DNA of 64,000 bases from a virus (taxonomy: Duplodnaviria; Caudoviricetes): IMG/VR virus record IMGVR_UViG_3300021387_001147, positions 1-64,000 of that record, one strand, 5' to 3'. The notes below the pieces were generated by a model that ran no database searches, was not told where the DNA came from, and saw nothing but the letters and a program-made list of their open reading frames with translations. Made by a program: the position numbers and the translations under genes. Shown in pieces: positions 1 through 64,000 of the stretch. Position 1 is the stretch's first letter. Each line of letters begins with the position of its first letter.

Positions 1-68
1 GCCGGCCTCTTCAAAAATTCTCCGGAGGATTATATTTTGGGAACTTTTTATCCCAGACTTCCGTTGGA

Positions 69-231
69 GATGCTCTTGAAGAGGGTACTATGACTTTGTT
101 TTCTGATTAGCTATCCTGGGACTGCAGTAATGTCTCCCGCAATCCCTCGTTACAGCAGATCTCGGCCTAGCTATGGTCGTAAAAGTATCTCCTTTCTCGA
201 ACAAAGTTATAGTATTCTCTTCAAAAGCATC
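69..231 (+). repeat. 32-bp imperfect inverted repeat (69-100 / 200-231) enclosing a ~100-nt loop
   Basis: gatgctcttgaagagggtactatgactttgtt pairs with aacaaagttatagtattctcttcaaaagcatc; 3 of 4 deviations are G-T wobbles on the + strand. Confidence 0.85.
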
Positions 232-284
232 TATAAACCAATACCAAACTATCCAAAACTATCCAAAACAGGAGGCAAACTTGT

Positions 285-614
285 ATGAAACAAACCCCGT
301 CTTCTGCAGGTCGTAGAAGAGATCGAGTTGCAACAACTCCCGAGGCGAGAGAGCAGCAGTTAATCGCCAAAGCAGAGCGACTTGCAGAGAAAAAACTCGA
401 AGACGGAACTGCCTCTCCTCAGATTATTGTCCATTATCTACGACTTGCAACTGAAAAAGAGCGACTTGATCGTGAAGCATTAAAAGCAGACGTCGCTTTG
501 AAAGAAGCTAAGATCGAAGCATTGCAGTCTGCAGCTAAGATCGAGTCTTTGTATGAAGATGCAATGAGAATGTTCAAGAAATACCACGGCGAAGAGGATG
601 AGGCTGATGGTTAG
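285..614 (+). CDS. putative terminase small subunit
   Basis: 109-aa helical basic/acidic protein with GGAGG RBS; first gene of packaging module, next to HNH. Confidence 0.5.
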   Translation: MKQTPSSAGRRRDRVATTPEAREQQLIAKAERLAEKKLEDGTASPQIIVHYLRLATEKERLDREALKADVALKEAKIEALQSAAKIESLYEDAMRMFKKYHGEEDEADG

Positions 615-1017
615 AACTTATAGTGAACTAATCAAAATTCCAACATTTCTTGAGAGGTTCAAATACTTGAAACTTAACGGAAGTGTTGGCGTTGATACAT
701 TTGGATTTGACCGATATTTGAATCAGACTTTCTATAGATCATATGAGTGGAAGCGTTTACGAAACGACGTTATTGTACGTGACATGGGATGCGACCTCGG
801 ACTTGAAGGCTATGATATTTTTGACAAGATTCTAGTTCATCATATGAATCCAATAGGACCTGATGACATTATACATAGATCCGATTACTTACTTGATCCT
901 GAGTTCCTGATCTGTACATCGAAACTTACTCACGATGCAATCCACTACGGAGATGAACAGATACTCTATCAGGATCCAGTAATCCGAACTCCTGGCGACA
1001 CTTGTCCTTGGAGATAA
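598..1017 (+). CDS. HNH endonuclease (packaging-associated)
   Basis: RD.GCDL..LVHHMNPI..LIC...THDAIH motif; position near terminase. Confidence 0.8.
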   Translation: MRLMVRTYSELIKIPTFLERFKYLKLNGSVGVDTFGFDRYLNQTFYRSYEWKRLRNDVIVRDMGCDLGLEGYDIFDKILVHHMNPIGPDDIIHRSDYLLDPEFLICTSKLTHDAIHYGDEQILYQDPVIRTPGDTCPWR

Positions 1018-1115
1018 CTATGCTGGGCCCAGCCTTCACTGCCATAGCTATAGATTTACGGATTTGTTACATCTTTGCAGTGAAGGCATAAAAAGAATTA
1101 CATGGAGGCGTTATC

Positions 1116-1460
1116 ATGCTTGAAATTAAGGATGGCGTAATTACTGTCACTCAAGGGGACACAATTGAAACGTCTCTTGAAATGTACATTGACGAGGAGA
1201 TGGAAACGCCATATGTTCCATCCTCTCTTGATCAGATTTGGTTCGCTGTGAAGGACAAAGATAGATCAAACGTCGAACCGATCTTTAGTGTCCAGATTCC
1301 TATCGACACTATGATCCTTCGAGTCGAACATGAGGACACTGAGAAGTTGCCGTATAAGGATAAACCATATTATTATGACGTTGAGTTGATTACTCCTGAT
1401 GGAACTCATAAGACCTTCATTTCTAATCTTCTTTACTCTACGAGGGAGGTACATAAATGA
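1116..1460 (+). CDS. BppU N-terminal-like beta-sandwich structural protein
   Basis: ITVTQGDT..IWFAVK..YYYDVELIT pattern; GGAGG RBS. Confidence 0.5.
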   Translation: MLEIKDGVITVTQGDTIETSLEMYIDEEMETPYVPSSLDQIWFAVKDKDRSNVEPIFSVQIPIDTMILRVEHEDTEKLPYKDKPYYYDVELITPDGTHKTFISNLLYSTREVHK

Positions 1461-2308
1461 GCGTTGAACCTATTAAAGGCGTACTTTCCATTTATACGAA
1501 TCCTCTCTACGGAACATTAGCATCTGAATTACTTAGGGGCTACTCTGCTTACAACATAGCGGTAATGGAAGGATACGAAGGCACAGTTGATGAATGGCTT
1601 GAATCTCTTAAAGGTGAAAAAGGAGACAAAGGCGACATTGGTGAAACCGGACCTCAAGGAGAGAAGGGCGATACAGGTCTTCCTGGATCTGACGGCGAAA
1701 CTGGACCAAAAGGTGACAAGGGTGATAAAGGCGATACTGGCAATGGCATTTATGCAGTCGTCTTAAGAGCTGACTATACACTTTCGATATACTTTACAGA
1801 TGGTTCAGTTTACAATACACCATCCATCAGAGGACGAGAAGGAGCTGTAGGTCCAGCTGGTCCTGTTGGTCCACAAGGTGAGACTGGCGCAAAAGGTGAT
1901 AAGGGTGACACTGGAGACGCCGGTGTTGGAATTTCCTCAATTGTTCAAAATGCCGACCATTCTTTAACGATTAATCTTGACAACGGTACTAGTTATACAA
2001 CTGATCCAGTTGAAGCTTTAAAAGGAGACAAAGGCGATACTGGCAACGGTATCTCTTCGATAGTCATGAAATCTGATTACACTCTTCAGATTAACATGAC
2101 GAATGGCGCTTCTTACACTACACCTTCGATCCGTGGCGTTGCTGGCGCAAAAGGCGACAAAGGCGATCCAGGCGAGCTGACCTTTGAAGATAAGCCTGTG
2201 GATGCTTCTGCGTCTGGTTCGCAAGGACAGGTAGCGTATGATAGCAATTATTTGTATATCTGTGTGGAAACGAATACATGGAAACGAGTTGCACTTGAGA
2301 CATGGTAA
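1457..2308 (+). CDS. collagen-like fibre protein
   Basis: Several G-X-Y runs (GEKGDKGDIGETGPQG) separated by repeated GNGISSIV..DYTL.I modules; C-terminal GQVAYDSNYLYICV..NTWKRVAL. Confidence 0.85.
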   Translation: MSVEPIKGVLSIYTNPLYGTLASELLRGYSAYNIAVMEGYEGTVDEWLESLKGEKGDKGDIGETGPQGEKGDTGLPGSDGETGPKGDKGDKGDTGNGIYAVVLRADYTLSIYFTDGSVYNTPSIRGREGAVGPAGPVGPQGETGAKGDKGDTGDAGVGISSIVQNADHSLTINLDNGTSYTTDPVEALKGDKGDTGNGISSIVMKSDYTLQINMTNGASYTTPSIRGVAGAKGDKGDPGELTFEDKPVDASASGSQGQVAYDSNYLYICVETNTWKRVALETW

Positions 2309-2332
2309 ACTAACTTAAATGGCACATTAAAT

Positions 2333-2510
2333 CATATGTAGTGGCGGAATAGGTAGACGCTATGAAGTATACAGGTAGGCAGGAACTTCGGTTCAAATCC
2401 GGCTTGGCGTACATGTATTTACATGTGGTGGACGAAGTAGTCCTGGACGCAGAGGTTTATATCTAGGTGACATTCCTGCTATATAAGGTGCAAATCCTTA
2501 TCTGCATATG
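2333..2510 (+). ncRNA. tRNA-Leu-like RNA with expanded insert replacing the anticodon arm
   Basis: Acceptor catatgtag/ctgcatatg; D-arm GGCGGAATAGGTAGACGC; T-arm ataagg-TGCAAAT-ccttat; no canonical anticodon stem; no encoded CCA. Confidence 0.7.
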
Positions 2511-2842
2511 AGTTACAAATAATTATTAACGCTTTCTCCTTTCACAAACTAACTTAATGATTCCTCAACACCTGTTGAGTTTCATAATTTTTCTCCTTTA
2601 TTTAAGGCGGCATTAGGGTTTGGCTCATGCTATATGAGTCAGGCCCTTTTGTTCGCTACAAATGTGTATTTAACAGCGGCCTTGCTATTTGGTTATCCGC
2701 CTCCTTTCTTGATAGCTAAAATGGGTATTGGTTAATTGCTTTGCTGCTGCACGGGTTTCTTGTCAATTGTCATAGTCCAAGTAGCAAGGAAGCTGTTAAG
2801 TACACATTTATACAAACATCATATAGCAAAAGAGGTGATCTT

Positions 2843-3214
2843 ATGGACAGCATTCTAACATCCGTAAAAAAGAAGCTCGGGATCGAAGAAGAGTATGAGC
2901 ACTTTGACGATGGCGACATTATCGACCACATTAACAGTGCCTTCTTTACTTTGAATCAGTTAGGAGTTGGTCCAGATAAGCCATTTGTTATCGATGATGA
3001 TTCTTATGTCTGGACTGACTTTGTTCCTGAAGGCGAAGCAGAAGCTGTGAAGTCTTATGTGGCTTTGTATGTGAAGCTTTTATTCGATCCTCCGTCGAGT
3101 TCCCATCTGGTTGAGAATATTAACCAGAAAATTCGGGAGCTTGAGTTTAGACTACTTGTTGATGCAGAGAAAGACAAACTCTACCCAGCTGACATGGGCG
3201 GAGTCTATATGTGA
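2843..3214 (+). CDS. head-tail connector/adaptor protein
   Basis: MDSILTSVKK.LGI..F..IIDHINSAF..L.QLGVGP..FDPP.SS pattern; GAGGTG RBS before ATG 2843. Confidence 0.65.
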   Translation: MDSILTSVKKKLGIEEEYEHFDDGDIIDHINSAFFTLNQLGVGPDKPFVIDDDSYVWTDFVPEGEAEAVKSYVALYVKLLFDPPSSSHLVENINQKIRELEFRLLVDAEKDKLYPADMGGVYM

Positions 3215-3233
3215 TTAGTTGAGGTACTTCAAA

Positions 3234-4679
3234 ATGCGAGTAATTGATGAACGTGGGCTTGTGTATGATTCACGATACATTTGCCATACTGCATTGTCGA
3301 ATCAAAAGTATGCTATTCCTAACCTAAAGAAGTATCCATTACCAGACAAAGCTCATGTGAAGTCAGCTATAAAGTTTTTTAATTATGTATCACCTAGATA
3401 TGAGAAGACTTTGGCTTATGCAATTCTTAAACGAATGGATGAATACGGCATGAGTTTTGATGACATGACCATTGGCGATGAGAATAGATTTAAGAAATAC
3501 ATTCCGAAGAGAGAATATCTTGCCCATCATGGCATAAAAGGAATGCACTGGTATGTCCGTAGATACCAGCCATATCCTGGAGATTACCGAGGCGAAGGCA
3601 AATACGTCGGTAAGAGAAGTTTAGCAGAAGGTGCCTCTAATGCAGTCAGATCTGTAGGCAGAGGCTTTAAAAAGGCTGCAAAGTGGACTGCTAACAAAGT
3701 TATGATGTCTAAGAAGTTCCCGAATTCCCTTCTTAGTGATGAAGCACTTGCTAGAAAAACTGAAAGATACAGAGCTGAAAATGCCCTTAATCTTGAAATG
3801 GGTAAGAGAACTGGACAACAGCAACTTGCAGCCAGATCTGAAAGAGAAAGGCTTAAAAGAGATGCTGCTAGGCAAGTAGTGTTTAATACACTGCAGGCTG
3901 TAGGCACTCAGGCACTTGCAAATTACGTCAAGACTAAGATGCAGAATAGAGCCAACCTTACAGATAAGATGCAGAATGACATTTATAAAGATTCGAGAGA
4001 ACGTGGAATGACAGCTCTTGAATCGATGACAAACGCCAAGAACAAAGAGTTCATTATTCCGAAAAAGAAGGATGATAGTTTTGATGGTCTTTCGAATCCT
4101 GTTAAGAATCAGATGATGAAGGACATCTATGATAAAGCTAAAGAAGCTGGCTATGGTGCCAAAGATGCTGCTAGATTTGCTGCGAAGATGGATGACAGCT
4201 TTACAAAGAGAAGTAACACTTCTACATCCGATTATAGAGATGTAACGAATGATACAGGTCCGTCTAGATCGTCTGACTATAGAGATGTAACAAATGAACC
4301 AAGTTCAACTAAGACATCATTTGTCACAAAGAATGATAAGCTTAAAGGCATACTCGATTATGCAAAGAGCGTCGAAGTAAGCGATTCAGGGTATAAAATC
4401 TTTACAGGTCCGAAAGCAGATCGCAAAACTGCAAAGTCTGTGACATTCGATAACTACGATGGATCTGACTTCGTTAAACTAGTTAAGCCAAAATTAACAG
4501 GTGCTGCTAGAGAAGCTCATGCATATAAGATGTTCAAAGAAGCAAAAGCTAACTGGTATGAGTCTAGTGGATCAGGCACTAGAATTGTAGGAGATACGAT
4601 TATCTATTCGGATGGATCTCGTGGAAGTCTTAAAGAATTGTTCAACAGCAATAAGTCATTCTGGCTTGGGCAGGATTAA
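3234..4679 (+). CDS. putative internal virion protein ([10 protein letters not shown] domain plus YLAHHGIKG motif)
   Basis: Lys-rich 481-aa protein; [11 protein letters not shown] motif; internal SDYRDVTN duplication; start after TTGAGGTACTTCAAA. Confidence 0.5.
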
Positions 4680-6424
4680 TGTCTCTCTCCAACACCGCAA
4701 CCCCGAAATATTACGGCCAGTTCCGGGACGCAGTAATACGCGGCGAAATACCGGTATGTGAGACTATTGAGATGGAGATGAATAGGATTGATGCTCTTAT
4801 TCGATCCCCTATTTACTATTACGATGATAACGCTGTTGAAGGATACATTTCATACTGTGAGAATGAATTAACACTTACAGATGGATCTGACATGTTCCTC
4901 CTCGATAGCTTCAAACTTTGGGCAGAAGAGATATTTGGCTGGTACTACTTTGTTGAAAAGTCTGTATACGTGCCAGGTAAGAATGGAGAGCCAGGGAGAT
5001 ATGTTCGAAAGACTGTTAAGAAGAGATTAACTTTGAAACAGATTCTTATCGTAGGACGAGGAGCCTCCAAGTCGACTTACTGCTCAACGATTCATAGTCA
5101 CTATTTAAATGTTGACACGTCTACCACACATCAGATAGCTACTGCTCCAACTATGAAGCAGGCAGAAGAAGTATTATCCCCAATTCGTACAAGTATCATA
5201 AGATCACGTGGACCATATTTCAAATTCTTAACAGCTGGATCTATTCACAATACGACTGGATCAGCTGCTAATAGAGTTCACTTGGCTTCAACTAAGAAAG
5301 GCATTGAGAATTTCTTTACTGGATCACTGCTTGAAATTAGGCCTATGAGCATAGATAAGCTTCAGGGTCTAAAAGTGAAAGTTGCATCAGTTGATGAGTG
5401 GCTTTCCGGTGATATTCGTGAAGATGTTATCGGTGCTATTGAGCAGGGTGCATCTAAGAATCCTGATTATCTCATCTTAGCTACAAGTTCAGAAGGCACT
5501 GTACGAAATGGACCTGGCGATACTGTAAAGATGGAGATCATGGACATTCTTAAAGGTAAGTACATGAATCCGCATGTATCTATTTGGTACTACAAGCTTG
5601 ATGATGTGAAGGAAGTTGCTAATCCAGACATGTGGGTTAAAGCAAATCCTAATATTGGTAAGACAGTTTCTTATGAAGCTTATCAGATGGATGTTGATAA
5701 GGCTGAACATAATCCGTCAGCAAGAAATGATATTCTGGCTAAGAGATTTGGTATTCCGTCAGAAGGCTATACGTACTTCTTTACTTACGAAGAGACACTA
5801 TGTCATCCGAAGAAAGAGTATTGGCAGATGCCATGCTCTATGGGTGCTGACCTTTCTCGTGGTGATGACTTCTGTGCTTTCACTTTTCTATTCCCGCTTC
5901 CTTACGAGAAGTTCGGAGTTAAAGTTCGTTCTTACATTACTTCTAATACTCTGCATAAACTCCCAGGCGCAATGCGATTTAAATACGATGAATTCATTGA
6001 AGAGGGCAGCCTTATAGTTCTTGAAGGCACTGTTCTGGACATGAATGAAGTCTATGAAGATCTTGAGAAGCATTATCTTGCATTTGATTACGACATCAGA
6101 TCATTTGGATTCGACCCGTATAATGCTCGCGAGTTCGTACAGAGATGGGAAGCTGAGAATGGACCCTTTGGAATTGAGAAAGTAATTCAGGGTGCCAAGA
6201 CCGAATCTGTACCTCTTGGCGAATTAAAGAAACTTGCTGAGGATAGATGCCTTCTGTTTGATGAGAAGCTTATGGAGTTTTGTATGGGTAACTGTATCAC
6301 TCTTGAAGATACAAACGGCAACAGGAAACTCCTTAAGCGCCGCCATGACCAGAAAATAGATAATGTGTCAGCTCTTATGGATGCATTCATAGCCTATAAG
6401 CTTAACAAAGATTTGTTTGATTGA
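4679..6424 (+). CDS. terL: terminase large subunit
   Basis: Walker A-like VGRGASKS, Walker B VASVDEW, nuclease GADLS.GDDF and C-terminal KIDNVSALMDA. Confidence 0.95.
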   Translation: MSLSNTATPKYYGQFRDAVIRGEIPVCETIEMEMNRIDALIRSPIYYYDDNAVEGYISYCENELTLTDGSDMFLLDSFKLWAEEIFGWYYFVEKSVYVPGKNGEPGRYVRKTVKKRLTLKQILIVGRGASKSTYCSTIHSHYLNVDTSTTHQIATAPTMKQAEEVLSPIRTSIIRSRGPYFKFLTAGSIHNTTGSAANRVHLASTKKGIENFFTGSLLEIRPMSIDKLQGLKVKVASVDEWLSGDIREDVIGAIEQGASKNPDYLILATSSEGTVRNGPGDTVKMEIMDILKGKYMNPHVSIWYYKLDDVKEVANPDMWVKANPNIGKTVSYEAYQMDVDKAEHNPSARNDILAKRFGIPSEGYTYFFTYEETLCHPKKEYWQMPCSMGADLSRGDDFCAFTFLFPLPYEKFGVKVRSYITSNTLHKLPGAMRFKYDEFIEEGSLIVLEGTVLDMNEVYEDLEKHYLAFDYDIRSFGFDPYNAREFVQRWEAENGPFGIEKVIQGAKTESVPLGELKKLAEDRCLLFDEKLMEFCMGNCITLEDTNGNRKLLKRRHDQKIDNVSALMDAFIAYKLNKDLFD

Positions 6425-6435
6425 GGTACTTCAAA

Positions 6436-7182
6436 ATGAGAATAATTACTAATAATGGTTTGGTTTACGATAGTGCTGACTATTTGTACTATTTAGCACA
6501 TCATGGAATACAAGGACAGAAATGGGGAAAGCAGAATGGTCCGCCGTATCCGTTATCTCCAAGTGCTCATAGTCAGGCAGAAAAGAGACTTCGTTTGGTC
6601 AATGAAGGACAGCTTGATTCTTGGAAGGATGAACAGGCTGTAAAAGTAAACAAAAAGTACGATAAGAAGATCACACGTATTCAGAAAAAAGTAGATAAGA
6701 ATGCAAGAAGTCTCGAAGCTGCAAAAGAAATGGGTGCCAGTGATAAGGCTTTAGCAAAGAAACAGGCTAAAGTTCAGAGGCTAGTCGAAAAGAGTATAAA
6801 GACTAAAGCGATGAAAGCCCTTGAAAATGAAGCATTAGCCAAGATGAACATTGACGATGTCAATGCTGAGGAAATTAAAGTGATTAAAGCGCGTGCTAAA
6901 GACGCATTGATTACAATTGGCAGCATGGCATTACATGCTGGAGGCGTTATTCCTTTCCATTTTTACGCTATCTCTAATACAAAGGCTATTCGTAGAGACA
7001 GTAGGATGAATACACTTAACATTAAGCAGAAGCAAGGCATGTCTAATCTTAAATCCGATAAGAATGTTGCATTTGTAGCTAATCGAGCAAAAGGTATGAG
7101 AACAAGCGGACTTTCTTATGCACAGATTGCTAGAAAGCTTGGCATACCGTTAAGCTCCGTATCCTATTACTTGAGTCTGTAA
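6436..7182 (+). CDS. HHGIQG-motif protein with C-terminal HTH
   Basis: YLAHHGIQGQKWG..NGPPYPL N-terminus; GLSYAQIARKLGIPLSSVSYYL HTH. Confidence 0.6.
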   Translation: MRIITNNGLVYDSADYLYYLAHHGIQGQKWGKQNGPPYPLSPSAHSQAEKRLRLVNEGQLDSWKDEQAVKVNKKYDKKITRIQKKVDKNARSLEAAKEMGASDKALAKKQAKVQRLVEKSIKTKAMKALENEALAKMNIDDVNAEEIKVIKARAKDALITIGSMALHAGGVIPFHFYAISNTKAIRRDSRMNTLNIKQKQGMSNLKSDKNVAFVANRAKGMRTSGLSYAQIARKLGIPLSSVSYYLSL

Positions 7183-7202
7183 AGCATTGAGGTAACTTCA
7201 AA

Positions 7203-8480
7203 ATGCCATATAATTTAACAGATAGATTAAAGAATGCCTGGAATGCATTCACCTCCAGGGATCCCACCACGAGATATCCTGGAGAGTTTTATGGATCTGC
7301 TTACAGGCCTGATCGAAAACGAAGCTTCGTAACGAATGACGGTAACATCATCACAATGATTGAAAACCGTATTGCTGTTGACGTAGCTCAGGTTGACATC
7401 AGGCATGTTAAGAAAGATAAAGATGGAAACTATAAAGAAGACATGGATACAAAAGGGAATCTAAATTTCCTATTTCAAGTCAGTGCCAACTTAGATCAAA
7501 CAGGAAGAGCTTTCTTTCAGGATGCTGCTATGAGCCTTCTAGATGAAGGATGTATAGCACTTGTTCCGATTGATACGGACATTAATCCTGAAGACGGCTC
7601 TTTTTCTATTGAATCGATTCGAGTTGGCCAGATTCTTGAATGGTTTCCAGCTCATATAAGAACACTTGTTTATAACGAGAAAACTGGCAGACGAGAAGAG
7701 CTAATTGTTCCAAAAGCTACTACTGCAATCATAGAGAATCCGTTCTATTCAATCATGAATTCTCCGAACTCTACTTTGCAGAGACTTATTAGAACACTTA
7801 GGACTCTTGACGTTGTCAATGAGGCTAATGCTTCAGGTAAGATGGATTTGATTATTCAGCTTCCCTATTCACTTAAGTCACCTCTTAAGCAACAGCAAGC
7901 CGAAGCTCGTCGTAAACAGGTTGAGATGCAGTTGGTTGGATCTAAGTATGGGATTGCGTACATCGATGCAGCTGAACACATTACACAGCTTAATAGACCG
8001 CTTGAGAACAACTTATGGAAAGAAGCACAAGACCTAACGGCAATGCTATACAACCAGCTTGGACTCACTCAGTCTATCTTTGACGGTACTGCGTCAGACT
8101 CACAGATGACCAATTACTATAACCGTACAATTGAACCTATTCTTGCTGCCATTACAGAAGAGATGGAAAGGAAGTTCTTAACCAGAACAGCACTTTCTCA
8201 GCATCAGGCGATCATGTACATTAGAGATCCGTTTAAGTTAACAACTGTTACTGATATTGCCAGCATTGCTCAGACATTTACTCAGAATGAAGTTATGTCT
8301 TCGAATGAGATCAGAGCAAAGATTGGCCTTAAACCTGTTAATACTGCAAGAGCTAACGAGTTGATTAATAAGAACATTAATAAAGTTGGTGAATCGCCAC
8401 TTCCGAAAGGAAATGATGAGATGCCTACTGAAGACGCTCCCCCAGCTACTGAAGCTCCTGAAGTAAACAATACAGAATGA
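7203..8480 (+). CDS. portal protein (HK97-like)
   Basis: 425 aa after terL; IENRIAVDVA..N..QTG..F..LLDEG..LVP and YYNRTIEP..EIRAKIGL patterns. Confidence 0.9.
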   Translation: MPYNLTDRLKNAWNAFTSRDPTTRYPGEFYGSAYRPDRKRSFVTNDGNIITMIENRIAVDVAQVDIRHVKKDKDGNYKEDMDTKGNLNFLFQVSANLDQTGRAFFQDAAMSLLDEGCIALVPIDTDINPEDGSFSIESIRVGQILEWFPAHIRTLVYNEKTGRREELIVPKATTAIIENPFYSIMNSPNSTLQRLIRTLRTLDVVNEANASGKMDLIIQLPYSLKSPLKQQQAEARRKQVEMQLVGSKYGIAYIDAAEHITQLNRPLENNLWKEAQDLTAMLYNQLGLTQSIFDGTASDSQMTNYYNRTIEPILAAITEEMERKFLTRTALSQHQAIMYIRDPFKLTTVTDIASIAQTFTQNEVMSSNEIRAKIGLKPVNTARANELINKNINKVGESPLPKGNDEMPTEDAPPATEAPEVNNTE

Positions 8481-8495
8481 AAGGAATAATTCAAA

Positions 8496-10400
8496 ATGAG
8501 TGAACATTACGATTTTTGTGGCTATGCTACAAAGAACGACCTTTTATGCTCAGACGGAAGAACTATTCGTCGTGATGCATTTAAGGCCTGTGATGGTGTA
8601 ACTGTTCCTCTTGTTTGGAATCATCGTCATGATGACCCTGAAATGGTGCTTGGACATGCGCTACTTCAGAATCGTCCTGATGGTGTTTATATGTACGGCA
8701 AATTCAATGATACCGAAAAAGGACAGGCTTGCAAAAAGATCCTTGAGAATAAAGATCTCAGGGGTCTTTCTATTTGGGCAAATAACCTGAAACAGAAAGC
8801 AGGAGATGTCCTTCACGGCGTTATTAGAGAAGTTAGTCTTGTTCTTTCAGGAGCTAATCCTGGAGCACTTATTGACTTCTCTCTTTCACATGCTGACGAA
8901 GCTGACGACGAAGTATATGTATACCTTGTAGGCGAAGAGTATACAGAGCTTCAGCACGGTGACATTGAATTTAAAGAACTTGCGCCGGAATCTGAAACCA
9001 AAGTAGAGGAACCTGTCGTGGATGAGAAGGCTACTGAAGAAACTCTTGTCCATGCTGAAGAAGAGAAGGAGAAAGACATGGCAGAAGAGAAGAAAGAGCC
9101 GAAGGAAGAAGTAAAAGAAGAAAAGAAGGAAGAGGGAAAGACTGTAGAAGATGTCTTTAATACTCTTACTGAAGAACAGAAGACTGCTGTATATGCACTG
9201 ATCGCAGCCATCACAGAAGATGATGACGATGAAGACGAGGAGGACGAAGAAGTGAAACATAATGCATTCGAAGTAGAAAACAACCGTGAATACCTGAGCC
9301 ATGCTGACATGGAGACGATCTTTAATGATGCCAAGAGAATTGGATCTCTGAAAGAAGCTGTTCGCCAGCACACAGAAGACGGTGTACTTGCTCATTCCGT
9401 AACAGGACCGGATGACTACGGTGTGTCTAGAGGCGCAGCACCTACAGCTGAAAACGTAGATAAGTATGGCATGTATGATCCTGATATGCTGTTTCCGGAA
9501 TACAAGAGCCTGGATCCGACTCCGCAGTGGATTAAGAGAGATACTGACTGGGTTGACGAGTTTATGGCATCTGTAAAGCATACTCCATTTGCCCGGATCA
9601 AAACTCTGATGGCTGACATCACAGAAGATGATGCTCGTGCTCTGGGTTATATCAAAGGCAACCTCAAGAAAGAGGAGTTCTTCAGCCTGATCAAGAGAAC
9701 GACTGACCCGCAGACTGTATACAAGAAACAGAAAATGGATCGCGATGACATTATTGACATCACTGATTTCGATGTAGTTGCCTGGATCAAAGGCGAGATG
9801 AGAATCATGCTGAACGAAGAAATCGCTCGCGCTGCACTTCTTGGTGATGGCAGATCCGCTGCTTCTTCTGACAAGATTTCCGAATCTCATATCAGACCTA
9901 TCGCTACAGACTCTGATCTGTTCTCTGTTAAGGTCCCGGTTGCTGTTGGCCAGACCGATGATGCTACAGCTAAGAACTTCATTCGTGCTGCTATCAAAGC
10001 TCGTAAAGATTACAAAGGATCTGGCAACCCGGTTCTGTACACAACCGATACCATGCTTGCAGACATCCTGCTGATCGAGGATGGTCTTGGACATCTGCTG
10101 TATGCGAATGAAGGACAGCTGATGACCGCTCTTCGTGTTCGTAAGATCGTCACTGTTCCGGTTATGGAAGGTGCTACTATTCCGATCACTGTTGAATCCA
10201 CAACTTCCAACAAAGATCTGATGGGCATCATTGTGAATCCGCAGGACTACACTCTTGGCGCCGACAAGGGCGGAGCTGTATCCATGTTCGATGATTTCGA
10301 TATCGACTACAACCAGCAGAAATACCTGATCGAGACCAGAGTATCTGGTGCACTCGTGAAGGCTCATTCCGCTCTGGTTCTGTACAGGAACGCTGCCTGA
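8496..10400 (+). CDS. prohead protease - major capsid protein fusion
   Basis: N-terminal HK97-type protease (VPLVWNH..LGH..GLSIWAN..EVSLV), acidic linker, HK97-fold capsid C-terminus (YLIETRVSGAL). Confidence 0.9.
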   Translation: MSEHYDFCGYATKNDLLCSDGRTIRRDAFKACDGVTVPLVWNHRHDDPEMVLGHALLQNRPDGVYMYGKFNDTEKGQACKKILENKDLRGLSIWANNLKQKAGDVLHGVIREVSLVLSGANPGALIDFSLSHADEADDEVYVYLVGEEYTELQHGDIEFKELAPESETKVEEPVVDEKATEETLVHAEEEKEKDMAEEKKEPKEEVKEEKKEEGKTVEDVFNTLTEEQKTAVYALIAAITEDDDDEDEEDEEVKHNAFEVENNREYLSHADMETIFNDAKRIGSLKEAVRQHTEDGVLAHSVTGPDDYGVSRGAAPTAENVDKYGMYDPDMLFPEYKSLDPTPQWIKRDTDWVDEFMASVKHTPFARIKTLMADITEDDARALGYIKGNLKKEEFFSLIKRTTDPQTVYKKQKMDRDDIIDITDFDVVAWIKGEMRIMLNEEIARAALLGDGRSAASSDKISESHIRPIATDSDLFSVKVPVAVGQTDDATAKNFIRAAIKARKDYKGSGNPVLYTTDTMLADILLIEDGLGHLLYANEGQLMTALRVRKIVTVPVMEGATIPITVESTTSNKDLMGIIVNPQDYTLGADKGGAVSMFDDFDIDYNQQKYLIETRVSGALVKAHSALVLYRNAA

Positions 10401-10442
10401 TCGAATTAATAATTAATCTTCAAAATGCGAGGAAATTGAATA

Positions 10443-10772
10443 ATGAGTAAGTATTATGGAACTGTTGGCTATGCAGAACAGGTTGAGACTGCTCCTGACG
10501 TATGGCAAGAACAGATAACTGAAAAGAACTATCAGGGTGAAGCATTAAGGCTCACTAGAAGATGGCAGGGAACTGAGCATCTAAACGATAGTCTTGTCGT
10601 GAATAATCGAATTAGCATAGTCGCAGATCCATATGCTTACAAGAATTTCCATTTGATTAGATATTGCACTTGGATGGGAGTGAAATGGAAAGTTACAAAT
10701 GTTGAAGTAGCTTACCCAAGACTCCTTCTTGACTTGGGAGGTGTCTATAATGAGCAGAATGGATCTCAGTGA
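10443..10772 (+). CDS. head closure protein
   Basis: Position after MCP; SKYYG.VGY..W.GVKWKVTNVEVAYPRL pattern. Confidence 0.65.
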   Translation: MSKYYGTVGYAEQVETAPDVWQEQITEKNYQGEALRLTRRWQGTEHLNDSLVVNNRISIVADPYAYKNFHLIRYCTWMGVKWKVTNVEVAYPRLLLDLGGVYNEQNGSQ

Positions 10773-11049
10773 AAAGTTTCATGAGATTTGTAACAACGTT
10801 TATTATCAGCCACCTTCTGGGCATCAGTTAAAGTACCCGTGCATTATTTATGAACGCAGAACTGGAGATACATTCTTTGCTGATGATACGCCGTATGTGT
10901 TTCATATGTGCTATACGGTAACAGTAATAGACCCTGATCCTGACAGTGAGATTCCTATTGAAGTGGCAATGCTTCCTTTTTGTAAGATGGACAGATGTTT
11001 TACTACTGACAACTTGAATCACACTGTTTTTATTATGTATGATGACTAA
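10750..11049 (+). CDS. tail terminator/completion protein
   Basis: NVYYQPP..LKYPCIIY..YTVTVID.DPDS pattern; synteny. Confidence 0.65.
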   Translation: MSRMDLSEKFHEICNNVYYQPPSGHQLKYPCIIYERRTGDTFFADDTPYVFHMCYTVTVIDPDPDSEIPIEVAMLPFCKMDRCFTTDNLNHTVFIMYDD

Positions 11050-11066
11050 TTTTAGGAGGAAACAAT

Positions 11067-11735
11067 ATGCCTGATTATGCTCCGCTTACCTGGGATGACA
11101 CAGGAAAGAAAATTTTTGAAACTGGTACTAAGAATGGCGTTCTGTATGTAATGGACTCTAATGGACAGTACGGTGCAGGCGTTGCCTGGAATGGTCTTAC
11201 TGCTGTTACAGAGTCCAACTCTGGTGCAGAAGAGACTGCTCTGTGGGCAGACGACATTAAATATGCATCTATGAGATCCGCTGAAGAGTTTGGTGCGACA
11301 ATTGAGGCTTATCAGTGCCCGAAAGAGTTCTACGTGTGTGATGGCTCTGCTGAACTTGGAACAGGTGTTACGATCAACCAGCAGGACAGAAGATCATTTG
11401 GATTCAGTTATGTAACTACGATCGGTAATGACGTATCCGGTACTGGCTATGGATACAAGATTCATCTGATTTATGGCTGCTCTGCGTCTCCGTCTGAAAG
11501 AGCTTACCAGACGATTAATGACAGCCCGGATGCTATTACACTTTCTTGGGAAGTTACAACTACGCCGGTTAATGTAACTGGACATAAGCCGACTGCCCAT
11601 CTTATCATTGATTCTACACTTGTCCCGGAGGCTAAGCTTACAAAGATTAAGAAGCAGCTGTATGGATCCAATGAGAACGCACCGACGCTCCTTCTTCCGG
11701 ATGGCATTAAGGACATTCTGGATGAGAATCCGTGA
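11067..11735 (+). CDS. major tail protein
   Basis: TWDDTGKK.FETG..GVLY..AWNGLT.VTES..KIHL.YG..ASPSE pattern. Confidence 0.9.
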   Translation: MPDYAPLTWDDTGKKIFETGTKNGVLYVMDSNGQYGAGVAWNGLTAVTESNSGAEETALWADDIKYASMRSAEEFGATIEAYQCPKEFYVCDGSAELGTGVTINQQDRRSFGFSYVTTIGNDVSGTGYGYKIHLIYGCSASPSERAYQTINDSPDAITLSWEVTTTPVNVTGHKPTAHLIIDSTLVPEAKLTKIKKQLYGSNENAPTLLLPDGIKDILDENP

Positions 11736-11752
11736 TAAAGCTTAGCTAAAAT

Positions 11753-11785
11753 ATAGGGGGTGCTATTTACGGCATCCCCTATTTT
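11753..11785 (+). terminator. intrinsic terminator after major tail gene
   Basis: atagggggtgc/gcatcccctat stem followed by T-run. Confidence 0.75.
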
Positions 11786-11795
11786 ATGTTATAAT
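11766..11795 (+). promoter_or_regulatory. extended -10 sigma-A type promoter of moron-like gene
   Basis: TGtTATAAT at 11787-11795; tttacg at 11766-11771. Confidence 0.6.
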
Positions 11796-11827
11796 CTTTC
11801 AAAATGACAGACTTTGGAGGGATTGCC

Positions 11828-12268
11828 ATGAAGATTATAGACATAAAGTGTCCTAAGTGTGGAGGAGAGTTGCACATAGGAGAAGGTAGAAAAGATTGCT
11901 TCTGTGAGTATTGTGGATCGCATTTGTTCTTTGAGGACGATGAAGGCGACAGAACAATAACCAATATTACTATCATCAGAGACGAAGCAAAGATTAAAGA
12001 TGCAGAAGCCAGAATGAAACGAGAAGAAGTTCTGGATAAAGGCCTAGACATTATAAAGAATCATAGAGACTTTAGAGAGACTATAAAAGTTATTGAAATC
12101 TTTGCTGTGATACTATTTGTCTTTACAAGTCGTGCATTTAGTGGACCGTTAACAATTATACGTGACTTGTTGTTCGCCATAGTTGTTGGACTTGGAATCT
12201 ACTTGTACTTCACGAGAAATAAAAGCAGTAACGAAGATGCTGATAGTAAAAAGAAGAAACGAAGATAG
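11828..12268 (+). CDS. Zn-ribbon, two-TM membrane protein (moron-like)
   Basis: CPKCG..CEYCG; two hydrophobic helices; basic tail; own promoter and terminator. Confidence 0.7.
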   Translation: MKIIDIKCPKCGGELHIGEGRKDCFCEYCGSHLFFEDDEGDRTITNITIIRDEAKIKDAEARMKREEVLDKGLDIIKNHRDFRETIKVIEIFAVILFVFTSRAFSGPLTIIRDLLFAIVVGLGIYLYFTRNKSSNEDADSKKKKRR

Positions 12269-12273
12269 CATTT

Positions 12274-12305
12274 AAGACTTCAGAGAAATCTGAGGTCTTT
12301 TTTTT
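12274..12305 (+). terminator. intrinsic terminator
   Basis: aagacttcag-agaaat-ctgaggtctt plus T8. Confidence 0.85.
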
Positions 12306-12333
12306 AATTCATTGAGAGAGAGGAGACCATACT

Positions 12334-12768
12334 ATGTTTAAGATTCCGATTACTTATGTCGGTTTTGATGGAAAAGAGAAAACGAGGGATTTCTATTTCA
12401 ACCTTACTAAAGGTGAGATTGCGGAAATTCATCTTGCACTTCCTGGAGGATTTGATGGATTCCTTGATAGGCTTAACGATGAACCGGATGTTGCAGATAT
12501 CGTGAATGTATTTAAGCAGCTGATTCTTAAATCATATGGAAAAAGAACAGCTGAGAATAAATTTATCAAATCTAAAGAGATCTCCGAGGAGTTTGCAGCA
12601 ACTGATGCATACTCTGAGCTGTTTCTTAAGTTTATTGATAACGAAGATGACTTTGTAAATAAATTCCTGGAAGGGGCTATTAATGCTCCAGTTGGAACTA
12701 TCAATAAGATCCTTGAGGAGAATCCAAAGCTCAAGGAGACTGCTGATCTGGTTCCAAGTGAATTTTAA
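12334..12768 (+). CDS. tail assembly chaperone
   Basis: ITY..FDG.E.TRDFYFNLTK.E..LILKSYGKR pattern; synteny. Confidence 0.7.
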   Translation: MFKIPITYVGFDGKEKTRDFYFNLTKGEIAEIHLALPGGFDGFLDRLNDEPDVADIVNVFKQLILKSYGKRTAENKFIKSKEISEEFAATDAYSELFLKFIDNEDDFVNKFLEGAINAPVGTINKILEENPKLKETADLVPSEF

Positions 12769-12783
12769 ATAGAGGTGACATAG

Positions 12784-13326
12784 ATGCCAATGCGACTAAC
12801 AATCCCTGCCAGAGACGATCTGTGGGACGAGTCAACTGGCATGTTTGTCTCAATGAAAGAGCAGACTTTAGTGCTTGAGCATTCTTTGCTGTCTTTATCA
12901 AAATGGGAGAGAAAATGGAAAAAGCCGTTTCTGTCAACAGAAGATAAGTCAGCTGAAGAATGGCTCGATTACTTTAGATGCATGACATTAAATCAGGTAA
13001 ATCCTTTAGTCTATGATTTTTTGTCAGCAAAAGATATGGAGCAGATTATTGAATACATAAGTGATCCAATGACTGCTACAACTATTACGGATGTTAGTGC
13101 TTCAAATGGAAAACGAGAGATAGTAACAAGTGAAATTATTTATTACAACATGATTTCATATGGAATACCGATTGAAATGGAGAAATGGCATCTTAATACC
13201 TTGATAACTCTGATAAGAGTATTCTCGATTAAAGGCGGCAACACTAAAAAGATGTCAAGATCTGAAGCTGCTGCTTTCCAAAGAAACATTAACGAAAGTA
13301 GACTCGCTAAGAATCGCAGGAGGTGA
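12784..13326 (+). CDS. second tail assembly chaperone
   Basis: LEHSLLSLSKWE.KW.KPFL..EKWHLN.L.TLIRV; upstream of TMP. Confidence 0.65.
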   Translation: MPMRLTIPARDDLWDESTGMFVSMKEQTLVLEHSLLSLSKWERKWKKPFLSTEDKSAEEWLDYFRCMTLNQVNPLVYDFLSAKDMEQIIEYISDPMTATTITDVSASNGKREIVTSEIIYYNMISYGIPIEMEKWHLNTLITLIRVFSIKGGNTKKMSRSEAAAFQRNINESRLAKNRRR

Positions 13327-13715
13327 ATCTTATGTCTATGATAACCATCTCACAGCGAGGGGACTTTTCAAAGACATTAAGATTCTTGCGAAAGCTTAGA
13401 GATAAGAAATTTGCAGAGAAATTAGACAAGTATGGACAACTTGGAGTAGACGCTTTGAGAGAAGCAACTCCTAGGAGAAGCGGAAAGACTGCCGAATCAT
13501 GGACTTATCAAGTTGAGGTATCGGGATCTTCAGCTACTATATACTGGTCTAATACAAACCAGAATGGATACTTTAACGTTGCTGTTGGCATTCAGTATGG
13601 TCATGGCACCAGAAATGGTGGATATGTTCAGGGCATAGACTACATTAATCCAGCTATGAGGCCAATATTTGAACAGATAGCAAATGAAATTTGGGCGGAG
13701 GTGATTTCGGATTGA
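13323..13715 (+). CDS. HK97 gp10-like neck/tail protein
   Basis: ATP.RSGKTAESW.Y..QYGHGTRNGGYVQG.DYINPA pattern. Confidence 0.7.
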   Translation: MNLMSMITISQRGDFSKTLRFLRKLRDKKFAEKLDKYGQLGVDALREATPRRSGKTAESWTYQVEVSGSSATIYWSNTNQNGYFNVAVGIQYGHGTRNGGYVQGIDYINPAMRPIFEQIANEIWAEVISD

Positions 13716-16700
13716 GTAACGTTGATGAAAGAATCGTCGAGATGAAATTCGAGAATCATCTCTTTGAAAAGAACGTAAATACTTCTATTGGAACTCTTGA
13801 AAAGCTTAAGAATGCACTTAAGTTTAACGGAGTCGATAAGAATTTAGCTGATCTTGATAAGTCTGTTAATTCAATGGACTTTTCGAAATTAGCGGCAGGA
13901 GTTGACGCTCTTAATAAAAGATTCTCAACCATGGGAATCGTAGGCATGACAGTTATTCAGGACTTAACTCGAGCTGCTGAAAATATGGCTCATAAAATGG
14001 CTACAGGACTGTTTAATCAAATCAAGACTGGAGGTTGGGCAAGAGCAACGAATATTGATCAGGCTAAGTTTCAGCTTGAAGGTCTTGGTGTAGCATGGAA
14101 CGATATTGTAGCAGATATCGAATATGGTGTAAACGATACTGCGTATGGACTTGATTCAGCAGCTAAAGTCGCATCACAGCTTGTAGCATCTGGCATCACA
14201 ATAGGTGATAATATGCAAGCTGCACTTCGAGGTGTATCAGGCGTCGCTGCTATGACTAATTCATCGTACGATGAGATTGGAGCTATATTTACTACTGTTG
14301 CAGGTCAAGGCAAGCTCATGACCATGCAGCTCAGGCAGCTTGAATCGAGAGGTCTTAACGTTGCTGCTAACTTAGGAAAAGCATCTGGCAAACTTGCTGG
14401 CAAAACAGAGTCTGAGATTCGTGACATGGTAACGAAAGGCCAAATCGATTTTCAGACCTTTGCTGACGCTATGAATGAGGTATTTGGTCCTCAGGCAAAG
14501 AAAGCAAATGAAACATTCGAGGGTTCGCTTGCTAATATGAAATCAGCTCTTTCCAGAATTGGTGCTGAATTTGCAACACCGATTAGAAAGAACATGATTC
14601 CTATTTTTAATAAATTAAGAGAAATCTTTAATGATATTAAAAAACAGAAACTCGGACAGGTTTTTAAAGACTTCGAATCATTTGCTTTTAAAATGTCCAA
14701 GTTTGCATATGGCGTATTGGACACACTTCATAAAAACCTTGGGTTTGTTGATACATTAGCCGGAGGAATTCATTCTATATGGATCTGGTTCGACGAACTT
14801 ATGCAAGGCGTTTCTCCGGTATGGAAATTCTTTACAAAAGCTGAAGAAAAGGCTGAGGTTGCAGCTTCTGCAATTAGTAAAGTAGGACTTACTCTTGAAG
14901 TTGTTGAAGATCTTGCTCAGAGAGTACTGGCTGGCGAATTCGGAAATGAACAGGCCAGATGGGACGCTATTGATGAACTCACTGGAATTGAAAATGCTGG
15001 TCTTGCAGTTCAGAATAGAGTAAACGAATTACTTAACTGCTCTAAAAGATATTCTGAAGCTGCCGAAATAGTTGAAGATTCGACTACAAAAGAACAAGAG
15101 GCTTTAGAAAAAGCTGGCAAGTCTATAGAAGACTATGCTGAAGCTCAGAATGAAATTCAGGATACTGCACAAGGCATGATAGAAACTCTTCAGAAAGCAT
15201 TTGGCGAAATTGATAAGGCCGCGGTATTTGAATGGGCTGCAACTGTTATTGGCGGGTTCAGAGCTGCTTTAACTATTCTTGGAAGAACTGTTATGGCAGT
15301 AGCTGCCGGAGCATTAGAGCCACTTATTGAAATTGGCAAAACTATTGCTGGCGTATTCGGTAAAGTTACATCAACAATCGCCGAATGGGTCATGGATTTT
15401 AGCAAGTTCATGAAAGAATCGGGTGGCTATGCTAAGATCCAGACTGTCACTAATAAAGTATTCAAAGCATTTTCTTCCATATTAAAAGGCACAGTAAAAG
15501 TCGGATCAAAAGTATTCGATATTCTTGGAAACGCTATAGGAAAAGTTGGAAGCATAATTGATCAAGCTAAGTTCCGTTTTCAGGTATTTATGGAACTTCT
15601 GAAAAATACAGAAGGCTATAAACGACTTACTGAAGCTTTTGGTAATATTGGATCTAAATTAATAGAACTAAAAGATAATGCGTTCTCTAAGATTCAGGAC
15701 GCTTTAAACAGATTCATGGAAACCGACATTGAGCTTCCAAAGATTAATCTGATGGATCTTGCCAATTCTGTAAGTGACGGGATTGTCTGGATGCTTGATA
15801 AGATTAATGAGCTCAAGACATCGATCCTTGATTTCTACAATACGAACATAGTCGGTGAAGGTGGCTTGATGGAGAAGCTTCAGAATTTCTTCTCTAGTGA
15901 GAATCTTCAAGCTGGCATTCAGAATTTTATTGAACTTATCAACGAAGCAAGAGAAGCTATTGTTAAATTCTTTACAGGCACATCCGGAGCTGAAGGAGAA
16001 GCTGAAGAAACTACTAGCGGATTACAGAAGTTCTTGGATGATGTTAACAGAATATTTGAGCAGATTAAGCAGACAGTAGTTGATCTTGTAAATAATGGCA
16101 TTGAAGATTTTAATGACTTTGTTAACCGGATAAAAGAATCTATACCATCGCTTGATGAAGTTGTAAAGAAGATAATGCATATAGTTGGCGAAATTACTGC
16201 CATAAACTTCATAAGAGCTGTGAACGGTATAATGACTTCTATTAGTCATATTTCCGGAATCTTGAGAAATGTAAAAGGAGCCATTGGATCGTTTAAGTGG
16301 TTCTTTAGATCTTTGTCTTTAGCTGTTTCTGGCTTAGCACTACTTGAAATTGCTGGCGCCATTGGCATATTAGCTTTGTCATTTAAACTTCTTGGCTCTC
16401 TTTCTTGGGATCAGTTTAAAGTCGCTGCAGCGGCTATCATTGTTATAACAAGTGCATTAGCTGTATTGTTCGCAGTCATTGGTCATTTCTCAAGTGGCAA
16501 AGGTGGAAAAATTGTAGAAACTCCGCTTCAGTCACTAACAGAAATGGTGAAAACTCTTTCTAGTACGATAAGTAAAGCTATGAAGGGCTTGGGAAGAGCC
16601 GCAACGATAGCTGCATTTGCTTATGCTGTTAAGACTATATATGACATTATTATGTCTGTTGTAGACATGCCATGGTACAAAGTAAAGACAGGCCTTAAGC

Positions 16701-19700
16701 TCGTTGGAGCTATTATGGCTGAAATAGTCATTGCTATGGCTGCACTTAATTTGCTCGGCGGTCATAAATCTACTGGCATGCAGAGAATTGGACAAGCTGC
16801 TCAAATTGTAGCTTTTGCAGCTGCCATAAAGTTGATAGCAAATGCCATAGCGCAGATTGCTGAATTAGATGCCAGCAAAGCAGAACAAGGCATAAAAGCT
16901 ATAAAAACTATATCGTTGTCTCTTAGTGCACTAATGATCTCGTCTAGGGTTTCGAAGTTGTCACTTAAGCCCATTATTGGACTTGGACTGTTATTCGCAG
17001 CAATTGCCTATGCTTTTGGTCAGATGGCTGGTATGGATCCTGATGAAATGAAAGCAACAGCAGGAGCTTTGACATCTATCATTGCCACGCTGTCACTTCT
17101 TGTATATTCTCTTGGCAAGATGTTCAAGAATAGTGGCACCGGCAATATTAAATCTACAGTTGTAAGCTTTATTGCTTTAGGTGCTTTGATAGGGGAAATG
17201 GCATTGATATTTTCTCTTATGCAAGATATGGATCCGCTTAAAATGGCATCACAAGCTGATGCTATGGCTAAAGTATTGAGATCATTAGCTTTTGTTATGT
17301 GGGCCACGTCTAAAATTGGTAGCACAGGATCTATTGGTGGCGATGTTAAAGGTGCTGTTGGCTCAGCACTTAGTGCTGACATTATACTTGCTAATGTAAC
17401 TGGCATTATGGCTATTGCAGGCTTGATTAATGAAAATGCTCCGTGGCTAAAAGATTTAATAGATAGTGGAATACCATTGCTTAATAAAGTGGCAGAAGGC
17501 ATTGGCGACTTTATTGGCACTCTTCTTAAGCATGCTATTATAAACCCTCTTGAAGATACAGTTGGCGATCTCGGCGATGGCCTTATGGGATTTATAGATG
17601 GAATAAAGCAGTTTATGGAAGGCACTAAAGATCTTGACGTTTCTGGTGTCTCTACTATATCTGATCTTTTAAGCGTGTTCTCATCTCTTGCCGGAGCGGG
17701 CATTCTTACTGCTATCACAGATTTCTTCATGGGCGAATCTTCTATGGAGAATTTCGGAACACAAATGGTAGCTTTTGGTAACGCACTCGTTGAATATTCT
17801 GGCATTGTTGCTGGAAATATTAGCGAAGAAGCAGTTGCATCAAGTGCAAGGGCAGCACAGATGCTTTCAGATTTTGCGAATACATTGCCAAATGAAGGCG
17901 GCTGGTTAGGAGCTATAGTAGGAGAAAATAATCTTTCTGATTTTGCTAATCAGTTAGTAGGATTTGGTACAGAACTCGTGAAGTACTCTGCCATTATTAC
18001 ATCTGGAAATGGCATCGACGAGGCAGCTGTTACGGCTAGCGCAAGAGCTGCAACAATGATTGCTGAATTTGCTAATAAAATTCCCAATCAAGGCGGTGCA
18101 TTAGGCGCTTTGGTAGGGGACAATACATTAGCTCAGTTTGCAGCTGGTCTCGAGCCGTTTGCTACCGCTATGGTAACATATTCTGATATTATTAAGAACG
18201 GAAATATTGATTCAGCTGCCGTAGAAAACAGTGCTAATGCCGCTACTATGATATCTAAATTTGCAAGCACTATACCCAATCAAGGCGGCAAGATAGCAAA
18301 ATGGGTTGGCGATAATACTCTTTCACAGTTTGCTGGTGAATTGGTGCCATTTGCTACTGAATTAGTTAAATACTCGGCTATCATTACATCTGGAAAAGGA
18401 ATAGACTCTGATGCAGTGGAAGCAAGCGCTGCCGCAGGATCTATTTTAGCGTCGTTTGCAGATGCGATTCCTAATAGCGGAGGATATTTAGCAGCATGGA
18501 TAGGTGACAATACTCTTTCACAGTTCGGCGCTACATTAGTACCATTCGCTGAAGATCTTAAATCATATTCAGAAGCGTGCGCCGGCTTGGACATGACAGA
18601 TGCTATTGCTGCTACTGGAGCTATTAGTGATCTTGTTGCACTATTTAACCAGATAAATGCTGAAGGCGGACTTCTTGGTGCTGAACAAACAGGTGCTAAA
18701 CTATCCGAAATAGAAGATATAGTGTCTTCGTTGTTCACTAATTTTGCTTGGGCACTTGAAGATGTTGACGATGTCACTTCTGTTTCTGATGCCATCAGTA
18801 ACCTTGGCAAGAAAATGGGTGAAACAATGTCCAAAGGCCTTGCTGAAGGAATCAAATCTACTGAAGGCGGAACTGACTTGCAGAATGCATTCAGTGAAAT
18901 GATTCAGAAGATGATTAACGGTGCTGATGGACAAGCAGGGGATTTATCAGGCCTTGCTGAATCTATTGTAGCATCTCTTGGAACTATTGGGGATGCTATC
19001 ACAACCAGCCTTGGTGCTGATAATCTGTCTGCCACTATTGTTCCTGAGCTTACAGCCGCTCTTACTGAAATGTTTGCTACTATTAATTCTAAGCAGCCTA
19101 TCTTCCGTACTGCTGGCAGCAATTTGGTTAATGCCCTTGCGGGAGGAGTAAGACAGGGACGTTCTTGGGTTACAGCAGCTCTTCAGGCAATAGGTATTGC
19201 TGGATTTAATGCTATTAACGCCTATCAGTCGAGATTCAGAACAGCCGGTAGAAATATGGGCGCTGGATTGGCTGGCGGTCTTAGACAGAGTAGATCGGAA
19301 GTCGTATCTGCGGCTAGATCTCTTGCCGATGCGGCAAATGCTGAACTTAAGCATAGAACTAAACAGAATTCACCGTCAAAACTTTGGGGCGAATTTGGTG
19401 ATAACATGGGTCAAGGCCTTGCCAATGGATTAATTGGTAGCGTTGGAGTTGTAAAGTCTGCTGTAGGAGTTATGGCCAAAGGTACGCATGACACTATGAC
19501 TGGCGAACTCAACTCAAGCGTAGAATCTGTAACAGATAATCTTTACAATCAGCTTGTCGCAGTATATCAGTATATCAATTCTGTCATTAATGAATCCACT
19601 AACATCAATCCAGTAATCACGCCAGTAGTAGATCTCTCACAAGTTCAAAATGGTATGTATTCTGCTGGTGCAATGCTCTCATCTGCAGGCAACGCATTCG

Positions 19701-19951
19701 GAGCAGGCGCTCTTTCTTATGCGAGATCTAATTTCCCAGGATCTTATAGTTATGGAGCGACGTCTCAGGCTATGAATCAGGGCAATAACTTAATGGCACT
19801 TAATGGCATTAGATCGGATATTAAAGAACTGTCCGAAACTATGTCGACAATGCAGATGGTTCTTGATTCTGGGGTTCTTGTCGGACAGCTTGGGTCAGGA
19901 ATGGACAGAAGACTTGGTACAATTCAGAAGCTTAAAGAGAGGGGAGCATAA
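13712..19951 (+). CDS. tape measure protein
   Basis: ~2,080 aa, Ala/Gly-rich helical; TMP domain with NETFEGSLANMK.ALSR; C-terminal NSPSK.W; TTG start after GGAGGTG. Confidence 0.95.
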   Translation: MSNVDERIVEMKFENHLFEKNVNTSIGTLEKLKNALKFNGVDKNLADLDKSVNSMDFSKLAAGVDALNKRFSTMGIVGMTVIQDLTRAAENMAHKMATGLFNQIKTGGWARATNIDQAKFQLEGLGVAWNDIVADIEYGVNDTAYGLDSAAKVASQLVASGITIGDNMQAALRGVSGVAAMTNSSYDEIGAIFTTVAGQGKLMTMQLRQLESRGLNVAANLGKASGKLAGKTESEIRDMVTKGQIDFQTFADAMNEVFGPQAKKANETFEGSLANMKSALSRIGAEFATPIRKNMIPIFNKLREIFNDIKKQKLGQVFKDFESFAFKMSKFAYGVLDTLHKNLGFVDTLAGGIHSIWIWFDELMQGVSPVWKFFTKAEEKAEVAASAISKVGLTLEVVEDLAQRVLAGEFGNEQARWDAIDELTGIENAGLAVQNRVNELLNCSKRYSEAAEIVEDSTTKEQEALEKAGKSIEDYAEAQNEIQDTAQGMIETLQKAFGEIDKAAVFEWAATVIGGFRAALTILGRTVMAVAAGALEPLIEIGKTIAGVFGKVTSTIAEWVMDFSKFMKESGGYAKIQTVTNKVFKAFSSILKGTVKVGSKVFDILGNAIGKVGSIIDQAKFRFQVFMELLKNTEGYKRLTEAFGNIGSKLIELKDNAFSKIQDALNRFMETDIELPKINLMDLANSVSDGIVWMLDKINELKTSILDFYNTNIVGEGGLMEKLQNFFSSENLQAGIQNFIELINEAREAIVKFFTGTSGAEGEAEETTSGLQKFLDDVNRIFEQIKQTVVDLVNNGIEDFNDFVNRIKESIPSLDEVVKKIMHIVGEITAINFIRAVNGIMTSISHISGILRNVKGAIGSFKWFFRSLSLAVSGLALLEIAGAIGILALSFKLLGSLSWDQFKVAAAAIIVITSALAVLFAVIGHFSSGKGGKIVETPLQSLTEMVKTLSSTISKAMKGLGRAATIAAFAYAVKTIYDIIMSVVDMPWYKVKTGLKLVGAIMAEIVIAMAALNLLGGHKSTGMQRIGQAAQIVAFAAAIKLIANAIAQIAELDASKAEQGIKAIKTISLSLSALMISSRVSKLSLKPIIGLGLLFAAIAYAFGQMAGMDPDEMKATAGALTSIIATLSLLVYSLGKMFKNSGTGNIKSTVVSFIALGALIGEMALIFSLMQDMDPLKMASQADAMAKVLRSLAFVMWATSKIGSTGSIGGDVKGAVGSALSADIILANVTGIMAIAGLINENAPWLKDLIDSGIPLLNKVAEGIGDFIGTLLKHAIINPLEDTVGDLGDGLMGFIDGIKQFMEGTKDLDVSGVSTISDLLSVFSSLAGAGILTAITDFFMGESSMENFGTQMVAFGNALVEYSGIVAGNISEEAVASSARAAQMLSDFANTLPNEGGWLGAIVGENNLSDFANQLVGFGTELVKYSAIITSGNGIDEAAVTASARAATMIAEFANKIPNQGGALGALVGDNTLAQFAAGLEPFATAMVTYSDIIKNGNIDSAAVENSANAATMISKFASTIPNQGGKIAKWVGDNTLSQFAGELVPFATELVKYSAIITSGKGIDSDAVEASAAAGSILASFADAIPNSGGYLAAWIGDNTLSQFGATLVPFAEDLKSYSEACAGLDMTDAIAATGAISDLVALFNQINAEGGLLGAEQTGAKLSEIEDIVSSLFTNFAWALEDVDDVTSVSDAISNLGKKMGETMSKGLAEGIKSTEGGTDLQNAFSEMIQKMINGADGQAGDLSGLAESIVASLGTIGDAITTSLGADNLSATIVPELTAALTEMFATINSKQPIFRTAGSNLVNALAGGVRQGRSWVTAALQAIGIAGFNAINAYQSRFRTAGRNMGAGLAGGLRQSRSEVVSAARSLADAANAELKHRTKQNSPSKLWGEFGDNMGQGLANGLIGSVGVVKSAVGVMAKGTHDTMTGELNSSVESVTDNLYNQLVAVYQYINSVINESTNINPVITPVVDLSQVQNGMYSAGAMLSSAGNAFGAGALSYARSNFPGSYSYGATSQAMNQGNNLMALNGIRSDIKELSETMSTMQMVLDSGVLVGQLGSGMDRRLGTIQKLKERGA

Positions 19952-20793
19952 TGACTTATTACGGCGACCATTCTATACAGATTATTCGTACGTCGTCCAA
20001 TATATACAAATCCGCTAATAGCAACGATTATAACGGATACAATACTTGGACAGATTGGCATTTGGTCCCCTCTACAAGACCTGTGATTGATCCGCCGCCA
20101 ACAAAAACAAATTTCATAGATATTCCTGGCGCTAACGGAGTGATTGATGCTACAGAGGTACTTAATAATTACCCATCATACGGTCAGCGAGTTGGCGAAC
20201 AGGAATTCTATGTTGCAAATGGATACCAATCTTGGCATGAGATATATTCTGACATCATGGACTATGTGCACGGAAGATCTGTGTATGTAATTTTGCGAGA
20301 CGATCCTGCATACTATTACAAAGGCAGAGTATACGTGAACAAATGGAAATCAGAAAAAGACTGGTCAAAGATAGTTTTGAATTTCGAGCTTGAACCGTTC
20401 AAGTATGAAGTTTGTTCTGCTAATGACCGTTGGAGATGGGATCCATTCAGCTTTACTGATGGCATAATTAGAAACTACGATGAGTACAACAATCTTACAA
20501 TTACAAGTACGAAGAAAGTTATTACTATCGAAGGACGGACTATGCCTGTCATACCGAGATTTATAGTTTCGGCGGCAGAAGCTAATACTGAAATTACGAT
20601 AACACGTGAGAAGAATGCATCTGGATCAGGAACTGCCAGCGTTACGAAGAAGTATAAATGCACTGATACTGATGCTCACGAATTGAGATACTATGACATA
20701 GAATTTCGTGGTGGCAAGTCTTATATTGGTCTTCAGGCTCAATCTGGAAAGACATTCACAGTTAGCGTTATTTACAGAGGAGGCAGGCTGTAA
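19951..20793 (+). CDS. distal tail protein
   Basis: After TMP; TWTDWHL..P.TKTNFIDIPGANG..D.TE..DDPAYYY.GR pattern. Confidence 0.75.
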   Translation: MTYYGDHSIQIIRTSSNIYKSANSNDYNGYNTWTDWHLVPSTRPVIDPPPTKTNFIDIPGANGVIDATEVLNNYPSYGQRVGEQEFYVANGYQSWHEIYSDIMDYVHGRSVYVILRDDPAYYYKGRVYVNKWKSEKDWSKIVLNFELEPFKYEVCSANDRWRWDPFSFTDGIIRNYDEYNNLTITSTKKVITIEGRTMPVIPRFIVSAAEANTEITITREKNASGSGTASVTKKYKCTDTDAHELRYYDIEFRGGKSYIGLQAQSGKTFTVSVIYRGGRL

Positions 20794-22058
20794 TGTATAT
20801 TATCACAGTCGATGGAAGTTCATCAAATATTCTGCATGATAGTGCTGGATTTGATAATGACTATAAGCTTATCTCTGGAAATTTGAAACTCGCCTTTAAT
20901 AAAGCTGGGTCATTTAGTATGACCGTGCCGCCGAATAATGAAATGTATTCAAAAGGGCTTCTGAAAAGAATGAAGTCTGTTTTGGATGTATATAAGAAAA
21001 AACAGGATGGAAGTTGGCAGTGGCTTTGGCGCGGAAGGATTCTTGATATCAATAGAAACTTCTATAATACAATGAGCTATAACTGTGAAGGCTGGCTGTC
21101 TGTTCTTAATGATTCGTTGGTGCGACCTGACACAAATTACAATACGGATACAGGAATTACGAATAAAACCATTCCTGATTACTTTGTTGAACTGATTAAT
21201 AAGCATAACGCTCAAGTCGGAAGTGCCAGGTCGTTAAACCCAATTGTGAAAAAGAATGGCCAAACAGTCTGGCCTACCACTAAGCCAACTTTTCCTGTAG
21301 GAAATTACGAATCCACTTTTGAATACATTGAAAGCAATTTTCTTAACAACGAGTCTATAGGTGGAAGAATCTGGATTGAAAGAAATAACATTTATTACCT
21401 TCCAGATGATACACTAGATGATGACGATTTGCTTGCTGAGCAACCAATTATATTTGGCGAAAACATGCTCGACTATGCTGAGACTGTTGACGCTACTGAA
21501 GTGTATACAGTCATTGTACCTACTGGAAAAGACGATCTTAAGCTAAAGGACGCGGATCATAACAACAGAGATTATCTCGAAGCTAGTCCTAGCTCAATAA
21601 ACACATATGGCAGAATTTGGCATTACGAGAATTTCCCTAATGCTGCAACTCAGGCAGAACTTAAGAAGCAAGCTAAGGCAGCTTTGGACAAGAATGTAAC
21701 TTCTGCTACAACGATCGAACTGTCAGCATTTGATTTGTCCTTAATTGACTCGTCTATGGAAATGATACCAGTCGGAAAAAGGCTTAGAATCATTTCAAGA
21801 CCGCACCAGCTTGATATTTCTGGATACCTTTGCGTTGAAGCTGATATAGATCTTTGTAACCCAGCGAATACAAAGTACATTATAGGTATTGACCCGAAGA
21901 CTCTTACAGGGAAACAGGTATCTATGCTTAAGAAGTTTAAGAATGGCAGTAACTGGAATACTAAGTACGGCGTTGATACGAAATTAAAAGGCGATAATGC
22001 AAGAGATAATATTCTTGTACTAGATCGAGATACTCTTGACAACTTTAGACTTGCGTGA
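20793..22058 (+). CDS. tail hub / Tal-like protein
   Basis: After Dit; NKAGSFS.T..WRGR..CEG.L..L.D pattern. Confidence 0.7.
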   Translation: MYIITVDGSSSNILHDSAGFDNDYKLISGNLKLAFNKAGSFSMTVPPNNEMYSKGLLKRMKSVLDVYKKKQDGSWQWLWRGRILDINRNFYNTMSYNCEGWLSVLNDSLVRPDTNYNTDTGITNKTIPDYFVELINKHNAQVGSARSLNPIVKKNGQTVWPTTKPTFPVGNYESTFEYIESNFLNNESIGGRIWIERNNIYYLPDDTLDDDDLLAEQPIIFGENMLDYAETVDATEVYTVIVPTGKDDLKLKDADHNNRDYLEASPSSINTYGRIWHYENFPNAATQAELKKQAKAALDKNVTSATTIELSAFDLSLIDSSMEMIPVGKRLRIISRPHQLDISGYLCVEADIDLCNPANTKYIIGIDPKTLTGKQVSMLKKFKNGSNWNTKYGVDTKLKGDNARDNILVLDRDTLDNFRLA

Positions 22059-22073
22059 TAAGGAGAAGCTTTT

Positions 22074-22727
22074 ATGCCATTAATATATTCTGAAATTCCG
22101 CTTTCTTATGAGCCGCATGAATTCGAAGATGAAGCTCTCCTTAGAGCGCAAGATTTAAGAGACATTGACGAAGGAGTATATGCGGTTATTACTAGAGCGA
22201 ACTCTCAAGGACAAACACTTACAGACTCTGTACAGGAGCTTGAGAATTTGAGAGTATATGCTACTCAGGGACTTACAGAGCTTTCTCGAAGCATGACTGG
22301 CTATACTGATGAACTTACTAATTTGGAAGACAGCATAAATCTATTTCTGAATGGAAGTGATCAGGCTGAACAGAGTTGTAATAGACTTATTACGCCTGGC
22401 AGTTATGCTATTAATGGCAGCTTTCTGGGCAGTCCTTTATCAAATACATCCGATACAGGATTTATATTTGTGTTTGGTCATGTTGATACAGAGCATCCGC
22501 TTAATACTGTACTCTGTCAGCTTTGTGTTGAAGGAAGCGGATCTGGAGTTCACGGTAATGTCTATACTAGGCATTATGCAAATTATGAATTCTCTGAATG
22601 GACAAAAGCTCTTGTAGATGCTGATGTAACAAGTACAGTTACAAATCTTGAATCACAGTATTCAGCTCTGTTATCTAGAGTTGAAGCACTTGAAGCTGCT
22701 ATGAGCAATCCGGAAGCAGGTGAATGA
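22074..22727 (+). CDS. short tail fibre with knob-like domain (paralog 1)
   Basis: N-terminal LRAQDLRDIDEG anchor; CNRLITPGSY..VLCQL knob; C-terminal coiled coil. Confidence 0.55.
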   Translation: MPLIYSEIPLSYEPHEFEDEALLRAQDLRDIDEGVYAVITRANSQGQTLTDSVQELENLRVYATQGLTELSRSMTGYTDELTNLEDSINLFLNGSDQAEQSCNRLITPGSYAINGSFLGSPLSNTSDTGFIFVFGHVDTEHPLNTVLCQLCVEGSGSGVHGNVYTRHYANYEFSEWTKALVDADVTSTVTNLESQYSALLSRVEALEAAMSNPEAGE

Positions 22728-23412
22728 CATGGCTGAAATTCACTACGGATCTCTAACAGACGGAATTGAATTAGTAGAAGGTACTCATGATTTTGTTCAT
22801 GGCTACATGATAACTGCCGATGATATGAATGATATTGATAACGGCATTTACGACACTGTAGTAGAACTAAACAGCAGAATCAGTACCTATGAAGGATTGA
22901 TTTCTGATCTTAATGAATTATCTGATAACGTTCATGATGGCTTGGATGAATTAACCGATGAATTTCAAGACACCGTAACGCCAGCAAAAGAAAGAGTTAT
23001 TACATATGGTAATTCTTTTTCGAACGGCATAGATCATAGAAATAGCGTGTCTGTTGACTGTAACAGTTTTGTTTCTACAGGAATGCATGTTATAGACGAT
23101 TCAGCTCAGCATTCACCAATCTATAATATTCATGGCGGAGTAGGTTTAATATTAGTCCTTGGCGCAACAAATTCAGCATCACAGATATTTGTTGAAGGCC
23201 CTGGAAATAGTAAGACCGTATTAGATCCGATTACAGATAAACCATTTGTGCTAACTCAGAATAAAATTTATACAAGATACTATAACGGATCCACTTGGAC
23301 TTCATGGAAGAAACTACTCTATGATTGGAGTGAATCCTATCAGATAATGGATTTGCAGGATAGGATCAATGGATTAAAGAAAAGAATAGCTGCATTAGAA
23401 GCAAAAGTTTGA
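22720..23412 (+). CDS. short tail fibre with knob-like domain (paralog 2)
   Basis: ITADDMNDIDNG anchor; DCNSFVSTG..IYTRYYNGSTWTSW. Confidence 0.55.
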   Translation: MNDMAEIHYGSLTDGIELVEGTHDFVHGYMITADDMNDIDNGIYDTVVELNSRISTYEGLISDLNELSDNVHDGLDELTDEFQDTVTPAKERVITYGNSFSNGIDHRNSVSVDCNSFVSTGMHVIDDSAQHSPIYNIHGGVGLILVLGATNSASQIFVEGPGNSKTVLDPITDKPFVLTQNKIYTRYYNGSTWTSWKKLLYDWSESYQIMDLQDRINGLKKRIAALEAKV

Positions 23413-23435
23413 GGCTTATAAGGAGATGACATACA

Positions 23436-25154
23436 ATGGCCGTTACATCCTATAAAGTACATAATTTTAAAGCCGGCGATTATTTGTATGCCGCTCAGAT
23501 GAGAGACATTGATGATGCTATTGAAGCTTTGTTTAAAAGAAGTAATGCTACTGACAATGGCATAACCGAAATAGCACATGATGTCGATGATTTCGCACAG
23601 CAGTCATCAGCCTTTGTTTCGGGTATTGATGCTACTACTAGTGAGTCTGATTTCAATGCTATGGTGCTTCCCGGATGCTACATTGTAGGTCCGAATACGA
23701 AGAATAACCCTTTGAACGACGATGGCTACTTAATTGTATACGGAAACGAGAATGGCTCTAATTCTGTGCTGTGTCAGTTATTAATAGCTAAAGACGGCAG
23801 AATTGCATCCAGATGGTGTAAGAATCTTGTATGGTCACCATGGCATTCTTCTATTTCAACAGAAGAAGTTGAAAACATTGTCGCACACGTCAAAATACGA
23901 GGAGATCAGCTTGCTATTGATAAGCTCCTTGTTGAAGACTTCTTGCAGGTTGGGAAAGACGGAATCACTAAACTTACGAATGATTCAATAACGACTGGCA
24001 CTGTAATAGCAAAGCTCGTTGAAGCGGATGAAGGCGACTTTAAAGCATTACGAGCTGATTCAGCACTAGTTAGAGGCGTTCTTCAAGTTGGCGAATCTGG
24101 AATCACTAAAATCGCTAATGACACTATTACAACCGATACAGTAATTTCGAATATTGTTAAAGCCGGGTCTGCTGAGCTTACGAATCTTACATCGAATACG
24201 GCTTTCGTTAAGACGATGCTGCAGGTTGGCGAATCTGGCATTACTAAGATCGCTAATGACACTATTACAACTGATACAGTGTTAGCAAGACTTGCTGACG
24301 TTGACGTTCTTCATTCAGATAAGATTAGTGCTAACAGTGCTTTTGTCAGAAGTCTTCAAGCTATTTCCGTTACTGAAGCAGAAGCTAAAATTACTGATGC
24401 TTATATTTACAATGCCGTTGCCGGTAAGATTGCAGTTGCTGATCTTAAAGCTGGTGACATTTACATAAGTAATAGCGCCAGGATCATGTCTGAGAACGGC
24501 GCTATGATCATGACTGGTGATGCTCTTCAGATTTATGGCACAGACTCTCTCGGAAACGACTATGTTGGCGTTCAATTAGGATACGATGCCGAAAGCATTC
24601 CATCATTGATACTACGAAATGCTGATGGTGCTGTTGTTCTTTCTCCTCAAGGTATAACTGAAAACGCTGTTCCAGACGGACTTATCAGAAATGACATGGT
24701 ACAGAATGGCACTCTAGGTAAAGAGAAATTCAGTTTCAATGTCATGGAGGAAGGCGACACTATCTCAATGGAACAAATCTACATGGGTGATAAAGCATTC
24801 GGATATGAGTGGAATAGCTTTACCACTGGCACAAATCAGGCACTTGAAGATTTGAGCGATGCAGTTGCAGATAGTGCAAAGTATGATGTCGTAATAGAGA
24901 CTCCTGACGGCGTAGATATACGAGGCGGAAACATTAGACTAGTTGCTAGACTTTACAGAAACGGGGTTGATGTAACAGATAGTTATGATGCTTCCCTTTT
25001 TATTTGGACAAGAAATTCATCTGATACAGTTGCTGATACGGCATGGAATCAGAGTCATAATACAGGAACTAAGCAGTTATTGCTTTCAGGAACAGATGTT
25101 AATAAACGAGTACGATTCAATTGCAGATTTAGATATGATAGAACGGCAGCTTAA
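23436..25154 (+). CDS. tail fibre / tail tip protein
   Basis: LYAAQMRDIDDA anchor; three LQVG..GITK..ND.ITT.TV repeats. Confidence 0.6.
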   Translation: MAVTSYKVHNFKAGDYLYAAQMRDIDDAIEALFKRSNATDNGITEIAHDVDDFAQQSSAFVSGIDATTSESDFNAMVLPGCYIVGPNTKNNPLNDDGYLIVYGNENGSNSVLCQLLIAKDGRIASRWCKNLVWSPWHSSISTEEVENIVAHVKIRGDQLAIDKLLVEDFLQVGKDGITKLTNDSITTGTVIAKLVEADEGDFKALRADSALVRGVLQVGESGITKIANDTITTDTVISNIVKAGSAELTNLTSNTAFVKTMLQVGESGITKIANDTITTDTVLARLADVDVLHSDKISANSAFVRSLQAISVTEAEAKITDAYIYNAVAGKIAVADLKAGDIYISNSARIMSENGAMIMTGDALQIYGTDSLGNDYVGVQLGYDAESIPSLILRNADGAVVLSPQGITENAVPDGLIRNDMVQNGTLGKEKFSFNVMEEGDTISMEQIYMGDKAFGYEWNSFTTGTNQALEDLSDAVADSAKYDVVIETPDGVDIRGGNIRLVARLYRNGVDVTDSYDASLFIWTRNSSDTVADTAWNQSHNTGTKQLLLSGTDVNKRVRFNCRFRYDRTAA

Positions 25155-25172
25155 TAATAGAGGGATAGCGAT

Positions 25173-27686
25173 ATGGCAGTAATTGAAAGTTATAGCAGTG
25201 TGGAGATATCTGATTCGTTAGATGTCGGATCGCTGTCATCATATTTATCAAGTTCTCAGCCGACTACAGTTGTATATGATCCGAATACAGATGTATACAC
25301 ACCCAACTGGGCTAGTACGAATTTAGTAATTACTCCGACGGTAACGTATAATGGAGCACAGCTTTCATTAACTGCTAACGAGCTATCGATTACATATCAA
25401 AGAAAAGATGGATCATCGTCTGCAACATCTTTAACAACTGGCGAATCTTTAAATAATGGCGTTTTAACGGTATCTAGGAACAAACTGTCGGAGAGTACTA
25501 GTGGCATTATCACTTATATTTGCACAGTCACTTATACAGATCCTTATAGTGCTGTTCCTATATCTGTAAAGAACTCTATAACATATTCGCTCCTTACTAA
25601 TGCGTCTCGAATAAAGCATGCTTACATTACAGGTGAAACAACTTTCCTATACGATTCGCTTAGAAATGTAATAGGAACCGGCTCTTTAACTATTCATGCT
25701 GATGTTCAGAACGTATCCGTCAGTAAGTGGGAATATTTGAATTCGTCTGGCAATTACGTTACTTATCCTGATTCTGGAACGGAAACAGATCTAGTTGTAC
25801 GAGCAGATGAGGCTGATATTTGGAATAATGGACGTACAGCGACAATAAAGCTTGTCACTTCAGATCCTGATACGTACGACATTGTACAGATTCAGAAGAT
25901 CTACGACGGTGCAAACGGTACTGAAACGGTATCTGTAATCCTAACTAACACCAGTCATTATGTTCCATGCGATGATGAAGGTAATGTCCTTTCGTGGAAC
26001 GGTGCTCCTACCGAAATTCACATTTATGAAGGCGGCCAGGATGTTACAGCTGTTCCATGTACTCTTTTGGATGAAGACGATGCAGTTCTGGTAGATGAAA
26101 ACGGAGCGATCCTTACCGATTCTAACTGGACTGTTGCAATAGCGCCAGGACCTGGAATAACTGGCACCTTTGAAAATTTCATCTTCACTCCGACGAGCCT
26201 AACACTTGAAACAAGTTACGTAGATTTCATTTGTTCGAAAGAAGGATACTCTAATCTTCGTGCAAGATATTCTATTACCAAATCTCGATCTGGAGCAGAT
26301 GGAGAATCTCCAATAATTTATGAAGTCGGTGCCGATACATATGTACTTAACCTGAGTGAATCTGGAGCTTTCTCGCCAGCATCTGTTAAGTTCTCTGCTC
26401 ATACCATATCTGGTGAATCAATTACCAGAATAGATTATCCTGCGAGATTCATCATCTACGAATCTACCGACGGCATTAATTTCACTGAGAAGTATAGAAG
26501 TGCCGGTGATGAGTATGTGAAGACATATACTCCTTCCTCTGTTAACGTAGTTGCAATCAGATGTGTAATGTATGCATCTGGATCTACAACTACTGTTCTT
26601 GATGAGCAGATGGTTGTTATTACAAAAGACGGAGTAGATGGAGCGCCTGGCATGTCAGGTATGTCTATCGGACTTTCTAATTCTCAGGACATTATATCTT
26701 GTAACGAAAATGGATACGCTGCCGAAGCCAAGACAATAACAATTCCATTCTATGCTTATTTAGGTATAGAAAGAGTACCTGTTACAGCATCGATTATTGG
26801 ATCTCTTCCTAGCGGTGTTTCCCTTTCAAGTAATGCGAGTGGAACAACTTCAGCAGATGGGCAGATAGTATTACAAGTTGCTAAAAATGCTACATTCGGT
26901 AATGCGTCCACTCTTACTGGAGCTATAATAATCAGGCTTGTATTTAATGGCGGCAGTGTAGATCGAAATTATATTTGGACAAAGAATCTGAAAGGCGTAG
27001 ACGGCACAAGTACAAGCATTCTACAAATCTATTCCGACGATGGAAATATTATAAGGAATTCTGTTGGAACTGTGACATTAAAAGCTAGATACATAAACGG
27101 TGGAACTGTAGTAACGCCTACTAGCTTACAGTGGTATAAATTTCAAACAGGTTCATATAAAGCTATATCAGGAGCTACAGCTGCAACTCTAACAGTAACC
27201 GCAGCTATGGTCGATGATATGGCTTTCTTTAAATGCATCGGCACTTATGGCGGAGTATCCTGTGAAGACTACTATACAGTAGACGATATTCAGGATTTAA
27301 TAAACGCTGAAGTATTCTCAACAGTCGCTGAATTTAAGAACGGCGAAGGATATGGTGCTGTTTATACAAGACTATATAGACCGGATGGAGAAATTGATCC
27401 TCTGTTGTCAACAGTATTTTCTGCAGTACCACCTTCTAATCCGTCAAACAACGATTACTATTATCACCTCGATCGAGATAATAAGACAGTCACTCTTAAA
27501 AAGTATAATGGCTCATCTTGGGCTTCAGTAACAGAGAATTACAAATATACATATAAATACTACAGAATCAATAAAGATGGGCAGGCATTAGATAAAGCAC
27601 AGCCATATAAAACATCCAGATGCGTATACGTAGATCCAACTATAGTAGGTGAAGTGATGCAATTCGTATGCGAGGTTGATGCTTAG
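25173..27686 (+). CDS. tail protein with Ig-like repeats
   Basis: Ser/Thr-rich beta modules separated by DG..G linkers. Confidence 0.6.
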   Translation: MAVIESYSSVEISDSLDVGSLSSYLSSSQPTTVVYDPNTDVYTPNWASTNLVITPTVTYNGAQLSLTANELSITYQRKDGSSSATSLTTGESLNNGVLTVSRNKLSESTSGIITYICTVTYTDPYSAVPISVKNSITYSLLTNASRIKHAYITGETTFLYDSLRNVIGTGSLTIHADVQNVSVSKWEYLNSSGNYVTYPDSGTETDLVVRADEADIWNNGRTATIKLVTSDPDTYDIVQIQKIYDGANGTETVSVILTNTSHYVPCDDEGNVLSWNGAPTEIHIYEGGQDVTAVPCTLLDEDDAVLVDENGAILTDSNWTVAIAPGPGITGTFENFIFTPTSLTLETSYVDFICSKEGYSNLRARYSITKSRSGADGESPIIYEVGADTYVLNLSESGAFSPASVKFSAHTISGESITRIDYPARFIIYESTDGINFTEKYRSAGDEYVKTYTPSSVNVVAIRCVMYASGSTTTVLDEQMVVITKDGVDGAPGMSGMSIGLSNSQDIISCNENGYAAEAKTITIPFYAYLGIERVPVTASIIGSLPSGVSLSSNASGTTSADGQIVLQVAKNATFGNASTLTGAIIIRLVFNGGSVDRNYIWTKNLKGVDGTSTSILQIYSDDGNIIRNSVGTVTLKARYINGGTVVTPTSLQWYKFQTGSYKAISGATAATLTVTAAMVDDMAFFKCIGTYGGVSCEDYYTVDDIQDLINAEVFSTVAEFKNGEGYGAVYTRLYRPDGEIDPLLSTVFSAVPPSNPSNNDYYYHLDRDNKTVTLKKYNGSSWASVTENYKYTYKYYRINKDGQALDKAQPYKTSRCVYVDPTIVGEVMQFVCEVDA

Positions 27687-27697
27687 GAGGAACTAAC

Positions 27698-30600
27698 ATG
27701 AGTATAGCGTTTGGCAGCATTACGCTAAGCTGCGTAAATGACGGCGAGCCTGGGAGAAATGGGGTTGGGATTTCGTCAACTGTAGTTGAATACGCTACCG
27801 GATCATCTCAGACAATACCTCCTGAGTATACCCTCGTCGATGAAAACAATACTGTGCTTGTCGATGGCGATGGCGCTATCTTAACGAATGGCCAGTGGGA
27901 AACTGAAATTCCAGTAGTGCATGACGGTATGTACTTGTGGTCTAGAACGATCACGACATACGATGATGGAACATTTAGCATATCGTATTCAGTAAGTAGA
28001 GACGGTATAGGCATATTAACAGAGAAAAGACAGTACTATCTATCTGATTCTCCTACTACTTTATCAGGAGGCTCATGGGTATATGAACAGCCATATCCGA
28101 TTCCTGCTGGCAAATATATGTGGGGTCGTCTGGAATTCAAAATGACAGATGGAACCACTACTTATTCAGAAGCTGTTTACGAAAATACTTTGAGTGGCAT
28201 CATAAATAAGACAGATGCCATTGAAGGAAAGATAACACAGAAGATCTGGCAGACAGATATTGAATCTGCTATTGATGACTTTGACACTCTCGAAGGCAAC
28301 ACAACTATAAGAGATCGAATTTCTGAGTTTTCACAGGATCTGGATGGAATTCATACAACTATTGGCGATAAAACTTCAAGTCCTAGTGGAATATTGGAAA
28401 GGCTATCTAGAGTTTCTCAAACAGCTGACAAGATCTCATGGCTTGTGAAATCTGGTGATAACATCTCTAATATGGTCCTTACTGATGAGATGTTTAATCT
28501 CATAACTCAGAAGATTAACATTTCTGGTAAGGTCACATTTAGTGCATTTGATTCAGCAGCTCAGCAAAAGTTTAATGACATGGAGACTGACCTCTCGAAT
28601 ATTAACATCCGAGACTTCAAACAAGAATACGGTTACAGTACAAGCAGAACTGTTCAACCTGTATCTTGGCAGACAAATGTTCCTGAAGCAGCTGAAGGAC
28701 GTTATATTTGGCAGAAGACGACTTACACTACTAAAGGCAGTAGCCAGAAGATAGAAGAGATAGTATGTCTAACAGGTCAGAAAGGCGATACTGGTCCTGC
28801 CGGATCATCTGTCACAGCTTATACGCTCGAAGTTTCTCACGCTGCTGTCGCTAAAGCAGTTAATGGATCATATAATCCTGCGTCCATTACACTTAACGCT
28901 AGGTCGAAGGTAGGGTCATCCCCTGCTTCTGATTACAGTGGACGATTCGTGATTGAGACGTCTACAGATGGCAGCACTTGGAGGAATCCTCCTGACTATA
29001 CCTCATCTATAAACGAAGCAATTCGCAGCTTTACAATTCCATCAGGAACAGTTGCAATCAGATGTTCGCTTTATGCTGCAGGCGGTACTACAACACTTCT
29101 TGATCAGCAGACAGTTCCAGTTGTAAACGACGGCGCTAATGGCGGAAAAGGCGAAGACGCATATACGATTATATTAACGAATGAGGCTCACACATTTATC
29201 GGTAATAGCTCTACAGTTATTCCGACCAGTGTGAATTGCGGTGTTATAGCTTATAAAGGGGCTACTCAGATAGCAGCTCATATAGGAGAGATTACTGGCA
29301 AGCCGTCTGGACTTAGCACCTCTATTACGAATAACGACACTACCACAGCCAGATTTACAGTAAGCGTTACGTCTTCTTTAGCATCGAATAATGGCACTCT
29401 TACAGTTCCAATAGTTGCAGATGGAAAGCAGTTTACTAAATACTTTTCGTATTCTGTATCACTTAAAGGGGCTACAGGAGCACAAGGACCTGCTGGAAAA
29501 GGCATTACAAATACGGATATTGCTTACTGTGTTGGTGAATCTGGAACCGAAGCTCCTGGCGGTTATACGATATGGGCTGATGGAGATGGAGCTAAATTAA
29601 CAGATGGAGATGGAGCCTATCTTATTGACAGCACATGGTCAACAACTATACCAGATGTTCCAGACGGATCGTTCCTTTGGGTAAGGAAGATTGAAACATA
29701 TTCTGATGGCAGCTCTACTACATCATATAGTGTAGCTAGAAGTGGTGTATCTGGTGGCGACGCTTATACCGTTATGCTGACGAATGAATCTCATACCTTC
29801 TTAGGAGCAGAAGATCATGCCATTGGTGGGACAGTTATATTTGAGGTTGCTGCTTACAAAGGTGCTGGTCGAATAGAAGCTACTATAGGAAACATATCAA
29901 GTACTTCAGGTGGGAGCTCTGTATCTGTAACCGGTATGTCTGTTACAGTTACAGAAAACGGCACAAAGAATCCTAAGATCAGTGTTACCGTTACCGATAA
30001 AATGAAGGATGCAAACGGTATACTTTATATTCCGATAACTGTAGATGGTAACACTTTCACAAAAGAATTTACTTATTCAGTAGCATTCAAAGGAAAAGAC
30101 GGAAAAGATGCTAAAGTTCGTTATCTTGAGGTTTCAAATGTTGCAATAGTAAGAGATTCTAGTGGTACATATACTCCTAATTATATTCAGGTAGGCGCTA
30201 AAGAGAGATCTGGAACTTCTGCCATGACTGGGTATTCAGGCAGATTTAAGATTGAGACAACTGAAAACTTTACTAATTGGACCGCTAGGTATACAACGCC
30301 AAGTGACGTATCAGCTTATATTTATTCCAATTTCCCTGCGAACATTAAAGCTATCAGATGCAGTCTATACGAAGCTGGAGGAACAACTGTACTTCTTGAT
30401 CAGCAGACAGTAGCAATCGTTGAGAATGGCTCTGAAGGAAGAGGCGTAGCATCTATTGAATATTACTATTGTTTAAGTGAAAATAAGCCGGTAACGAATC
30501 CTATAGACGATAAGGTGAATTGGTCTACAACTCCTCAGAAGTATGACGACGTAAGCAAGAAATATTGGACTTGTACAGTAACTACATATTCTGACGGATC

Positions 30601-32401
30601 TAAAGTTGCTAGTGCTATAGTCGAGGATTCTGGTGCGAATTCTATGAATGAGTATGCTATGCTCGCATATCAGGCAGCTGGAACTTCTGAACAGATTCTT
30701 AAGGTATGGACTAAAGATTCTAGTCTTGCTGATACTACAATTGATGGCGGATTCATTAAAACTCATACCATAGATTCTGAGCGGCTTAAAACTGATGCTA
30801 TAATGTCTGGGAACTATGATCCGTATAGTGGAGGAAAAGCAGCATACAATATTGCACTTTCTAACGATATGCATACCTTCACTACTGGTGGAAGCTCTAC
30901 TTTGATTAACGTTGTAGGCTACAAAGGAAGAACTAAAGTTGCCACTAGAGTAGCTTTAAAAAATGCTGCACCTTCTGGTATGACCTGTTCCATTTCTGAT
31001 AATAATACAGTAAATACTAAGTGCACTGTTACTACCTCTTCATCTTTTAATAGAAGTGGTTCGCTTACTTTTGTCGTTACAGTCGGAAGTGGGACAGAAG
31101 CTTATAGTGTAGAAAGAACTTTTACATATAATGTTTCGTCAGTTAATAGGCAGCTTAGCTTAATCTACATTGTTGACACTTCTAGCTATCCAGTATCAAT
31201 CATTGAGAAGAAAACTGATAATACATTTAACCCGGATAACATATCTGTACAAGCTACAGCTATACCTGGCGGTATATACAACGGACGCTTTCGTATAGAG
31301 ACAACTGCCAATATAGAAGACAATCCAGAAAATACTTATTGGGCGTCCCAATACGAATCGTCACAGGATGAGTTTATGTATAGGTATACTGCCATCCCTG
31401 ACAAAGTAAAAGCTATCAGATTTTCATTGTATGCATCTGGCGGGTTTACAACACTTCTTGATCAGCAGACTGTACTTGTAGCCACTGATTTTGCAGCGTT
31501 TTCAGCACAGGGTACATATCTTGACTTAGCTACAGGAAACTTTTATTCTCCGAATTTTGCAGTAATAAATACCGCTCCTTCTGATACCGGCTTTACTAAG
31601 GGCACTTATATGGGACCATGGAGAGTTACAGAAGACGCTATTTGGAAGATAAGCCAAAAGTTTAAGAATTCTCAAGCGAACTCTGCATATTTTGGAAATG
31701 AAGGCATTAGTATTACTGATAAGTTTAGCGTTGACAAGACTGGATATTTGGATACGAAAAAAGGCAAGATTGGCGATTGGTATATCGATGATGTTAATGG
31801 ATATTTAAGAAGCGCCGACAGTACTGTTATAATATCACCTAAAAGTACCAAAGATGGAGATAATTATATATACGCGAAATTCGGTGGAACATGGATAGAT
31901 AATCAAGGAAGCATGTATACAAGAGGCATAAATCTTGAGAAATGGATCAGTGCCTATAATATTCATGGGTTTGCCAGTGCACTTGTACCGCAGTGCGGAA
32001 AAGAGCTTGGCATTAACAACAGTACTGATTATAATTTTGTAAAGTTCGGAAGTTATGCTTCAGCATGGATAGCAGCTCACGAGTCAGACAGTTTATTATA
32101 TGCAAGAGCTGGTGGCGTAATATATGAACTTGGCAACTTCTTGTCCAATACAGTATGTCTTCGATATAAAAAATCGTCTATAAGAACTGACACTTTCACC
32201 GACGTTCAGCTTGGAAAAGTATATTTTGTTTCGATTTATCATACGCAATATGGTGACAGTATTGGTCTTTATATGGTTATTGGTGGTAAAGCAACGTACT
32301 GTACAATAATCGGCGGAGCTAATCTTAGATTAACAGTTACTGCCAATTCAATAGCATTCGAAGACACTAAGAATACTTCATCTTGGTACATTTACTATTA
32401 A
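27698..32401 (+). CDS. large tail fibre/central tail protein with Ig-like repeats
   Basis: 1567 aa; repeated SLY..GG.T.LLDQQTV modules, short collagen linkers, SQTADKISWLV coiled region. Confidence 0.7.
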   Translation: MSIAFGSITLSCVNDGEPGRNGVGISSTVVEYATGSSQTIPPEYTLVDENNTVLVDGDGAILTNGQWETEIPVVHDGMYLWSRTITTYDDGTFSISYSVSRDGIGILTEKRQYYLSDSPTTLSGGSWVYEQPYPIPAGKYMWGRLEFKMTDGTTTYSEAVYENTLSGIINKTDAIEGKITQKIWQTDIESAIDDFDTLEGNTTIRDRISEFSQDLDGIHTTIGDKTSSPSGILERLSRVSQTADKISWLVKSGDNISNMVLTDEMFNLITQKINISGKVTFSAFDSAAQQKFNDMETDLSNINIRDFKQEYGYSTSRTVQPVSWQTNVPEAAEGRYIWQKTTYTTKGSSQKIEEIVCLTGQKGDTGPAGSSVTAYTLEVSHAAVAKAVNGSYNPASITLNARSKVGSSPASDYSGRFVIETSTDGSTWRNPPDYTSSINEAIRSFTIPSGTVAIRCSLYAAGGTTTLLDQQTVPVVNDGANGGKGEDAYTIILTNEAHTFIGNSSTVIPTSVNCGVIAYKGATQIAAHIGEITGKPSGLSTSITNNDTTTARFTVSVTSSLASNNGTLTVPIVADGKQFTKYFSYSVSLKGATGAQGPAGKGITNTDIAYCVGESGTEAPGGYTIWADGDGAKLTDGDGAYLIDSTWSTTIPDVPDGSFLWVRKIETYSDGSSTTSYSVARSGVSGGDAYTVMLTNESHTFLGAEDHAIGGTVIFEVAAYKGAGRIEATIGNISSTSGGSSVSVTGMSVTVTENGTKNPKISVTVTDKMKDANGILYIPITVDGNTFTKEFTYSVAFKGKDGKDAKVRYLEVSNVAIVRDSSGTYTPNYIQVGAKERSGTSAMTGYSGRFKIETTENFTNWTARYTTPSDVSAYIYSNFPANIKAIRCSLYEAGGTTVLLDQQTVAIVENGSEGRGVASIEYYYCLSENKPVTNPIDDKVNWSTTPQKYDDVSKKYWTCTVTTYSDGSKVASAIVEDSGANSMNEYAMLAYQAAGTSEQILKVWTKDSSLADTTIDGGFIKTHTIDSERLKTDAIMSGNYDPYSGGKAAYNIALSNDMHTFTTGGSSTLINVVGYKGRTKVATRVALKNAAPSGMTCSISDNNTVNTKCTVTTSSSFNRSGSLTFVVTVGSGTEAYSVERTFTYNVSSVNRQLSLIYIVDTSSYPVSIIEKKTDNTFNPDNISVQATAIPGGIYNGRFRIETTANIEDNPENTYWASQYESSQDEFMYRYTAIPDKVKAIRFSLYASGGFTTLLDQQTVLVATDFAAFSAQGTYLDLATGNFYSPNFAVINTAPSDTGFTKGTYMGPWRVTEDAIWKISQKFKNSQANSAYFGNEGISITDKFSVDKTGYLDTKKGKIGDWYIDDVNGYLRSADSTVIISPKSTKDGDNYIYAKFGGTWIDNQGSMYTRGINLEKWISAYNIHGFASALVPQCGKELGINNSTDYNFVKFGSYASAWIAAHESDSLLYARAGGVIYELGNFLSNTVCLRYKKSSIRTDTFTDVQLGKVYFVSIYHTQYGDSIGLYMVIGGKATYCTIIGGANLRLTVTANSIAFEDTKNTSSWYIYY

Positions 32402-32424
32402 CTTTTTGAGAAAGGAGATAACAA

Positions 32425-33393
32425 ATGCCTGATCAAACACGAAATCTTAATAGTGTTACAGACTTTGCTGGAACACTAGATAGCAACGATCGAATCATCA
32501 TGACAGACAACAAGGCTTCACTTAAAGCTCTTACTACCGCTATTCTTGGTAAGGCGATAATTGAAGGGTATACTGGATCATCGTTAGCAGGAGCGAGTCA
32601 GTCTGTTAAGTCTGCTATTGATAGTTTAAATAGCAAACAAGCAGGAGCAAACGCAGGTGGTCACAACTCCGTTTTCCGTGGCAAGAACCTCGGAACATCT
32701 GTTACCGCTTCTCAGTGGTCGGCAATCAGCGGTGGGACGTTCGATGATTTGTATATTGGCGACTATTGGGTAATTAACTCAGTAACGTGGCGTATTGCAG
32801 CTTTCGACTATTGGCTGAATTGCGGTGACACAGCATGCACGACTCACCATGCTGTCATCGTTCCTGACAGCAATTTGCTGAACGCAGACGGAAGCACAAC
32901 GCATTATATGAATACTTCAAATACTACTGAAGGCGGCTACATTGGGAGCGGATTTTTCTCCGGTACGAATGCCGACAGTTCATCGAATACGGCGAAAGCG
33001 CAGTGCGTCACAAAGGCACAGAATGCTTTCGGGTCTTCACATATTCTGACTCACAGAGAATATTTCTCTAATGCAGTAACGAACGGATATGTATCTGGAG
33101 GAACGTGGACAGACAGCACTGTAGATTTGATGAACGAGTCGATGGTATATGGCAACAAGTTCTTCGAGAACATCATTAACGGAACAAATGTTCCTGCCGC
33201 ATATACTATTGATAAAGTACAGCTCCCCCTGTTTGCTTTTACACCGCAGTATATTTGTAATCGTGCGGACTGGTGGCTTCGTTCTGTTGTTTCTTCTTCG
33301 CATTTCGCTCGTGTCGGCGCCAGCGGGCTTTGCTACTACTTCGACGCTTCGAGCCCAGGGCTTGGGCTTCGCCCGGCTTTCGGAATCAAATAA
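32425..33393 (+). CDS. DGR-type target protein (C-type lectin-like C-terminus), putative receptor binding
   Basis: KNLGTSVT..GTFDDLYIGDYW N-domain; C-terminal WWLRS..F..V..G..AS..G.RPAF typical of DGR variable domains. Confidence 0.75.
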   Translation: MPDQTRNLNSVTDFAGTLDSNDRIIMTDNKASLKALTTAILGKAIIEGYTGSSLAGASQSVKSAIDSLNSKQAGANAGGHNSVFRGKNLGTSVTASQWSAISGGTFDDLYIGDYWVINSVTWRIAAFDYWLNCGDTACTTHHAVIVPDSNLLNADGSTTHYMNTSNTTEGGYIGSGFFSGTNADSSSNTAKAQCVTKAQNAFGSSHILTHREYFSNAVTNGYVSGGTWTDSTVDLMNESMVYGNKFFENIINGTNVPAAYTIDKVQLPLFAFTPQYICNRADWWLRSVVSSSHFARVGASGLCYYFDASSPGLGLRPAFGIK

Positions 33394-33423
33394 TCTTTAA
33401 TCTCCGCCCCTCGTGGGCGGAGA
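33271..33423 (+). other. DGR variable repeat, IMH and cruciform hairpin
   Basis: 7 A in 111 nt (33271-33381); NNY codons at the variable positions; tctccgccc-ctcgt-gggcggaga hairpin at 33401-33423. Confidence 0.7.
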
Positions 33424-33449
33424 GGTAATTCTGAAAGGAGGAGTTGACT

Positions 33450-33497
33450 ATGTCAGTTCCTAAGTACCAATTTAACTCATTACTTTTCACAAGTTAA
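33450..33497 (+). pseudogene. possible stump of DGR avd gene (MSVPKYQFNSLLFTS*)
   Basis: Strong GAAAGGAGG RBS before a 15-codon ORF at the position avd normally occupies. Confidence 0.4.
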
Positions 33498-33523
33498 CAC
33501 ACTACTAAGAGAAAGGAGACTCA

Positions 33524-33973
33524 ATGAAAAAGAATCTGACTACAGCCCAAGTTTTATATTTGCTTGACTTCTATGGCGGGATGAATGAAGAAAAGCTTAA
33601 CGAACTTGGGATTAAAGTCAGGTGGGCACTAAAGAGAGCTGTGAGTTCTGTGTATCCTATAGCTAAGCAGTTCGAGGATTTCAGAAAAGAAGAAATTGAA
33701 AAGATCCGAGCCAATTATGCCACACCTGAAAAATCTGTAATTGAGCAAGACGGAGAAGAAACTAAAAGATCTATAAAAGATGAATTCAAAGAAGCTTATC
33801 AGAAAGATCTTGATAGTCTTAATAAAGCCTTACGAGAGCTTTTGGATGAGCAGCACGAATTTGAGTATGGCGGAGTTGATATGGATACGGTTGTTGAATC
33901 GTTACCAGACAACTCCGTTTTTACGTTTAAAGATCTTGAAATATTAAGTGATTTCATAGGAGAAGACCGATGA
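33524..33973 (+). CDS. hypothetical protein (possibly fibre assembly)
   Basis: 149 aa, GAAAGGAG RBS. Confidence 0.7.
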   Translation: MKKNLTTAQVLYLLDFYGGMNEEKLNELGIKVRWALKRAVSSVYPIAKQFEDFRKEEIEKIRANYATPEKSVIEQDGEETKRSIKDEFKEAYQKDLDSLNKALRELLDEQHEFEYGGVDMDTVVESLPDNSVFTFKDLEILSDFIGEDR

Positions 33974-34065
33974 AAGAAAAAACGGATATTAAAGATTTGA
34001 TTCCTGAAGCTACTGACGAAACAAAAGAAGAGCTTTCAGACAATAAAGGAGACGATGAAGAATGA
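33970..34065 (+). CDS. 31-aa acidic peptide
   Basis: MKEKTDIKDLIPEATDETKEELSDNKGDDEE; ATGA overlaps at both ends. Confidence 0.55.
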   Translation: MKEKTDIKDLIPEATDETKEELSDNKGDDEE

Positions 34066-35030
34066 GTTATTCGAATAGTTCCCTTGCTACATATACAAAG
34101 CTAAGTCCAAATAATTCAGGTCTTAGAGCTCACACTATTGACCGGATCAGTCCTCATTGCGTGGTTGGTCAATGCTCGATTCAGAGTCTTGGATCATGGT
34201 TTGCACTTAGTTCAACCAGAGCTTCTTCTAACTATGGCATTGATAAGGATGGCAAGATTGGTCTTTTCGTTGAGGAGAAAAATAGATCCTGGTGTACATC
34301 GAGTTCAGCTAACGATAATAGAGCTATTACTATTGAGTGCGCTTCCGACTCTACCGATCCTTATACAATGCATAACTGTGTTTACACTTCTCTTATTAAG
34401 CTTTGCGCCGATATTTGTAAGAGAAATGGCAAGACGAAGCTTCTTTGGATTCCTGATAAGAATAAAGCACTCAATTATTCACCGAAATCTGATGAAATGC
34501 TGATTACAGTGCACCGGTGGTTTGCAAATAAGTCTTGCCCAGGAGACTGGTTATATTCTAGACTTGGAAGTCTTGCAGATCAGGTCAATAAATTACTTGG
34601 CGCTAAAACTGAAACCGCTAAGCCTTCTATCTCTACAGCAACTACTCCTGGAACAACTAAATCTCATTCGACTCTTAGACTTAATTCTCCTGAGTATGAA
34701 GAGGTCAAGACATTGCAGACTTACCTCAACAAGTTTGGAGCGAATCTTGTAGTGGATGGACTCTTTGGAATTAAGACTTATCTAGCCGTTCGCGAATTTC
34801 AGAAGAATTACGATCTGTTTGTTGATGGCATTGTAGGACCTAATACTTGGGGTAAACTTGATAGCCTTGTTAAGAATGCATCTAGCAAGAAGACAGTATC
34901 CGAACTTGCTAAAGAAGTTATCTCCGGTAAATGGGGCAATTGGCCAGATCGTGAGAAGAGATTGACTTCAGCTGGATACAGCTATAAAGAAGTTCAGGAC
35001 GAAGTTGACAAACTCATGGGCAAGAAATAA
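34062..35030 (+). CDS. endolysin: amidase_2 + PG-binding + CW_7
   Basis: ISPHCVVG..ASSNYGI..ITIECAS..VHRWFANKSCPG; LVVDGLFG..VDGIVGPNTW; ELAKEVISGKWGN..VQDEV. Confidence 0.9.
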   Translation: MSYSNSSLATYTKLSPNNSGLRAHTIDRISPHCVVGQCSIQSLGSWFALSSTRASSNYGIDKDGKIGLFVEEKNRSWCTSSSANDNRAITIECASDSTDPYTMHNCVYTSLIKLCADICKRNGKTKLLWIPDKNKALNYSPKSDEMLITVHRWFANKSCPGDWLYSRLGSLADQVNKLLGAKTETAKPSISTATTPGTTKSHSTLRLNSPEYEEVKTLQTYLNKFGANLVVDGLFGIKTYLAVREFQKNYDLFVDGIVGPNTWGKLDSLVKNASSKKTVSELAKEVISGKWGNWPDREKRLTSAGYSYKEVQDEVDKLMGKK

Positions 35031-35428
35031 TGTTCATATACCTTAACATGAATCCAGAAGCAAAAGAGACATTTGACTGTGTAATTAGAGCTGTTTCTTT
35101 TGTTCTTGGACTTGATTGGGATACTACTTTTCTCTACATAGCTATCGAGTGTCTAATTCATCATGATATGCCAGAGCAGAATTATATTTGGGCAGGGCTA
35201 CTTCGGAAAATGGGATTTACACGTCACATTATACCGGACACCTGCCCTGTTTGTTATACAGTAAAAGATTTCTGCCATGATCATCCTTATGGCACTTATC
35301 TTCTTGTAATTATAAGCCACGGTGAAGGTGGCGGACATGTCGTAGCAGTAGAGGATGGGAATTACTATGATATTTGGGACTCAGGCGATGAAGTTCCAAC
35401 GTACTACTGGACTAGAGAAAGGGGATAA
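35030..35428 (+). CDS. conserved phage protein, possible Cys-His peptidase fold
   Basis: NP..DCVIRA..HVVAVEDG.YYD.WDS. Confidence 0.5.
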   Translation: MFIYLNMNPEAKETFDCVIRAVSFVLGLDWDTTFLYIAIECLIHHDMPEQNYIWAGLLRKMGFTRHIIPDTCPVCYTVKDFCHDHPYGTYLLVIISHGEGGGHVVAVEDGNYYDIWDSGDEVPTYYWTRERG

Positions 35429-35433
35429 GACAA

Positions 35434-35919
35434 ATGGCATATAACTATTCACAATATCAGCCTGGGTACTATCAGGGCAATGGAAATGGGTATCCTCAGC
35501 AGAATCCTTATTATCAAACTGCTGTAAATACTCAGCAATATTCCGGCGGTGGGATGCAAACAGCTGTCCCAATGGCTCAAATGCAGCAGCCTATGAGTCA
35601 GCAGAGTGCTTCATCTGGAATTAACTGGGTTCAGGGTAGAGCAGGTGCAAATTCGTTTTATGTGGCTCCTGGACAGTCAGCTCTTTTGATGGACAGTGAA
35701 GATTCTGTCCTCTATGTGAAGTCCGTTGATATGACTGGAAGACCGATGCCTCTTGAAATTTATGATCTGGTTAAGAGAGATAGTGTCGTCGATGTTCCTC
35801 AGATTTCTCAGAGACAAGCTCCAGCATCTCAGCCTGCACCGGACATGAGTCAGTATGTAAAGGCTTCCGATCTTGAATCTATGGTCGAGAAGTATGTGAA
35901 TAAAGTCTTAGAGAAATGA
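35434..35919 (+). CDS. Gln/Tyr-rich protein (module gene 1)
   Basis: Low-complexity N-terminus; INWVQG..GA..VAPG..LLMDSE core. Confidence 0.75.
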   Translation: MAYNYSQYQPGYYQGNGNGYPQQNPYYQTAVNTQQYSGGGMQTAVPMAQMQQPMSQQSASSGINWVQGRAGANSFYVAPGQSALLMDSEDSVLYVKSVDMTGRPMPLEIYDLVKRDSVVDVPQISQRQAPASQPAPDMSQYVKASDLESMVEKYVNKVLEK

Positions 35920-35972
35920 AAATAGTAATCATTCTTCTTATAGTTCTTTATATCATTGCCACAATGTAAGAG

Positions 35973-36209
35973 GTGAATAATATGCCAAATCCCTTATTCA
36001 GTAGATTTGGAGGAGGATCAGGTCCAAAGATGCCTGGTCCTTTTTCTAACTTTATGAACATGATGAGCCAGTTCAGACAGTTCAGAAGTCAGTTTCAGGG
36101 AGATCCTAGGCAGCAAGTTCAGGAGCTTTTGAATTCCGGACAGATGACTCAGGAGCAATTCAATCAGTTAAGTAGCATGGCTAACCAATTTAAAGATATG
36201 TTCAAGTAA
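35973..36209 (+). CDS. Met/Gln-rich small protein (module gene 2)
   Basis: F.GDPRQQVQELLNSGQMTQEQFNQL. Confidence 0.75.
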   Translation: MNNMPNPLFSRFGGGSGPKMPGPFSNFMNMMSQFRQFRSQFQGDPRQQVQELLNSGQMTQEQFNQLSSMANQFKDMFK

Positions 36210-36464
36210 TGTTGTAGGTGGCTTGACGTCTTTACTGCATAAGTATGCGAACAAAAGGCCATGCTTAATAGTTTCTTTACAACAGAATATGGAACTCGTA
36301 GGGCTTAAGTTGGCTTGCTTCTTGAATTGCATCTTTTAACCACAACATAAAGTGTTTGCAAGTCCGTTTAGCTTTTGATTTATCTAAATTAATTCAAAAT
36401 GCAAGCCAATTTAAGAGTTTCTAAGTAACTTGTTAAGCGTTTTCTAAAAGGAGGAATATTTAAT

Positions 36465-37298
36465 ATGTCCTTGGTAAACGATGGAGCTGGTAATATGGTC
36501 ATGCCTGTAGGTCCTATGGGTGGATATGGAAATGGTAGTCTTGGATGGGGAGGAGATGGATCTTTCTGGATCATTATTCTTTTCCTGTTCGCTATGATGA
36601 ATGGCAATTGGGGAGGATGGGGCAATAATGCAGGCGCTGCTATGCCCTATATCATGAACAACACAACGAATAATGACATGCAGCGTGGATTTGATCAGCA
36701 GGCTATTATGGGCGGTATTAACGGTATCAACACAGCTCTTGCTAATGCCGAAGTGTCCAGATGTAACGCTCAGGCCAACATTCTTCAGACATTAAATCAG
36801 AACCAGTCGGCTGCAAATCAGGCTATGAATAGTCTCGCTATGAGTCTGCAGAACTGTTGCTGTGAGAATAGAGCAGGTCTTGCTGATCTTAAGTATACTG
36901 TTGCTACAGAGGCTTGTGCTGATCGTCAGGCTGTTACGAATGCTCTCTTCGATGTGACTACTGCTAATAACAATAATACGCAGCAGCTCGCAAATGCGAT
37001 CAACAACGGCATTCAGTCTATTCAGGATAAGCTTTGCAGTCTTGAGCTTGAAGGCGTTAAGAATCAGCTTGCTCAGGCGAATAGAGAGAATGCAGCTCTT
37101 CAGTCTCAGCTTGCTGTATCTAATCAGAATGCTATTATTCAGCAGGGATTCGCAAATGAGGTGGACAATCTCTACAATCGTCTGAATAATTGCCCAGTTC
37201 CTACCACTCCTGTTTATGGTCGTACTCCGATCTTTACCTGCAATAATGGCATGAGCGGATGCGGATGTGGCTGCAGCGGTAACGGCTTCGTAGCATAA
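36465..37298 (+). CDS. Gly-rich/TM + coiled-coil + CCC protein (module gene 3)
   Basis: GGDGSFWIIILFLFAMM; MQRGFDQQA; LQNCCCENR; Cys-rich C-terminus GCGCGC. Confidence 0.8.
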   Translation: MSLVNDGAGNMVMPVGPMGGYGNGSLGWGGDGSFWIIILFLFAMMNGNWGGWGNNAGAAMPYIMNNTTNNDMQRGFDQQAIMGGINGINTALANAEVSRCNAQANILQTLNQNQSAANQAMNSLAMSLQNCCCENRAGLADLKYTVATEACADRQAVTNALFDVTTANNNNTQQLANAINNGIQSIQDKLCSLELEGVKNQLAQANRENAALQSQLAVSNQNAIIQQGFANEVDNLYNRLNNCPVPTTPVYGRTPIFTCNNGMSGCGCGCSGNGFVA

Positions 37299-37313
37299 GG
37301 CTGGAGGTGCAAT

Positions 37314-37778
37314 ATGTCAGAATATTTAACCAGAGATGCAGTTGAAAGTGTAGCTCTTAATACTGCAATCCCATTCGTGGATTCTATTCCTTGTACTCGT
37401 GGCTATGTATGGCATCAGAGTGGTACAGGAATTTTTGTTCTGCGTGGCATCGTGAATAATCCTTGTGCTTCGTTCGCTCGCTATGAAGTAGAGTTTACAG
37501 GTAATATTGCTATTCCGACAGGCGGAGCAGTAACTCCGATTGCAACAGCTATTATTGTGTCAGGTGAGAGTCGTACTGGCAGTAGAAGTATATTTACTCC
37601 AGCTGCTGTAGATACATACGGCAATGTTACAAGCCGTGCTACGATCGATGTTCCTAAAGGATGCTGCTTCACCGTATCTGTTGAGTATGTGAATGGAGCC
37701 GTTGACAATCCTACTGCTACTCCGACTCCACTCATTAATGTGGTTGATGGCAGCTTGTCTATTAGAAGGTCAGCTTAA
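37314..37778 (+). CDS. beta-sandwich protein, BclA-CTD/C1q-like (module gene 4)
   Basis: GIFVLRG..ARYEVEF.GNIA..AI..GE..all-beta pattern; CC motif. Confidence 0.5.
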   Translation: MSEYLTRDAVESVALNTAIPFVDSIPCTRGYVWHQSGTGIFVLRGIVNNPCASFARYEVEFTGNIAIPTGGAVTPIATAIIVSGESRTGSRSIFTPAAVDTYGNVTSRATIDVPKGCCFTVSVEYVNGAVDNPTATPTPLINVVDGSLSIRRSA

Positions 37779-37795
37779 GAAAGGAGGGAGATCCC

Positions 37796-38191
37796 ATGAA
37801 AGAACTTGAGAATCTGAAAGAATTATATTTGGATGAAATTAAGGCTATCAACAAGAAGGGGGAGCTCACTCCTACTGATGCTGAAGCTGCAAAGAAAGCA
37901 CTCGAAGCTATCGAAAAGATCAATAAACTTTGCTATGACGAAGAGTACGAGGATGAAGGATATTCCGAAAGGATGTATCCTCGCTATTCTATGAATCGTT
38001 CCTACAGAAGCATGATGCCTGAGATGAGACCGTATGAGTATGACGATCATATGAGCCACACGGGTTATAGTGAAAGAAGAGGCAGAAGTGCTACCACAGG
38101 ACGTTATATTTCAAGACACGCTGGAAGTGATAACGATAACATGGTTATTGATGACATTATCGCGAAGCTTGAGAACATGAAGAACTATTAA
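37796..38191 (+). CDS. helical + Arg/Tyr/Met-rich protein (module gene 5)
   Basis: GYSERRGRSATTGRYISR. Confidence 0.7.
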   Translation: MKELENLKELYLDEIKAINKKGELTPTDAEAAKKALEAIEKINKLCYDEEYEDEGYSERMYPRYSMNRSYRSMMPEMRPYEYDDHMSHTGYSERRGRSATTGRYISRHAGSDNDNMVIDDIIAKLENMKNY

Positions 38192-38233
38192 CTTTTAAAC
38201 AGTATGCAATGATTTAACCTGGAGGCATATCGA

Positions 38234-38794
38234 ATGTCCATAGATGAAATCTTTTCCAAAATGTCTGAGCATATGGTAAAGGGAATGATGGTTCATGAGC
38301 AGCTTATGAATTCCTATTTATATTTGGGATTAAAAGGCTATGCTGCTTGTCACGAGTATCATTATCTTGAAGAGACGAAAGGACACATTAGGCTTAACAC
38401 ATACAAGATTGAACACTATGATTCACTTGTAGTAGGAACGTTTGATAGATCTGATGTTCCTGAAATTGTCCCAGAGTCATGGTTTAACTTCAAACGGAAT
38501 ACAGTTGATGCTAATACTCGAAATCAAGCAATAGCAGCTGCTTACGATGAATGGATTAATTGGGAATCTGAAACGAAAGTTTTATACGAAGAGATCTATT
38601 CAGACCTAATTAATCAGGGAGAAATTCCTTTCGCTGAATTCGTTAAGGAATACATCTTAGACGTTGAAGAAGAATTAGTTTATGCTAAATCTGAGAGACT
38701 CGCTAAATCGTCTATGGACTTCGACATAGTCTCCATTTTAGAAGAGCAGGAGCAGTATGAACGTTCTTTTAAAAAGAAAATCCGTAAAGGGTAA
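38234..38794 (+). CDS. ferritin-like four-helix protein (module gene 6)
   Basis: HEQ..GLKGY..HEYHYLEE..WE.E..LYE..EEEL pattern. Confidence 0.55.
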   Translation: MSIDEIFSKMSEHMVKGMMVHEQLMNSYLYLGLKGYAACHEYHYLEETKGHIRLNTYKIEHYDSLVVGTFDRSDVPEIVPESWFNFKRNTVDANTRNQAIAAAYDEWINWESETKVLYEEIYSDLINQGEIPFAEFVKEYILDVEEELVYAKSERLAKSSMDFDIVSILEEQEQYERSFKKKIRKG

Positions 38795-38824
38795 ATCATT
38801 TCATACTTCTCATGTGGAGGACGT

Positions 38825-39169
38825 ATGGGAATCATTGGATATATCTCTGCGCACTGGATCGAGTGGCTCTTCATGATCGTTACTGCTATCATAGGATTCG
38901 GTTATAGAACTGTTCTTAAGAGATTGCAAGAAGAAAAGCAGCGAAATGAAGCCATTGCTGAAGGTGTGCAGAGCCTTTTAAGAGAAAGCATTGTAAACAG
39001 TTACAACAAGTATCAGGATAAGGGCTTTTGTCCCATTTATGCGAAAGAGAGCATTCGTAAAGTTTATTTGGCTTATCATAATCTTGGCGGAAATGATGTA
39101 GCCACAAACCTTTACAATAATGTCTTAGCCATGAGGGAAGAGCCTGAAGGTAAAGAGAAGAATGAGTAA
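38825..39169 (+). CDS. N-terminal TM protein (lysis-associated)
   Basis: Single TM followed by IAEGVQSLLR..YHNLGGN. Confidence 0.6.
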   Translation: MGIIGYISAHWIEWLFMIVTAIIGFGYRTVLKRLQEEKQRNEAIAEGVQSLLRESIVNSYNKYQDKGFCPIYAKESIRKVYLAYHNLGGNDVATNLYNNVLAMREEPEGKEKNE

Positions 39170-39386
39170 TAAAGTGTATGATATTTTAAAATTCATTGCT
39201 CAGATCGTATTGCCTGCCATTGCGACTTTCTATGTAACGATTGCGGGCATTTGGAATTTGCCACTTGGAGATGAGATTAGCCGTACTGTTATGGCAATTG
39301 ATACTCTTCTTGGTGCAATCCTTATGATCTCTACTGCTTCGTATAAGAAAGGCCTTTTGGAAGAAAAGCCTGAAGCAGAGGAATGA
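39162..39386 (+). CDS. holin (Dp-1 type)
   Basis: MSNKVYDILKFIAQIVLPAIATFY..IWNLP..IDTLLGAIL.IST. Confidence 0.85.
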   Translation: MSNKVYDILKFIAQIVLPAIATFYVTIAGIWNLPLGDEISRTVMAIDTLLGAILMISTASYKKGLLEEKPEAEE

Positions 39387-39477
39387 ACTATGGCTGATGA
39401 TAGGTGATAGTTGCTTATCATCAGCCTTTTGATTTCGAAAACAATATTATATTTATATAGATGAGAAAGGAGTACAT

Positions 39478-40638
39478 ATGGCTAATATAGCTACTTACTT
39501 AGCAAAAATTAAATCCGCAGTTTACGGAGAAGAGGTACGTGGAGCGATCCATGATTCTATTAATACTATAAACAACGATGTGGAAAATGCAATCAGAAGA
39601 AATGCCAATGCACTTCCTTTCTGTGGTGATTTAGCTTCAATCAATCTCGATTACGTTACGGGATCAAACGATAGCTACAGAGGAATTTATAGGCTTCTTC
39701 CTAGAAATACGTATACTAATTTGCCGTCCGACTTTAATGCAAATAAAACAGGCTGTCTTATTGTTTACACAAATGGATCATATTGTATTCAAGAGCTGCA
39801 TTACTATGAATCTTTTGTCGGTAATCCCAACATGGGTTTTAAATTTTGGAAAAGAAATGACTATATAGGCGGGCTTAGTGATGGGTCATTTTCAGATTGG
39901 GTAAGCATAAATTCCTATGTCGAATCTATTATTAGCAACAATTCTATCATCACAGGTTTACGGACTGACCTTAATAATCAGAAAACAAAATTCCAGGGCG
40001 ATGTTGATTACGCTAACGATATGGCAAGAAATGCTATGAATAAGGCGTTAGAACTTGAACGTCGTATGGATGGCGGTGAAGGCGGAGGAGGCGGTGGCTC
40101 TGTTGTTATCTCTACAGACGCTACATTAACTCAATCTGGTGTTCCTGCTGATGCAAAAGCTGCTGGGGATAAAATTACTGGAATAAGAACAGACGTCGAT
40201 ACTGCTAATGATTATGCGAGGAATGCTATAAATACTGCTAACAGCGTATCCGGAAGATTAGATAGTGCACTTGATAGCATTAATAGTGAATTTAGCGGTG
40301 TTAACGACAGTATTAGCGACATTAATGACATCTTAAATAGTGCAATTTTTAGAGCTAGAACCATTACAAATGGAGACATTAATTTAGTGTACAATCCAGG
40401 CATTTATGGAGTACTATCTCCAAGTGCAGAAGCAACACAGAACTGGCCTTATCCTGACGAATATGGGACTCTTGCTGTGTTTAGAGGAGCATCAGATTCA
40501 TTAACGCCAGTTGTTTATTGTTTAGTGCAGGTAGCTTTTTGTTCTCACGGGGCAGCGTTTAGAATGCTTATTCCGCCTTTAATGGATCCTGAAGATCCTG
40601 TATATACAGACTGGATGACATTATATTCTGGAGAGTAA
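39478..40638 (+). CDS. fibre-like protein with two knob domains
   Basis: KIKSAVYGEEVRGAIHD N-terminus; D.TLTQSG.PADAKA motif; two GIY..LIVY/LAVF knobs. Confidence 0.6.
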   Translation: MANIATYLAKIKSAVYGEEVRGAIHDSINTINNDVENAIRRNANALPFCGDLASINLDYVTGSNDSYRGIYRLLPRNTYTNLPSDFNANKTGCLIVYTNGSYCIQELHYYESFVGNPNMGFKFWKRNDYIGGLSDGSFSDWVSINSYVESIISNNSIITGLRTDLNNQKTKFQGDVDYANDMARNAMNKALELERRMDGGEGGGGGGSVVISTDATLTQSGVPADAKAAGDKITGIRTDVDTANDYARNAINTANSVSGRLDSALDSINSEFSGVNDSISDINDILNSAIFRARTITNGDINLVYNPGIYGVLSPSAEATQNWPYPDEYGTLAVFRGASDSLTPVVYCLVQVAFCSHGAAFRMLIPPLMDPEDPVYTDWMTLYSGE

Positions 40639-40650
40639 TAAAAAGCATTT

Positions 40651-40834
40651 AAAAGCAACTGATTAGTACCCTACTTATACCACAAATGTTATTTTGTAGC
40701 GTAAATAGGTATACTAATCTTTTCTTTCCCTAAATATGAAGACCCCTCCCCGTAGGATCATGTGAGAAAACAAGCCTATTGGGAGGGGTATTTCGTTGTC
40801 CTAAAATGACATAAAAAGCACTTCATTAGTACCC
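40651..40834. mobile_element. candidate attP
   Basis: Direct repeats aaaagca(n4)attagtaccc at 40651-40671 and 40814-40834 in the intergenic region 3' of int. Confidence 0.45.
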
Positions 40835-40860
40835 CACTGGTACCACCTAGGCATATCGCC

Positions 40861-42069
40861 TTATTTTATCTTGGAAAGTTCTTTATGAAGCCAAATGATA
40901 TTTCTGGCGGTGTATACGCGTTCAGTAATGTCCATAATTCTGTGACCAACAATTAACTTGATAGCGTACTCATCTACTCCGGCTTCCTTAGCCATGGTGA
41001 TGAAATGCTTTCTCCCATCGTGAGGCCTATGATCCGGATTGAGTTTAAGCTCACTTGCCAGCTCCTTATATTTTACTTTCAAGATTTCATACGATATAGG
41101 GTACTTCGGTTTAAAGAACAGCTTACTCATTCCGGATTTAATAGCCTCAGTATACCATCTTTGAAGAATAGGTCTAATCTTTTCGTGAATCGGTACTTCT
41201 CTATTCTTTCCTGCCTCAGTCTTGGATCCGCAGATAATTGACCAGTCTTTCATATTTACTTTCGATACATCAATATTACAAAGCTCATTAGGACGAAGAC
41301 CTGAATAGCACTGAAAAACGATCATGTCAGATACCCATGATTCACCTACCTTACTCCAGAGCTTCTTCATCTCTTCATCTGTATATTTGATATGAGGCTT
41401 AACGGCATCATCATTACCGAACCCAGTCCTGATATCACGAGCGTAATTCCGATCTACGTATCCATACTCAACGGCGTAGTCCATCATCATTGAGATCGTA
41501 TACTTTATATTTTTCTTTGTGTTATCTGAAGGGTATAGTGTCTTGTCATTCACAGTCTTATGAGCATCGTCAAGAAGTCTTCTAAGATCTGGTGTCTTAA
41601 TTGACTGCACTAGTCTAAACCCAATAACCTCTTCACAGTACTTCCAGGCAGCTTTAATGGCATCATACCTCGAATTGCTAACCTCCTGCCTATGAATCTC
41701 TACCCATCTCTCATACAGCTCGTTCATAGTCATGTCGTTATCGAAGTCATATGGATTTGCATGATATTCTACGAGTGCTTTATAGGCTTCATTATAGGTC
41801 TTAAAGTATGCTTCAGGCTTAAGTAGTTTCCCTATCGGATGCCCAAACTCATCCTTTCCAACAGATACCATGACTCTGAAAGGTTTACGGCGCTTCTTAT
41901 CTGTGAGTTCAGTAATCCTGCCGAAACCATTAGGAAGTCTCATATGAGTAGTACGCTTCTTTTTAGGCGAGTCTTTAGGCTTGGTGAGCGATAGTGGCAT
42001 ACCGCAGTTAGGACAAGAGATAGCTTTATCTGATACGTCATGGCCACACTCTGGGCATTTAATTAGCAT
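40861..42069 (-). CDS. int: tyrosine integrase with N-terminal zinc ribbon
   Basis: CPECG..CPNCG; YSGLRPNE, KTEAG, HRPHDGRK, VGH..ITERVY catalytic set. Confidence 0.95.
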   Translation of the reverse strand: MLIKCPECGHDVSDKAISCPNCGMPLSLTKPKDSPKKKRTTHMRLPNGFGRITELTDKKRRKPFRVMVSVGKDEFGHPIGKLLKPEAYFKTYNEAYKALVEYHANPYDFDNDMTMNELYERWVEIHRQEVSNSRYDAIKAAWKYCEEVIGFRLVQSIKTPDLRRLLDDAHKTVNDKTLYPSDNTKKNIKYTISMMMDYAVEYGYVDRNYARDIRTGFGNDDAVKPHIKYTDEEMKKLWSKVGESWVSDMIVFQCYSGLRPNELCNIDVSKVNMKDWSIICGSKTEAGKNREVPIHEKIRPILQRWYTEAIKSGMSKLFFKPKYPISYEILKVKYKELASELKLNPDHRPHDGRKHFITMAKEAGVDEYAIKLIVGHRIMDITERVYTARNIIWLHKELSKIK

Positions 42070-42167
42070 TATTTACATCTCCTTATATTTTTTTCTTGGA
42101 CTTGAGTGAATTCGCAAGATTTACACATCCTATTATAGGAACCTATATATTTAAGGAGGAAATTACT

Positions 42168-42389
42168 ATGAAGGATGAAGAAGTATTGAAAATATTTAAT
42201 TGCGGAGCAAAAACATTTGCGAACATACTAATAGTCTCTTTGTATAATAGCGATCCTAAGGCTGCAGAAGCATTACTTGATTCTGTAAGATCGATGGACA
42301 CTATTGAAGCAAGAGTCGATGGAAGGGAGTTACATGTCAATTTATACCAAGCATTAAATAAACAATTAGAAGAGTATTTACATAGATGA
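42168..42389 (+). CDS. hypothetical cassette protein
   Basis: Promoter motif + AAGGAGG + hairpin. Confidence 0.7.
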   Translation: MKDEEVLKIFNCGAKTFANILIVSLYNSDPKAAEALLDSVRSMDTIEARVDGRELHVNLYQALNKQLEEYLHR

Positions 42390-42462
42390 TTAGGTTCCTA
42401 TACGGGATTGTATAATAAACTACAGTCCCTTATTTTTTCGCAACTTTTACATGTTCTATAAT

Positions 42463-42656
42463 AGAAAGGATCAATGGGTATTAAAGTACCTATGGCGGAA
42501 CATATACGCAAATGGATCGCCTGTTTGGCAAGCAGGAATATGCGTTATTGCTAGAAGGTGTATCGCAACCAACGTGAAGCCTTATCCCATTTCGAGTTGG
42601 GAATCGGGGAAATAGGCATTCTTATGGATCCATAAGAATTACATCTTCTTATTTTT
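42463..42656 (+). ncRNA. candidate structured RNA (contains 26-aa uORF 42474-42554)
   Basis: Promoter motif upstream; several stems; 22-nt perfect palindrome 42618-42639; T-run end. Confidence 0.45.
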
Positions 42657-42716
42657 TTCGCAATATTTACACCTCATATTATAGCAGATAAAAACTATTT
42701 TATGGGAGGCATTATT

Positions 42717-43001
42717 ATGTATAACTTAAATTATGTATATGTAGTAGTTTCTATGGACAAAAAGGATTATATGATTGAACAGCTTATCAGCGATCTTGAA
42801 GGCTGGGCTAGACATCTGTATAGAGTCGATCGGAAGAATCGGGTCCTGTATAGAGGTCTTATTCCAGTGAAAGAACTTGAGAGTCTGTTTACATTAGAAG
42901 CCATGAGTCCTTATGGAGCTGGCTACGAGATTACAGTTGACGGAGTACCTGCCAGGGATTATGGTTGTTATCCTTGGAAAGTAGTTAGAGGGATTGCATA
43001 A
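42717..43001 (+). CDS. hypothetical cassette protein
   Basis: Promoter motif + GGAGG. Confidence 0.7.
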   Translation: MYNLNYVYVVVSMDKKDYMIEQLISDLEGWARHLYRVDRKNRVLYRGLIPVKELESLFTLEAMSPYGAGYEITVDGVPARDYGCYPWKVVRGIA

Positions 43002-43074
43002 ATTGCAGTCCCTTTAATTTTTACATATCCTATAATGTAACAATAACTCACAACTCAATAAAGGAGGAACGATT

Positions 43075-43377
43075 ATGGAAGAACTTATTAATGCTTTGAA
43101 TGAACTATTCAGCAATGCACTGAAAGTAGGAATTGTTGAATACCCGGAAGACCCTGGATACTTATATTTCAAAGAGGACAACGATTTGTACAAGAAAGTG
43201 GATAAGTTGTGTGATCAGTTATTGATTGACAGCTCCGGGCACTGCAACTGGACAAACATTAACACTCTTCGAAATTCTGGATTCAGGGTCTTCCCTGGAG
43301 ATAAAGATAGTTTCGGCTGGCTAGTTGGATGTATTCAGAGAAATGGTGACCGTAAGCTTACGTTTACTTATGGATGA
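43075..43377 (+). CDS. hypothetical cassette protein
   Basis: Promoter motif + AAAGGAGG + terminator. Confidence 0.75.
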   Translation: MEELINALNELFSNALKVGIVEYPEDPGYLYFKEDNDLYKKVDKLCDQLLIDSSGHCNWTNINTLRNSGFRVFPGDKDSFGWLVGCIQRNGDRKLTFTYG

Positions 43378-43444
43378 TGTTTGTTACGACTTAAGAGCAA
43401 CTTCTACAGCTGCTCTTAATTTTTCTATAAACTTATGAGAGTTA

Positions 43445-43473
43445 TTGACAACACGACGAAAACCCTATATAAT
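43445..43473 (+). promoter_or_regulatory. consensus sigma-A promoter (rightward, cro)
   Basis: TTGACA-17-TATAAT exact. Confidence 0.9.
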
Positions 43474-43551
43474 GCCTTAGTGAGGTACCAATCGCAAAAC
43501 CTAAGGGCATACATAGGGTATTCTATCATATATGGATCCTAAGCAAATCCT

Positions 43552-43580
43552 ATTGTAGAATATTTTCTAAGCCATGTCAA
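43552..43580 (-). promoter_or_regulatory. leftward sigma-A promoter, convergent with the above
   Basis: TTGACA-17-TACAAT on minus strand. Confidence 0.75.
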
Positions 43581-43644
43581 GTGGTTTTGTGACGAAATAG
43601 TAAAATTTAAGTCACTCATTTTCATGAAAGGAGATCAAAACGAC

Positions 43645-43842
43645 ATGGTTTACGAACAGATTTTAAAGTATTGCGAAGAGGAGAACATTTCGCTCTCAGA
43701 ATTCGAGAAGAGATGCGAGATCGGAAATGGTACTGTAGGCAAATGGAAGGACGGTAAAACGAGTCCTACGATTAAGACTTTGAATAAGATAGCTATTCAT
43801 ACGGATGTCACGATTGGATACTGGCTGGGAGGGATGGCATAA
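43645..43842 (+). CDS. Cro-like XRE HTH protein
   Basis: ISLSEFEKRCEIGNGTVGKWK..SPTIKTLNKIA. Confidence 0.85.
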   Translation: MVYEQILKYCEEENISLSEFEKRCEIGNGTVGKWKDGKTSPTIKTLNKIAIHTDVTIGYWLGGMA

Positions 43843-44180
43843 TGTATGAGCTTAGCAGAAACAGATTCAAAGAGCTTAAACACTTCTGTTTACAGTATCC
43901 TGAAATGAAGGAAAGGGCATCCAAATTATATTCTGAAGCCTATGAAAATGACTTTGATCCAACAGGCAAGATTGCTTCAGAACTTGCTGACATAAAGAAA
44001 GCGATGAATCTGATCGAGATGACAGCATTCAATGTCGGAAAATTCCCGGGGGAGAAAATTCTGAAAATCGTTACAGAAGGAAGGGTAGTGGGAGAAGTCT
44101 GTCCTGGTGATAATGACATTTGCGAGTGGCATCTTCGGAAGTTTTACTGGATGCTGGATAAAGCTAAGGGTGTGATTTGA
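43842..44180 (+). CDS. putative transcriptional regulator (RinA/ArpU-like)
   Basis: ELKHFCLQYPE..IEMTA..ILK.VTEG..RKFYW.L pattern; coupled to cro. Confidence 0.45.
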   Translation: MYELSRNRFKELKHFCLQYPEMKERASKLYSEAYENDFDPTGKIASELADIKKAMNLIEMTAFNVGKFPGEKILKIVTEGRVVGEVCPGDNDICEWHLRKFYWMLDKAKGVI

Positions 44181-44221
44181 AGCAAATATTACAACTCTTA
44201 AAATAGAAAGGAGTGATGAAT

Positions 44222-44392
44222 ATGAAAGAAATAATACTGTATTCCGAAGGTCATATCTTTGCCAGCGATGCAGAAAGGATAAAGCAAATATGTGACGAAC
44301 TTAATCAAAAGCTGGCGGCTGAAGGATATCTTTCGGCATACGATGCCCTTGATGAAATCTATGAAGCACTCGGCATTAAAGAGGCAGATTAA
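44222..44392 (+). CDS. 56-aa protein resembling the C-domain of 57775/59512 paralogs
   Basis: Not in ORF track; GHIFASDAERIKQICDELNQKLAAEGYLS; promoter and RBS present. Confidence 0.7.
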   Translation: MKEIILYSEGHIFASDAERIKQICDELNQKLAAEGYLSAYDALDEIYEALGIKEAD

Positions 44393-44450
44393 ACATCTGC
44401 TTCTTATTTTGCAATTATTACATCTCCTAGTATAGAAAGGAGTGATATTT

Positions 44451-44657
44451 ATGACGGATTTAGAATTTCAGAAGGCTAGAGGAGACGAACATTTCAAAGC
44501 TTTAACAAAAGCCTGGTCTGATATTGAGTGTTATCAAAAGAGGATCAGTGAGCTGTATGAAAAGTTAAACGAGAAAGATTTGGAGATATATCGTCTCAAA
44601 TGTCAGATCTCTGATTTGAAATTCGACTTAAATTATTACAAAACGAGGCAAGAGTAA
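44451..44657 (+). CDS. coiled-coil cassette protein
   Basis: Promoter + GAAAGGAG. Confidence 0.7.
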   Translation: MTDLEFQKARGDEHFKALTKAWSDIECYQKRISELYEKLNEKDLEIYRLKCQISDLKFDLNYYKTRQE

Positions 44658-44713
44658 CATCTTGCTTCTTTTTGCAATTATTACAGCTCCTAGTATAGAA
44701 AGGAGTGATATTT

Positions 44714-44950
44714 ATGGTAATAAAAACAAAGGAACTTAAGGACAGATTAAGCACTATGCGAGATCTTTATAATAAGCAGTCAGCACATGCTTATGCGGCA
44801 CGAGTACAGTTGGAACTCGAATCATTTGATATTTGTGATTACGGTTATGTTACAATACCGCGAGCTGTTTATGATGCTGTTATATCAAATCTCAAGAATA
44901 GTGAAGCGATGTCCGACAAACTTCTTGAAGAATTTAATAAATTACAATAG
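44714..44950 (+). CDS. hypothetical cassette protein
   Basis: Same 47-bp leader as 44451 gene. Confidence 0.7.
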   Translation: MVIKTKELKDRLSTMRDLYNKQSAHAYAARVQLELESFDICDYGYVTIPRAVYDAVISNLKNSEAMSDKLLEEFNKLQ

Positions 44951-45053
44951 TATTGCTAAAAAGAGACTGGATTAACATCTGGTCCTCTTTTTTCAACATA
45001 ATTTACACTTCCTATAATGAAACCTATTATCAATTTCATGAAAGGAGGAAATT

Positions 45054-45356
45054 ATGGATAAGGAAAGACTCAAAAAGGATGCTAAATTCTGCAAAGACAA
45101 GATTAAAGACTTTTGGCATGATCATAAACGAGAGATCAAAAGAACAATAAAGATCGGTGGAGTTTGTATGCTTATCGGATTTTTGAAAGGAGTTAAATTC
45201 GAGTCAATAAATACTGGAAAACTCATTGATAGACTTCCGAAAACACCAGACTTAGATGATCTGGACGATTGGCTCGTTGCTTCTGGTATGTCAAAGAAAG
45301 AGCTTGAATACTTTATCAATGAATTGGCAGACAATGACCTTATTCCTATCGAATAA
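45054..45356 (+). CDS. membrane-anchored cassette protein
   Basis: FWHDHK..IGGVCMLIGFL. Confidence 0.7.
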   Translation: MDKERLKKDAKFCKDKIKDFWHDHKREIKRTIKIGGVCMLIGFLKGVKFESINTGKLIDRLPKTPDLDDLDDWLVASGMSKKELEYFINELADNDLIPIE

Positions 45357-45451
45357 TTGATGATTGGCGATAAGAGCATCTACTACAGGTGCTCTTAATT
45401 TTTACATATCCTATGATGAAATAAACTTTATATTTTCGAAAGGAGATACTT

Positions 45452-45760
45452 ATGGTAGAAAAAGAGGTATTGCAGAATTTTATAGGAATTAAATTCTGGG
45501 ATTTAAAAAGGCAACTCGGTGTCGATAACGATTATTCCGACTATAAGCAGAATAATATTAGACAGACATATCTTGACGAATGCATCGAATTGTTACCGTA
45601 TTTAATGACAAGAAGCGGAACTGTAGATGAGGCAAAAAGACTGACAAAATATTATTTTGTACTAAAGGTGTCAGAGCATCGTCACGATCTCGATATCACC
45701 AAGGCCAGAATTGATTTGGGAATTGCAGAGCTCAAAGAAAAGTGTTGTAAGGAAATTTAG
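45452..45760 (+). CDS. paralog family A (LD..KA..D..I.EL..K)
   Basis: Aligns by eye with 47203, 47634, 54655. Confidence 0.7.
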   Translation: MVEKEVLQNFIGIKFWDLKRQLGVDNDYSDYKQNNIRQTYLDECIELLPYLMTRSGTVDEAKRLTKYYFVLKVSEHRHDLDITKARIDLGIAELKEKCCKEI

Positions 45761-45837
45761 AAATGAAAAAGATGAGGAGTCCTAACAAGGGCTCTTCTTT
45801 TTGTTGAGTGAAACGAAACAGCAAGGAGGTTATATTT

Positions 45838-46107
45838 ATGGGACCAGATTTATTAGAAATTTACATTCCATGGACTGGCGAGATTGTTAAGACAACCCAT
45901 ACGAATCTTATGAGCAGCATTAAGACATTAAACAAGCTATCTCGTCCTGTTGAGTTATGGTCGTTACGGTATGCGTTTGGATTAGAGCAAAGTGCATCGA
46001 GTAAAAGAACTGTCATTTTGACAGATTCATCTGAAAACCTTGGAGTCAGAACGGCAAGGCTAAACGACAAAATAGTATTTGAATTCTACATTCGAACTGA
46101 TCTGTAA
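45838..46107 (+). CDS. hypothetical
   Basis: AAGGAGG RBS. Confidence 0.6.
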   Translation: MGPDLLEIYIPWTGEIVKTTHTNLMSSIKTLNKLSRPVELWSLRYAFGLEQSASSKRTVILTDSSENLGVRTARLNDKIVFEFYIRTDL

Positions 46108-46162
46108 TTTTTACAGCTCCTTTAATGACACTAGCATTATTATTCAAAAGGAGGAATTCAGT

Positions 46163-46423
46163 ATGAAAACACCTAAAAATGAAGTGGTAAACGTTGGAAT
46201 TGAAACACTTAAAAGTCTTATTATGAAGCTTGCATATGGAGAAGGAGAATCAGATGATTTTGATAGCATTGTTGCTATTAATGAAATACTCAAAGTTCTT
46301 CTCGACGAGGTAGCTGCAATTGAGGCCGATCGTGATCAGTACAAGGAAGCCGCATCAAGATTAAGAAACGATAAAACTATTGAATTAGAATGGGATAAAG
46401 TTGATAAAAGTAGTGTCAAATGA
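46163..46423 (+). CDS. hypothetical cassette protein
   Basis: Promoter + AAGGAGG + terminator. Confidence 0.7.
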   Translation: MKTPKNEVVNVGIETLKSLIMKLAYGEGESDDFDSIVAINEILKVLLDEVAAIEADRDQYKEAASRLRNDKTIELEWDKVDKSSVK

Positions 46424-46573
46424 TTGGACTGACCCTATGTGATGATATTTTACATGGGGTCTTTTCTTTGCAATTGTTGCATCTTTTTTTTAATGATACA
46501 ATAATGCTTTTTCGCAAATTCTACACTCCATATAATGTAAGTAATAACTAACTTTTCAAAAGGAGGAAACATT

Positions 46574-46777
46574 ATGACAAACGAAAACTATGCGAACACT
46601 CGTGTAACGAAGAAGTACCGTATGGCTGTAGTTTCAGCAACAGCAGCACATCTTCAGAATGCAAGAGCATCTGAGAATGGTATTGTGACGGTTGACCAGA
46701 GCTATCTTGCAGCGGTATTAAAATGCTTGAGTGCAGAAAAGACCGTTGAAGTCAGAAAGATTGATGAGGAAAAGTAA
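46574..46777 (+). CDS. hypothetical cassette protein
   Basis: Promoter + AAGGAGG + terminator. Confidence 0.7.
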   Translation: MTNENYANTRVTKKYRMAVVSATAAHLQNARASENGIVTVDQSYLAAVLKCLSAEKTVEVRKIDEEK

Positions 46778-46881
46778 CAAGTTATGAAACTAAAAATAGG
46801 AGAGGTACTGCTTCTCCTATTGTTTTTCTAATTGCTTCATGATATTCTATTCGTACACTTTACTAAAAGGAGGAGAGACCT

Positions 46882-47097
46882 ATGAAAGTGACGTTTGATG
46901 AGTATCTTGAAGCTTGTAACAGAAGCGTTGAAAATCCAGATATTCCTATGCCGATTCCATGTGCTAGCTGTGAGGATGAAATGATGGAATACGATTCAGA
47001 TAGTGAAAGTTATATTTGCCCATCTTGTGGAAGAGAAGTGCTACTTGAAGATAAAGACGAATATCTTGAGGACATTGTATCAGGAAAGTATGAATAA
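46882..47097 (+). CDS. acidic Zn-ribbon protein
   Basis: CASC..YICPSCG. Confidence 0.7.
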   Translation: MKVTFDEYLEACNRSVENPDIPMPIPCASCEDEMMEYDSDSESYICPSCGREVLLEDKDEYLEDIVSGKYE

Positions 47098-47202
47098 TAG
47101 AATTTCAAAAGGCTCTATCAGAAATGGTAGGGTCTTTTCTATTCGTAAAAATTACATCGGCTATAATGCAATGTAAACATTTATTTCAGAAAGGAGAAAA
47201 TT

Positions 47203-47514
47203 ATGGCTTGGAAAGAAACTGTAAACAAATTCATGGAGCTTGGAAAGAGATTCATGCCTGAGGATTATGATTTCTCTGAATACAAGGAAGAGGGACATGG
47301 CAGTAAAAACAGCCGCAAAGTCCGGCAGGTCTATATTGGTGAATGCGTAACCACATTACCAATCATGATCTTAAAAGGAGCCGATGACGATGAGCTGATG
47401 AGGATCACTGTTATGTACTACGTACTTCTGAAGTCAGAGAAACTTGGGCTTGACTTCGGAAAGGCATGGCGCGAACTCAGGATCGACGAGATTAGAGACA
47501 AGTATACCTTCTAA
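47203..47514 (+). CDS. paralog family A
   Basis: MILKGADDDELMR..LDFGKAWRELRIDEIRDKYT. Confidence 0.75.
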   Translation: MAWKETVNKFMELGKRFMPEDYDFSEYKEEGHGSKNSRKVRQVYIGECVTTLPIMILKGADDDELMRITVMYYVLLKSEKLGLDFGKAWRELRIDEIRDKYTF

Positions 47515-47633
47515 GTTATATTTATGCTATCGAGAAGGAGGGACTTAGCACGAGACTGTTGCAAGTCCTTTCTTTTTCGCAATTTTAACAGCTCCTAGTA
47601 TAGAAAAGAAGAGGCTTTTGAAAGGAGAGTATT

Positions 47634-47999
47634 ATGGCAAATAACGAACTTAGTATTGATTGCATACTGTATATCGGCACATTATTTGAAAAATGGCGTA
47701 ATCTGCTTTCGAAAGAAGACATTGCTGAATTACATAAGAAGTATGCTTTAGCACCAGATGTGACAATAATGGCAGAAAAAGCTTATAGAAAGAGGCAGAG
47801 ATGCATTGGCGAAGCCGTGAGACTCATTTATGCTATTTTAGAGGATGAGGGTCTGGCCATTACGTCAATGAATTTCAACAACGCTATGAGATATCTGCTT
47901 GTATCTATGGATTGTGTGAAGTATGCTCTTGATGTCGACTTCGCAAGAGCAGATAATGTCATCGCTGAAATGAAAGAACAGTACATATTGAAACATTGA
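47634..47999 (+). CDS. paralog family A
   Basis: LDVDFARADNVIAEMKEQY. Confidence 0.7.
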   Translation: MANNELSIDCILYIGTLFEKWRNLLSKEDIAELHKKYALAPDVTIMAEKAYRKRQRCIGEAVRLIYAILEDEGLAITSMNFNNAMRYLLVSMDCVKYALDVDFARADNVIAEMKEQYILKH

Positions 48000-48111
48000 G
48001 CTTGTAATTGCTAACTAAATAATTTACAAAGCCTCTTCTTTTTTTTTTTCGCAAATTTAACATTTACTTTAATGATATACATTAACTATTTATTATAAAG
48101 GAGGAAATGAC

Positions 48112-48288
48112 ATGAAAAGCTGGATCTTGAAAATGATTGGATTTATTCATGGAGGTGTGTTTATGACGAGTATTTGTATGAACGCTATACTTGCTCTCAT
48201 TATAGCGCTCATGTATAAAGAAGACAAGAAGAAAGAAAAAGAGAATCCATGGCACAGTTATAGCGGATATTATAATGAAAAGAGATGA
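48112..48288 (+). CDS. 58-aa membrane protein
   Basis: Not in ORF track; promoter, AAGGAGG, TM helix. Confidence 0.7.
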   Translation: MKSWILKMIGFIHGGVFMTSICMNAILALIIALMYKEDKKKEKENPWHSYSGYYNEKR

Positions 48289-48390
48289 TATTTTCGAAAG
48301 CTTCAGGCAGAAATGTCTGGGGCTTTTAATTTTTACAAGTCCTATGATGAGATACTTGTTAACCAGTATTCAAAGCAAAGGAGGAAAATT

Positions 48391-48762
48391 ATGAATGAAG
48401 TAACTGTAACTAAAAGGCAGAAGGCAAAGAAGTGGCTTGATGATCACACAGTTGAACTCTTGTTAGGAACAGTTGCTGTGGTTAGCGCTGGAGCTGGCAT
48501 CATATGGGGATTTGATCTCGGTGACACACGAGGCTTTACTAGAGGATTAAAGACCTTTAGAAAAGAGCATTGTGATGTAGCAAAGACGATCCTTAATGAA
48601 GCAGCTCATGAAGGAGCTTTTACAGCACTGAAACTTGTGAGAGACAACAAAGAGGTATACGAGCAGCTTCTTAAGGAACCAGATGCCGTAATCAGTAAAG
48701 TTGGGGAATTATTCTACAATTCCGAGTATGCAACGAGTATGCTGGATGTACTGAAAGAGTAA
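48391..48762 (+). CDS. membrane-anchored paralog family B
   Basis: KKWLDDH + Gly/Ala TM helix. Confidence 0.7.
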   Translation: MNEVTVTKRQKAKKWLDDHTVELLLGTVAVVSAGAGIIWGFDLGDTRGFTRGLKTFRKEHCDVAKTILNEAAHEGAFTALKLVRDNKEVYEQLLKEPDAVISKVGELFYNSEYATSMLDVLKE

Positions 48763-48865
48763 TCTCACAAAAGGGCTTGCAGTTAATGCTGCAGGCCTTT
48801 ATTTTTCTGCTCAAATATTATGAGAGCTGGTGAGTGCAGTGAACGAACTAACAAAAGGAGAGCTT

Positions 48866-49363
48866 ATGGACAAACTTTATATTCATTACGGGTCTGATCA
48901 TTTAATCAAAGAGAAAGTTACTGAAATGAAACATGAAGCAGGAAGCAATATGTATATAAATAAGCCTGACTTCGGACTTTGGGGCTCTCCAGTTGACTGT
49001 GAATTCGGATGGAAGGAGTGGTGCGAATCCGAAGACTTTCATACGGATACTCTTGATCAATATTTTGTATTCAAGGTGAAAGACGGAGCCAAGATTTTTA
49101 CAGTGAGAAAGAATGATGACGTATCAGACTATCTTCTCACTCCATATCTGTATACGCTCGAATATATGTTCCCACCGAAATACATAGATTTCAACAAAAT
49201 CATGAAAGAATACGACGGCATGGAATTAATTCACGGCGATAACTATATGGATCTTCATTATGGGTATTTCTACAGTTGGGATGTTGATTCAATAGTCGTC
49301 TGGAATCCGGATGTTATCGAAGTAGTTAGGAAGTATACGCAAAAACTACACATACTAAGATAG
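48866..49363 (+). CDS. hypothetical (HYG..NKP..GLW.S..W..WC..YSWDVDS)
   Basis: AAAGGAG RBS; globular 165 aa. Confidence 0.7.
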   Translation: MDKLYIHYGSDHLIKEKVTEMKHEAGSNMYINKPDFGLWGSPVDCEFGWKEWCESEDFHTDTLDQYFVFKVKDGAKIFTVRKNDDVSDYLLTPYLYTLEYMFPPKYIDFNKIMKEYDGMELIHGDNYMDLHYGYFYSWDVDSIVVWNPDVIEVVRKYTQKLHILR

Positions 49364-49480
49364 AAAGGAGGTTGACCGGGAGGCCGGCAGAGGCACATCT
49401 ATGGCCATATCTATGTCATCTCTATTTCACATCTAAGTAACGCTTTGAGTTAGATTGCAAGTAATTCAAGGCGTTATATC
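49362..49480 (+). ncRNA. candidate small RNA
   Basis: Promoter motif, several stems, terminator; only a TTG micro-ORF with poor RBS spacing. Confidence 0.35.
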
Positions 49481-49503
49481 TTTTTGAGAAAGGAGGCGAA
49501 AAA

Positions 49504-49659
49504 GTGGATACACTGGGCATTGTTTGTATTGTTTTTACGATTATCATTCAAACTTTTTGTCTGGGAGAAGATTTGGGTAATTTTAAAGCGGCCGTTAAAG
49601 TTACCTGTATCTCTTTCTGGACCATGTTACTCGCTGTGTTACTATTTAAACTAATATGA
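49504..49659 (+). CDS. 51-aa two-TM protein
   Basis: Not in ORF track; GAAAGGAGG RBS, GTG start. Confidence 0.55.
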   Translation: MDTLGIVCIVFTIIIQTFCLGEDLGNFKAAVKVTCISFWTMLLAVLLFKLI

Positions 49660-49973
49660 AAGGAACTAAAATGAAGGTATTTTTAAGTTATCCAATGAAT
49701 GGAAAGTCTTTATCTGAGCAGCTTGGAATCAGGCATGCTATGAAAGAAGCATTGTGGAATCAAGGCTATGCAGGGTGCGAAGTTACTCATAATGCCTACT
49801 GTCCGATTGTAGAAGGAGCAGGTAGACTTTACTACTTAGGACAGGCTATCTCAAAAATGGACGGATGTGATGCAGTTGCATTTCATCCTGAGTGGATCAG
49901 GGCGAATGGATGCAGAGTTGAAAGATTTGTCGCTGAGATATACGGACTTACTATCATTGATCTTGACATGTAA
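49656..49973 (+). CDS. DUF4406 / nucleoside deoxyribosyltransferase-like protein
   Basis: KVFLSYPMNG..CDAVAF.PEW..ANGCRVER..A. Confidence 0.65.
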   Translation: MKGTKMKVFLSYPMNGKSLSEQLGIRHAMKEALWNQGYAGCEVTHNAYCPIVEGAGRLYYLGQAISKMDGCDAVAFHPEWIRANGCRVERFVAEIYGLTIIDLDM

Positions 49974-49989
49974 AGGAGTGATATTTATC

Positions 49990-50274
49990 ATGTGGATTTT
50001 AATTTTGACATTTATAATCGGCTTACTGATGGGCATTGTGATAGGCATTCCTGTAACACTATATCTCTATAAAGCAGGAACTCTTGTAATTGATCAATCT
50101 GATCTTATCACAGACAAATACTCATTCGAAATAGATAAGGATCTTGCTAAGCTGCCTCGTGAAGATTATATTTCAATGAAGATCAAAGTAATAAACGAGC
50201 GTCCAGAAGTCGTTACTGAAGAGCATGTTAAGAAGTATTTAGACGTGCCTGAAGATGACCTTGACCCGCAATAA
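49990..50274 (+). CDS. N-terminal TM protein
   Basis: TM helix, GTL.ID pattern. Confidence 0.65.
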   Translation: MWILILTFIIGLLMGIVIGIPVTLYLYKAGTLVIDQSDLITDKYSFEIDKDLAKLPREDYISMKIKVINERPEVVTEEHVKKYLDVPEDDLDPQ

Positions 50275-50329
50275 AAACAATGACTTTAATGAAACTATAA
50301 ATTTGGTCTTAGAAAGGAGACACGGAAAC

Positions 50330-50728
50330 ATGACAACAAATTATGCGGAAACTCTTGATCAGATTCTTGAAGTAAATGCAGAATCTATATTGCAGATGGA
50401 TCTGACAGATGAGAAAGCAGAAAAAGCTGTTAAGAATTTGGAAACTCTTAGTGGCATTCGTGTTCAACTGTATCAGGCACAGCAAGAAGCATATGAAGCT
50501 GAAGTTAAGGCTCAGCAGGAAGATGCTAAGGCTGTACTTGATCGGAAGAATACGGTTGCAACATGGGCAACCAATGGCTTCACAGCTGTATTGATGCTTT
50601 TCTCTGCGGTAACTCCGTTTGTGATCATGAACGCTGAGAAAGAGGGCAGATTCTGGTCGAGAGCTGCCATGAATGCTGTCGAAAAGGGTCCGAAGTTTGG
50701 ATTCGTAAAGGCTATTTTTAGGAAGTAG
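50330..50728 (+). CDS. coiled-coil/TM cassette protein
   Basis: Promoter + GAAAGGAG + terminator. Confidence 0.7.
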   Translation: MTTNYAETLDQILEVNAESILQMDLTDEKAEKAVKNLETLSGIRVQLYQAQQEAYEAEVKAQQEDAKAVLDRKNTVATWATNGFTAVLMLFSAVTPFVIMNAEKEGRFWSRAAMNAVEKGPKFGFVKAIFRK

Positions 50729-50832
50729 TTTCAATCGGTTTAAGGCCCTGTGTGATATTTTACATGGGGTCTTAATTTTTACAAGTCGTATAGTGATACT
50801 AATTAAAATGTTTCTGAGAAAGGAGAAATGTT

Positions 50833-51180
50833 ATGAAGGAAGAAACTATTAACAAACTTGACAGGATCAAAAGAAAGATCGATGACCATCCACTTTTGGC
50901 AGGTCTTATTATAGGCATATCAACCGGGTCGATCATTGGCATTCCTTATTTGATTGGCTACAAGCACGGTAAAGTAGACATGCTTAATACTGTGGATAAA
51001 AGTACAGAGCCAATCATTCAGAGAGCCTTTGACATTGGTGGAGAAGTCGTGTATAGGACGATTAAAGAAAAGGCACCGAAAGCTTTCGATATGATACATA
51101 AAGAAGTTGGGACGTTTTTAACAGTTGAGTATCCTGGAGCAACAGTAGACTATTTCAAAGGAACTATCAGAGTAAAATAA
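50833..51180 (+). CDS. membrane-anchored paralog family B
   Basis: KRKIDDH + TM. Confidence 0.7.
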   Translation: MKEETINKLDRIKRKIDDHPLLAGLIIGISTGSIIGIPYLIGYKHGKVDMLNTVDKSTEPIIQRAFDIGGEVVYRTIKEKAPKAFDMIHKEVGTFLTVEYPGATVDYFKGTIRVK

Positions 51181-51250
51181 GTATTATTAAGGGCTTGTGG
51201 CAAATGCTACAGGTCCTTATATTTTTCGCAAAAACTACACATACTAAGAT

Positions 51251-51412
51251 AGAGAGTAAATACAAACTGAAGACTAGTTTCAGTTAAGTATTGAGCTCAA
51301 GGGATAAGAGCTAGTGGTTCTAGTATCCTAAACCCTAACCAGGCATGGATATTGTTCAAGTAGAGTGGGAATCTTGAAAAGGATTCTGCACCCCTTGCAA
51401 CTCTTATTTTTT
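51251..51412 (+). ncRNA. candidate structured small RNA
   Basis: Promoter motif; no RBS or ORF over 10 codons seen; four stems and end-to-end pairing before T-run. Confidence 0.6.
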
Positions 51413-51509
51413 TCTGCTCGAACGTAGTGAGAACTGTGCGAGTGTAACGAGTTTTTCGCAAATTTAACAGCCACTATGATAGAAAATATTTTATAAGGAG
51501 GACGAAAAT

Positions 51510-51710
51510 ATGTTTAGTTTTGAAAGGTCTGTAGCAAAAGTAAGATTGCATTATCATGCCAATCGAATCGACATTAACAACGCACTTAATCAGTTGCATT
51601 TGATGTCTGACGAGAGGAATGAGGAAAGTAATAAGAAGCATACTATGATCCTATTCACAGATGTATATCCAAGACTTCTTGGCAGAGATATTTTTAAAGA
51701 TAAGGAATAA
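51510..51710 (+). CDS. hypothetical cassette protein
   Basis: Promoter + AAGGAGG + terminator. Confidence 0.7.
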   Translation: MFSFERSVAKVRLHYHANRIDINNALNQLHLMSDERNEESNKKHTMILFTDVYPRLLGRDIFKDKE

Positions 51711-51817
51711 TGAAAAGGGCATCTTTTACAGGTGCTCTTTCTTTTTCGAACGAACCGCAAATATTTCATGGATTTTAATGAAAGAAAGGGCTTTCTAATA
51801 AAGGAGGAACTTATATT

Positions 51818-52090
51818 ATGAAACGTAACAGAGTCATAAGAATCAACATTTATACTGAAGGCTATATTGTAGCGGCAGTATGGTTTCTGGCAGCGGCAAT
51901 AGCTCTGATGACGGCAGGTCATGTAACAGAAAACGTTAAGTACATGATGCTTGTCGGTATCGGAAGTTTGTTGACGACTCTTACACAGAGATTGATAACA
52001 GAATACAAGAATAGACAAAAAATAAAAAGAATGATGATTGATACATATGGCAAAGATGAATACGAAAGGTACATGAAAAGTAAGAAATAA
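51818..52090 (+). CDS. two-TM cassette protein
   Basis: Promoter + AAGGAGG. Confidence 0.7.
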   Translation: MKRNRVIRINIYTEGYIVAAVWFLAAAIALMTAGHVTENVKYMMLVGIGSLLTTLTQRLITEYKNRQKIKRMMIDTYGKDEYERYMKSKK

Positions 52091-52220
52091 CTCTTAACTA
52101 ATTCAAGCCCTTTCTTTTTCTGCTCGAATGGAGTGAGAACTGGTGAGTATGACGAACCGCAAATATTTCATGGCTTTTAATGATACAATTCAGATTATAT
52201 TTGAAAGGAGAACTGCAGTT

Positions 52221-52385
52221 ATGAAAATTAATTTAGATATCGGAAAAGCAGGACTTGGCTTATTCGGTGCTGGCTTAGCTATATTAGCAGGCATTGTTGA
52301 GGACAAGAAAATGGAATATACCGTAGAAAAGGAGGTGAAGAAACAGCTCTCTGGAGGAGATGAATCTGAAGAAAAGAAGAAATAA
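52221..52385 (+). CDS. small membrane protein
   Basis: Promoter + GAAAGGAG. Confidence 0.65.
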   Translation: MKINLDIGKAGLGLFGAGLAILAGIVEDKKMEYTVEKEVKKQLSGGDESEEKKK

Positions 52386-52488
52386 AGGCATAAGGGCTTG
52401 CAGTTAATGCTGCAGGTCCTTACATTTTTGCAATTTTTACATTCTTTATTATAGAACATATTGATCTAAATAAAGGAGGAAAAGGATT

Positions 52489-52728
52489 ATGAAACATGAA
52501 AAAATATGGTACTTTCTGGCGTTATTTGGACATGGAAATTTGCTTATGACAGTAATTATAGCGTTCGTAATTAGGCTTATGCACAACGTAGGTCTTGCAT
52601 CTAGTACTATGAATAGTATTGGAACTGGACTTGCTATGTATGGCGTGGCTTGTTACGGTGCTGCATTAACAGTAGCATATTTCCTGGACAAATATGAGGA
52701 AAAGGACAAAAGAAAGGAGGCGAAATAA
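52489..52728 (+). CDS. two-TM cassette protein
   Basis: Promoter + AAGGAGG. Confidence 0.7.
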   Translation: MKHEKIWYFLALFGHGNLLMTVIIAFVIRLMHNVGLASSTMNSIGTGLAMYGVACYGAALTVAYFLDKYEEKDKRKEAK

Positions 52729-52849
52729 TCCTCCTCTTTATTTTTTTTCTGACTGAATTGAAAATAGTATATTATAGAACAAAATGTTCGCAATATTAAC
52801 ATCTCCTATGATAGAACAATACATGTTTTATTATGAAAGGAGAAGAATT

Positions 52850-53026
52850 ATGTTTAAATTGTTTGGAATTAAACGCTATACAGAGGGATCAAAGATTGCA
52901 TGTGTGCAGGATTCAACTGAAGATATGAGTCTTGAGCACTTAGAAATCGATGATCTCAACGAAAGGATATTAAGAACAAATGAGAAACTGATGAAAAATT
53001 TTCAGGAGATATTAAGAAACATGTAA
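52850..53026 (+). CDS. hypothetical cassette protein
   Basis: Promoter + GAAAGGAG. Confidence 0.65.
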   Translation: MFKLFGIKRYTEGSKIACVQDSTEDMSLEHLEIDDLNERILRTNEKLMKNFQEILRNM

Positions 53027-53130
53027 AAAAGAATTCGGGGATCTATTACAGGTCCCTGATATTTTCGCAGTTTTTACACTTCTTATAATGAATCAAGATG
53101 GAATGAATTCATATAAAGGAGGAAAATATT

Positions 53131-53304
53131 ATGACTAGTTTACTTATGATTGCACTTTGTTGCGTGATTCTGGCGGTATTGCTGCCTATTTTAGGAGCAA
53201 TCTTTCAGGTTATTGCGCCTGTGTTAGCAGTAATAATAATCGTTATATTTGTCCCTCTGGCAATTGGAATCATTGTCGGACGGATTTCAAATAGAAAGGA
53301 GTGA
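53131..53304 (+). CDS. 57-aa highly hydrophobic protein
   Basis: Not in ORF track; MTSLLMIALCCVILAVLLPILG.. Confidence 0.7.
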   Translation: MTSLLMIALCCVILAVLLPILGAIFQVIAPVLAVIIIVIFVPLAIGIIVGRISNRKE

Positions 53305-53393
53305 TATTGAAGGGGATCTATTACAGGTCCCCACAATTTTTACAACTCCTTTAATGAAACATTCTTAAATGATACTTTAAAGGAGGATTAATT

Positions 53394-53690
53394 ATGTATT
53401 ATAGTTACAAACAAGCATTAAAAGATCTATTTGAGATAGGCGAAAAGGACCTGTGGGTAGTTCGTGCTTTCACTGAGAACGATGTAGCAGGTACTGAGGT
53501 GTTCTCTATTTATGGAACGAAAAAAGAAGCCAAAGCCTATATTAAGAGTGTAAGAAATTATTATAAAACAAGTAGATTTTATGAGTTTCTTAGAGAAAAT
53601 ATAGTGACTGGCTCTTTTAGAGTCAAAGAAGTAGGAACGAACAATATACTGCTGAATAAATTTCAGTTAATTCACGAAAGAGCTGCATAG
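53394..53690 (+). CDS. hypothetical cassette protein
   Basis: Promoter + AAGGAGG. Confidence 0.7.
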   Translation: MYYSYKQALKDLFEIGEKDLWVVRAFTENDVAGTEVFSIYGTKKEAKAYIKSVRNYYKTSRFYEFLRENIVTGSFRVKEVGTNNILLNKFQLIHERAA

Positions 53691-53772
53691 GCTCTTTTTT
53701 TTCTGCTTGAGTATTTTCGCAATTAATACACTCCTTATAATGAAATACTTATTAAATTAAGGAGGTTCGACT

Positions 53773-53919
53773 ATGAAAAGATTATTGAAATGGATGGCAA
53801 AAGTAATACTTGAGGCAGCACTCGAAACTGTTTGGGGAATGATTGGTGCTGTAGTAATACTTGTATCACTTGGCAAGATATTTGAATTCATAGAAAGGAG
53901 GACTAATAAGAGTAAGTAA
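53773..53919 (+). CDS. 48-aa amphipathic/TM peptide
   Basis: Not in ORF track; promoter + AAGGAGG. Confidence 0.65.
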   Translation: MKRLLKWMAKVILEAALETVWGMIGAVVILVSLGKIFEFIERRTNKSK

Positions 53920-54033
53920 TTCGAAGGAGATGCTGGACGAATGATATTTACATCTGGCATTTCCTTTCGCATTTTTTACACTTCTTATAATGAATCAATA
54001 GCGATTCGTTTTCAGAAAAGGAGGAAAAATAAT

Positions 54034-54099
54034 ATGTTTACAATCGGCGTTGTATTGATTTGTGCTGGATTGATCCTGTTAGTAATGGATCATAAATAA
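54034..54099 (+). CDS. 21-aa hydrophobic peptide
   Basis: MFTIGVVLICAGLILLVMDHK; own promoter, AAGGAGG, terminator. Confidence 0.6.
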   Translation: MFTIGVVLICAGLILLVMDHK

Positions 54100-54180
54100 C
54101 AACTGAATCGACATAACTAAGATGGGGACAGGATTATCTTGTCCTCTCTTTCTTTTTTCTTTTTGAAAGGAGGATTATAT

Positions 54181-54612
54181 TTGAAAGGCTACACTATTTG
54201 TCCTGGATTTGGCAAGGCGTTTAAGAGAATTCGAGATCGCTATGGCATGACCATGAAGCAATTCGGAAAGACACTCGGCATATCATCGTCGACTTGTCAT
54301 AGGTACGAGCATGAAATAGCAAAAAGAATACCAGAGGACGTGTATAATAGCTTACTTGCACTCGCTATGTATCCGGAAGATACTAATCTATTATATTCTC
54401 TTGTAAACGAAGATGACAGCATAGATGAAGAAATGCTCAGACTTCAAGGAATTATTGATCAATTAACGGAAGAAAACAAACATTTAAAAGCGCTACTTAC
54501 TGAAAAATGGATTAAGGAATGGGAAGCACAGAACAGATTATACGAGATTACCAAAAATCACAGGAAAGGCATAGAAGACTATTTACCTGAAGCATTTAGA
54601 ATAAAAGAATGA
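54181..54612 (+). CDS. XRE-family HTH protein with coiled coil
   Basis: FKRIRDRYGMTMKQFGKTLGISSSTCHRYEHE. Confidence 0.8.
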   Translation: MKGYTICPGFGKAFKRIRDRYGMTMKQFGKTLGISSSTCHRYEHEIAKRIPEDVYNSLLALAMYPEDTNLLYSLVNEDDSIDEEMLRLQGIIDQLTEENKHLKALLTEKWIKEWEAQNRLYEITKNHRKGIEDYLPEAFRIKE

Positions 54613-54654
54613 TTCGTATTTTCAATCACATTAATGAAGAGGGGAGCATAAAAA

Positions 54655-54975
54655 ATGGCACTTGTAGATAAAAATGAAATGATGGAACTTGGCAAATACT
54701 TTATTAATGGCATCGCTTACGGTGGATCTGATCCAGTTAAGGATTATATCCTGAAAGATAAGCCGTCAATTAAACAGAAGCTTGAGACTAAAGCAACTCT
54801 TCTGAAATGCCTTAACACAGCTAAGAAGATGAAGGCAAAAGGTGCTGATCGTAATGACATGCTGGATGCACTCACTTATGCTTATATTTTGCTTGAAACC
54901 GAAGAGCACACTATGGATCTTGGAAGAGCTAAGGCTGACTTTAGAATGGATGAGATTCAGAGGAAGTATACTTAA
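54655..54975 (+). CDS. paralog family A
   Basis: KGADRNDMLDA..MDLGRAKADFRMDEIQRKYT. Confidence 0.75.
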   Translation: MALVDKNEMMELGKYFINGIAYGGSDPVKDYILKDKPSIKQKLETKATLLKCLNTAKKMKAKGADRNDMLDALTYAYILLETEEHTMDLGRAKADFRMDEIQRKYT

Positions 54976-55035
54976 ACTGTTTGAGTGTAACGAAAATCTT
55001 ATGAAGTATTCATGATATTTCTAGGGAGGAAGTTT

Positions 55036-55458
55036 ATGAGCATTGATTTGAGTACTTTAAATGATGTTGAACTTAATGAATTGTTTAAATCTATCAAGCA
55101 AGAAAAAGAACTTAGATCTAACCCTTTACGATACAAGAGCGGAATAACTAATCTTGTCACGAAAAATGAAAGCACCTTCTTGAAGTATATTGCAGAGCTT
55201 AATAAGTGCATGGGAGATGATATTCCGGAAGAAAAATTAAGTCATTATTACGAAAATTATAGAGATCTCGAAAAATCATGTTTAAAGATCTGTGATATAA
55301 CACTTGGTAACTATAAAGCCCATATCAATTCTTTAGGCTCTATTAAACGAGGATGTAACGGTTCAATGATAGAACTTCCTGATCCTTCAGAATACGCTGA
55401 AATGTATCAGGAGCTGTTCGAAGTGATCGATAAGCATTTGTTTAAAGAAGTCGAATGA
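55036..55458 (+). CDS. hypothetical
   Basis: GGGAGG RBS. Confidence 0.65.
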   Translation: MSIDLSTLNDVELNELFKSIKQEKELRSNPLRYKSGITNLVTKNESTFLKYIAELNKCMGDDIPEEKLSHYYENYRDLEKSCLKICDITLGNYKAHINSLGSIKRGCNGSMIELPDPSEYAEMYQELFEVIDKHLFKEVE

Positions 55459-55531
55459 TATTTCCGCAATTTTTACCTTTCGTATAATGAGACGATGTAG
55501 ATCTCATTAATTTTTGAAAGGAGAAAGAATT

Positions 55532-55915
55532 ATGGAAAACGAGAAGATTATTAACTTTGAAGCACTTAAGAAACAGATTAAAATCGAAACTGCTAAAAGA
55601 AAGTTTAAAGAGGCAACAGACAAGGCAAAGCAGAAAGCCGGCGAAGTGTATTGCTGGGCAAAGGAACATCCTGCTGAAGCTGCTTCTCTTGGTGCATCTG
55701 CAGCTATTATCGCGAAGAAGACGATTGGCTACAGAGCTGTCAAGAAGGAGGAGTACAGAAGGAAGACGGAGTTCTTCGATCCACGAACAGGCAAATACGC
55801 CTTTTCGAAGAAGCCTCTTACAACTAAACAGCAGCTCGAAGCAGAAAGGAGGTACAAAGAAAATAGAAATACAACTTGGACCCAGGTTCTCTATGAAATG
55901 GGATTGTCTAAGTAG
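55532..55915 (+). CDS. basic protein with WAKEHP + Ala/Gly helix
   Basis: Promoter + GAAAGGAG + terminator. Confidence 0.7.
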   Translation: MENEKIINFEALKKQIKIETAKRKFKEATDKAKQKAGEVYCWAKEHPAEAASLGASAAIIAKKTIGYRAVKKEEYRRKTEFFDPRTGKYAFSKKPLTTKQQLEAERRYKENRNTTWTQVLYEMGLSK

Positions 55916-56062
55916 TCTCAAAACCCTGTGGCAGAAATGTCATGGGGTTATATTTTTCTGTTTGAACGTAGTGAAAACTGGCGAGTGTAATGAGCGCGAA
56001 AGGAGAAATCTAATTAGGCTATCAATTTTGCTCGAATATTATGAGAAAAAAGGAGGCTTAAG

Positions 56063-56302
56063 ATGAAGATTAATGTGACAGATGAAGGGAGAATTGAAGG
56101 GTATTTATCGACCTCTGAATACGCTGAATCAATTGGTGTAACTGTTGGAAATGTACGAATGATGATCGAGAGAGGACAGATTACTCCGCTTCAGATTAGA
56201 GCTGGGACTGGTAAGAATCAGTGCTTCAATTTTATTAAGGAAGGAACACCTAAACCTACGAAGAGTATAAGGAGGACAAATGATGAGCTGCAAGTATTGT
56301 GA
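56063..56302 (+). CDS. excisionase-like winged HTH
   Basis: YLSTSEYAESIGVTVGNVRMMIERGQI. Confidence 0.6.
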   Translation: MKINVTDEGRIEGYLSTSEYAESIGVTVGNVRMMIERGQITPLQIRAGTGKNQCFNFIKEGTPKPTKSIRRTNDELQVL

Positions 56303-56561
56303 TGACGTATTCACTGGTAACTGTTGCGATGATATTTTAACTGGAGATCTTCATATGGGATCAGTTAAGGTTGGAGATATTTCTGTATTCATTACAGAGG
56401 ATTGGAAAGAAGGCGATGCAATCCTTAAACTCTACGCTGAAGTAGCTGACACTCCGATCGTGAGAAAAGGAATTCCGATCAAGTTCTGTCCGTTCTGTGG
56501 TAAGAAGCTTATCATGCCTGCCAAAGCTCAGGAGGATTTCCGAAAGAGGTTTTGGTCATGA
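56280..56561 (+). CDS. Zn-finger protein
   Basis: SCKYC..IKFCPFCGKKL. Confidence 0.7.
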   Translation: MMSCKYCDDVFTGNCCDDILTGDLHMGSVKVGDISVFITEDWKEGDAILKLYAEVADTPIVRKGIPIKFCPFCGKKLIMPAKAQEDFRKRFWS

Positions 56562-56788
56562 GTAGCTATAAACCGAAGCAGATCTCAGTATTAAAGAGGG
56601 CAAAATTCCCGTGTAAAGACTGCAGCGACAGACACACAGGATGCCATGATGAATGCATGAAGTATAAGGAAAGCATTGATAGATTTCACAATGCAAAAGG
56701 CGAAAACGAATCTGTTTACAAGGATCTCTATAAAGGAATTTATAGGGGTCCTTCTATTTATTATGGAACAAGTAGGAGGTATAAATGA
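56552..56788 (+). CDS. Cys-rich protein (PCKDC.DRH.GCHDEC..Y)
   Basis: Paralog of 63020 gene. Confidence 0.65.
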   Translation: MVMSSYKPKQISVLKRAKFPCKDCSDRHTGCHDECMKYKESIDRFHNAKGENESVYKDLYKGIYRGPSIYYGTSRRYK

Positions 56789-57348
56789 AACGAACAATCA
56801 TAAGCTGGATTATAGGAGTTATATTTGGGATCATTGGATGCATTGCCGCAATCGCAGGAGTATTTAAGAAACTTTGCAATAGCATGCTTATTAGAGAGGA
56901 GATCATTTCATCGATTAAGAGCATTATCACTATAGCTTTGTTTGGTTCAAAGAGGGTTACATACGCTAACTCGTACACAGGCAAACCTAACAAGTATTCG
57001 GCATCATACTATTATATTAATGACGCTGTTCGTAGGGTTGAAGAAGTTAAGTTTGATAATCATAAGATAGCAGTCGAAATGATCTACGACATTAGGGATA
57101 TGCTGAATAAATGCGGAGGCAGGATCACCGTAGAGGAAGTTTTAGACATTATATACGGAGGTACGAATCACACTGAAAAGTATCTTGATAAGCTGTTCGG
57201 CTGGGATTCTCCAGACTCATTCAAGATAGGAACAACAGGGTTTTCTGAAAACAGTAAGTATTATATTTATGTAGCAGATAAACCGCACAAACTTGAGGAG
57301 GATGATAGTTATGTACAAGCAAGTGCCACTGAAGTGCAAAGACAGTAG
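56785..57348 (+). CDS. TM protein with domain related to 62116 gene
   Basis: EVKF..AVEMI.DI..GRITVEEVLD..FGW. Confidence 0.65.
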   Translation: MKRTIISWIIGVIFGIIGCIAAIAGVFKKLCNSMLIREEIISSIKSIITIALFGSKRVTYANSYTGKPNKYSASYYYINDAVRRVEEVKFDNHKIAVEMIYDIRDMLNKCGGRITVEEVLDIIYGGTNHTEKYLDKLFGWDSPDSFKIGTTGFSENSKYYIYVADKPHKLEEDDSYVQASATEVQRQ

Positions 57349-57529
57349 AAAGTGTTTCGGCAAGGCTGAAAAGCTGTTGAGTGGAAGAAAGAAGGATTAT
57401 ATTTGCAGAATCCTTCTTGAGAATTATGGAAGTAAAGGATATGAAGATGGAGCTTGTCCTTTCTGTAAACCGATTCAGGACGTAACTAATGGTAAAGTGT
57501 ACAGTAAAATGACAGCTCAGTACAAATAA
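57293..57529 (+). CDS. Cys-rich protein
   Basis: CKD.RKCF..ICRIL..CPFCKP. Confidence 0.6.
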   Translation: MRRMIVMYKQVPLKCKDSRKCFGKAEKLLSGRKKDYICRILLENYGSKGYEDGACPFCKPIQDVTNGKVYSKMTAQYK

Positions 57530-57559
57530 ATCAGATCAATTGAATAAAGGAGAAAGATT

Positions 57560-57778
57560 ATGTCGACTTTAAAGATTTACGATTTCACGAAAAGAAACCA
57601 GTGGGAAAACTTCAAGAGAAGGATGACAACTCCTAACGAAAAGAAAATTGTTGAGTATTTCGAGCTCATGGAAAAGCAGATCAATCTCTTAACAGCTTAC
57701 ATTCATAACATGGAAGTTCAGCAGGCTAAGGAAGCCCTGGAAGCCATGATTGATGATAAGAAGGAGGAAGAATCATGA
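57560..57778 (+). CDS. hypothetical
   Basis: AAAGGAG RBS. Confidence 0.65.
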   Translation: MSTLKIYDFTKRNQWENFKRRMTTPNEKKIVEYFELMEKQINLLTAYIHNMEVQQAKEALEAMIDDKKEEES

Positions 57779-58623
57779 ATATCGGACGGATATTTAAATC
57801 AGCTATCAGATCGGCGAAAGATCATTCAGGTACTATCTGTGCTGTTACTGCTATGGCTGGCGTTGTAGCTACTGCTATTTTTTCAGGTAAGGCAGCTGTA
57901 AGGGCTGATCACGAAATTGATTGCGATATGACAAGAAAAGAGCGAGCCAAAGTATACGCCAGATGTTACTGGAAGACCGCAGCTGTTGGTGCTGCTACAT
58001 GTGGACTTATATTTGGCAGCGATAGAATTCATGTGAGAAAAGAAGTTGGGCTTGCTGGTCTTGCAGCACTCTGGAAAAGCAAGTATGTAGATCTTGATAA
58101 GGCAACACTTGAGACTGTTGGAGAGGAGAAGTATAAGGAGATTCAGAAGACAGTTATCGAGAACAAGATCAAAGAGAACCCGAATATTCCTGAGAGACCT
58201 GCAAACGCAACTGCTGATACGATTCTTGTGTATGAACCGTATACAGATCAGTATATTTGGACGACAAGAGAGCAAATCTGGTATGCACTTTATGAAGCTA
58301 ACTTAAGACTTCAAAAGGATGGTGAAGTTAAGCTGTCTGTTATCATCGATTATCTCGGTGGTGAATGGGATCCGATGGGAGACATGATAGGTTGGAATTA
58401 CGATAACGAAGTCCAGGCAGAAGCATGGAGCTATTATGATGGAGGAATTGAATTGCTTTCAGATGTGTATAGAAGGGTCGAGGACAAAGGTGAACCAATA
58501 CCGACTTCATATGTAAAGAAAGGCGACCAAGTAAGTCCTGGTGATGCAATTTGCCTATTCTATACTGTTGATCCGGAGACTCAGACGCCAGAAGATATGA
58601 TCTATTTTGATAATGATAAGTAA
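57775..58623 (+). CDS. DUF6353-like membrane protein
   Basis: DHSGTICAV..AGVVATAIF..AA; ..YEPYT.QY..L...G.V.LS..LG..G..GW. Confidence 0.6.
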   Translation: MNIGRIFKSAIRSAKDHSGTICAVTAMAGVVATAIFSGKAAVRADHEIDCDMTRKERAKVYARCYWKTAAVGAATCGLIFGSDRIHVRKEVGLAGLAALWKSKYVDLDKATLETVGEEKYKEIQKTVIENKIKENPNIPERPANATADTILVYEPYTDQYIWTTREQIWYALYEANLRLQKDGEVKLSVIIDYLGGEWDPMGDMIGWNYDNEVQAEAWSYYDGGIELLSDVYRRVEDKGEPIPTSYVKKGDQVSPGDAICLFYTVDPETQTPEDMIYFDNDK

Positions 58624-58638
58624 AGGAGGATTATATGC

Positions 58639-59412
58639 ATGGCAAACTGCTATAAGACCAAGAAAAAGGAAGAACGCAGAGAAAAGTTATATTTGTTTCT
58701 GAGAAAAAACCCCGGGAAGGAATTTTCCTGGAAACAATTGAGTCCAGTCCTTAATGTGAAATACAATGCAATTTGTCGTGATATGGATGCACTCACTGAA
58801 GAATATGGAGATATAGTAAGAACCAGCATTGGGATCATGTACAATGGGAAGATTATCATGGAGGAAAATAAAGACAGGTATCCTATCACGAAGAACAATG
58901 AGGGATATTCTGATCCAACTGCTGCTGCAACACTTATCAAGGAGCAGAAGGAAGAGTCTAGACAGCAGGATCAAAGGAAAGAGATTACTAACCCTAAGCC
59001 AAGTGAAGTCTGGCATGTGGCAAGATCGGATGGCAAGGACGATGATATTCTGTTAGTGCTTGCTGTTGATACTGACAAGAGATTTGCTACATGCTGCCCC
59101 TATTGTATAGAATCTGTAGGTGCTCCTTCTGAATACAATAGGCTTTTCACGAAGCCTCTTAAATACTTCAAAACGAAAGCTTGGGGAATGCCTTTGTCTG
59201 TTATGATTGAGACTCGCAATGCTCTTCGCGAATACTTCGAAATTGATCCTGAACTTATTGAAGTCGAAAAGATCGTAGAGAAGCCTGTTACTGTAGATGC
59301 TCCGGCTGTTACAACTGACAAATTATATTCTCAGCTTGAAATGGATGCTGCAATTGCCAGAGTGAAAGCCGATGCATATGAGGAATGCTTCAAGGCTCTT
59401 GCAAGGAGATAA
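58639..59412 (+). CDS. N-terminal HTH protein
   Basis: FSWKQLSPVLNVKYNAICRDM; KNNEGYSDPTA. Confidence 0.6.
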   Translation: MANCYKTKKKEERREKLYLFLRKNPGKEFSWKQLSPVLNVKYNAICRDMDALTEEYGDIVRTSIGIMYNGKIIMEENKDRYPITKNNEGYSDPTAAATLIKEQKEESRQQDQRKEITNPKPSEVWHVARSDGKDDDILLVLAVDTDKRFATCCPYCIESVGAPSEYNRLFTKPLKYFKTKAWGMPLSVMIETRNALREYFEIDPELIEVEKIVEKPVTVDAPAVTTDKLYSQLEMDAAIARVKADAYEECFKALARR

Positions 59413-59511
59413 TTCGCAAAAATTTCATATCACATAATGAGTCGGAGAAATCCGGCTTTTGTTTTTCATGTAGTTATATCTTTGAAGCTATTATCAAGAA
59501 AGGAGAAAAGG

Positions 59512-60360
59512 ATGAATCTTGGTAAGGTACTAAAATCAACCGGCAAGTCGATACTTGGATTTGCCAATAAGAACTCGCACATCATAAGTGGATGCGCTGC
59601 AATTGCAGGGGTAGCTGTTACGGCTATCCTTGCATATAAGTCATATCCGAAAGTGAATAGAATTATCGAAGATCAGAAAGAAAAGATGGATGAGCTCGAT
59701 GAAGTAGTTAATATTCCGGAAGAAGAGCTCAAGAGATGTCGTCGTGAGATCACTGTTGATACATGTAAGAGTCTTGCTCCAGCACTTGCACCCGCTATCG
59801 TGAGTGGTATTGCTACATGCTCCCTCATGGGATTCTCTATTATATCTGGTAATAAGAAGATTGCGGCTGCTACGAGTCTTGCTGCTTTATACGAAACGGC
59901 AAACAGAGAGATCTTAAACAAGACAAAAGAGCTCGTTGGCGAAGAAAAGGCTGAGGAGATTAGACAGGAGGCACTAAAAGAAGAAGTCAAGAATAAATTC
60001 TGTGATATTTCAGAAGAAGAGATGGAACAGATAATCATGCAGGCAGATGGCGGAGATACCTGGTTCTATGATCCGAATATTGGAAGGCCATTCAAGTCTG
60101 ATGTGGAGACAATTCAAAGAGCTTGCATGAGTCTAACTAAGAGGCTGATTAGTGGTCAGGAACCGTATATAGACTATAATGACTTTCAATCAGCAATAGG
60201 TCTTCCGCAGACAATGTTTGGATCATTGGTGGCATGGGGAGGCACTTCACCAGCACGGGAGATTGAACCGAATCTTAATAACACAATCAGAATTGGTGAA
60301 AAAGCCATGATCATTCTTGATTGGTACACAAGACCGACATCACAATATAGAAATCTCTGA
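59512..60360 (+). CDS. DUF6353-like membrane protein (paralog)
   Basis: KNSHIISG..AGVAVTAILA; FYDPNIGRPFKSD. Confidence 0.65.
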   Translation: MNLGKVLKSTGKSILGFANKNSHIISGCAAIAGVAVTAILAYKSYPKVNRIIEDQKEKMDELDEVVNIPEEELKRCRREITVDTCKSLAPALAPAIVSGIATCSLMGFSIISGNKKIAAATSLAALYETANREILNKTKELVGEEKAEEIRQEALKEEVKNKFCDISEEEMEQIIMQADGGDTWFYDPNIGRPFKSDVETIQRACMSLTKRLISGQEPYIDYNDFQSAIGLPQTMFGSLVAWGGTSPAREIEPNLNNTIRIGEKAMIILDWYTRPTSQYRNL

Positions 60361-60398
60361 ACAGTAGAAATCGTAACGGAAGGGGGTGATTGTATTCT

Positions 60399-60539
60399 AT
60401 GGACTTTTTAAAGTGTCCTAAATGCGGACGTTACATGATCCCCTATATCGTTACGACAGATAAAACGCATTATAGATGTGTATGCGGGTATGATACAGCA
60501 AAGAATAAGATTATATTTTGGAGGTGGATTTTTGACTAG
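60399..60539 (+). CDS. 46-aa Zn-ribbon protein
   Basis: Not in ORF track; KCPKCG..RCVCGY; AGGGGG RBS. Confidence 0.65.
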   Translation: MDFLKCPKCGRYMIPYIVTTDKTHYRCVCGYDTAKNKIIFWRWIFD

Positions 60540-60705
60540 TCTTGGAAATTGGAAAGATCTCGTTGATTTCGTTCAAACACTTCAGAAAGCTGAAAAAGAG
60601 CTTAGAAACAGGAGATTTATTAAGGAAGCTAATGCAGTTAAGGATTCTTACAAGATTATCCTTTTGATAGCCGATGAGATGAATAAGGAGGGAGAGAATG
60701 GCTAA
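60532..60705 (+). CDS. hypothetical
   Basis: GGAGG RBS before TTG. Confidence 0.55.
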   Translation: MTSLGNWKDLVDFVQTLQKAEKELRNRRFIKEANAVKDSYKIILLIADEMNKEGENG

Positions 60706-60871
60706 TTATATTCTGAAGGATGACGACAATAAAGTTGTAGATGAATGCGCTGATTGCGATTACAGCCAGTTCGATTATACATCTAAAAAATGGATCTGTA
60801 TTTCCGATGATCCGTGCGATGCAGCACTTAGCGTTAAGCATATTAAAGAAAACAGAAGGAGGAAAAAGTGA
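60698..60871 (+). CDS. 57-aa Cys-containing protein
   Basis: Not in ORF track; AAGGAGG RBS; CADC..C..PC. Confidence 0.6.
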   Translation: MANYILKDDDNKVVDECADCDYSQFDYTSKKWICISDDPCDAALSVKHIKENRRRKK

Positions 60872-61248
60872 TGGCAGCTACTATCACAGTTGAGAAGAAA
60901 GACGAAAGATCTAAGCTTCAGAAGGCTAAAGACTTCGCTATTAAGTATCGCTATGGTATTATCGGAGGAGCAACGGCCGGAGTATTATATTTCCTGTGGT
61001 TTAAAAGTGGATGGAACACTAAGGCTAAAGTCGATTTGAATATATTCAATGAATCTCTTCCTGCTATTGTCGAGAAAAGTGGACGAATAGGAGCATTCAG
61101 CTTTTATGATTGGATGGCTGAAAGAGTACCGGAGGCATTAAAGCTTTGTGATGAGTTCAGTGACAAGCATCCGGAGCTTTCGAATATTCGTGATTATTTT
61201 ATGAAAAATGAAGAGATTATGAAGACTCTTGAGGTCTGCAAAAAGTAA
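60868..61248 (+). CDS. membrane-anchored paralog family B
   Basis: LQKAKDFAIKY + GIIGGATAGVL. Confidence 0.7.
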   Translation: MMAATITVEKKDERSKLQKAKDFAIKYRYGIIGGATAGVLYFLWFKSGWNTKAKVDLNIFNESLPAIVEKSGRIGAFSFYDWMAERVPEALKLCDEFSDKHPELSNIRDYFMKNEEIMKTLEVCKK

Positions 61249-61312
61249 CTATCGCAAAAATTACACTTGTTATAGTAGAACCTAAAGTTCAACAATTATA
61301 TTTCAGGAGGAA

Positions 61313-61558
61313 ATGAAAATGAACAACGAAGAAAACAAGGTTGTAGAAAACACAGAAGAAACTGTAGAAGAGATCAAAGAAGAAGGAAAATTCAAGAAGG
61401 GCCTTAAGACTGTCTGGAAGTACACGAAGAAAGCTATTCCGGCTGTAGCAGCTGGCGTTGGCTGCTTCGTACTTGGCAGACTCTCAAAAGGGGCTGTTGA
61501 TGTTCCTGATGAGATCAAAGAAGCAGTTGAGACTGTAACCGAGAACGTAACTGAGTGA
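61313..61558 (+). CDS. small membrane-anchored acidic protein
   Basis: Promoter + AGGAGG. Confidence 0.7.
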   Translation: MKMNNEENKVVENTEETVEEIKEEGKFKKGLKTVWKYTKKAIPAVAAGVGCFVLGRLSKGAVDVPDEIKEAVETVTENVTE

Positions 61559-61660
61559 TATTTGATTACAACTGAATATGGAACTATTGGTTTGGTGAAG
61601 ATAAAAGCTTCAGGCAGAAATGTCTGGGGCTTTTGATTTTCTAAATAAGGAGGAATAGAC

Positions 61661-61969
61661 TTGAGTAAAGATTATATTTCATTGATTAGCTTTTCAGTAA
61701 TGATGTGCGGTGGTGTAGCGCTTAGAGATATCACAAATAGGACTATGAAGGAGCTTCCTCACTCGCATGGACTTATGACTATGATTGGAAGATCGGCTAT
61801 TAGAGCAGGTGCATTCGTAACTGGTGCTAAGATTGCAGCTATTGGAGTGAAGTTCGTAGAAGAGATCACCGATTCATATGGCAGGAAGATCAAAGATAAA
61901 ACAGAGGATTCCGTTGAGGTAGTTGAGGAAGAAGAGAATAAGGAGGAAGACAATGGAAGGGCAGAATGA
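61661..61969 (+). CDS. membrane-associated protein
   Basis: AAGGAGG RBS, TTG start. Confidence 0.6.
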   Translation: MSKDYISLISFSVMMCGGVALRDITNRTMKELPHSHGLMTMIGRSAIRAGAFVTGAKIAAIGVKFVEEITDSYGRKIKDKTEDSVEVVEEEENKEEDNGRAE

Positions 61970-62123
61970 GAGAGAAGTATTATATTCTCAGTATTGCAAG
62001 ACCTGCAGACATGTGAATGTACCTGAGACAGAAGATCCGTGTAATGAATGTCTCACGTATCCGTCGAATATAGATTCGCATAAACCTATCAATTACGAGA
62101 AAGGAGCAGCAAACAATGGCTAA
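61923..62123 (+). CDS. Cys-rich protein
   Basis: YCKTCRH..DPCNECL..SHKPINY. Confidence 0.65.
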   Translation: MRKKRIRRKTMEGQNEREVLYSQYCKTCRHVNVPETEDPCNECLTYPSNIDSHKPINYEKGAANNG

Positions 62124-62784
62124 GGACACTAATGGCGACAAGATTGTTACAAAAGACAAAGCTGCTATCACTAAAGGCGTTGAAATTGAGGATTCTGCTC
62201 TCAAGAAAGCTGCCAAACTGTTTTTCGCTGAGGACATTGATCATGTAACAGATTCGATTGTTGATGAGTTTATTAAGCCTCGTACAAAATCATTTGGACT
62301 TGATCTCGTGAAGAAGTTTAAGGAGTTCATGTTCAATTCGCTATCTGATCTGGCTCGTCAACTTATATTTGGAAATGGGCCTAGTAAGAGATCAGATTCG
62401 TATTATAGCGATGGATACACTTCATATACAAAGTATCATTACGGTGAAGACTACTATGGCAATGGATCCAGCTACTACTATAAATCAAATAGTAGCGTAT
62501 CAAAGCCTGATGACAGACCTCGTGATCAGTTGAAAAGAATTGCAATAGAGTCGCTCGGTAAAGCTCAGGAGGTTCTTGATGACTTAAGAACTGAAATCGC
62601 CACTACTGAAAAGCATCAGGTGAGCATTGCCACATATTATCAGCTTGTAAGGACCAGTGTTAACAAGATAGACTTCGAGTATGGATGGAAGAGAGGAATG
62701 CTCGATGGAAACATTCCAATCAGATATGTTGGAAAAGACGGATACTTGATCTGTTTCCCTAAGCCGGTACCACTGGATTCTTAA
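62116..62784 (+). CDS. conserved phage protein (Tyr/Ser-rich linker)
   Basis: KKAAKLFFAED..AQEVLDDL..VSIA.YY.L..D..YGW. Confidence 0.7.
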   Translation: MAKDTNGDKIVTKDKAAITKGVEIEDSALKKAAKLFFAEDIDHVTDSIVDEFIKPRTKSFGLDLVKKFKEFMFNSLSDLARQLIFGNGPSKRSDSYYSDGYTSYTKYHYGEDYYGNGSSYYYKSNSSVSKPDDRPRDQLKRIAIESLGKAQEVLDDLRTEIATTEKHQVSIATYYQLVRTSVNKIDFEYGWKRGMLDGNIPIRYVGKDGYLICFPKPVPLDS

Positions 62785-62820
62785 TTATATTTCAAGTCAG
62801 CTTCGAAGGGGGATGAGGGA

Positions 62821-63033
62821 TTGTTCTTTGTTATAGCAATAGTTTTGTGTCTGTTTTCATTGATTGATTTCGCAGTTGGTAATCATGAGGCTGCCTGGAA
62901 GTTAGTTGTTCTGGGCAGTCTTTCTCTTAATCTTTACTATTTAACTTATATTTTCTTGAGGGTAAGGGAGATCGAGAAATTCATAGAGTTTATGAAGAAA
63001 AAATCCGAGGGGTCAAATTTTGAGCAACTTTAA
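62821..63033 (+). CDS. two-TM protein
   Basis: Hydrophobic; GGGG RBS. Confidence 0.55.
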   Translation: MFFVIAIVLCLFSLIDFAVGNHEAAWKLVVLGSLSLNLYYLTYIFLRVREIEKFIEFMKKKSEGSNFEQL

Positions 63034-63223
63034 TTATCCATTTAATCCAAATGGTCCATGCAGAGAGTGCCACGACAGGCATCCAGCTTGCCATGACAAA
63101 TGTGAAAGTTATATTTCATACAAGAAAGAATACGATAAGAAGCAAAAGAGAATTAGAGCTGACAAGTATCTTCATAGCTTGTCGTTTCCAATGAGCACGC
63201 ATCCAAAACGGAGAGAACTATGA
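63020..63223 (+). CDS. Cys-rich protein (PCRECHDRHPACHDKC..Y)
   Basis: Paralog of 56552 gene. Confidence 0.65.
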   Translation: MSNFNYPFNPNGPCRECHDRHPACHDKCESYISYKKEYDKKQKRIRADKYLHSLSFPMSTHPKRREL

Positions 63224-63381
63224 GTATATTTTTCAAGAGGGGAAAACGAAAACCAATCAAGTATCCATGCAGAAAATGCGTTTACTACTGTGCATGCGGA
63301 GATGGAGGGAGAACCAAAGCATGCGAAGATCGTAAAACTAAAGCAGAACTTCGTGAGGAAGAAAGGAGAAAAATTAAATGA
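63220..63381 (+). CDS. 53-aa basic Cys-rich protein
   Basis: Not in ORF track; YPCRKC..C.C..C; ATGA overlaps at both ends. Confidence 0.6.
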   Translation: MSIFFKRGKRKPIKYPCRKCVYYCACGDGGRTKACEDRKTKAELREEERRKIK

Positions 63382-63914
63382 AGAAACAGATTGAAATTAA
63401 CTTTGACAGTGGCATTGTAGTTGGAGGAGTGAGTCTTTTAGTTTCTGCTGTGTCTATTATATTTGCCGGTAAAGCTTCATCGAAACTTAATCGGTTCAGT
63501 AAGAAGATCGGGATGTCTCTTGAAGATCTGTCAAATAAGACATCGGTTGAGATCACTGAGGAAATGGTGAACCGGTGTACTGAAACAGCTGTACAGAAGG
63601 CTGCGGACAAAGCTGCTAATTCTGTAATTGCTACGATTAGATCCGATGCTGATGCTGTAATTAGTAGCAAAGTACAGGATGCTATTCAGAACCAGTACGA
63701 TAATGTGAAGGACGATGTTACAAGAGAGCTCAGAAAGCAGGTATCCAGGATCAATGTCTCAAGCCTCAAGGCTGAAATCAAGGACAGCGTGAAGAGAGAA
63801 GTTACGGATAGACTTCACAACGAGATGAATGATATTTTGGATAGCTATAACTCGCAGCTTACTGACATCGGTAAGATCTATTCGTCTATTGCTGATAGTA
63901 TGAGTAAGAAGTAA
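63378..63914 (+). CDS. TM + coiled-coil protein
   Basis: N-terminal TM, long helical tail. Confidence 0.7.
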   Translation: MKKQIEINFDSGIVVGGVSLLVSAVSIIFAGKASSKLNRFSKKIGMSLEDLSNKTSVEITEEMVNRCTETAVQKAADKAANSVIATIRSDADAVISSKVQDAIQNQYDNVKDDVTRELRKQVSRINVSSLKAEIKDSVKREVTDRLHNEMNDILDSYNSQLTDIGKIYSSIADSMSKK

Positions 63915-63927
63915 GGAGGGACACGGC

Positions 63928-64000
63928 ATGAGTGAATTACTTAAAGATGTGGTGAATAAAGTCTATAACGGAGACGGAGATGCTGTAATGATTGCCAACT
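63928..64000 (+). CDS. partial ORF at window edge
   Basis: AAGGAGG + ATG; no stop in window. Confidence 0.55.
   Translation, partial: MSELLKDVVNKVYNGDGDAVMIAN

Follow-up and report, generated by a model that had tools for sequence, protein, structure and literature searches.

A phage tail gene whose 3' end is almost devoid of adenine, and which is followed by a GC-rich hairpin and then by an RBS that opens an ORF of only 15 codons, raises the question of what once stood downstream of it. A sequence-only reading of this DNA had proposed a DGR target that lost its accessory gene (avd), its template (TR) and its RT. Our analysis indicates that the gene is very probably an orphan DGR target of this kind, a putative receptor-binding gene from which the avd-TR-RT cassette was lost after codon 5 of the Avd-like gene, leaving one variant fixed.

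The 64-kb window, by which we mean the whole stretch of DNA analyzed, is the first part of an 87,960-bp IMG/VR phage genome that is apparently complete (CheckV 100%). Independent assemblies of 88,016 and 88,195 bp encode the same 322-aa protein and share the same downstream gene order. Gene content identifies the phage as temperate and siphovirus-like. Its + strand carries a siphovirus-like late operon that begins with terminase, portal and a protease-capsid fusion and encodes a 2086-aa tape measure protein, a Prophage_tail protein and tail proteins of 572, 837 and 1567 aa, with tail-fibre PHROG matches; a tyrosine integrase is found further on, on the minus strand. The 322-aa gene lies after the 1567-aa tail protein and before a 149-aa ORF, which is followed by lysis genes including an endolysin with Amidase_2/PG_binding/CW_7 domains. 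This gene order puts it at the usual position of a receptor-binding protein in a temperate phage. A PHROGs search with the 322-aa protein and its 149-aa neighbor assigned neither to a family. The features discussed below are collected in the following table.

Features of the target gene and of the DNA downstream of it (positions in the window)
Feature	Position	Strand	Basis or comment
Target gene, 322 aa (P0001)	32425..33393	+	ORF; putative tail/receptor-binding protein
N-terminal anchor part	32425..32625	+	Varies among phages with a common C-terminal module (alignment of P0001, P0002 and P0003)
Shared module: receptor-binding domain, VR, hairpin, avd 5' end	32626..33470	+	blastn; 97.4% identity to L005, 94.7% to L016
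Variable repeat (VR)	33254..33383	+	Matches L019 TR
GC-rich VR 3' end, IMH-like, GGGCTTCGCCCGGCTTTCGG (GGGCTTCGCCCGG..)	33364..33383	+	TR/VR homology stops here (L019, window)
Target-recognition hairpin/cruciform, 9-bp GC-rich stem, 5-nt loop	33401..33423	.	dG -11.5; covarying stems in relatives
RBS of former Avd-like gene, GAAAGGAGGAG	33433..33443	+	Conserved with L005 and L016 upstream of longer accessory ORFs
Five remaining Avd-like codons, MSVPK	33450..33464	+	Same start as L005 47-aa and L016 132-aa ORFs
Junction (breakpoint)	33465..33469	.	Homology to L005 and L016 stops at about 33465-33470
Stump ORF tail, ..FNSLLFTS and stop	33470..33497	+	Probable former intergenic DNA, not accessory coding sequence

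The target protein appears to be modular. Nucleotide homology to two relatives, L005 and L016, begins at 32626, and because this module start is identical in three phages with differing N-terminal anchors, the receptor-binding domain seems to have been exchanged between phages. The Pfam family DUF6273 (PF19789) matches P0001 over residues 272-322 only, at 16.2 bits (E = 0.0098) and thus below its gathering threshold of 23.5 bits. Homologues 55-72% identical to P0001 carry precomputed PF19789, and the target family is very large, with at least 7475 proteins at E <= 1e-10 among 8000 candidates scored, many of them annotated DUF6273. Published work assigns this domain a C-lectin-like fold and identifies it as a DGR target whose VR is C-terminal (PMC11792537, PMC10743442). 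An AF2 model (pLDDT 81.6) predicts a DUF6273-like/C-type-lectin-like fold for the C-terminal domain, about residues 95-322. In a fold search the best match to the model was the N-terminal domain of 9qa6 (Z 11.9); TvpA (2y3c) reached Z 5.1, Mtd (1yu0) a modest Z 4.3 and about 40 CTLDs Z 3.5-4.5, and Foldseek against PDB returned weak rows only, apart from 9qa6. The model is consistent with a C-lectin-like fold in class only. From fold and gene position, we infer that the protein binds a host receptor.

The adenine depletion first noticed from the letters, 7 A in 111 nt at the 3' end of the gene, is the strongest in the phage. Segments of 111 nt starting at 33260-33277 contain 7-9 A, compared with about 36 expected from a genome that is 32.4% A, and 7 is the minimum of the whole 87,960 bp. 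The first DGR-bearing homologue recovered by tblastn against phage genomes was Acutalibacter phage Fontainebleau. Downstream of its target, which is 38.6% identical to ours, come a 184-aa ORF, a TR and an annotated RT, and AAY codons of that TR align with the odd codons of the window. A degenerate-pattern scan of public collections, in which the VR scaffold had N wherever a position was suspected to vary, located L019, a 3.7-kb metagenome contig that the pattern matched twice, about 800 nt apart. Read in reverse complement, L019 carries the 3' end of a target gene, a hairpin, a 190-aa accessory gene, a TR, a 440-aa RT (RVT_1 E = 9e-14) and a 100-aa ORF. It is here that the adenine-restored TR was found, a blastn search within the phage's own genome having returned self only.

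The comparison of the window VR with the L019 TR is made against a relative's template, that of a phage whose gene body is only about 74% identical, no cognate TR of the exact lineage having been found. Over 112 nt from 33271, mismatches occur at 21 of 27 A sites and at 4 of 85 non-A sites (Fisher p = 1e-13), the four being 33297, 33357, 33358 and 33380. All 11 AAY codons of the L019 TR are changed to NNY in the window, where they read CAT, CGT, GGC, GCC, AGC, CTT, TAC, TTC, GAC, AGC and CTT, and each keeps the third base of the TR. Adenine is retained at about 22% of TR A sites (6/27), near the expectation for random replacement. The list of variable codons drawn up from the sequence alone was right for the most part; TGC and one of its two TAC codons are templated, being present in the L019 TR as well, and have not been diversified. 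Also at TR-adenine sites are AGC (33352-54), CTT (33361-63), TCG, GTT, CCA and GCT. Because the mismatches to a relative's TR fall at adenines, we take the 3' end of the 322-aa gene to be a real DGR variable repeat. L018 and L019 have the same IMH-like 3' end in their active VRs. What has been identified in L019, rather than in the phage genome itself, is a parental-type TR. A search for a nearer DGR-proficient relative gave, as the closest full-length accessory-protein match, one that is only 69% identical (P0124, from L021). The L021 TR was rejected as a better template: with 18 non-A mismatches plus indels against the window VR, it fits more poorly than that of L019.

No TR or RT had been seen in the window, and both are absent from the entire 87,960-bp genome. 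A six-frame RVT_1 search of the whole genome gave no match; applied to the records of relatives L007 and L011, the same search picked up their RTs, so it can detect RTs of this lineage. By tblastn of the genome, the RTs of Fontainebleau and L019 obtained no match better than E = 1, and related accessory proteins matched nothing. An adenine-tolerant gapless scan of both strands of the whole genome detected no TR-like copy, the best non-self segment having 27 non-A mismatches in 111 nt, and blastn of 33200-33440 against the genome found only itself. All that the genome holds of an accessory gene (Avd or analogue) is an RBS and five codons. On each of these counts, RT, TR and accessory gene, a complete and autonomous DGR is absent from this genome. 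The VR/TR scaffold pattern had 0 matches in 185,579 species genomes and so revealed no host-borne TR there, with the qualification that an exact-match pattern misses drifted copies; among viral contigs it matched that of L005 only.

The 9-bp GC-rich hairpin reported after the stop is present and comprises the stem TCTCCGCCC (33401-33409), the loop CTCGT (33410-33414) and the stem GGGCGGAGA (33415-33423). It starts 8 nt after the TAA (33391-33393) and has a calculated dG of -11.5 kcal/mol (DNA parameters). Hairpins in relatives lie 4-10 nt after the stop, and their stems differ but compensate (CCCGGGCC, CCTGCGG, CGCGGGG, CCCTCCCC, CCCACCCC and CTCCGCCC), with compensatory stems in L004, L006, L007, L009 and L011. 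For a census of the family we gathered 80 IMG/VR relatives and counted the 61 whose downstream sequence extends for 2.5 kb or more. Accessory gene, TR and RT are all present in full in 46 of these, in part in 4 and not at all in 11. Mean hairpin dG is -11.0 in the 46 full-DGR loci, -11.2 in the 4 partial ones and -2.0 in the 11 without DGR parts.

Given its position, the compensatory stems in DGR-bearing relatives and its absence where DGR parts are missing, the hairpin is a DGR target hairpin, with a putative role in homing. In such hairpins or cruciforms, stem structure matters and stem sequence does not, and together with the IMH they suffice for targeting (Guo et al. 2011; PMC3240598). An intrinsic terminator was considered and rejected, as the T-run is missing 3' of the stem and the hairpin co-occurs with DGR parts. 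Gene end, stop, spacer and hairpin (33384-33425), a stretch that is not templated by the TR, are identical to the active L019 target at 41 of 42 positions, compared with 63-78% identity in the gene body; non-A sites of the VR agree with L019 at 82 of 85. Apparently the hairpin is maintained for the sake of the DGR alone and decays once the DGR is gone, which would make the loss in the window lineage recent.

Downstream of the hairpin, the 15-codon ORF runs from the ATG at 33450 to the TAA ending at 33497 and encodes MSVPKYQFNSLLFTS. The suspicion that it is a remnant of avd proved well founded: its RBS and first five codons match the start of an Avd-like gene that is 187-218 aa long when intact in relatives, where full-length proteins begin similarly (MSVPK.., MPVPK.., MSIPK..). 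On this alignment, we regard the 15-codon ORF as a true stump of the Avd-like gene. A breakpoint near 33465 had been anticipated, and alignment with L005 and L016 places it at 33465-33469. Beyond it, 33470-33491 matches L019 at 20 of 22 positions in an intergenic stretch located past the RT and three small ORFs (E = 0.059 genome-wide). There the matching bases are preceded by a stop codon, so the ..FNSLLFTS end of the stump ORF is probably non-coding DNA read through. This assignment of the right-hand junction from a 20/22 match would be weak alone and is persuasive only because the match abuts the breakpoint. The microhomology TTCCT..AA found at the junction is suggestive only.

The accessory family has no Pfam match, and a profile search against PDB sequences gave nothing meaningful. 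Its AF2 model (pLDDT 83) is a helical bundle. In a fold search, the top four of 48,161 chains were 2rld (Z 14.3), 2gsc (14.2), 8ub7_B (13.9) and 4dwl (13.0), in a setting where helical bundles generally score high; Foldseek of the same model gave no row at E <= 0.001. All four belong to the Avd superfamily, 8ub7_B being a chain of a DGR ribonucleoprotein and 4dwl the Bordetella Avd. With the best fold matches in that superfamily, the model supports, without proving, "Avd stump" as a fair name.

The position of the junction also bears on whether the cassette is missing only from the assembly. Repeats as similar as TR and VR (about 80% identity) can mislead an assembler, and their collapse could have dropped the cassette between them. 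Such a collapse would join the VR to DNA downstream of the TR, but the real junction lies inside the accessory 5' end, away from the repeats. Moreover, the two independent assemblies agree with the record in both protein and downstream gene order, and other lineages have different, equally clean breakpoints. On these three grounds we rejected an assembly artefact, to which we give next to no credence.

Those other breakpoints form a nested series in close relatives. In L005 (L005/L017, 97.4% identical in the module) the ORF after the hairpin is 47 aa long (MTMSVPKNKRKESKFEAQHHYYKLRDE...) and keeps about 43 accessory codons; the L005 product matches residues 4-43 of the Fontainebleau accessory protein and is followed by an RHH gene and an integrase. 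In L016 the corresponding ORF is 132 aa, with about 117 homologous residues, after which the sequence resumes exactly at the start of the post-RT ORF of L019, so that L019 positions 1262-2920 (avd 3' end, TR and RT) are missing. The accessory codons kept thus number 5 in the window, about 43 in L005 and about 117 in L016. Elsewhere in the family, L025 retains only the last ~30 RT codons, directly after the hairpin; L035 has a 126-aa accessory stump, and L066 a 10-codon stub (MSVQIPCSIN and stop). Breakpoints in these partial and stub relatives are independent of one another, and six or more independent truncations were seen, showing that the loss has recurred in parallel.

These relatives also speak to the idea that the A-poor, NNY-rich end is simply conserved DUF6273 domain sequence that was never part of a DGR, with the hairpin an ordinary terminator. 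Some homologues fit such a picture: the 11 of 61 census members without DGR parts, together with L008, L010 and Lactobacillus phage JCL1032, lack a DGR, yet their 3' ends too are poor in adenine (12-15 A per 111 nt). ORF23 of JCL1032 is 46% identical to the target over residues 77-321, occupies the same place before the lysis genes, likewise ends A-poor and is a structural protein "possibly associated in host specificity"; it differs from the window's gene in having no hairpin, accessory stump or nearby RT, and any DGR ancestry it has would be older, if it had one at all. Against a non-DGR origin in the window, the accessory RBS and five codons are present and identical to longer stumps in relatives 95-97% identical, the T-run expected of a terminator is missing, and the hairpin is absent from the members without DGR parts. 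The L016 module, which is 94.7% identical to that of the window, differs from it nearly exclusively in the VR: the 130-nt VR accounts for 29 of 43 differences, mostly at TR-A sites, and the L016 protein (P0003) is nearly identical to P0001 over residues 69-282 and differs at about 15 of the last 35 residues. Because these differences are concentrated in the VR, mostly at TR-A sites, the DGR was active in the recent ancestry of the module. The stump and the comparison of the window and L016 VRs refute a history without any DGR, which we consider extremely improbable.

A different pattern emerges from L005, a distinct phage of 127-154 kb whose late genes contain in-frame TAG codons and whose tail genes are 66-78% identical to those of the window, in patches only. 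The two modules show 16 differences outside the VR and 0 between 33267 and 33354, where 10 of the 11 diversified AAY codons lie. Differences do occur in the final 30 nt of the VR, at A and non-A sites, and there L005 resembles L016, possibly as a result of recombination. The exact 322-aa protein occurs on 5 contigs. Taken from few assemblies, these comparisons suggest that the fixed allele has apparently moved between two phage backbones.

It is this identity that weighs most directly on whether the VR is still diversified in trans, by a related DGR in a co-resident prophage, a co-infecting phage or the host that would supply RT, Avd and TR-RNA. The parts such a donor would act on are in place, since the cis elements are intact and 41/42 identical to those of the DGR-proficient L018 and L019, and agreement of the L019 TR at 81/85 non-A sites means that a compatible donor exists in nature. 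For BPP-1, IMH and hairpin suffice for homing from a plasmid-supplied TR and RT (PMC3240598). The disappearance of the hairpin from relatives without DGR parts could likewise mean that its perfect preservation reflects continued use, but a recent loss explains an intact hairpin equally well. An unchanged first ~100 nt of the VR in the window and L005, despite 16 differences outside it, is hard to reconcile with continuing homing, as is an exact protein on 5 contigs. The empty scaffold search of 185,579 species genomes gives no sign of a donor, and where the DGR is phage-borne, targets at a remote site are not expected and have not been observed (PMC5758913). We therefore consider continued diversification in trans unlikely.

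For the preferred reading, loss of the cassette and fixation of one variant, we infer an order of events in which the allele is now functionally frozen. The ancestral locus would have had the layout target-VR, hairpin, Avd-like gene, TR and RT, with a C-type-lectin-like tip rewritten by the DGR. Everything after codon 5 of the Avd-like gene, TR and RT included, would then have been removed, by illegitimate deletion or by a module swap with a crossover in the avd 5' end. This would have left a fully mutagenized VR with its IMH-like end and target hairpin intact. Without template and RT, the phage itself could not rewrite the VR, so that one receptor-binding variant would have become fixed, and this allele would afterward have spread to at least one other phage backbone. 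The earlier proposal offered two alternatives, a deleted cassette with a frozen variant, or a VR served in trans. Freezing is favored by the VR identity with L005; a swap is a possible route alongside deletion, and either one gives the same outcome, an orphan VR. The 20/22 match at the junction favors, and does not decide for, deletion from an L019-like layout over a module swap.

Comparison with known systems places the locus in familiar territory. The part order of the BPP-1 DGR (mtd-VR, IMH, hairpin, avd, TR, brt) recurs in the intact relatives L004, L019, L021 and others. As in BPP-1, the VR stands at the 3' end of the gene for a tail protein, here of predicted C-type-lectin-like fold, changes are adenine-specific and turn AAY into NNY, the VR has a GC-rich end, and a GC-rich hairpin of 7-10 bp lies a few nt beyond the stop (PMC3240598). 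The relatives' accessory model is Avd-like in structure (4dwl, Z 13.0, with an rmsd of 1.8 over 106 residues). Unlike BPP-1, the window is without TR, RT and all but 5 avd codons. The relatives' accessory protein has 187-218 aa and no Pfam match, compared with 128 aa for bAvd; the hairpin loops have 5 nt (CTCGT, CTTGC, CCTGT; C-Y-Y-G-Y) instead of the 4-nt GRNA consensus (PMC3240598); and the target is a probable DUF6273 family member with only weak similarity to Mtd (Z 4.3).

Apparently of the same protein family are the DUF6273 DGR targets of gut Firmicutes phages, found in Faecalibacterium prophages (PMC11792537), in the 'tentaclin' phages nd4 and nd12 (PMC10743442) and in Fontainebleau (ON453893). 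In these, too, the VR lies at the C-terminal end of the DUF6273/C-lectin-like domain, and the Fontainebleau locus, with its 38.6% identical homologue, follows the order of intact relatives: target, accessory gene, TR, RT. These DGRs are complete, whereas the window preserves the target side only. Leftover targets have been described in Treponema denticola, where genes without RT or TR carry VRs that differ from other strains' TRs mostly at adenines and were read as remnants of DGR loss (PMC4891356). Those remnants are bacterial chromosomal lipoprotein genes; the window holds a phage tail gene with a dated breakpoint, an avd stump and an intact hairpin and, unlike the Treponema remnants, lies within a nested series of independent truncations in close relatives.

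The locus preserves a DGR in decay. Both the system and this type of remnant are already known, and no new mechanism is revealed. What the locus adds is the parental-type TR, the nested independent truncations, the coupling of hairpin and DGR, and one frozen allele on two backbones. Together they make a clean, datable example of a phage losing targeted hypermutation and fixing one receptor-binding variant, with the breakpoints, the parental template type and sister lineages at different points of decay all available. With about three quarters of the 61 census members carrying a full DGR and about a fifth without any trace of one, hairpin included, the family constitutes a natural series in which to ask how long homing signals outlast the enzyme and whether frozen alleles spread between backbones. 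A bolder idea, that DGR cassettes in this tail-protein family are disposable evolvability modules, shed once a useful variant has been found, with the tip still rewritten in trans, strikes us as a long shot. For annotation, the combination of adenine depletion and a post-stop hairpin reliably flags DGR targets even where the RT is gone.

Over the 42 nt that span the end of the target gene, its stop codon, the spacer and the hairpin, located 3' of the TR homology, the window and L019, a related metagenome contig with a full DGR, are identical at 41/42 positions, whereas their target gene bodies share just 63-78% identity. By this comparison, the putative homing signals are much better conserved than the target protein, either through constraint or through joint exchange with the cassette. 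The hairpin loops of this lineage, represented by the window and four relatives (L004, L006, L011 and L021), are 5 nt long (CTCGT, CTTGC, CCTGT or CTTGT; consensus C-Y-Y-G-Y), unlike those of phage DGRs of the BPP-1 type, for which a 4-nt GRNA loop has been reported. The hairpin of a further relative, L007, has a 4-nt loop, TTCA.

Coordinates of the features compared
Feature	Location	Observation
Gene end to hairpin	window 33384-33425; L019 (reverse complement) 874-915	
Hairpin loop	window 33410-33414	
Last ~30 nt of VR	window 33355-33387; L005 7204-7236	
Replaced target stop codon	L021 1620-1750	
Tail genes, closest module copy	L005 6001-7242; L017 2956-16670	TAG-only in-frame stops

In the DGR-proficient relative L021, AAA TAC occupies the position of the usual target stop codon, and the ORF therefore continues across the hairpin for 13 extra codons, ending in GIKYSLISAPCGRRD*. 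In two further relatives, L023 and L050, the distance from the target downstream to the accessory gene, TR and RT exceeds the usual one by ~1.1 kb, so that an extra gene separates the hairpin from the accessory gene.

Within the final ~30 nt of the VR, the window and L005, a contig of another phage backbone, show 7 mismatches, at A and non-A sites alike, although the 88 nt immediately 5' of this stretch are the same in the two. Within the final stretch L005 resembles L016, which carries a more distant copy of the module, and the window resembles L019; the pattern probably reflects a recombination tract within the VR. In the relative L045 (IMGVR_UViG_3300045988_028659), where a full DGR is present, a scan of 70 nt of the VR gave only two differences from its own TR, one at an adenine and the other at a non-A site. 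This VR is almost unmutated, perhaps owing to a recent non-mutagenic homing event or fresh acquisition.

The closest copy of the window's module resides in a 127-kb phage (IMG/VR 3300021255_001258; Logan contig of SRR873598). Tail genes of this phage contain 7, 10, 1, 1, 1 and 2 in-frame TAG codons, terminate in every case at TAA or TGA, and are called in the collection with TAG translated as Q. The phage looks TAG-recoded, unlike that of the window, which is normal in table 11.

In a predicted model, residues 95-322 of the window's tail protein (P0001) match residues 32-283 of PDB 9qa6 chain A, well above the known variable proteins Mtd and TvpA, suggesting that this domain also serves in bacterial surface or secreted proteins.

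Follow-up and report, generated by a model that had tools for sequence, protein, structure and literature searches.

Gene content of the locus

The window, by which we mean the whole 64,000-nt stretch of viral DNA analysed here (IMGVR_UViG_3300021387_001147:1-64000), had previously been described by a sequence-only reading as carrying six contiguous genes, P1 to P6, between an endolysin and a holin. All six open reading frames were recovered on the plus strand at the positions originally given, and the block is indeed flanked by an endolysin (domain E-values of 4.8e-14 to 6e-17 in Pfam; 3.9e-80 against PHROG endolysin families) and by a holin scoring 80.2 bits against Phage_holin_Dp1 (Pfam gathering cut-off of 25; 39162-39386). 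However, the six genes are not the only ones there, as C132 and H114 lie between the same two flanks (Table 1).

Table 1. Features of the cassette region and its immediate context in the window
Feature	Position	Strand	Description
Endolysin (context, outside cassette)	34062..35030	+	Amidase_2 + PG_binding_1 + CW_7
C132	35030..35428	+	132 aa; opens the conserved cassette; predicted minimal papain-fold cysteine peptidase with extra conserved CPxC
P1	35434..35919	+	161 aa; phrog_21718, E 1.7e-16
P2	35973..36209	+	78 aa; phrog_22984, E 2.9e-17
P3 (putative stalk)	36465..37298	+	277 aa; phrog_16490, E 1.7e-33
P4 (putative knob)	37314..37778	+	154 aa; predicted stand-alone C1q/TNF jelly roll
P5	37796..38191	+	131 aa; closes the conserved core
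P6	38234..38794	+	186 aa; lineage-specific add-on; possible remote ferritin-like helical protein
H114	38825..39169	+	N-terminal TM segment + helical domain; phrog_4105, E 1.6e-20
Dp-1-type holin (context)	39162..39386	+	PF16938, E 1.4e-22
Terminator-like hairpin	39392..39426	+	16 pairs + T run; pattern match only

The terminator-like hairpin occurs only 3' of the holin; endolysin, cassette and holin thus appear to form one transcription unit, and the hairpin would terminate their common transcript. For P2, translation more probably begins at the ATG at 35982, which a GAGG precedes. A search of positions 32000-42500 against Rfam gave no match at E ≤ 1, and the 255 nt that separate P2 from P3 folded no better than their shuffles (z = -0.43) and gave no sign of an RNA leader. 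The ORFs are genuine genes, as P1 to P4 match PHROGs of unknown function (E 1.7e-16 to 1.7e-33) and profile HMMs recover the families in related loci. None of the six genes matched a named virion, replication or lysis family in Pfam, PHROG or NCBIfam, in agreement with the earlier statement that no standard virion, replication or lysis gene is found among them.

A conserved six-gene unit that moves between phage backbones

The conserved unit is C132-P1-P2-P3-P4-P5, which begins one gene before the block originally delineated and excludes P6. The six genes were present in this order and uninterrupted in 149 of 182 related loci, and profile HMMs detected the cassette families in 170-182 of the 182 (P1 in 170, P2 in 170, P5 in 173, and P3 in all 182 by construction of the locus set). 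Co-conservation as a unit had been set beforehand as the test of the sequence-only reading; with C132 included and P6 left out, the unit holds, and this synteny survey also bears out the earlier statement that similar clusters occur in other gut and rumen phages. P6 and H114 were each found in just 8 of the 182 loci, which marks both as lineage-specific add-ons. H114 was always located inside the cassette or at its end in these eight loci and travels with the P6-bearing form; it showed no similarity (E 0.70) to the TM protein inside another form of the cassette (L109 type).

Candidate stretches encoded a P3 relative in 246 of 258 cases from IMG/VR and 20 of 54 from genomes, and a second query retrieved at least 598 stretches. 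Carrier contigs span about 32 to 96 kb, and the cassette is also present in Butyrivibrio virus Ceridwen and Dulem virus 33. Its neighbours differ from locus to locus and include Phage_connect_2 (24 loci), HNH (19), endolysins (16), TerL (13) and small HTH regulators (13 and 10 loci), together with integrase and helicase genes. The cassette is mobile, changing both its phage backbone and its place in the genome. The region is best read as a lineage-extended copy, with P6 and H114 added, of a late cassette of six genes that is autonomous, mobile and found in tailed phages of gut and rumen. Our literature searches found no paper describing this cassette; in the accessible part of the Ceridwen report its genes are annotated as hypothetical and no virion proteomics is reported (PMC7372960).

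Structural predictions for C132, P3 and P4

Structure modelling gave C132 a papain-like α+β fold with an invariant Cys-His-Asp set. C17, H103 and D114 were invariant in 42 C132 sequences, and in the predicted fold C17 opens a helix (17-26) and H103 opens a strand (103-108). Fold neighbours included double-glycine C39 peptidases (PCAT1, ComA and LahT-like 6mpz) and Josephin-type clippases. C132 itself had no match in Pfam and nothing significant in a PDB profile search, and membership of Peptidase_C39 is further contradicted by the lack of a neighbouring transporter and of a GG at a fixed place in P3. The CPxC motif produced a weak glutaredoxin-like local match (E 0.59). The predicted fold would suit a peptidase, an isopeptidase or a transglutaminase equally well. 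Bacillus Tsamsa-like phages and Geobacillus phage GBK2 have relatives of C132 but not the cassette. Longer forms with tandem copies or unknown C-terminal domains were also seen and were uninformative.

P4 was modelled over all of its 154 residues as a BclA/ExsF-like C1q/TNF jelly roll of ten strands, which upholds its earlier description as an all-β protein with a CC pair (C117-C118) and a BclA-type domain. The best fold matches were the exosporium proteins F-BclA, BclA and ExsFA/BxpB. BclA and ExsF are exosporium and F-type endospore appendage proteins of the Bacillus cereus group. Invariant residues of P4 are C27 and G116-C117-C118. No Pfam or NCBIfam family matched P4 at E ≤ 0.1 or 1, and its 47-sequence profile had no PDB sequence match at E ≤ 10.

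The N-terminus of P3 is rich in Gly and Trp and includes a short hydrophobic core. It is followed by an amphipathic region of 182 residues that is free of proline and holds the near-invariant LQNCCCENRAGxADLKYTVATExCADR (family alignment), and then by a Pro-rich tail ending in GCGCG. The protein has 11 cysteines, among them those of the previously noted CCC (131-133) and GCGCGC (265-270). The presumed TM segment proved to be a hydrophobic core of 9-14 residues and, as a membrane span, is borderline: the best 19-residue Kyte-Doolittle mean was 1.54, against a family median of 1.48, and K or R is mostly missing from the 30 residues upstream of the core. The coiled coil could not be verified, because the amphipathic periodicity lies near 3.65 (matched by 15 of 1000 shuffles) and there is no 3.5-residue heptad signal. 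P3 had no Pfam, NCBIfam or PDB profile match and did not fall into a CotY/ExsY-type Cys-rich scaffold family; haemagglutinin HA2 rows in the PDB search were not significant (E 0.41-0.96). A PADLOC search of the cassette returned no defence family, a ZorA coiled-coil-type match (E 6e-4) on the helical region being read as compositional. Some P3 N-termini resemble ...AADVAAVTGG; a double-glycine leader was nevertheless rejected, as GG occupies no conserved fixed place.

Low-complexity proteins and the lineage-specific P6

The composition of P1 (Q 13%, Y 9%) and of P2 (Q 15%, F 13%, M 12%) fits their earlier labels of Gln/Tyr-rich and Met/Gln-rich. In the alignment, P1 begins with a low-complexity stretch rich in Q, Y and P, continues with a small conserved core (WVQGEAGAKAYPVAP...K...G) and closes with a helix; neither PDB, Pfam nor the Atlas offered a lead, residues 55-161 matching unnamed viral clusters only (Atlas). 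P2 carries the conserved motif GDPxQxVQQLLNSGQMTQxQFNQ. P5 aligns as two helices enclosing a Y/S/R/D-rich low-complexity middle with RRGR..TGRY.SR and matched no family (Pfam, PHROG, NCBIfam, PDB profile). A divergent form of P5 (cluster 0) has 41 members in 41 of 102 loci (L001-L102), 37 of them directly 3' of P4.

P6, described as ferritin-like, does lean to ferritin in profile searches, but marginally so. The family comprises 805 clusters at 50% identity. A 76-sequence profile had ferritins as its best PDB matches (3kx9, E 6.8e-4; 1s3q, 1.2e-3), and 27 of the 37 matches listed were ferritins; an 8-sequence profile found no ferritin in PDB. Pfam Ferritin (PF00210) was hit in 4 of the 76 members with a best E of 0.0029, under the cut-off, and the nearest named Atlas clusters were Ferritin (0.88). 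The conserved residues are H21, E47, E111 and E147. P6 may thus be a marginal, remote relative of ferritins.

A putative stalk-and-knob assembly

We tentatively propose that the late cassette builds a peptidase-associated stalk-and-knob assembly. P3 would form a Cys-stapled helical stalk whose Pro-rich, Cys-ended tail docks on a P4 trimer, so that by analogy a BclA-like stalk-and-knob architecture would be split between two genes. A possible precedent for such docking is the ExsF trimer, which, in the part of the source available to us, takes up a Pro-rich leader peptide in its inter-subunit cleft (PMC12357932). C132 may process or cross-link some component of the cassette, and the low-complexity P1, P2 and P5 could co-assemble with stalk and knob. 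The sequences, read by eye, have no signal peptide in any component, which, taken with the apparent single unit with lysin and holin, suggests that the assembly arises in the cytoplasm at a late stage of infection; it would then be freed at lysis or exposed on membrane debris. Adhesion or aggregation would be its likeliest role, by analogy with BclA-type tip fibrils that cluster spores, and it would belong neither to a spore coat nor to the lysis machinery.

Identity comparisons between parts of the cassette bear on the pairing of P3 with P4. In this window P3 is a mosaic: its middle is 79-81% identical to that of three other loci (L081, L008 and L007), and its tail type and P4 match a different group. 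Among 44 loci the coupling of P3 tail and P4 identity seemed specific (rho 0.55 vs 0.25), but this was lost among 72 loci (2556 pairs), where P4 correlated with the P3 tail at 0.51, with the P3 middle at 0.42 and with P5 at 0.51. As the tail coupling was hardly above that of the middle and equal to that of P5, plain linkage explains the mosaic. Of all parts, the P3 N-terminus was the one that C132 identity tracked least (rho 0.15-0.24). A P3-P4 fusion (P0001), considered as a Rosetta-stone case, was set aside: this only fused form comes from one contig, and relatives 99% identical to it keep the two genes apart.

Alternative explanations

A rather unlikely alternative is that the cassette encodes a virion appendage, with P3 and P4 forming a side fibre, whisker or auxiliary receptor-binding fibre and C132, P1, P2 and P5 acting as assembly or maturation factors. 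The location in late regions would fit, as would a tail-fibre-like ORF of 1027 aa between P2 and P3 in one locus (L013) and another with a Collar domain upstream of the cassette in L072. Against this, the cassette crosses unrelated backbones and positions, the contigs of P4 look-alikes in BFVD bear Sipho-, Podo- and Myoviridae labels, which is hard to reconcile with a virion-specific adaptor, Pfam and PHROG revealed no recognisable virion-attachment domain in any part, and some copies have a small HTH regulator of their own. The sequence-only reading had instead favoured a shell resembling a spore coat or exosporium, which would either remodel the surface of host spores or enclose virions to protect them. 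The P4 fold matches, the Cys-rich and low-complexity partners and the leaning of P6 to ferritin speak for such a shell, which we nonetheless consider unlikely. P6 is missing from 174 of the 182 cassettes, and no cassette protein matched a coat or exosporium family in Pfam. The anaerobic habitat disfavours disulfide cross-linking. Butyrivibrio fibrisolvens DSM 3071 is not known to sporulate. The cassette-bearing Ceridwen was seen only in a lytic cycle on this strain, as far as the accessible part of its report goes (PMC7372960), and SpoIVA was detected in one of five bacterial carrier genomes (B. subtilis control positive), its absence being weak evidence because these genomes are MAGs. The lytic carrier and the four genomes without SpoIVA leave spore-surface remodelling unsupported.

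In this window the cassette has the lysin on one side and the holin on the other and apparently shares their transcription unit, which could point to a lysis accessory or membrane-active device in which P3 uses its hydrophobic Gly/Trp-rich tip to attack or reorganise a membrane like a spanin, disruptin or holin regulator. LYS-type genes near the cassette in 16 and HOL-type genes in 15 of the 182 loci, a HOL gene inside it in L008 and L009, the membrane protein H114 and the weak, non-significant HA2 matches of P3 would agree with this, but most copies are not beside lysis genes, and the hydrophobic core of P3 does not reach the length of a classical TM segment and is without flanking positive charges. 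In L185 and L186, moreover, H114 follows P6, and HOL and LYS lie next to each other about 1.4 kb further on, downstream of the cassette; the 'splitting' of a lysis cassette stressed earlier is, on this ground, local to the present lineage, neighbours varying elsewhere. We regard such a device as improbable, and doubt to the same degree that the cassette encodes a portable two-part spike working apart from the virion. In the latter case a C1q/BclA-like receptor-binding head (P4) would be joined via cysteines to a helical rod (P3), and C132 would expose or mature the hydrophobic Gly/Trp-rich tip of P3, a layout that might parallel protease-primed head-plus-fusion-rod proteins such as haemagglutinin. 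Released at lysis with its sticky low-complexity partners, it could embed itself in the membranes of debris, vesicles or neighbouring cells, or form bridges between them, and, if real, would attach progeny phage to their next host or condition the latter. It is most improbable that the cassette is bacteriocin-like, defence or counter-defence cargo, with a C39-like peptidase maturing a Gly-rich hydrophobic peptide or clipping a host conjugate. The fold neighbours of C132 and the GG-ending N-termini of some P3 proteins hint at it, as does Bacillus phage Izhevsk, in which the C132 relative adjoins a Ser/Thr kinase gene and an Ocr-like gene lies three genes downstream. The unfixed position of GG, the absence of a transporter from the cassette, the lack of any PADLOC family besides the ZorA match and the poor tracking of the P3 N-terminus by C132 all weigh against it.

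In the cassette a predicted head fold of the exosporium type stands beside a predicted minimal papain-fold enzyme and low-complexity, prion-like proteins, in a phage setting unrelated to spores. The six-gene block is found on hundreds of gut and rumen phage contigs, in small and large genomes, and none of its genes has an assigned function; once solved, that function could reveal a new phage interaction with cells or surfaces in the anaerobic gut. The cassette is open to experiment, since one of its carriers, Ceridwen, is in culture together with its host B. fibrisolvens DSM 3071.

Comparison with known systems

The 76-sequence P6 profile aligns collinearly with ferritins (3kx9, 1s3q and 5ls9; E 6.8e-4 to 2.4e-3) over helices A-B and C-D, but the di-iron set E / ExxH / E / ExxH is not kept and the ExxH histidines are not conserved. 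The predicted fold of C132 is shared with C39 double-glycine peptidases (ComA, PCAT1, LahT) and Josephin-type enzymes, from both of which it differs by its extra conserved CPxC. Unlike the C39 enzymes, it has no ABC-transporter fusion and no conserved GG in a neighbouring protein.

The predicted P4 fold resembles the C-terminal domain of BclA and F-BclA and ExsF (BxpB, ExsFA; PDB 1wck, 9h38, 7r1m, 9h3d), at an identity of only 11-18%. BclA has a collagen-like stalk and a head in one polypeptide, whereas the putative stalk and knob of the cassette are separate genes, and on reading the sequences no run of collagen-type Gly-X-Y triplets was found in P3 or P4. The exosporium lacks counterparts of the papain-fold peptidase and of the three low-complexity proteins in the cassette; BclA and ExsF belong to the exosporium of endospore formers, while the cassette is phage-borne and occurs both in a lytic phage of Butyrivibrio and in hosts in which SpoIVA was not detected. 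Among phage proteins, the TNF-like heads of the cyanophage A-1(L) short fibre, PRD1 P5, TM4 gp23 and the lactococcal phage 1358 receptor-binding protein are C-terminal domains of long, virion-anchored proteins. P4, in contrast, is a separate protein of 154 aa, and its cassette moves independently of tail modules.

Extent and conservation of the cassette

The conserved unit runs from C132, a 132-aa protein with a predicted papain fold, to P5 (C132-P1-P2-P3-P4-P5), and the add-on genes P6 and H114 are rare (8 of 182 loci each). A tblastn search with P3 recovered Butyrivibrio virus Ceridwen and Dulem virus 33; C132-P1-P2-P3-P4 is present in both, with P5 additionally in Dulem virus 33. Among 258 candidate stretches from IMG/VR there were 246 P3 relatives (80 kept), among 54 from GTDB genomes there were 20, and a further query returned at least 598 stretches. 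Profile HMMs built from family alignments were run across 182 loci, all selected for a P3 relative, and detected P3 in 182, P4 in 176, P5 in 173, P1 and P2 in 170 each and C132 in 164. The six genes followed one another in this order and without interruption in 149 of the 182, counts that are not independent because 80 loci (L105-L184) came from one search and most loci from one data set. Several incomplete loci look cut at contig ends, and divergent forms of P1, P2 and P5 (clusters 2, 8, 12 and 0) were missed by BLAST alone.

A literature search found nothing describing the cassette. New in this analysis are the ferritin test of P6, the add-on structure of H114 and P6, the arrangement in loci L185 and L186, and a negative control on coupling between the P3 tail and P4.

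Genomic setting and lysis genes

The window covers positions 1 to 64,000 of a virus record that is 87,960 bp long and has a single cassette copy. The region upstream of the cassette encodes a full siphovirus-type late module: connector phrog_4247, TerL, portal, head protease, major tail protein, the 2086-aa tape measure and Dit, followed by tail and fibre proteins, of which the last is a 1567-aa fibre. The N-terminal region of the tape measure also matches endolysin PHROG phrog_971 (E 1.6e-31). A 386-aa ORF after the holin contains a Gly run and weakly matches NPV_P10 (E 0.007) and Baculo_PEP_C (E 0.03); related loci encode longer relatives of about 730-840 aa, one of 837 aa carrying CBM_5_12 and a metallophosphoesterase domain.

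Features of the window and of related loci
Sequence	Feature	Position	Strand	Remark
Window	Connector-like gene phrog_4247	2741-3211		
Window	Connector and following ORF	2741-4676		486-aa ORF without PHROG match, just before TerL
Window	Tape measure	13691-19951		
Window	Endolysin	34062-35030	+	
Window	C132	35030-35428	+	
Window	P1 to P6	35434-38794	+	
Window	P2-P3 gap	36210-36464		255 nt
Window	H114	38825-39169	+	
Window	Dp-1 holin	39162-39386	+	
Window	Strong terminator-like hairpin	39392-39426	+	Directly after holin
Window	386-aa ORF	39478-40638	+	After hairpin
Window	Integrase		-	Next after 386-aa ORF
L004	837-aa ORF	9864-12374		
L103 (Geobacillus phage GBK2)	C132-family gene	4983-5372		Upstream of RecE/RecT
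L104 (Bacillus phage Izhevsk)	C132-family gene	4971-5366		Adjoins Ser/Thr kinase gene; Ocr-like gene three genes downstream
L109	Two ORFs between C132 and P1	3645-4171		101-aa TM protein; 68-aa sigma70-r4-like HTH

A sequence-only reading had placed P1 to P6 as a coat- or exosporium-like module splitting the lysis cassette. Such a position was observed only in the window phage and its close relatives; in other loci the neighbours differ widely. A census of 643 flanking genes (253 clusters, 102 loci) found the Phage_connect_2 connector in 24 loci, HNH endonucleases in 19, endolysins in 16, TerL and a small sigma70-r4-like regulator in 13 each and a GerE-like regulator in 10, with integrases, a helicase and tail-collar fibres as further neighbours. 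The connector lies directly upstream of the cassette in 17 of these loci, so the slot 3' of it appears to be a cargo hotspot with other content in this phage. In L185 and L186 the cassette ends in P6-H114 and is followed by a ~1.4-kb spacer and adjacent holin-type and lysin-type genes, while in L008 and L009 it is rearranged around the holin. Therefore, H114 goes with the P6-bearing cassette, and the lysin-holin split is a local rearrangement.

The P2-P3 junction is a repeated insertion point, occupied by an endonuclease gene in Dulem virus 33 and by one ORF each in L004 (468 aa), L081 (517 aa) and L013 (1027 aa). In the window this gap is unusually long and a long-range stem is predicted; the gap gave no Rfam match and folds no better than shuffles. 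The L109-type gut lineage is very abundant (about 80 near-identical loci), and its cassette may carry its own regulator.

Properties of the encoded proteins

All six ORFs of the earlier reading were found where it had placed them, with the amino-acid compositions described. Comparison with Pfam, NCBIfam and PADLOC assigned none of the six to a named family, and P1-P4 are members of PHROGs of unknown function.

The C132 model (pLDDT 91.9) had a weak Foldseek match (E 0.016), and all 50 listed VIA matches were papain-fold proteins (YopQ 7.3, Josephin-2 7.2, PCAT1 7.1, ComA 7.0). Across 42 sequences D16, C17, R20, H103, D114 and W116 were invariant and CPxC at 72-75 was at least 90% conserved. 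The predicted fold does not discriminate between a peptidase, an isopeptidase and a transglutaminase. Relatives without the cassette occur in Bacillus Tsamsa-like phages and Geobacillus phage GBK2, others are longer tandem or fused forms, and the enzyme family exists independently of the cassette (Izhevsk, GBK2).

P1, P2 and P5 are low-complexity proteins, each with a short conserved core. Their pairwise identities correlated across 72 cassette loci (rho 0.52 for P1-P5, 0.55 for P1-P2, 0.50 for P2-P5; only 0.15 for P1 with neighbouring C132), which could reflect co-evolution or two deep clades of fast-evolving genes.

The ferritin likeness proposed for P6 (805 clusters at 50% identity) proved marginal: ferritins top the 76-sequence profile (3kx9, E 6.8e-4, two collinear stretches), but Pfam Ferritin matched 4 of 76 members, below cut-off, and the conserved H21, E47, E111 and E147 do not match the canonical di-iron set.

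The TM segment and coiled coil proposed for P3 also proved weaker than described. The putative TM segment is a hydrophobic core of 9-14 residues with almost no flanking K/R and a Kyte-Doolittle 19-residue maximum of 1.54 (family median 1.48). The 3.5-residue heptad signal of the proposed coiled coil is absent; the only periodicity is amphipathic and lies near 3.65 over a 182-residue proline-free stretch (equalled by 15 of 1000 shuffles). The motif LQNCCCENRAGxADLKYTVATExCADR is near-invariant, the C-terminal end is GCGCG, and tails are of two types, NCPVPTTPVYGRTPIFTC versus NPAPIPAYxVQNPNCC.

The P4 model (pLDDT 91.1; Foldseek E 6.6e-7) matched the CTDs of F-BclA (VIA 16.5, rmsd 1.9 over 125) and BclA (15.4), EDA (14.8) and ExsFA (13.7), versus 9-12.6 for phage receptor-binding heads. 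Look-alikes in BFVD are stand-alone 130-145-aa proteins, and their contigs bear Sipho-, Podo- and Myoviridae labels. The invariant residues of P4 include C27 and G116-C117-C118.

Suggested spore-surface role and proposed assembly

Butyrivibrio fibrisolvens is not known to form spores. SpoIVA was detected in one of five cassette-carrying genomes (control B. subtilis positive), absence being weak evidence because the carriers are MAGs. Ceridwen has been observed only in a lytic cycle, on B. fibrisolvens DSM 3071 (PMC7372960). The lytic Butyrivibrio phage and the scarcity of SpoIVA count against the spore-surface role suggested earlier.

In the window, cassette, lysin and holin seem to be transcribed as a single unit, and no signal peptide was apparent on reading the cassette protein sequences. 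The proteins would assemble in the cytoplasm at a late stage of infection and be freed at lysis, with a P3 rod bearing a P4 trimer docked on the Pro-rich P3 tail. This stalk-and-knob arrangement stays an inference, because the lone P3-P4 fusion ORF is a singleton, co-segregation of P3 tail and P4 shows no clear excess over linkage in the larger set, and the mosaic window P3, whose tail and P4 come from another lineage than its middle, is explained equally well by adjacency. The putative docking is likened to that of the Pro-rich exosporium leader by the ExsF trimer (PMC12357932).
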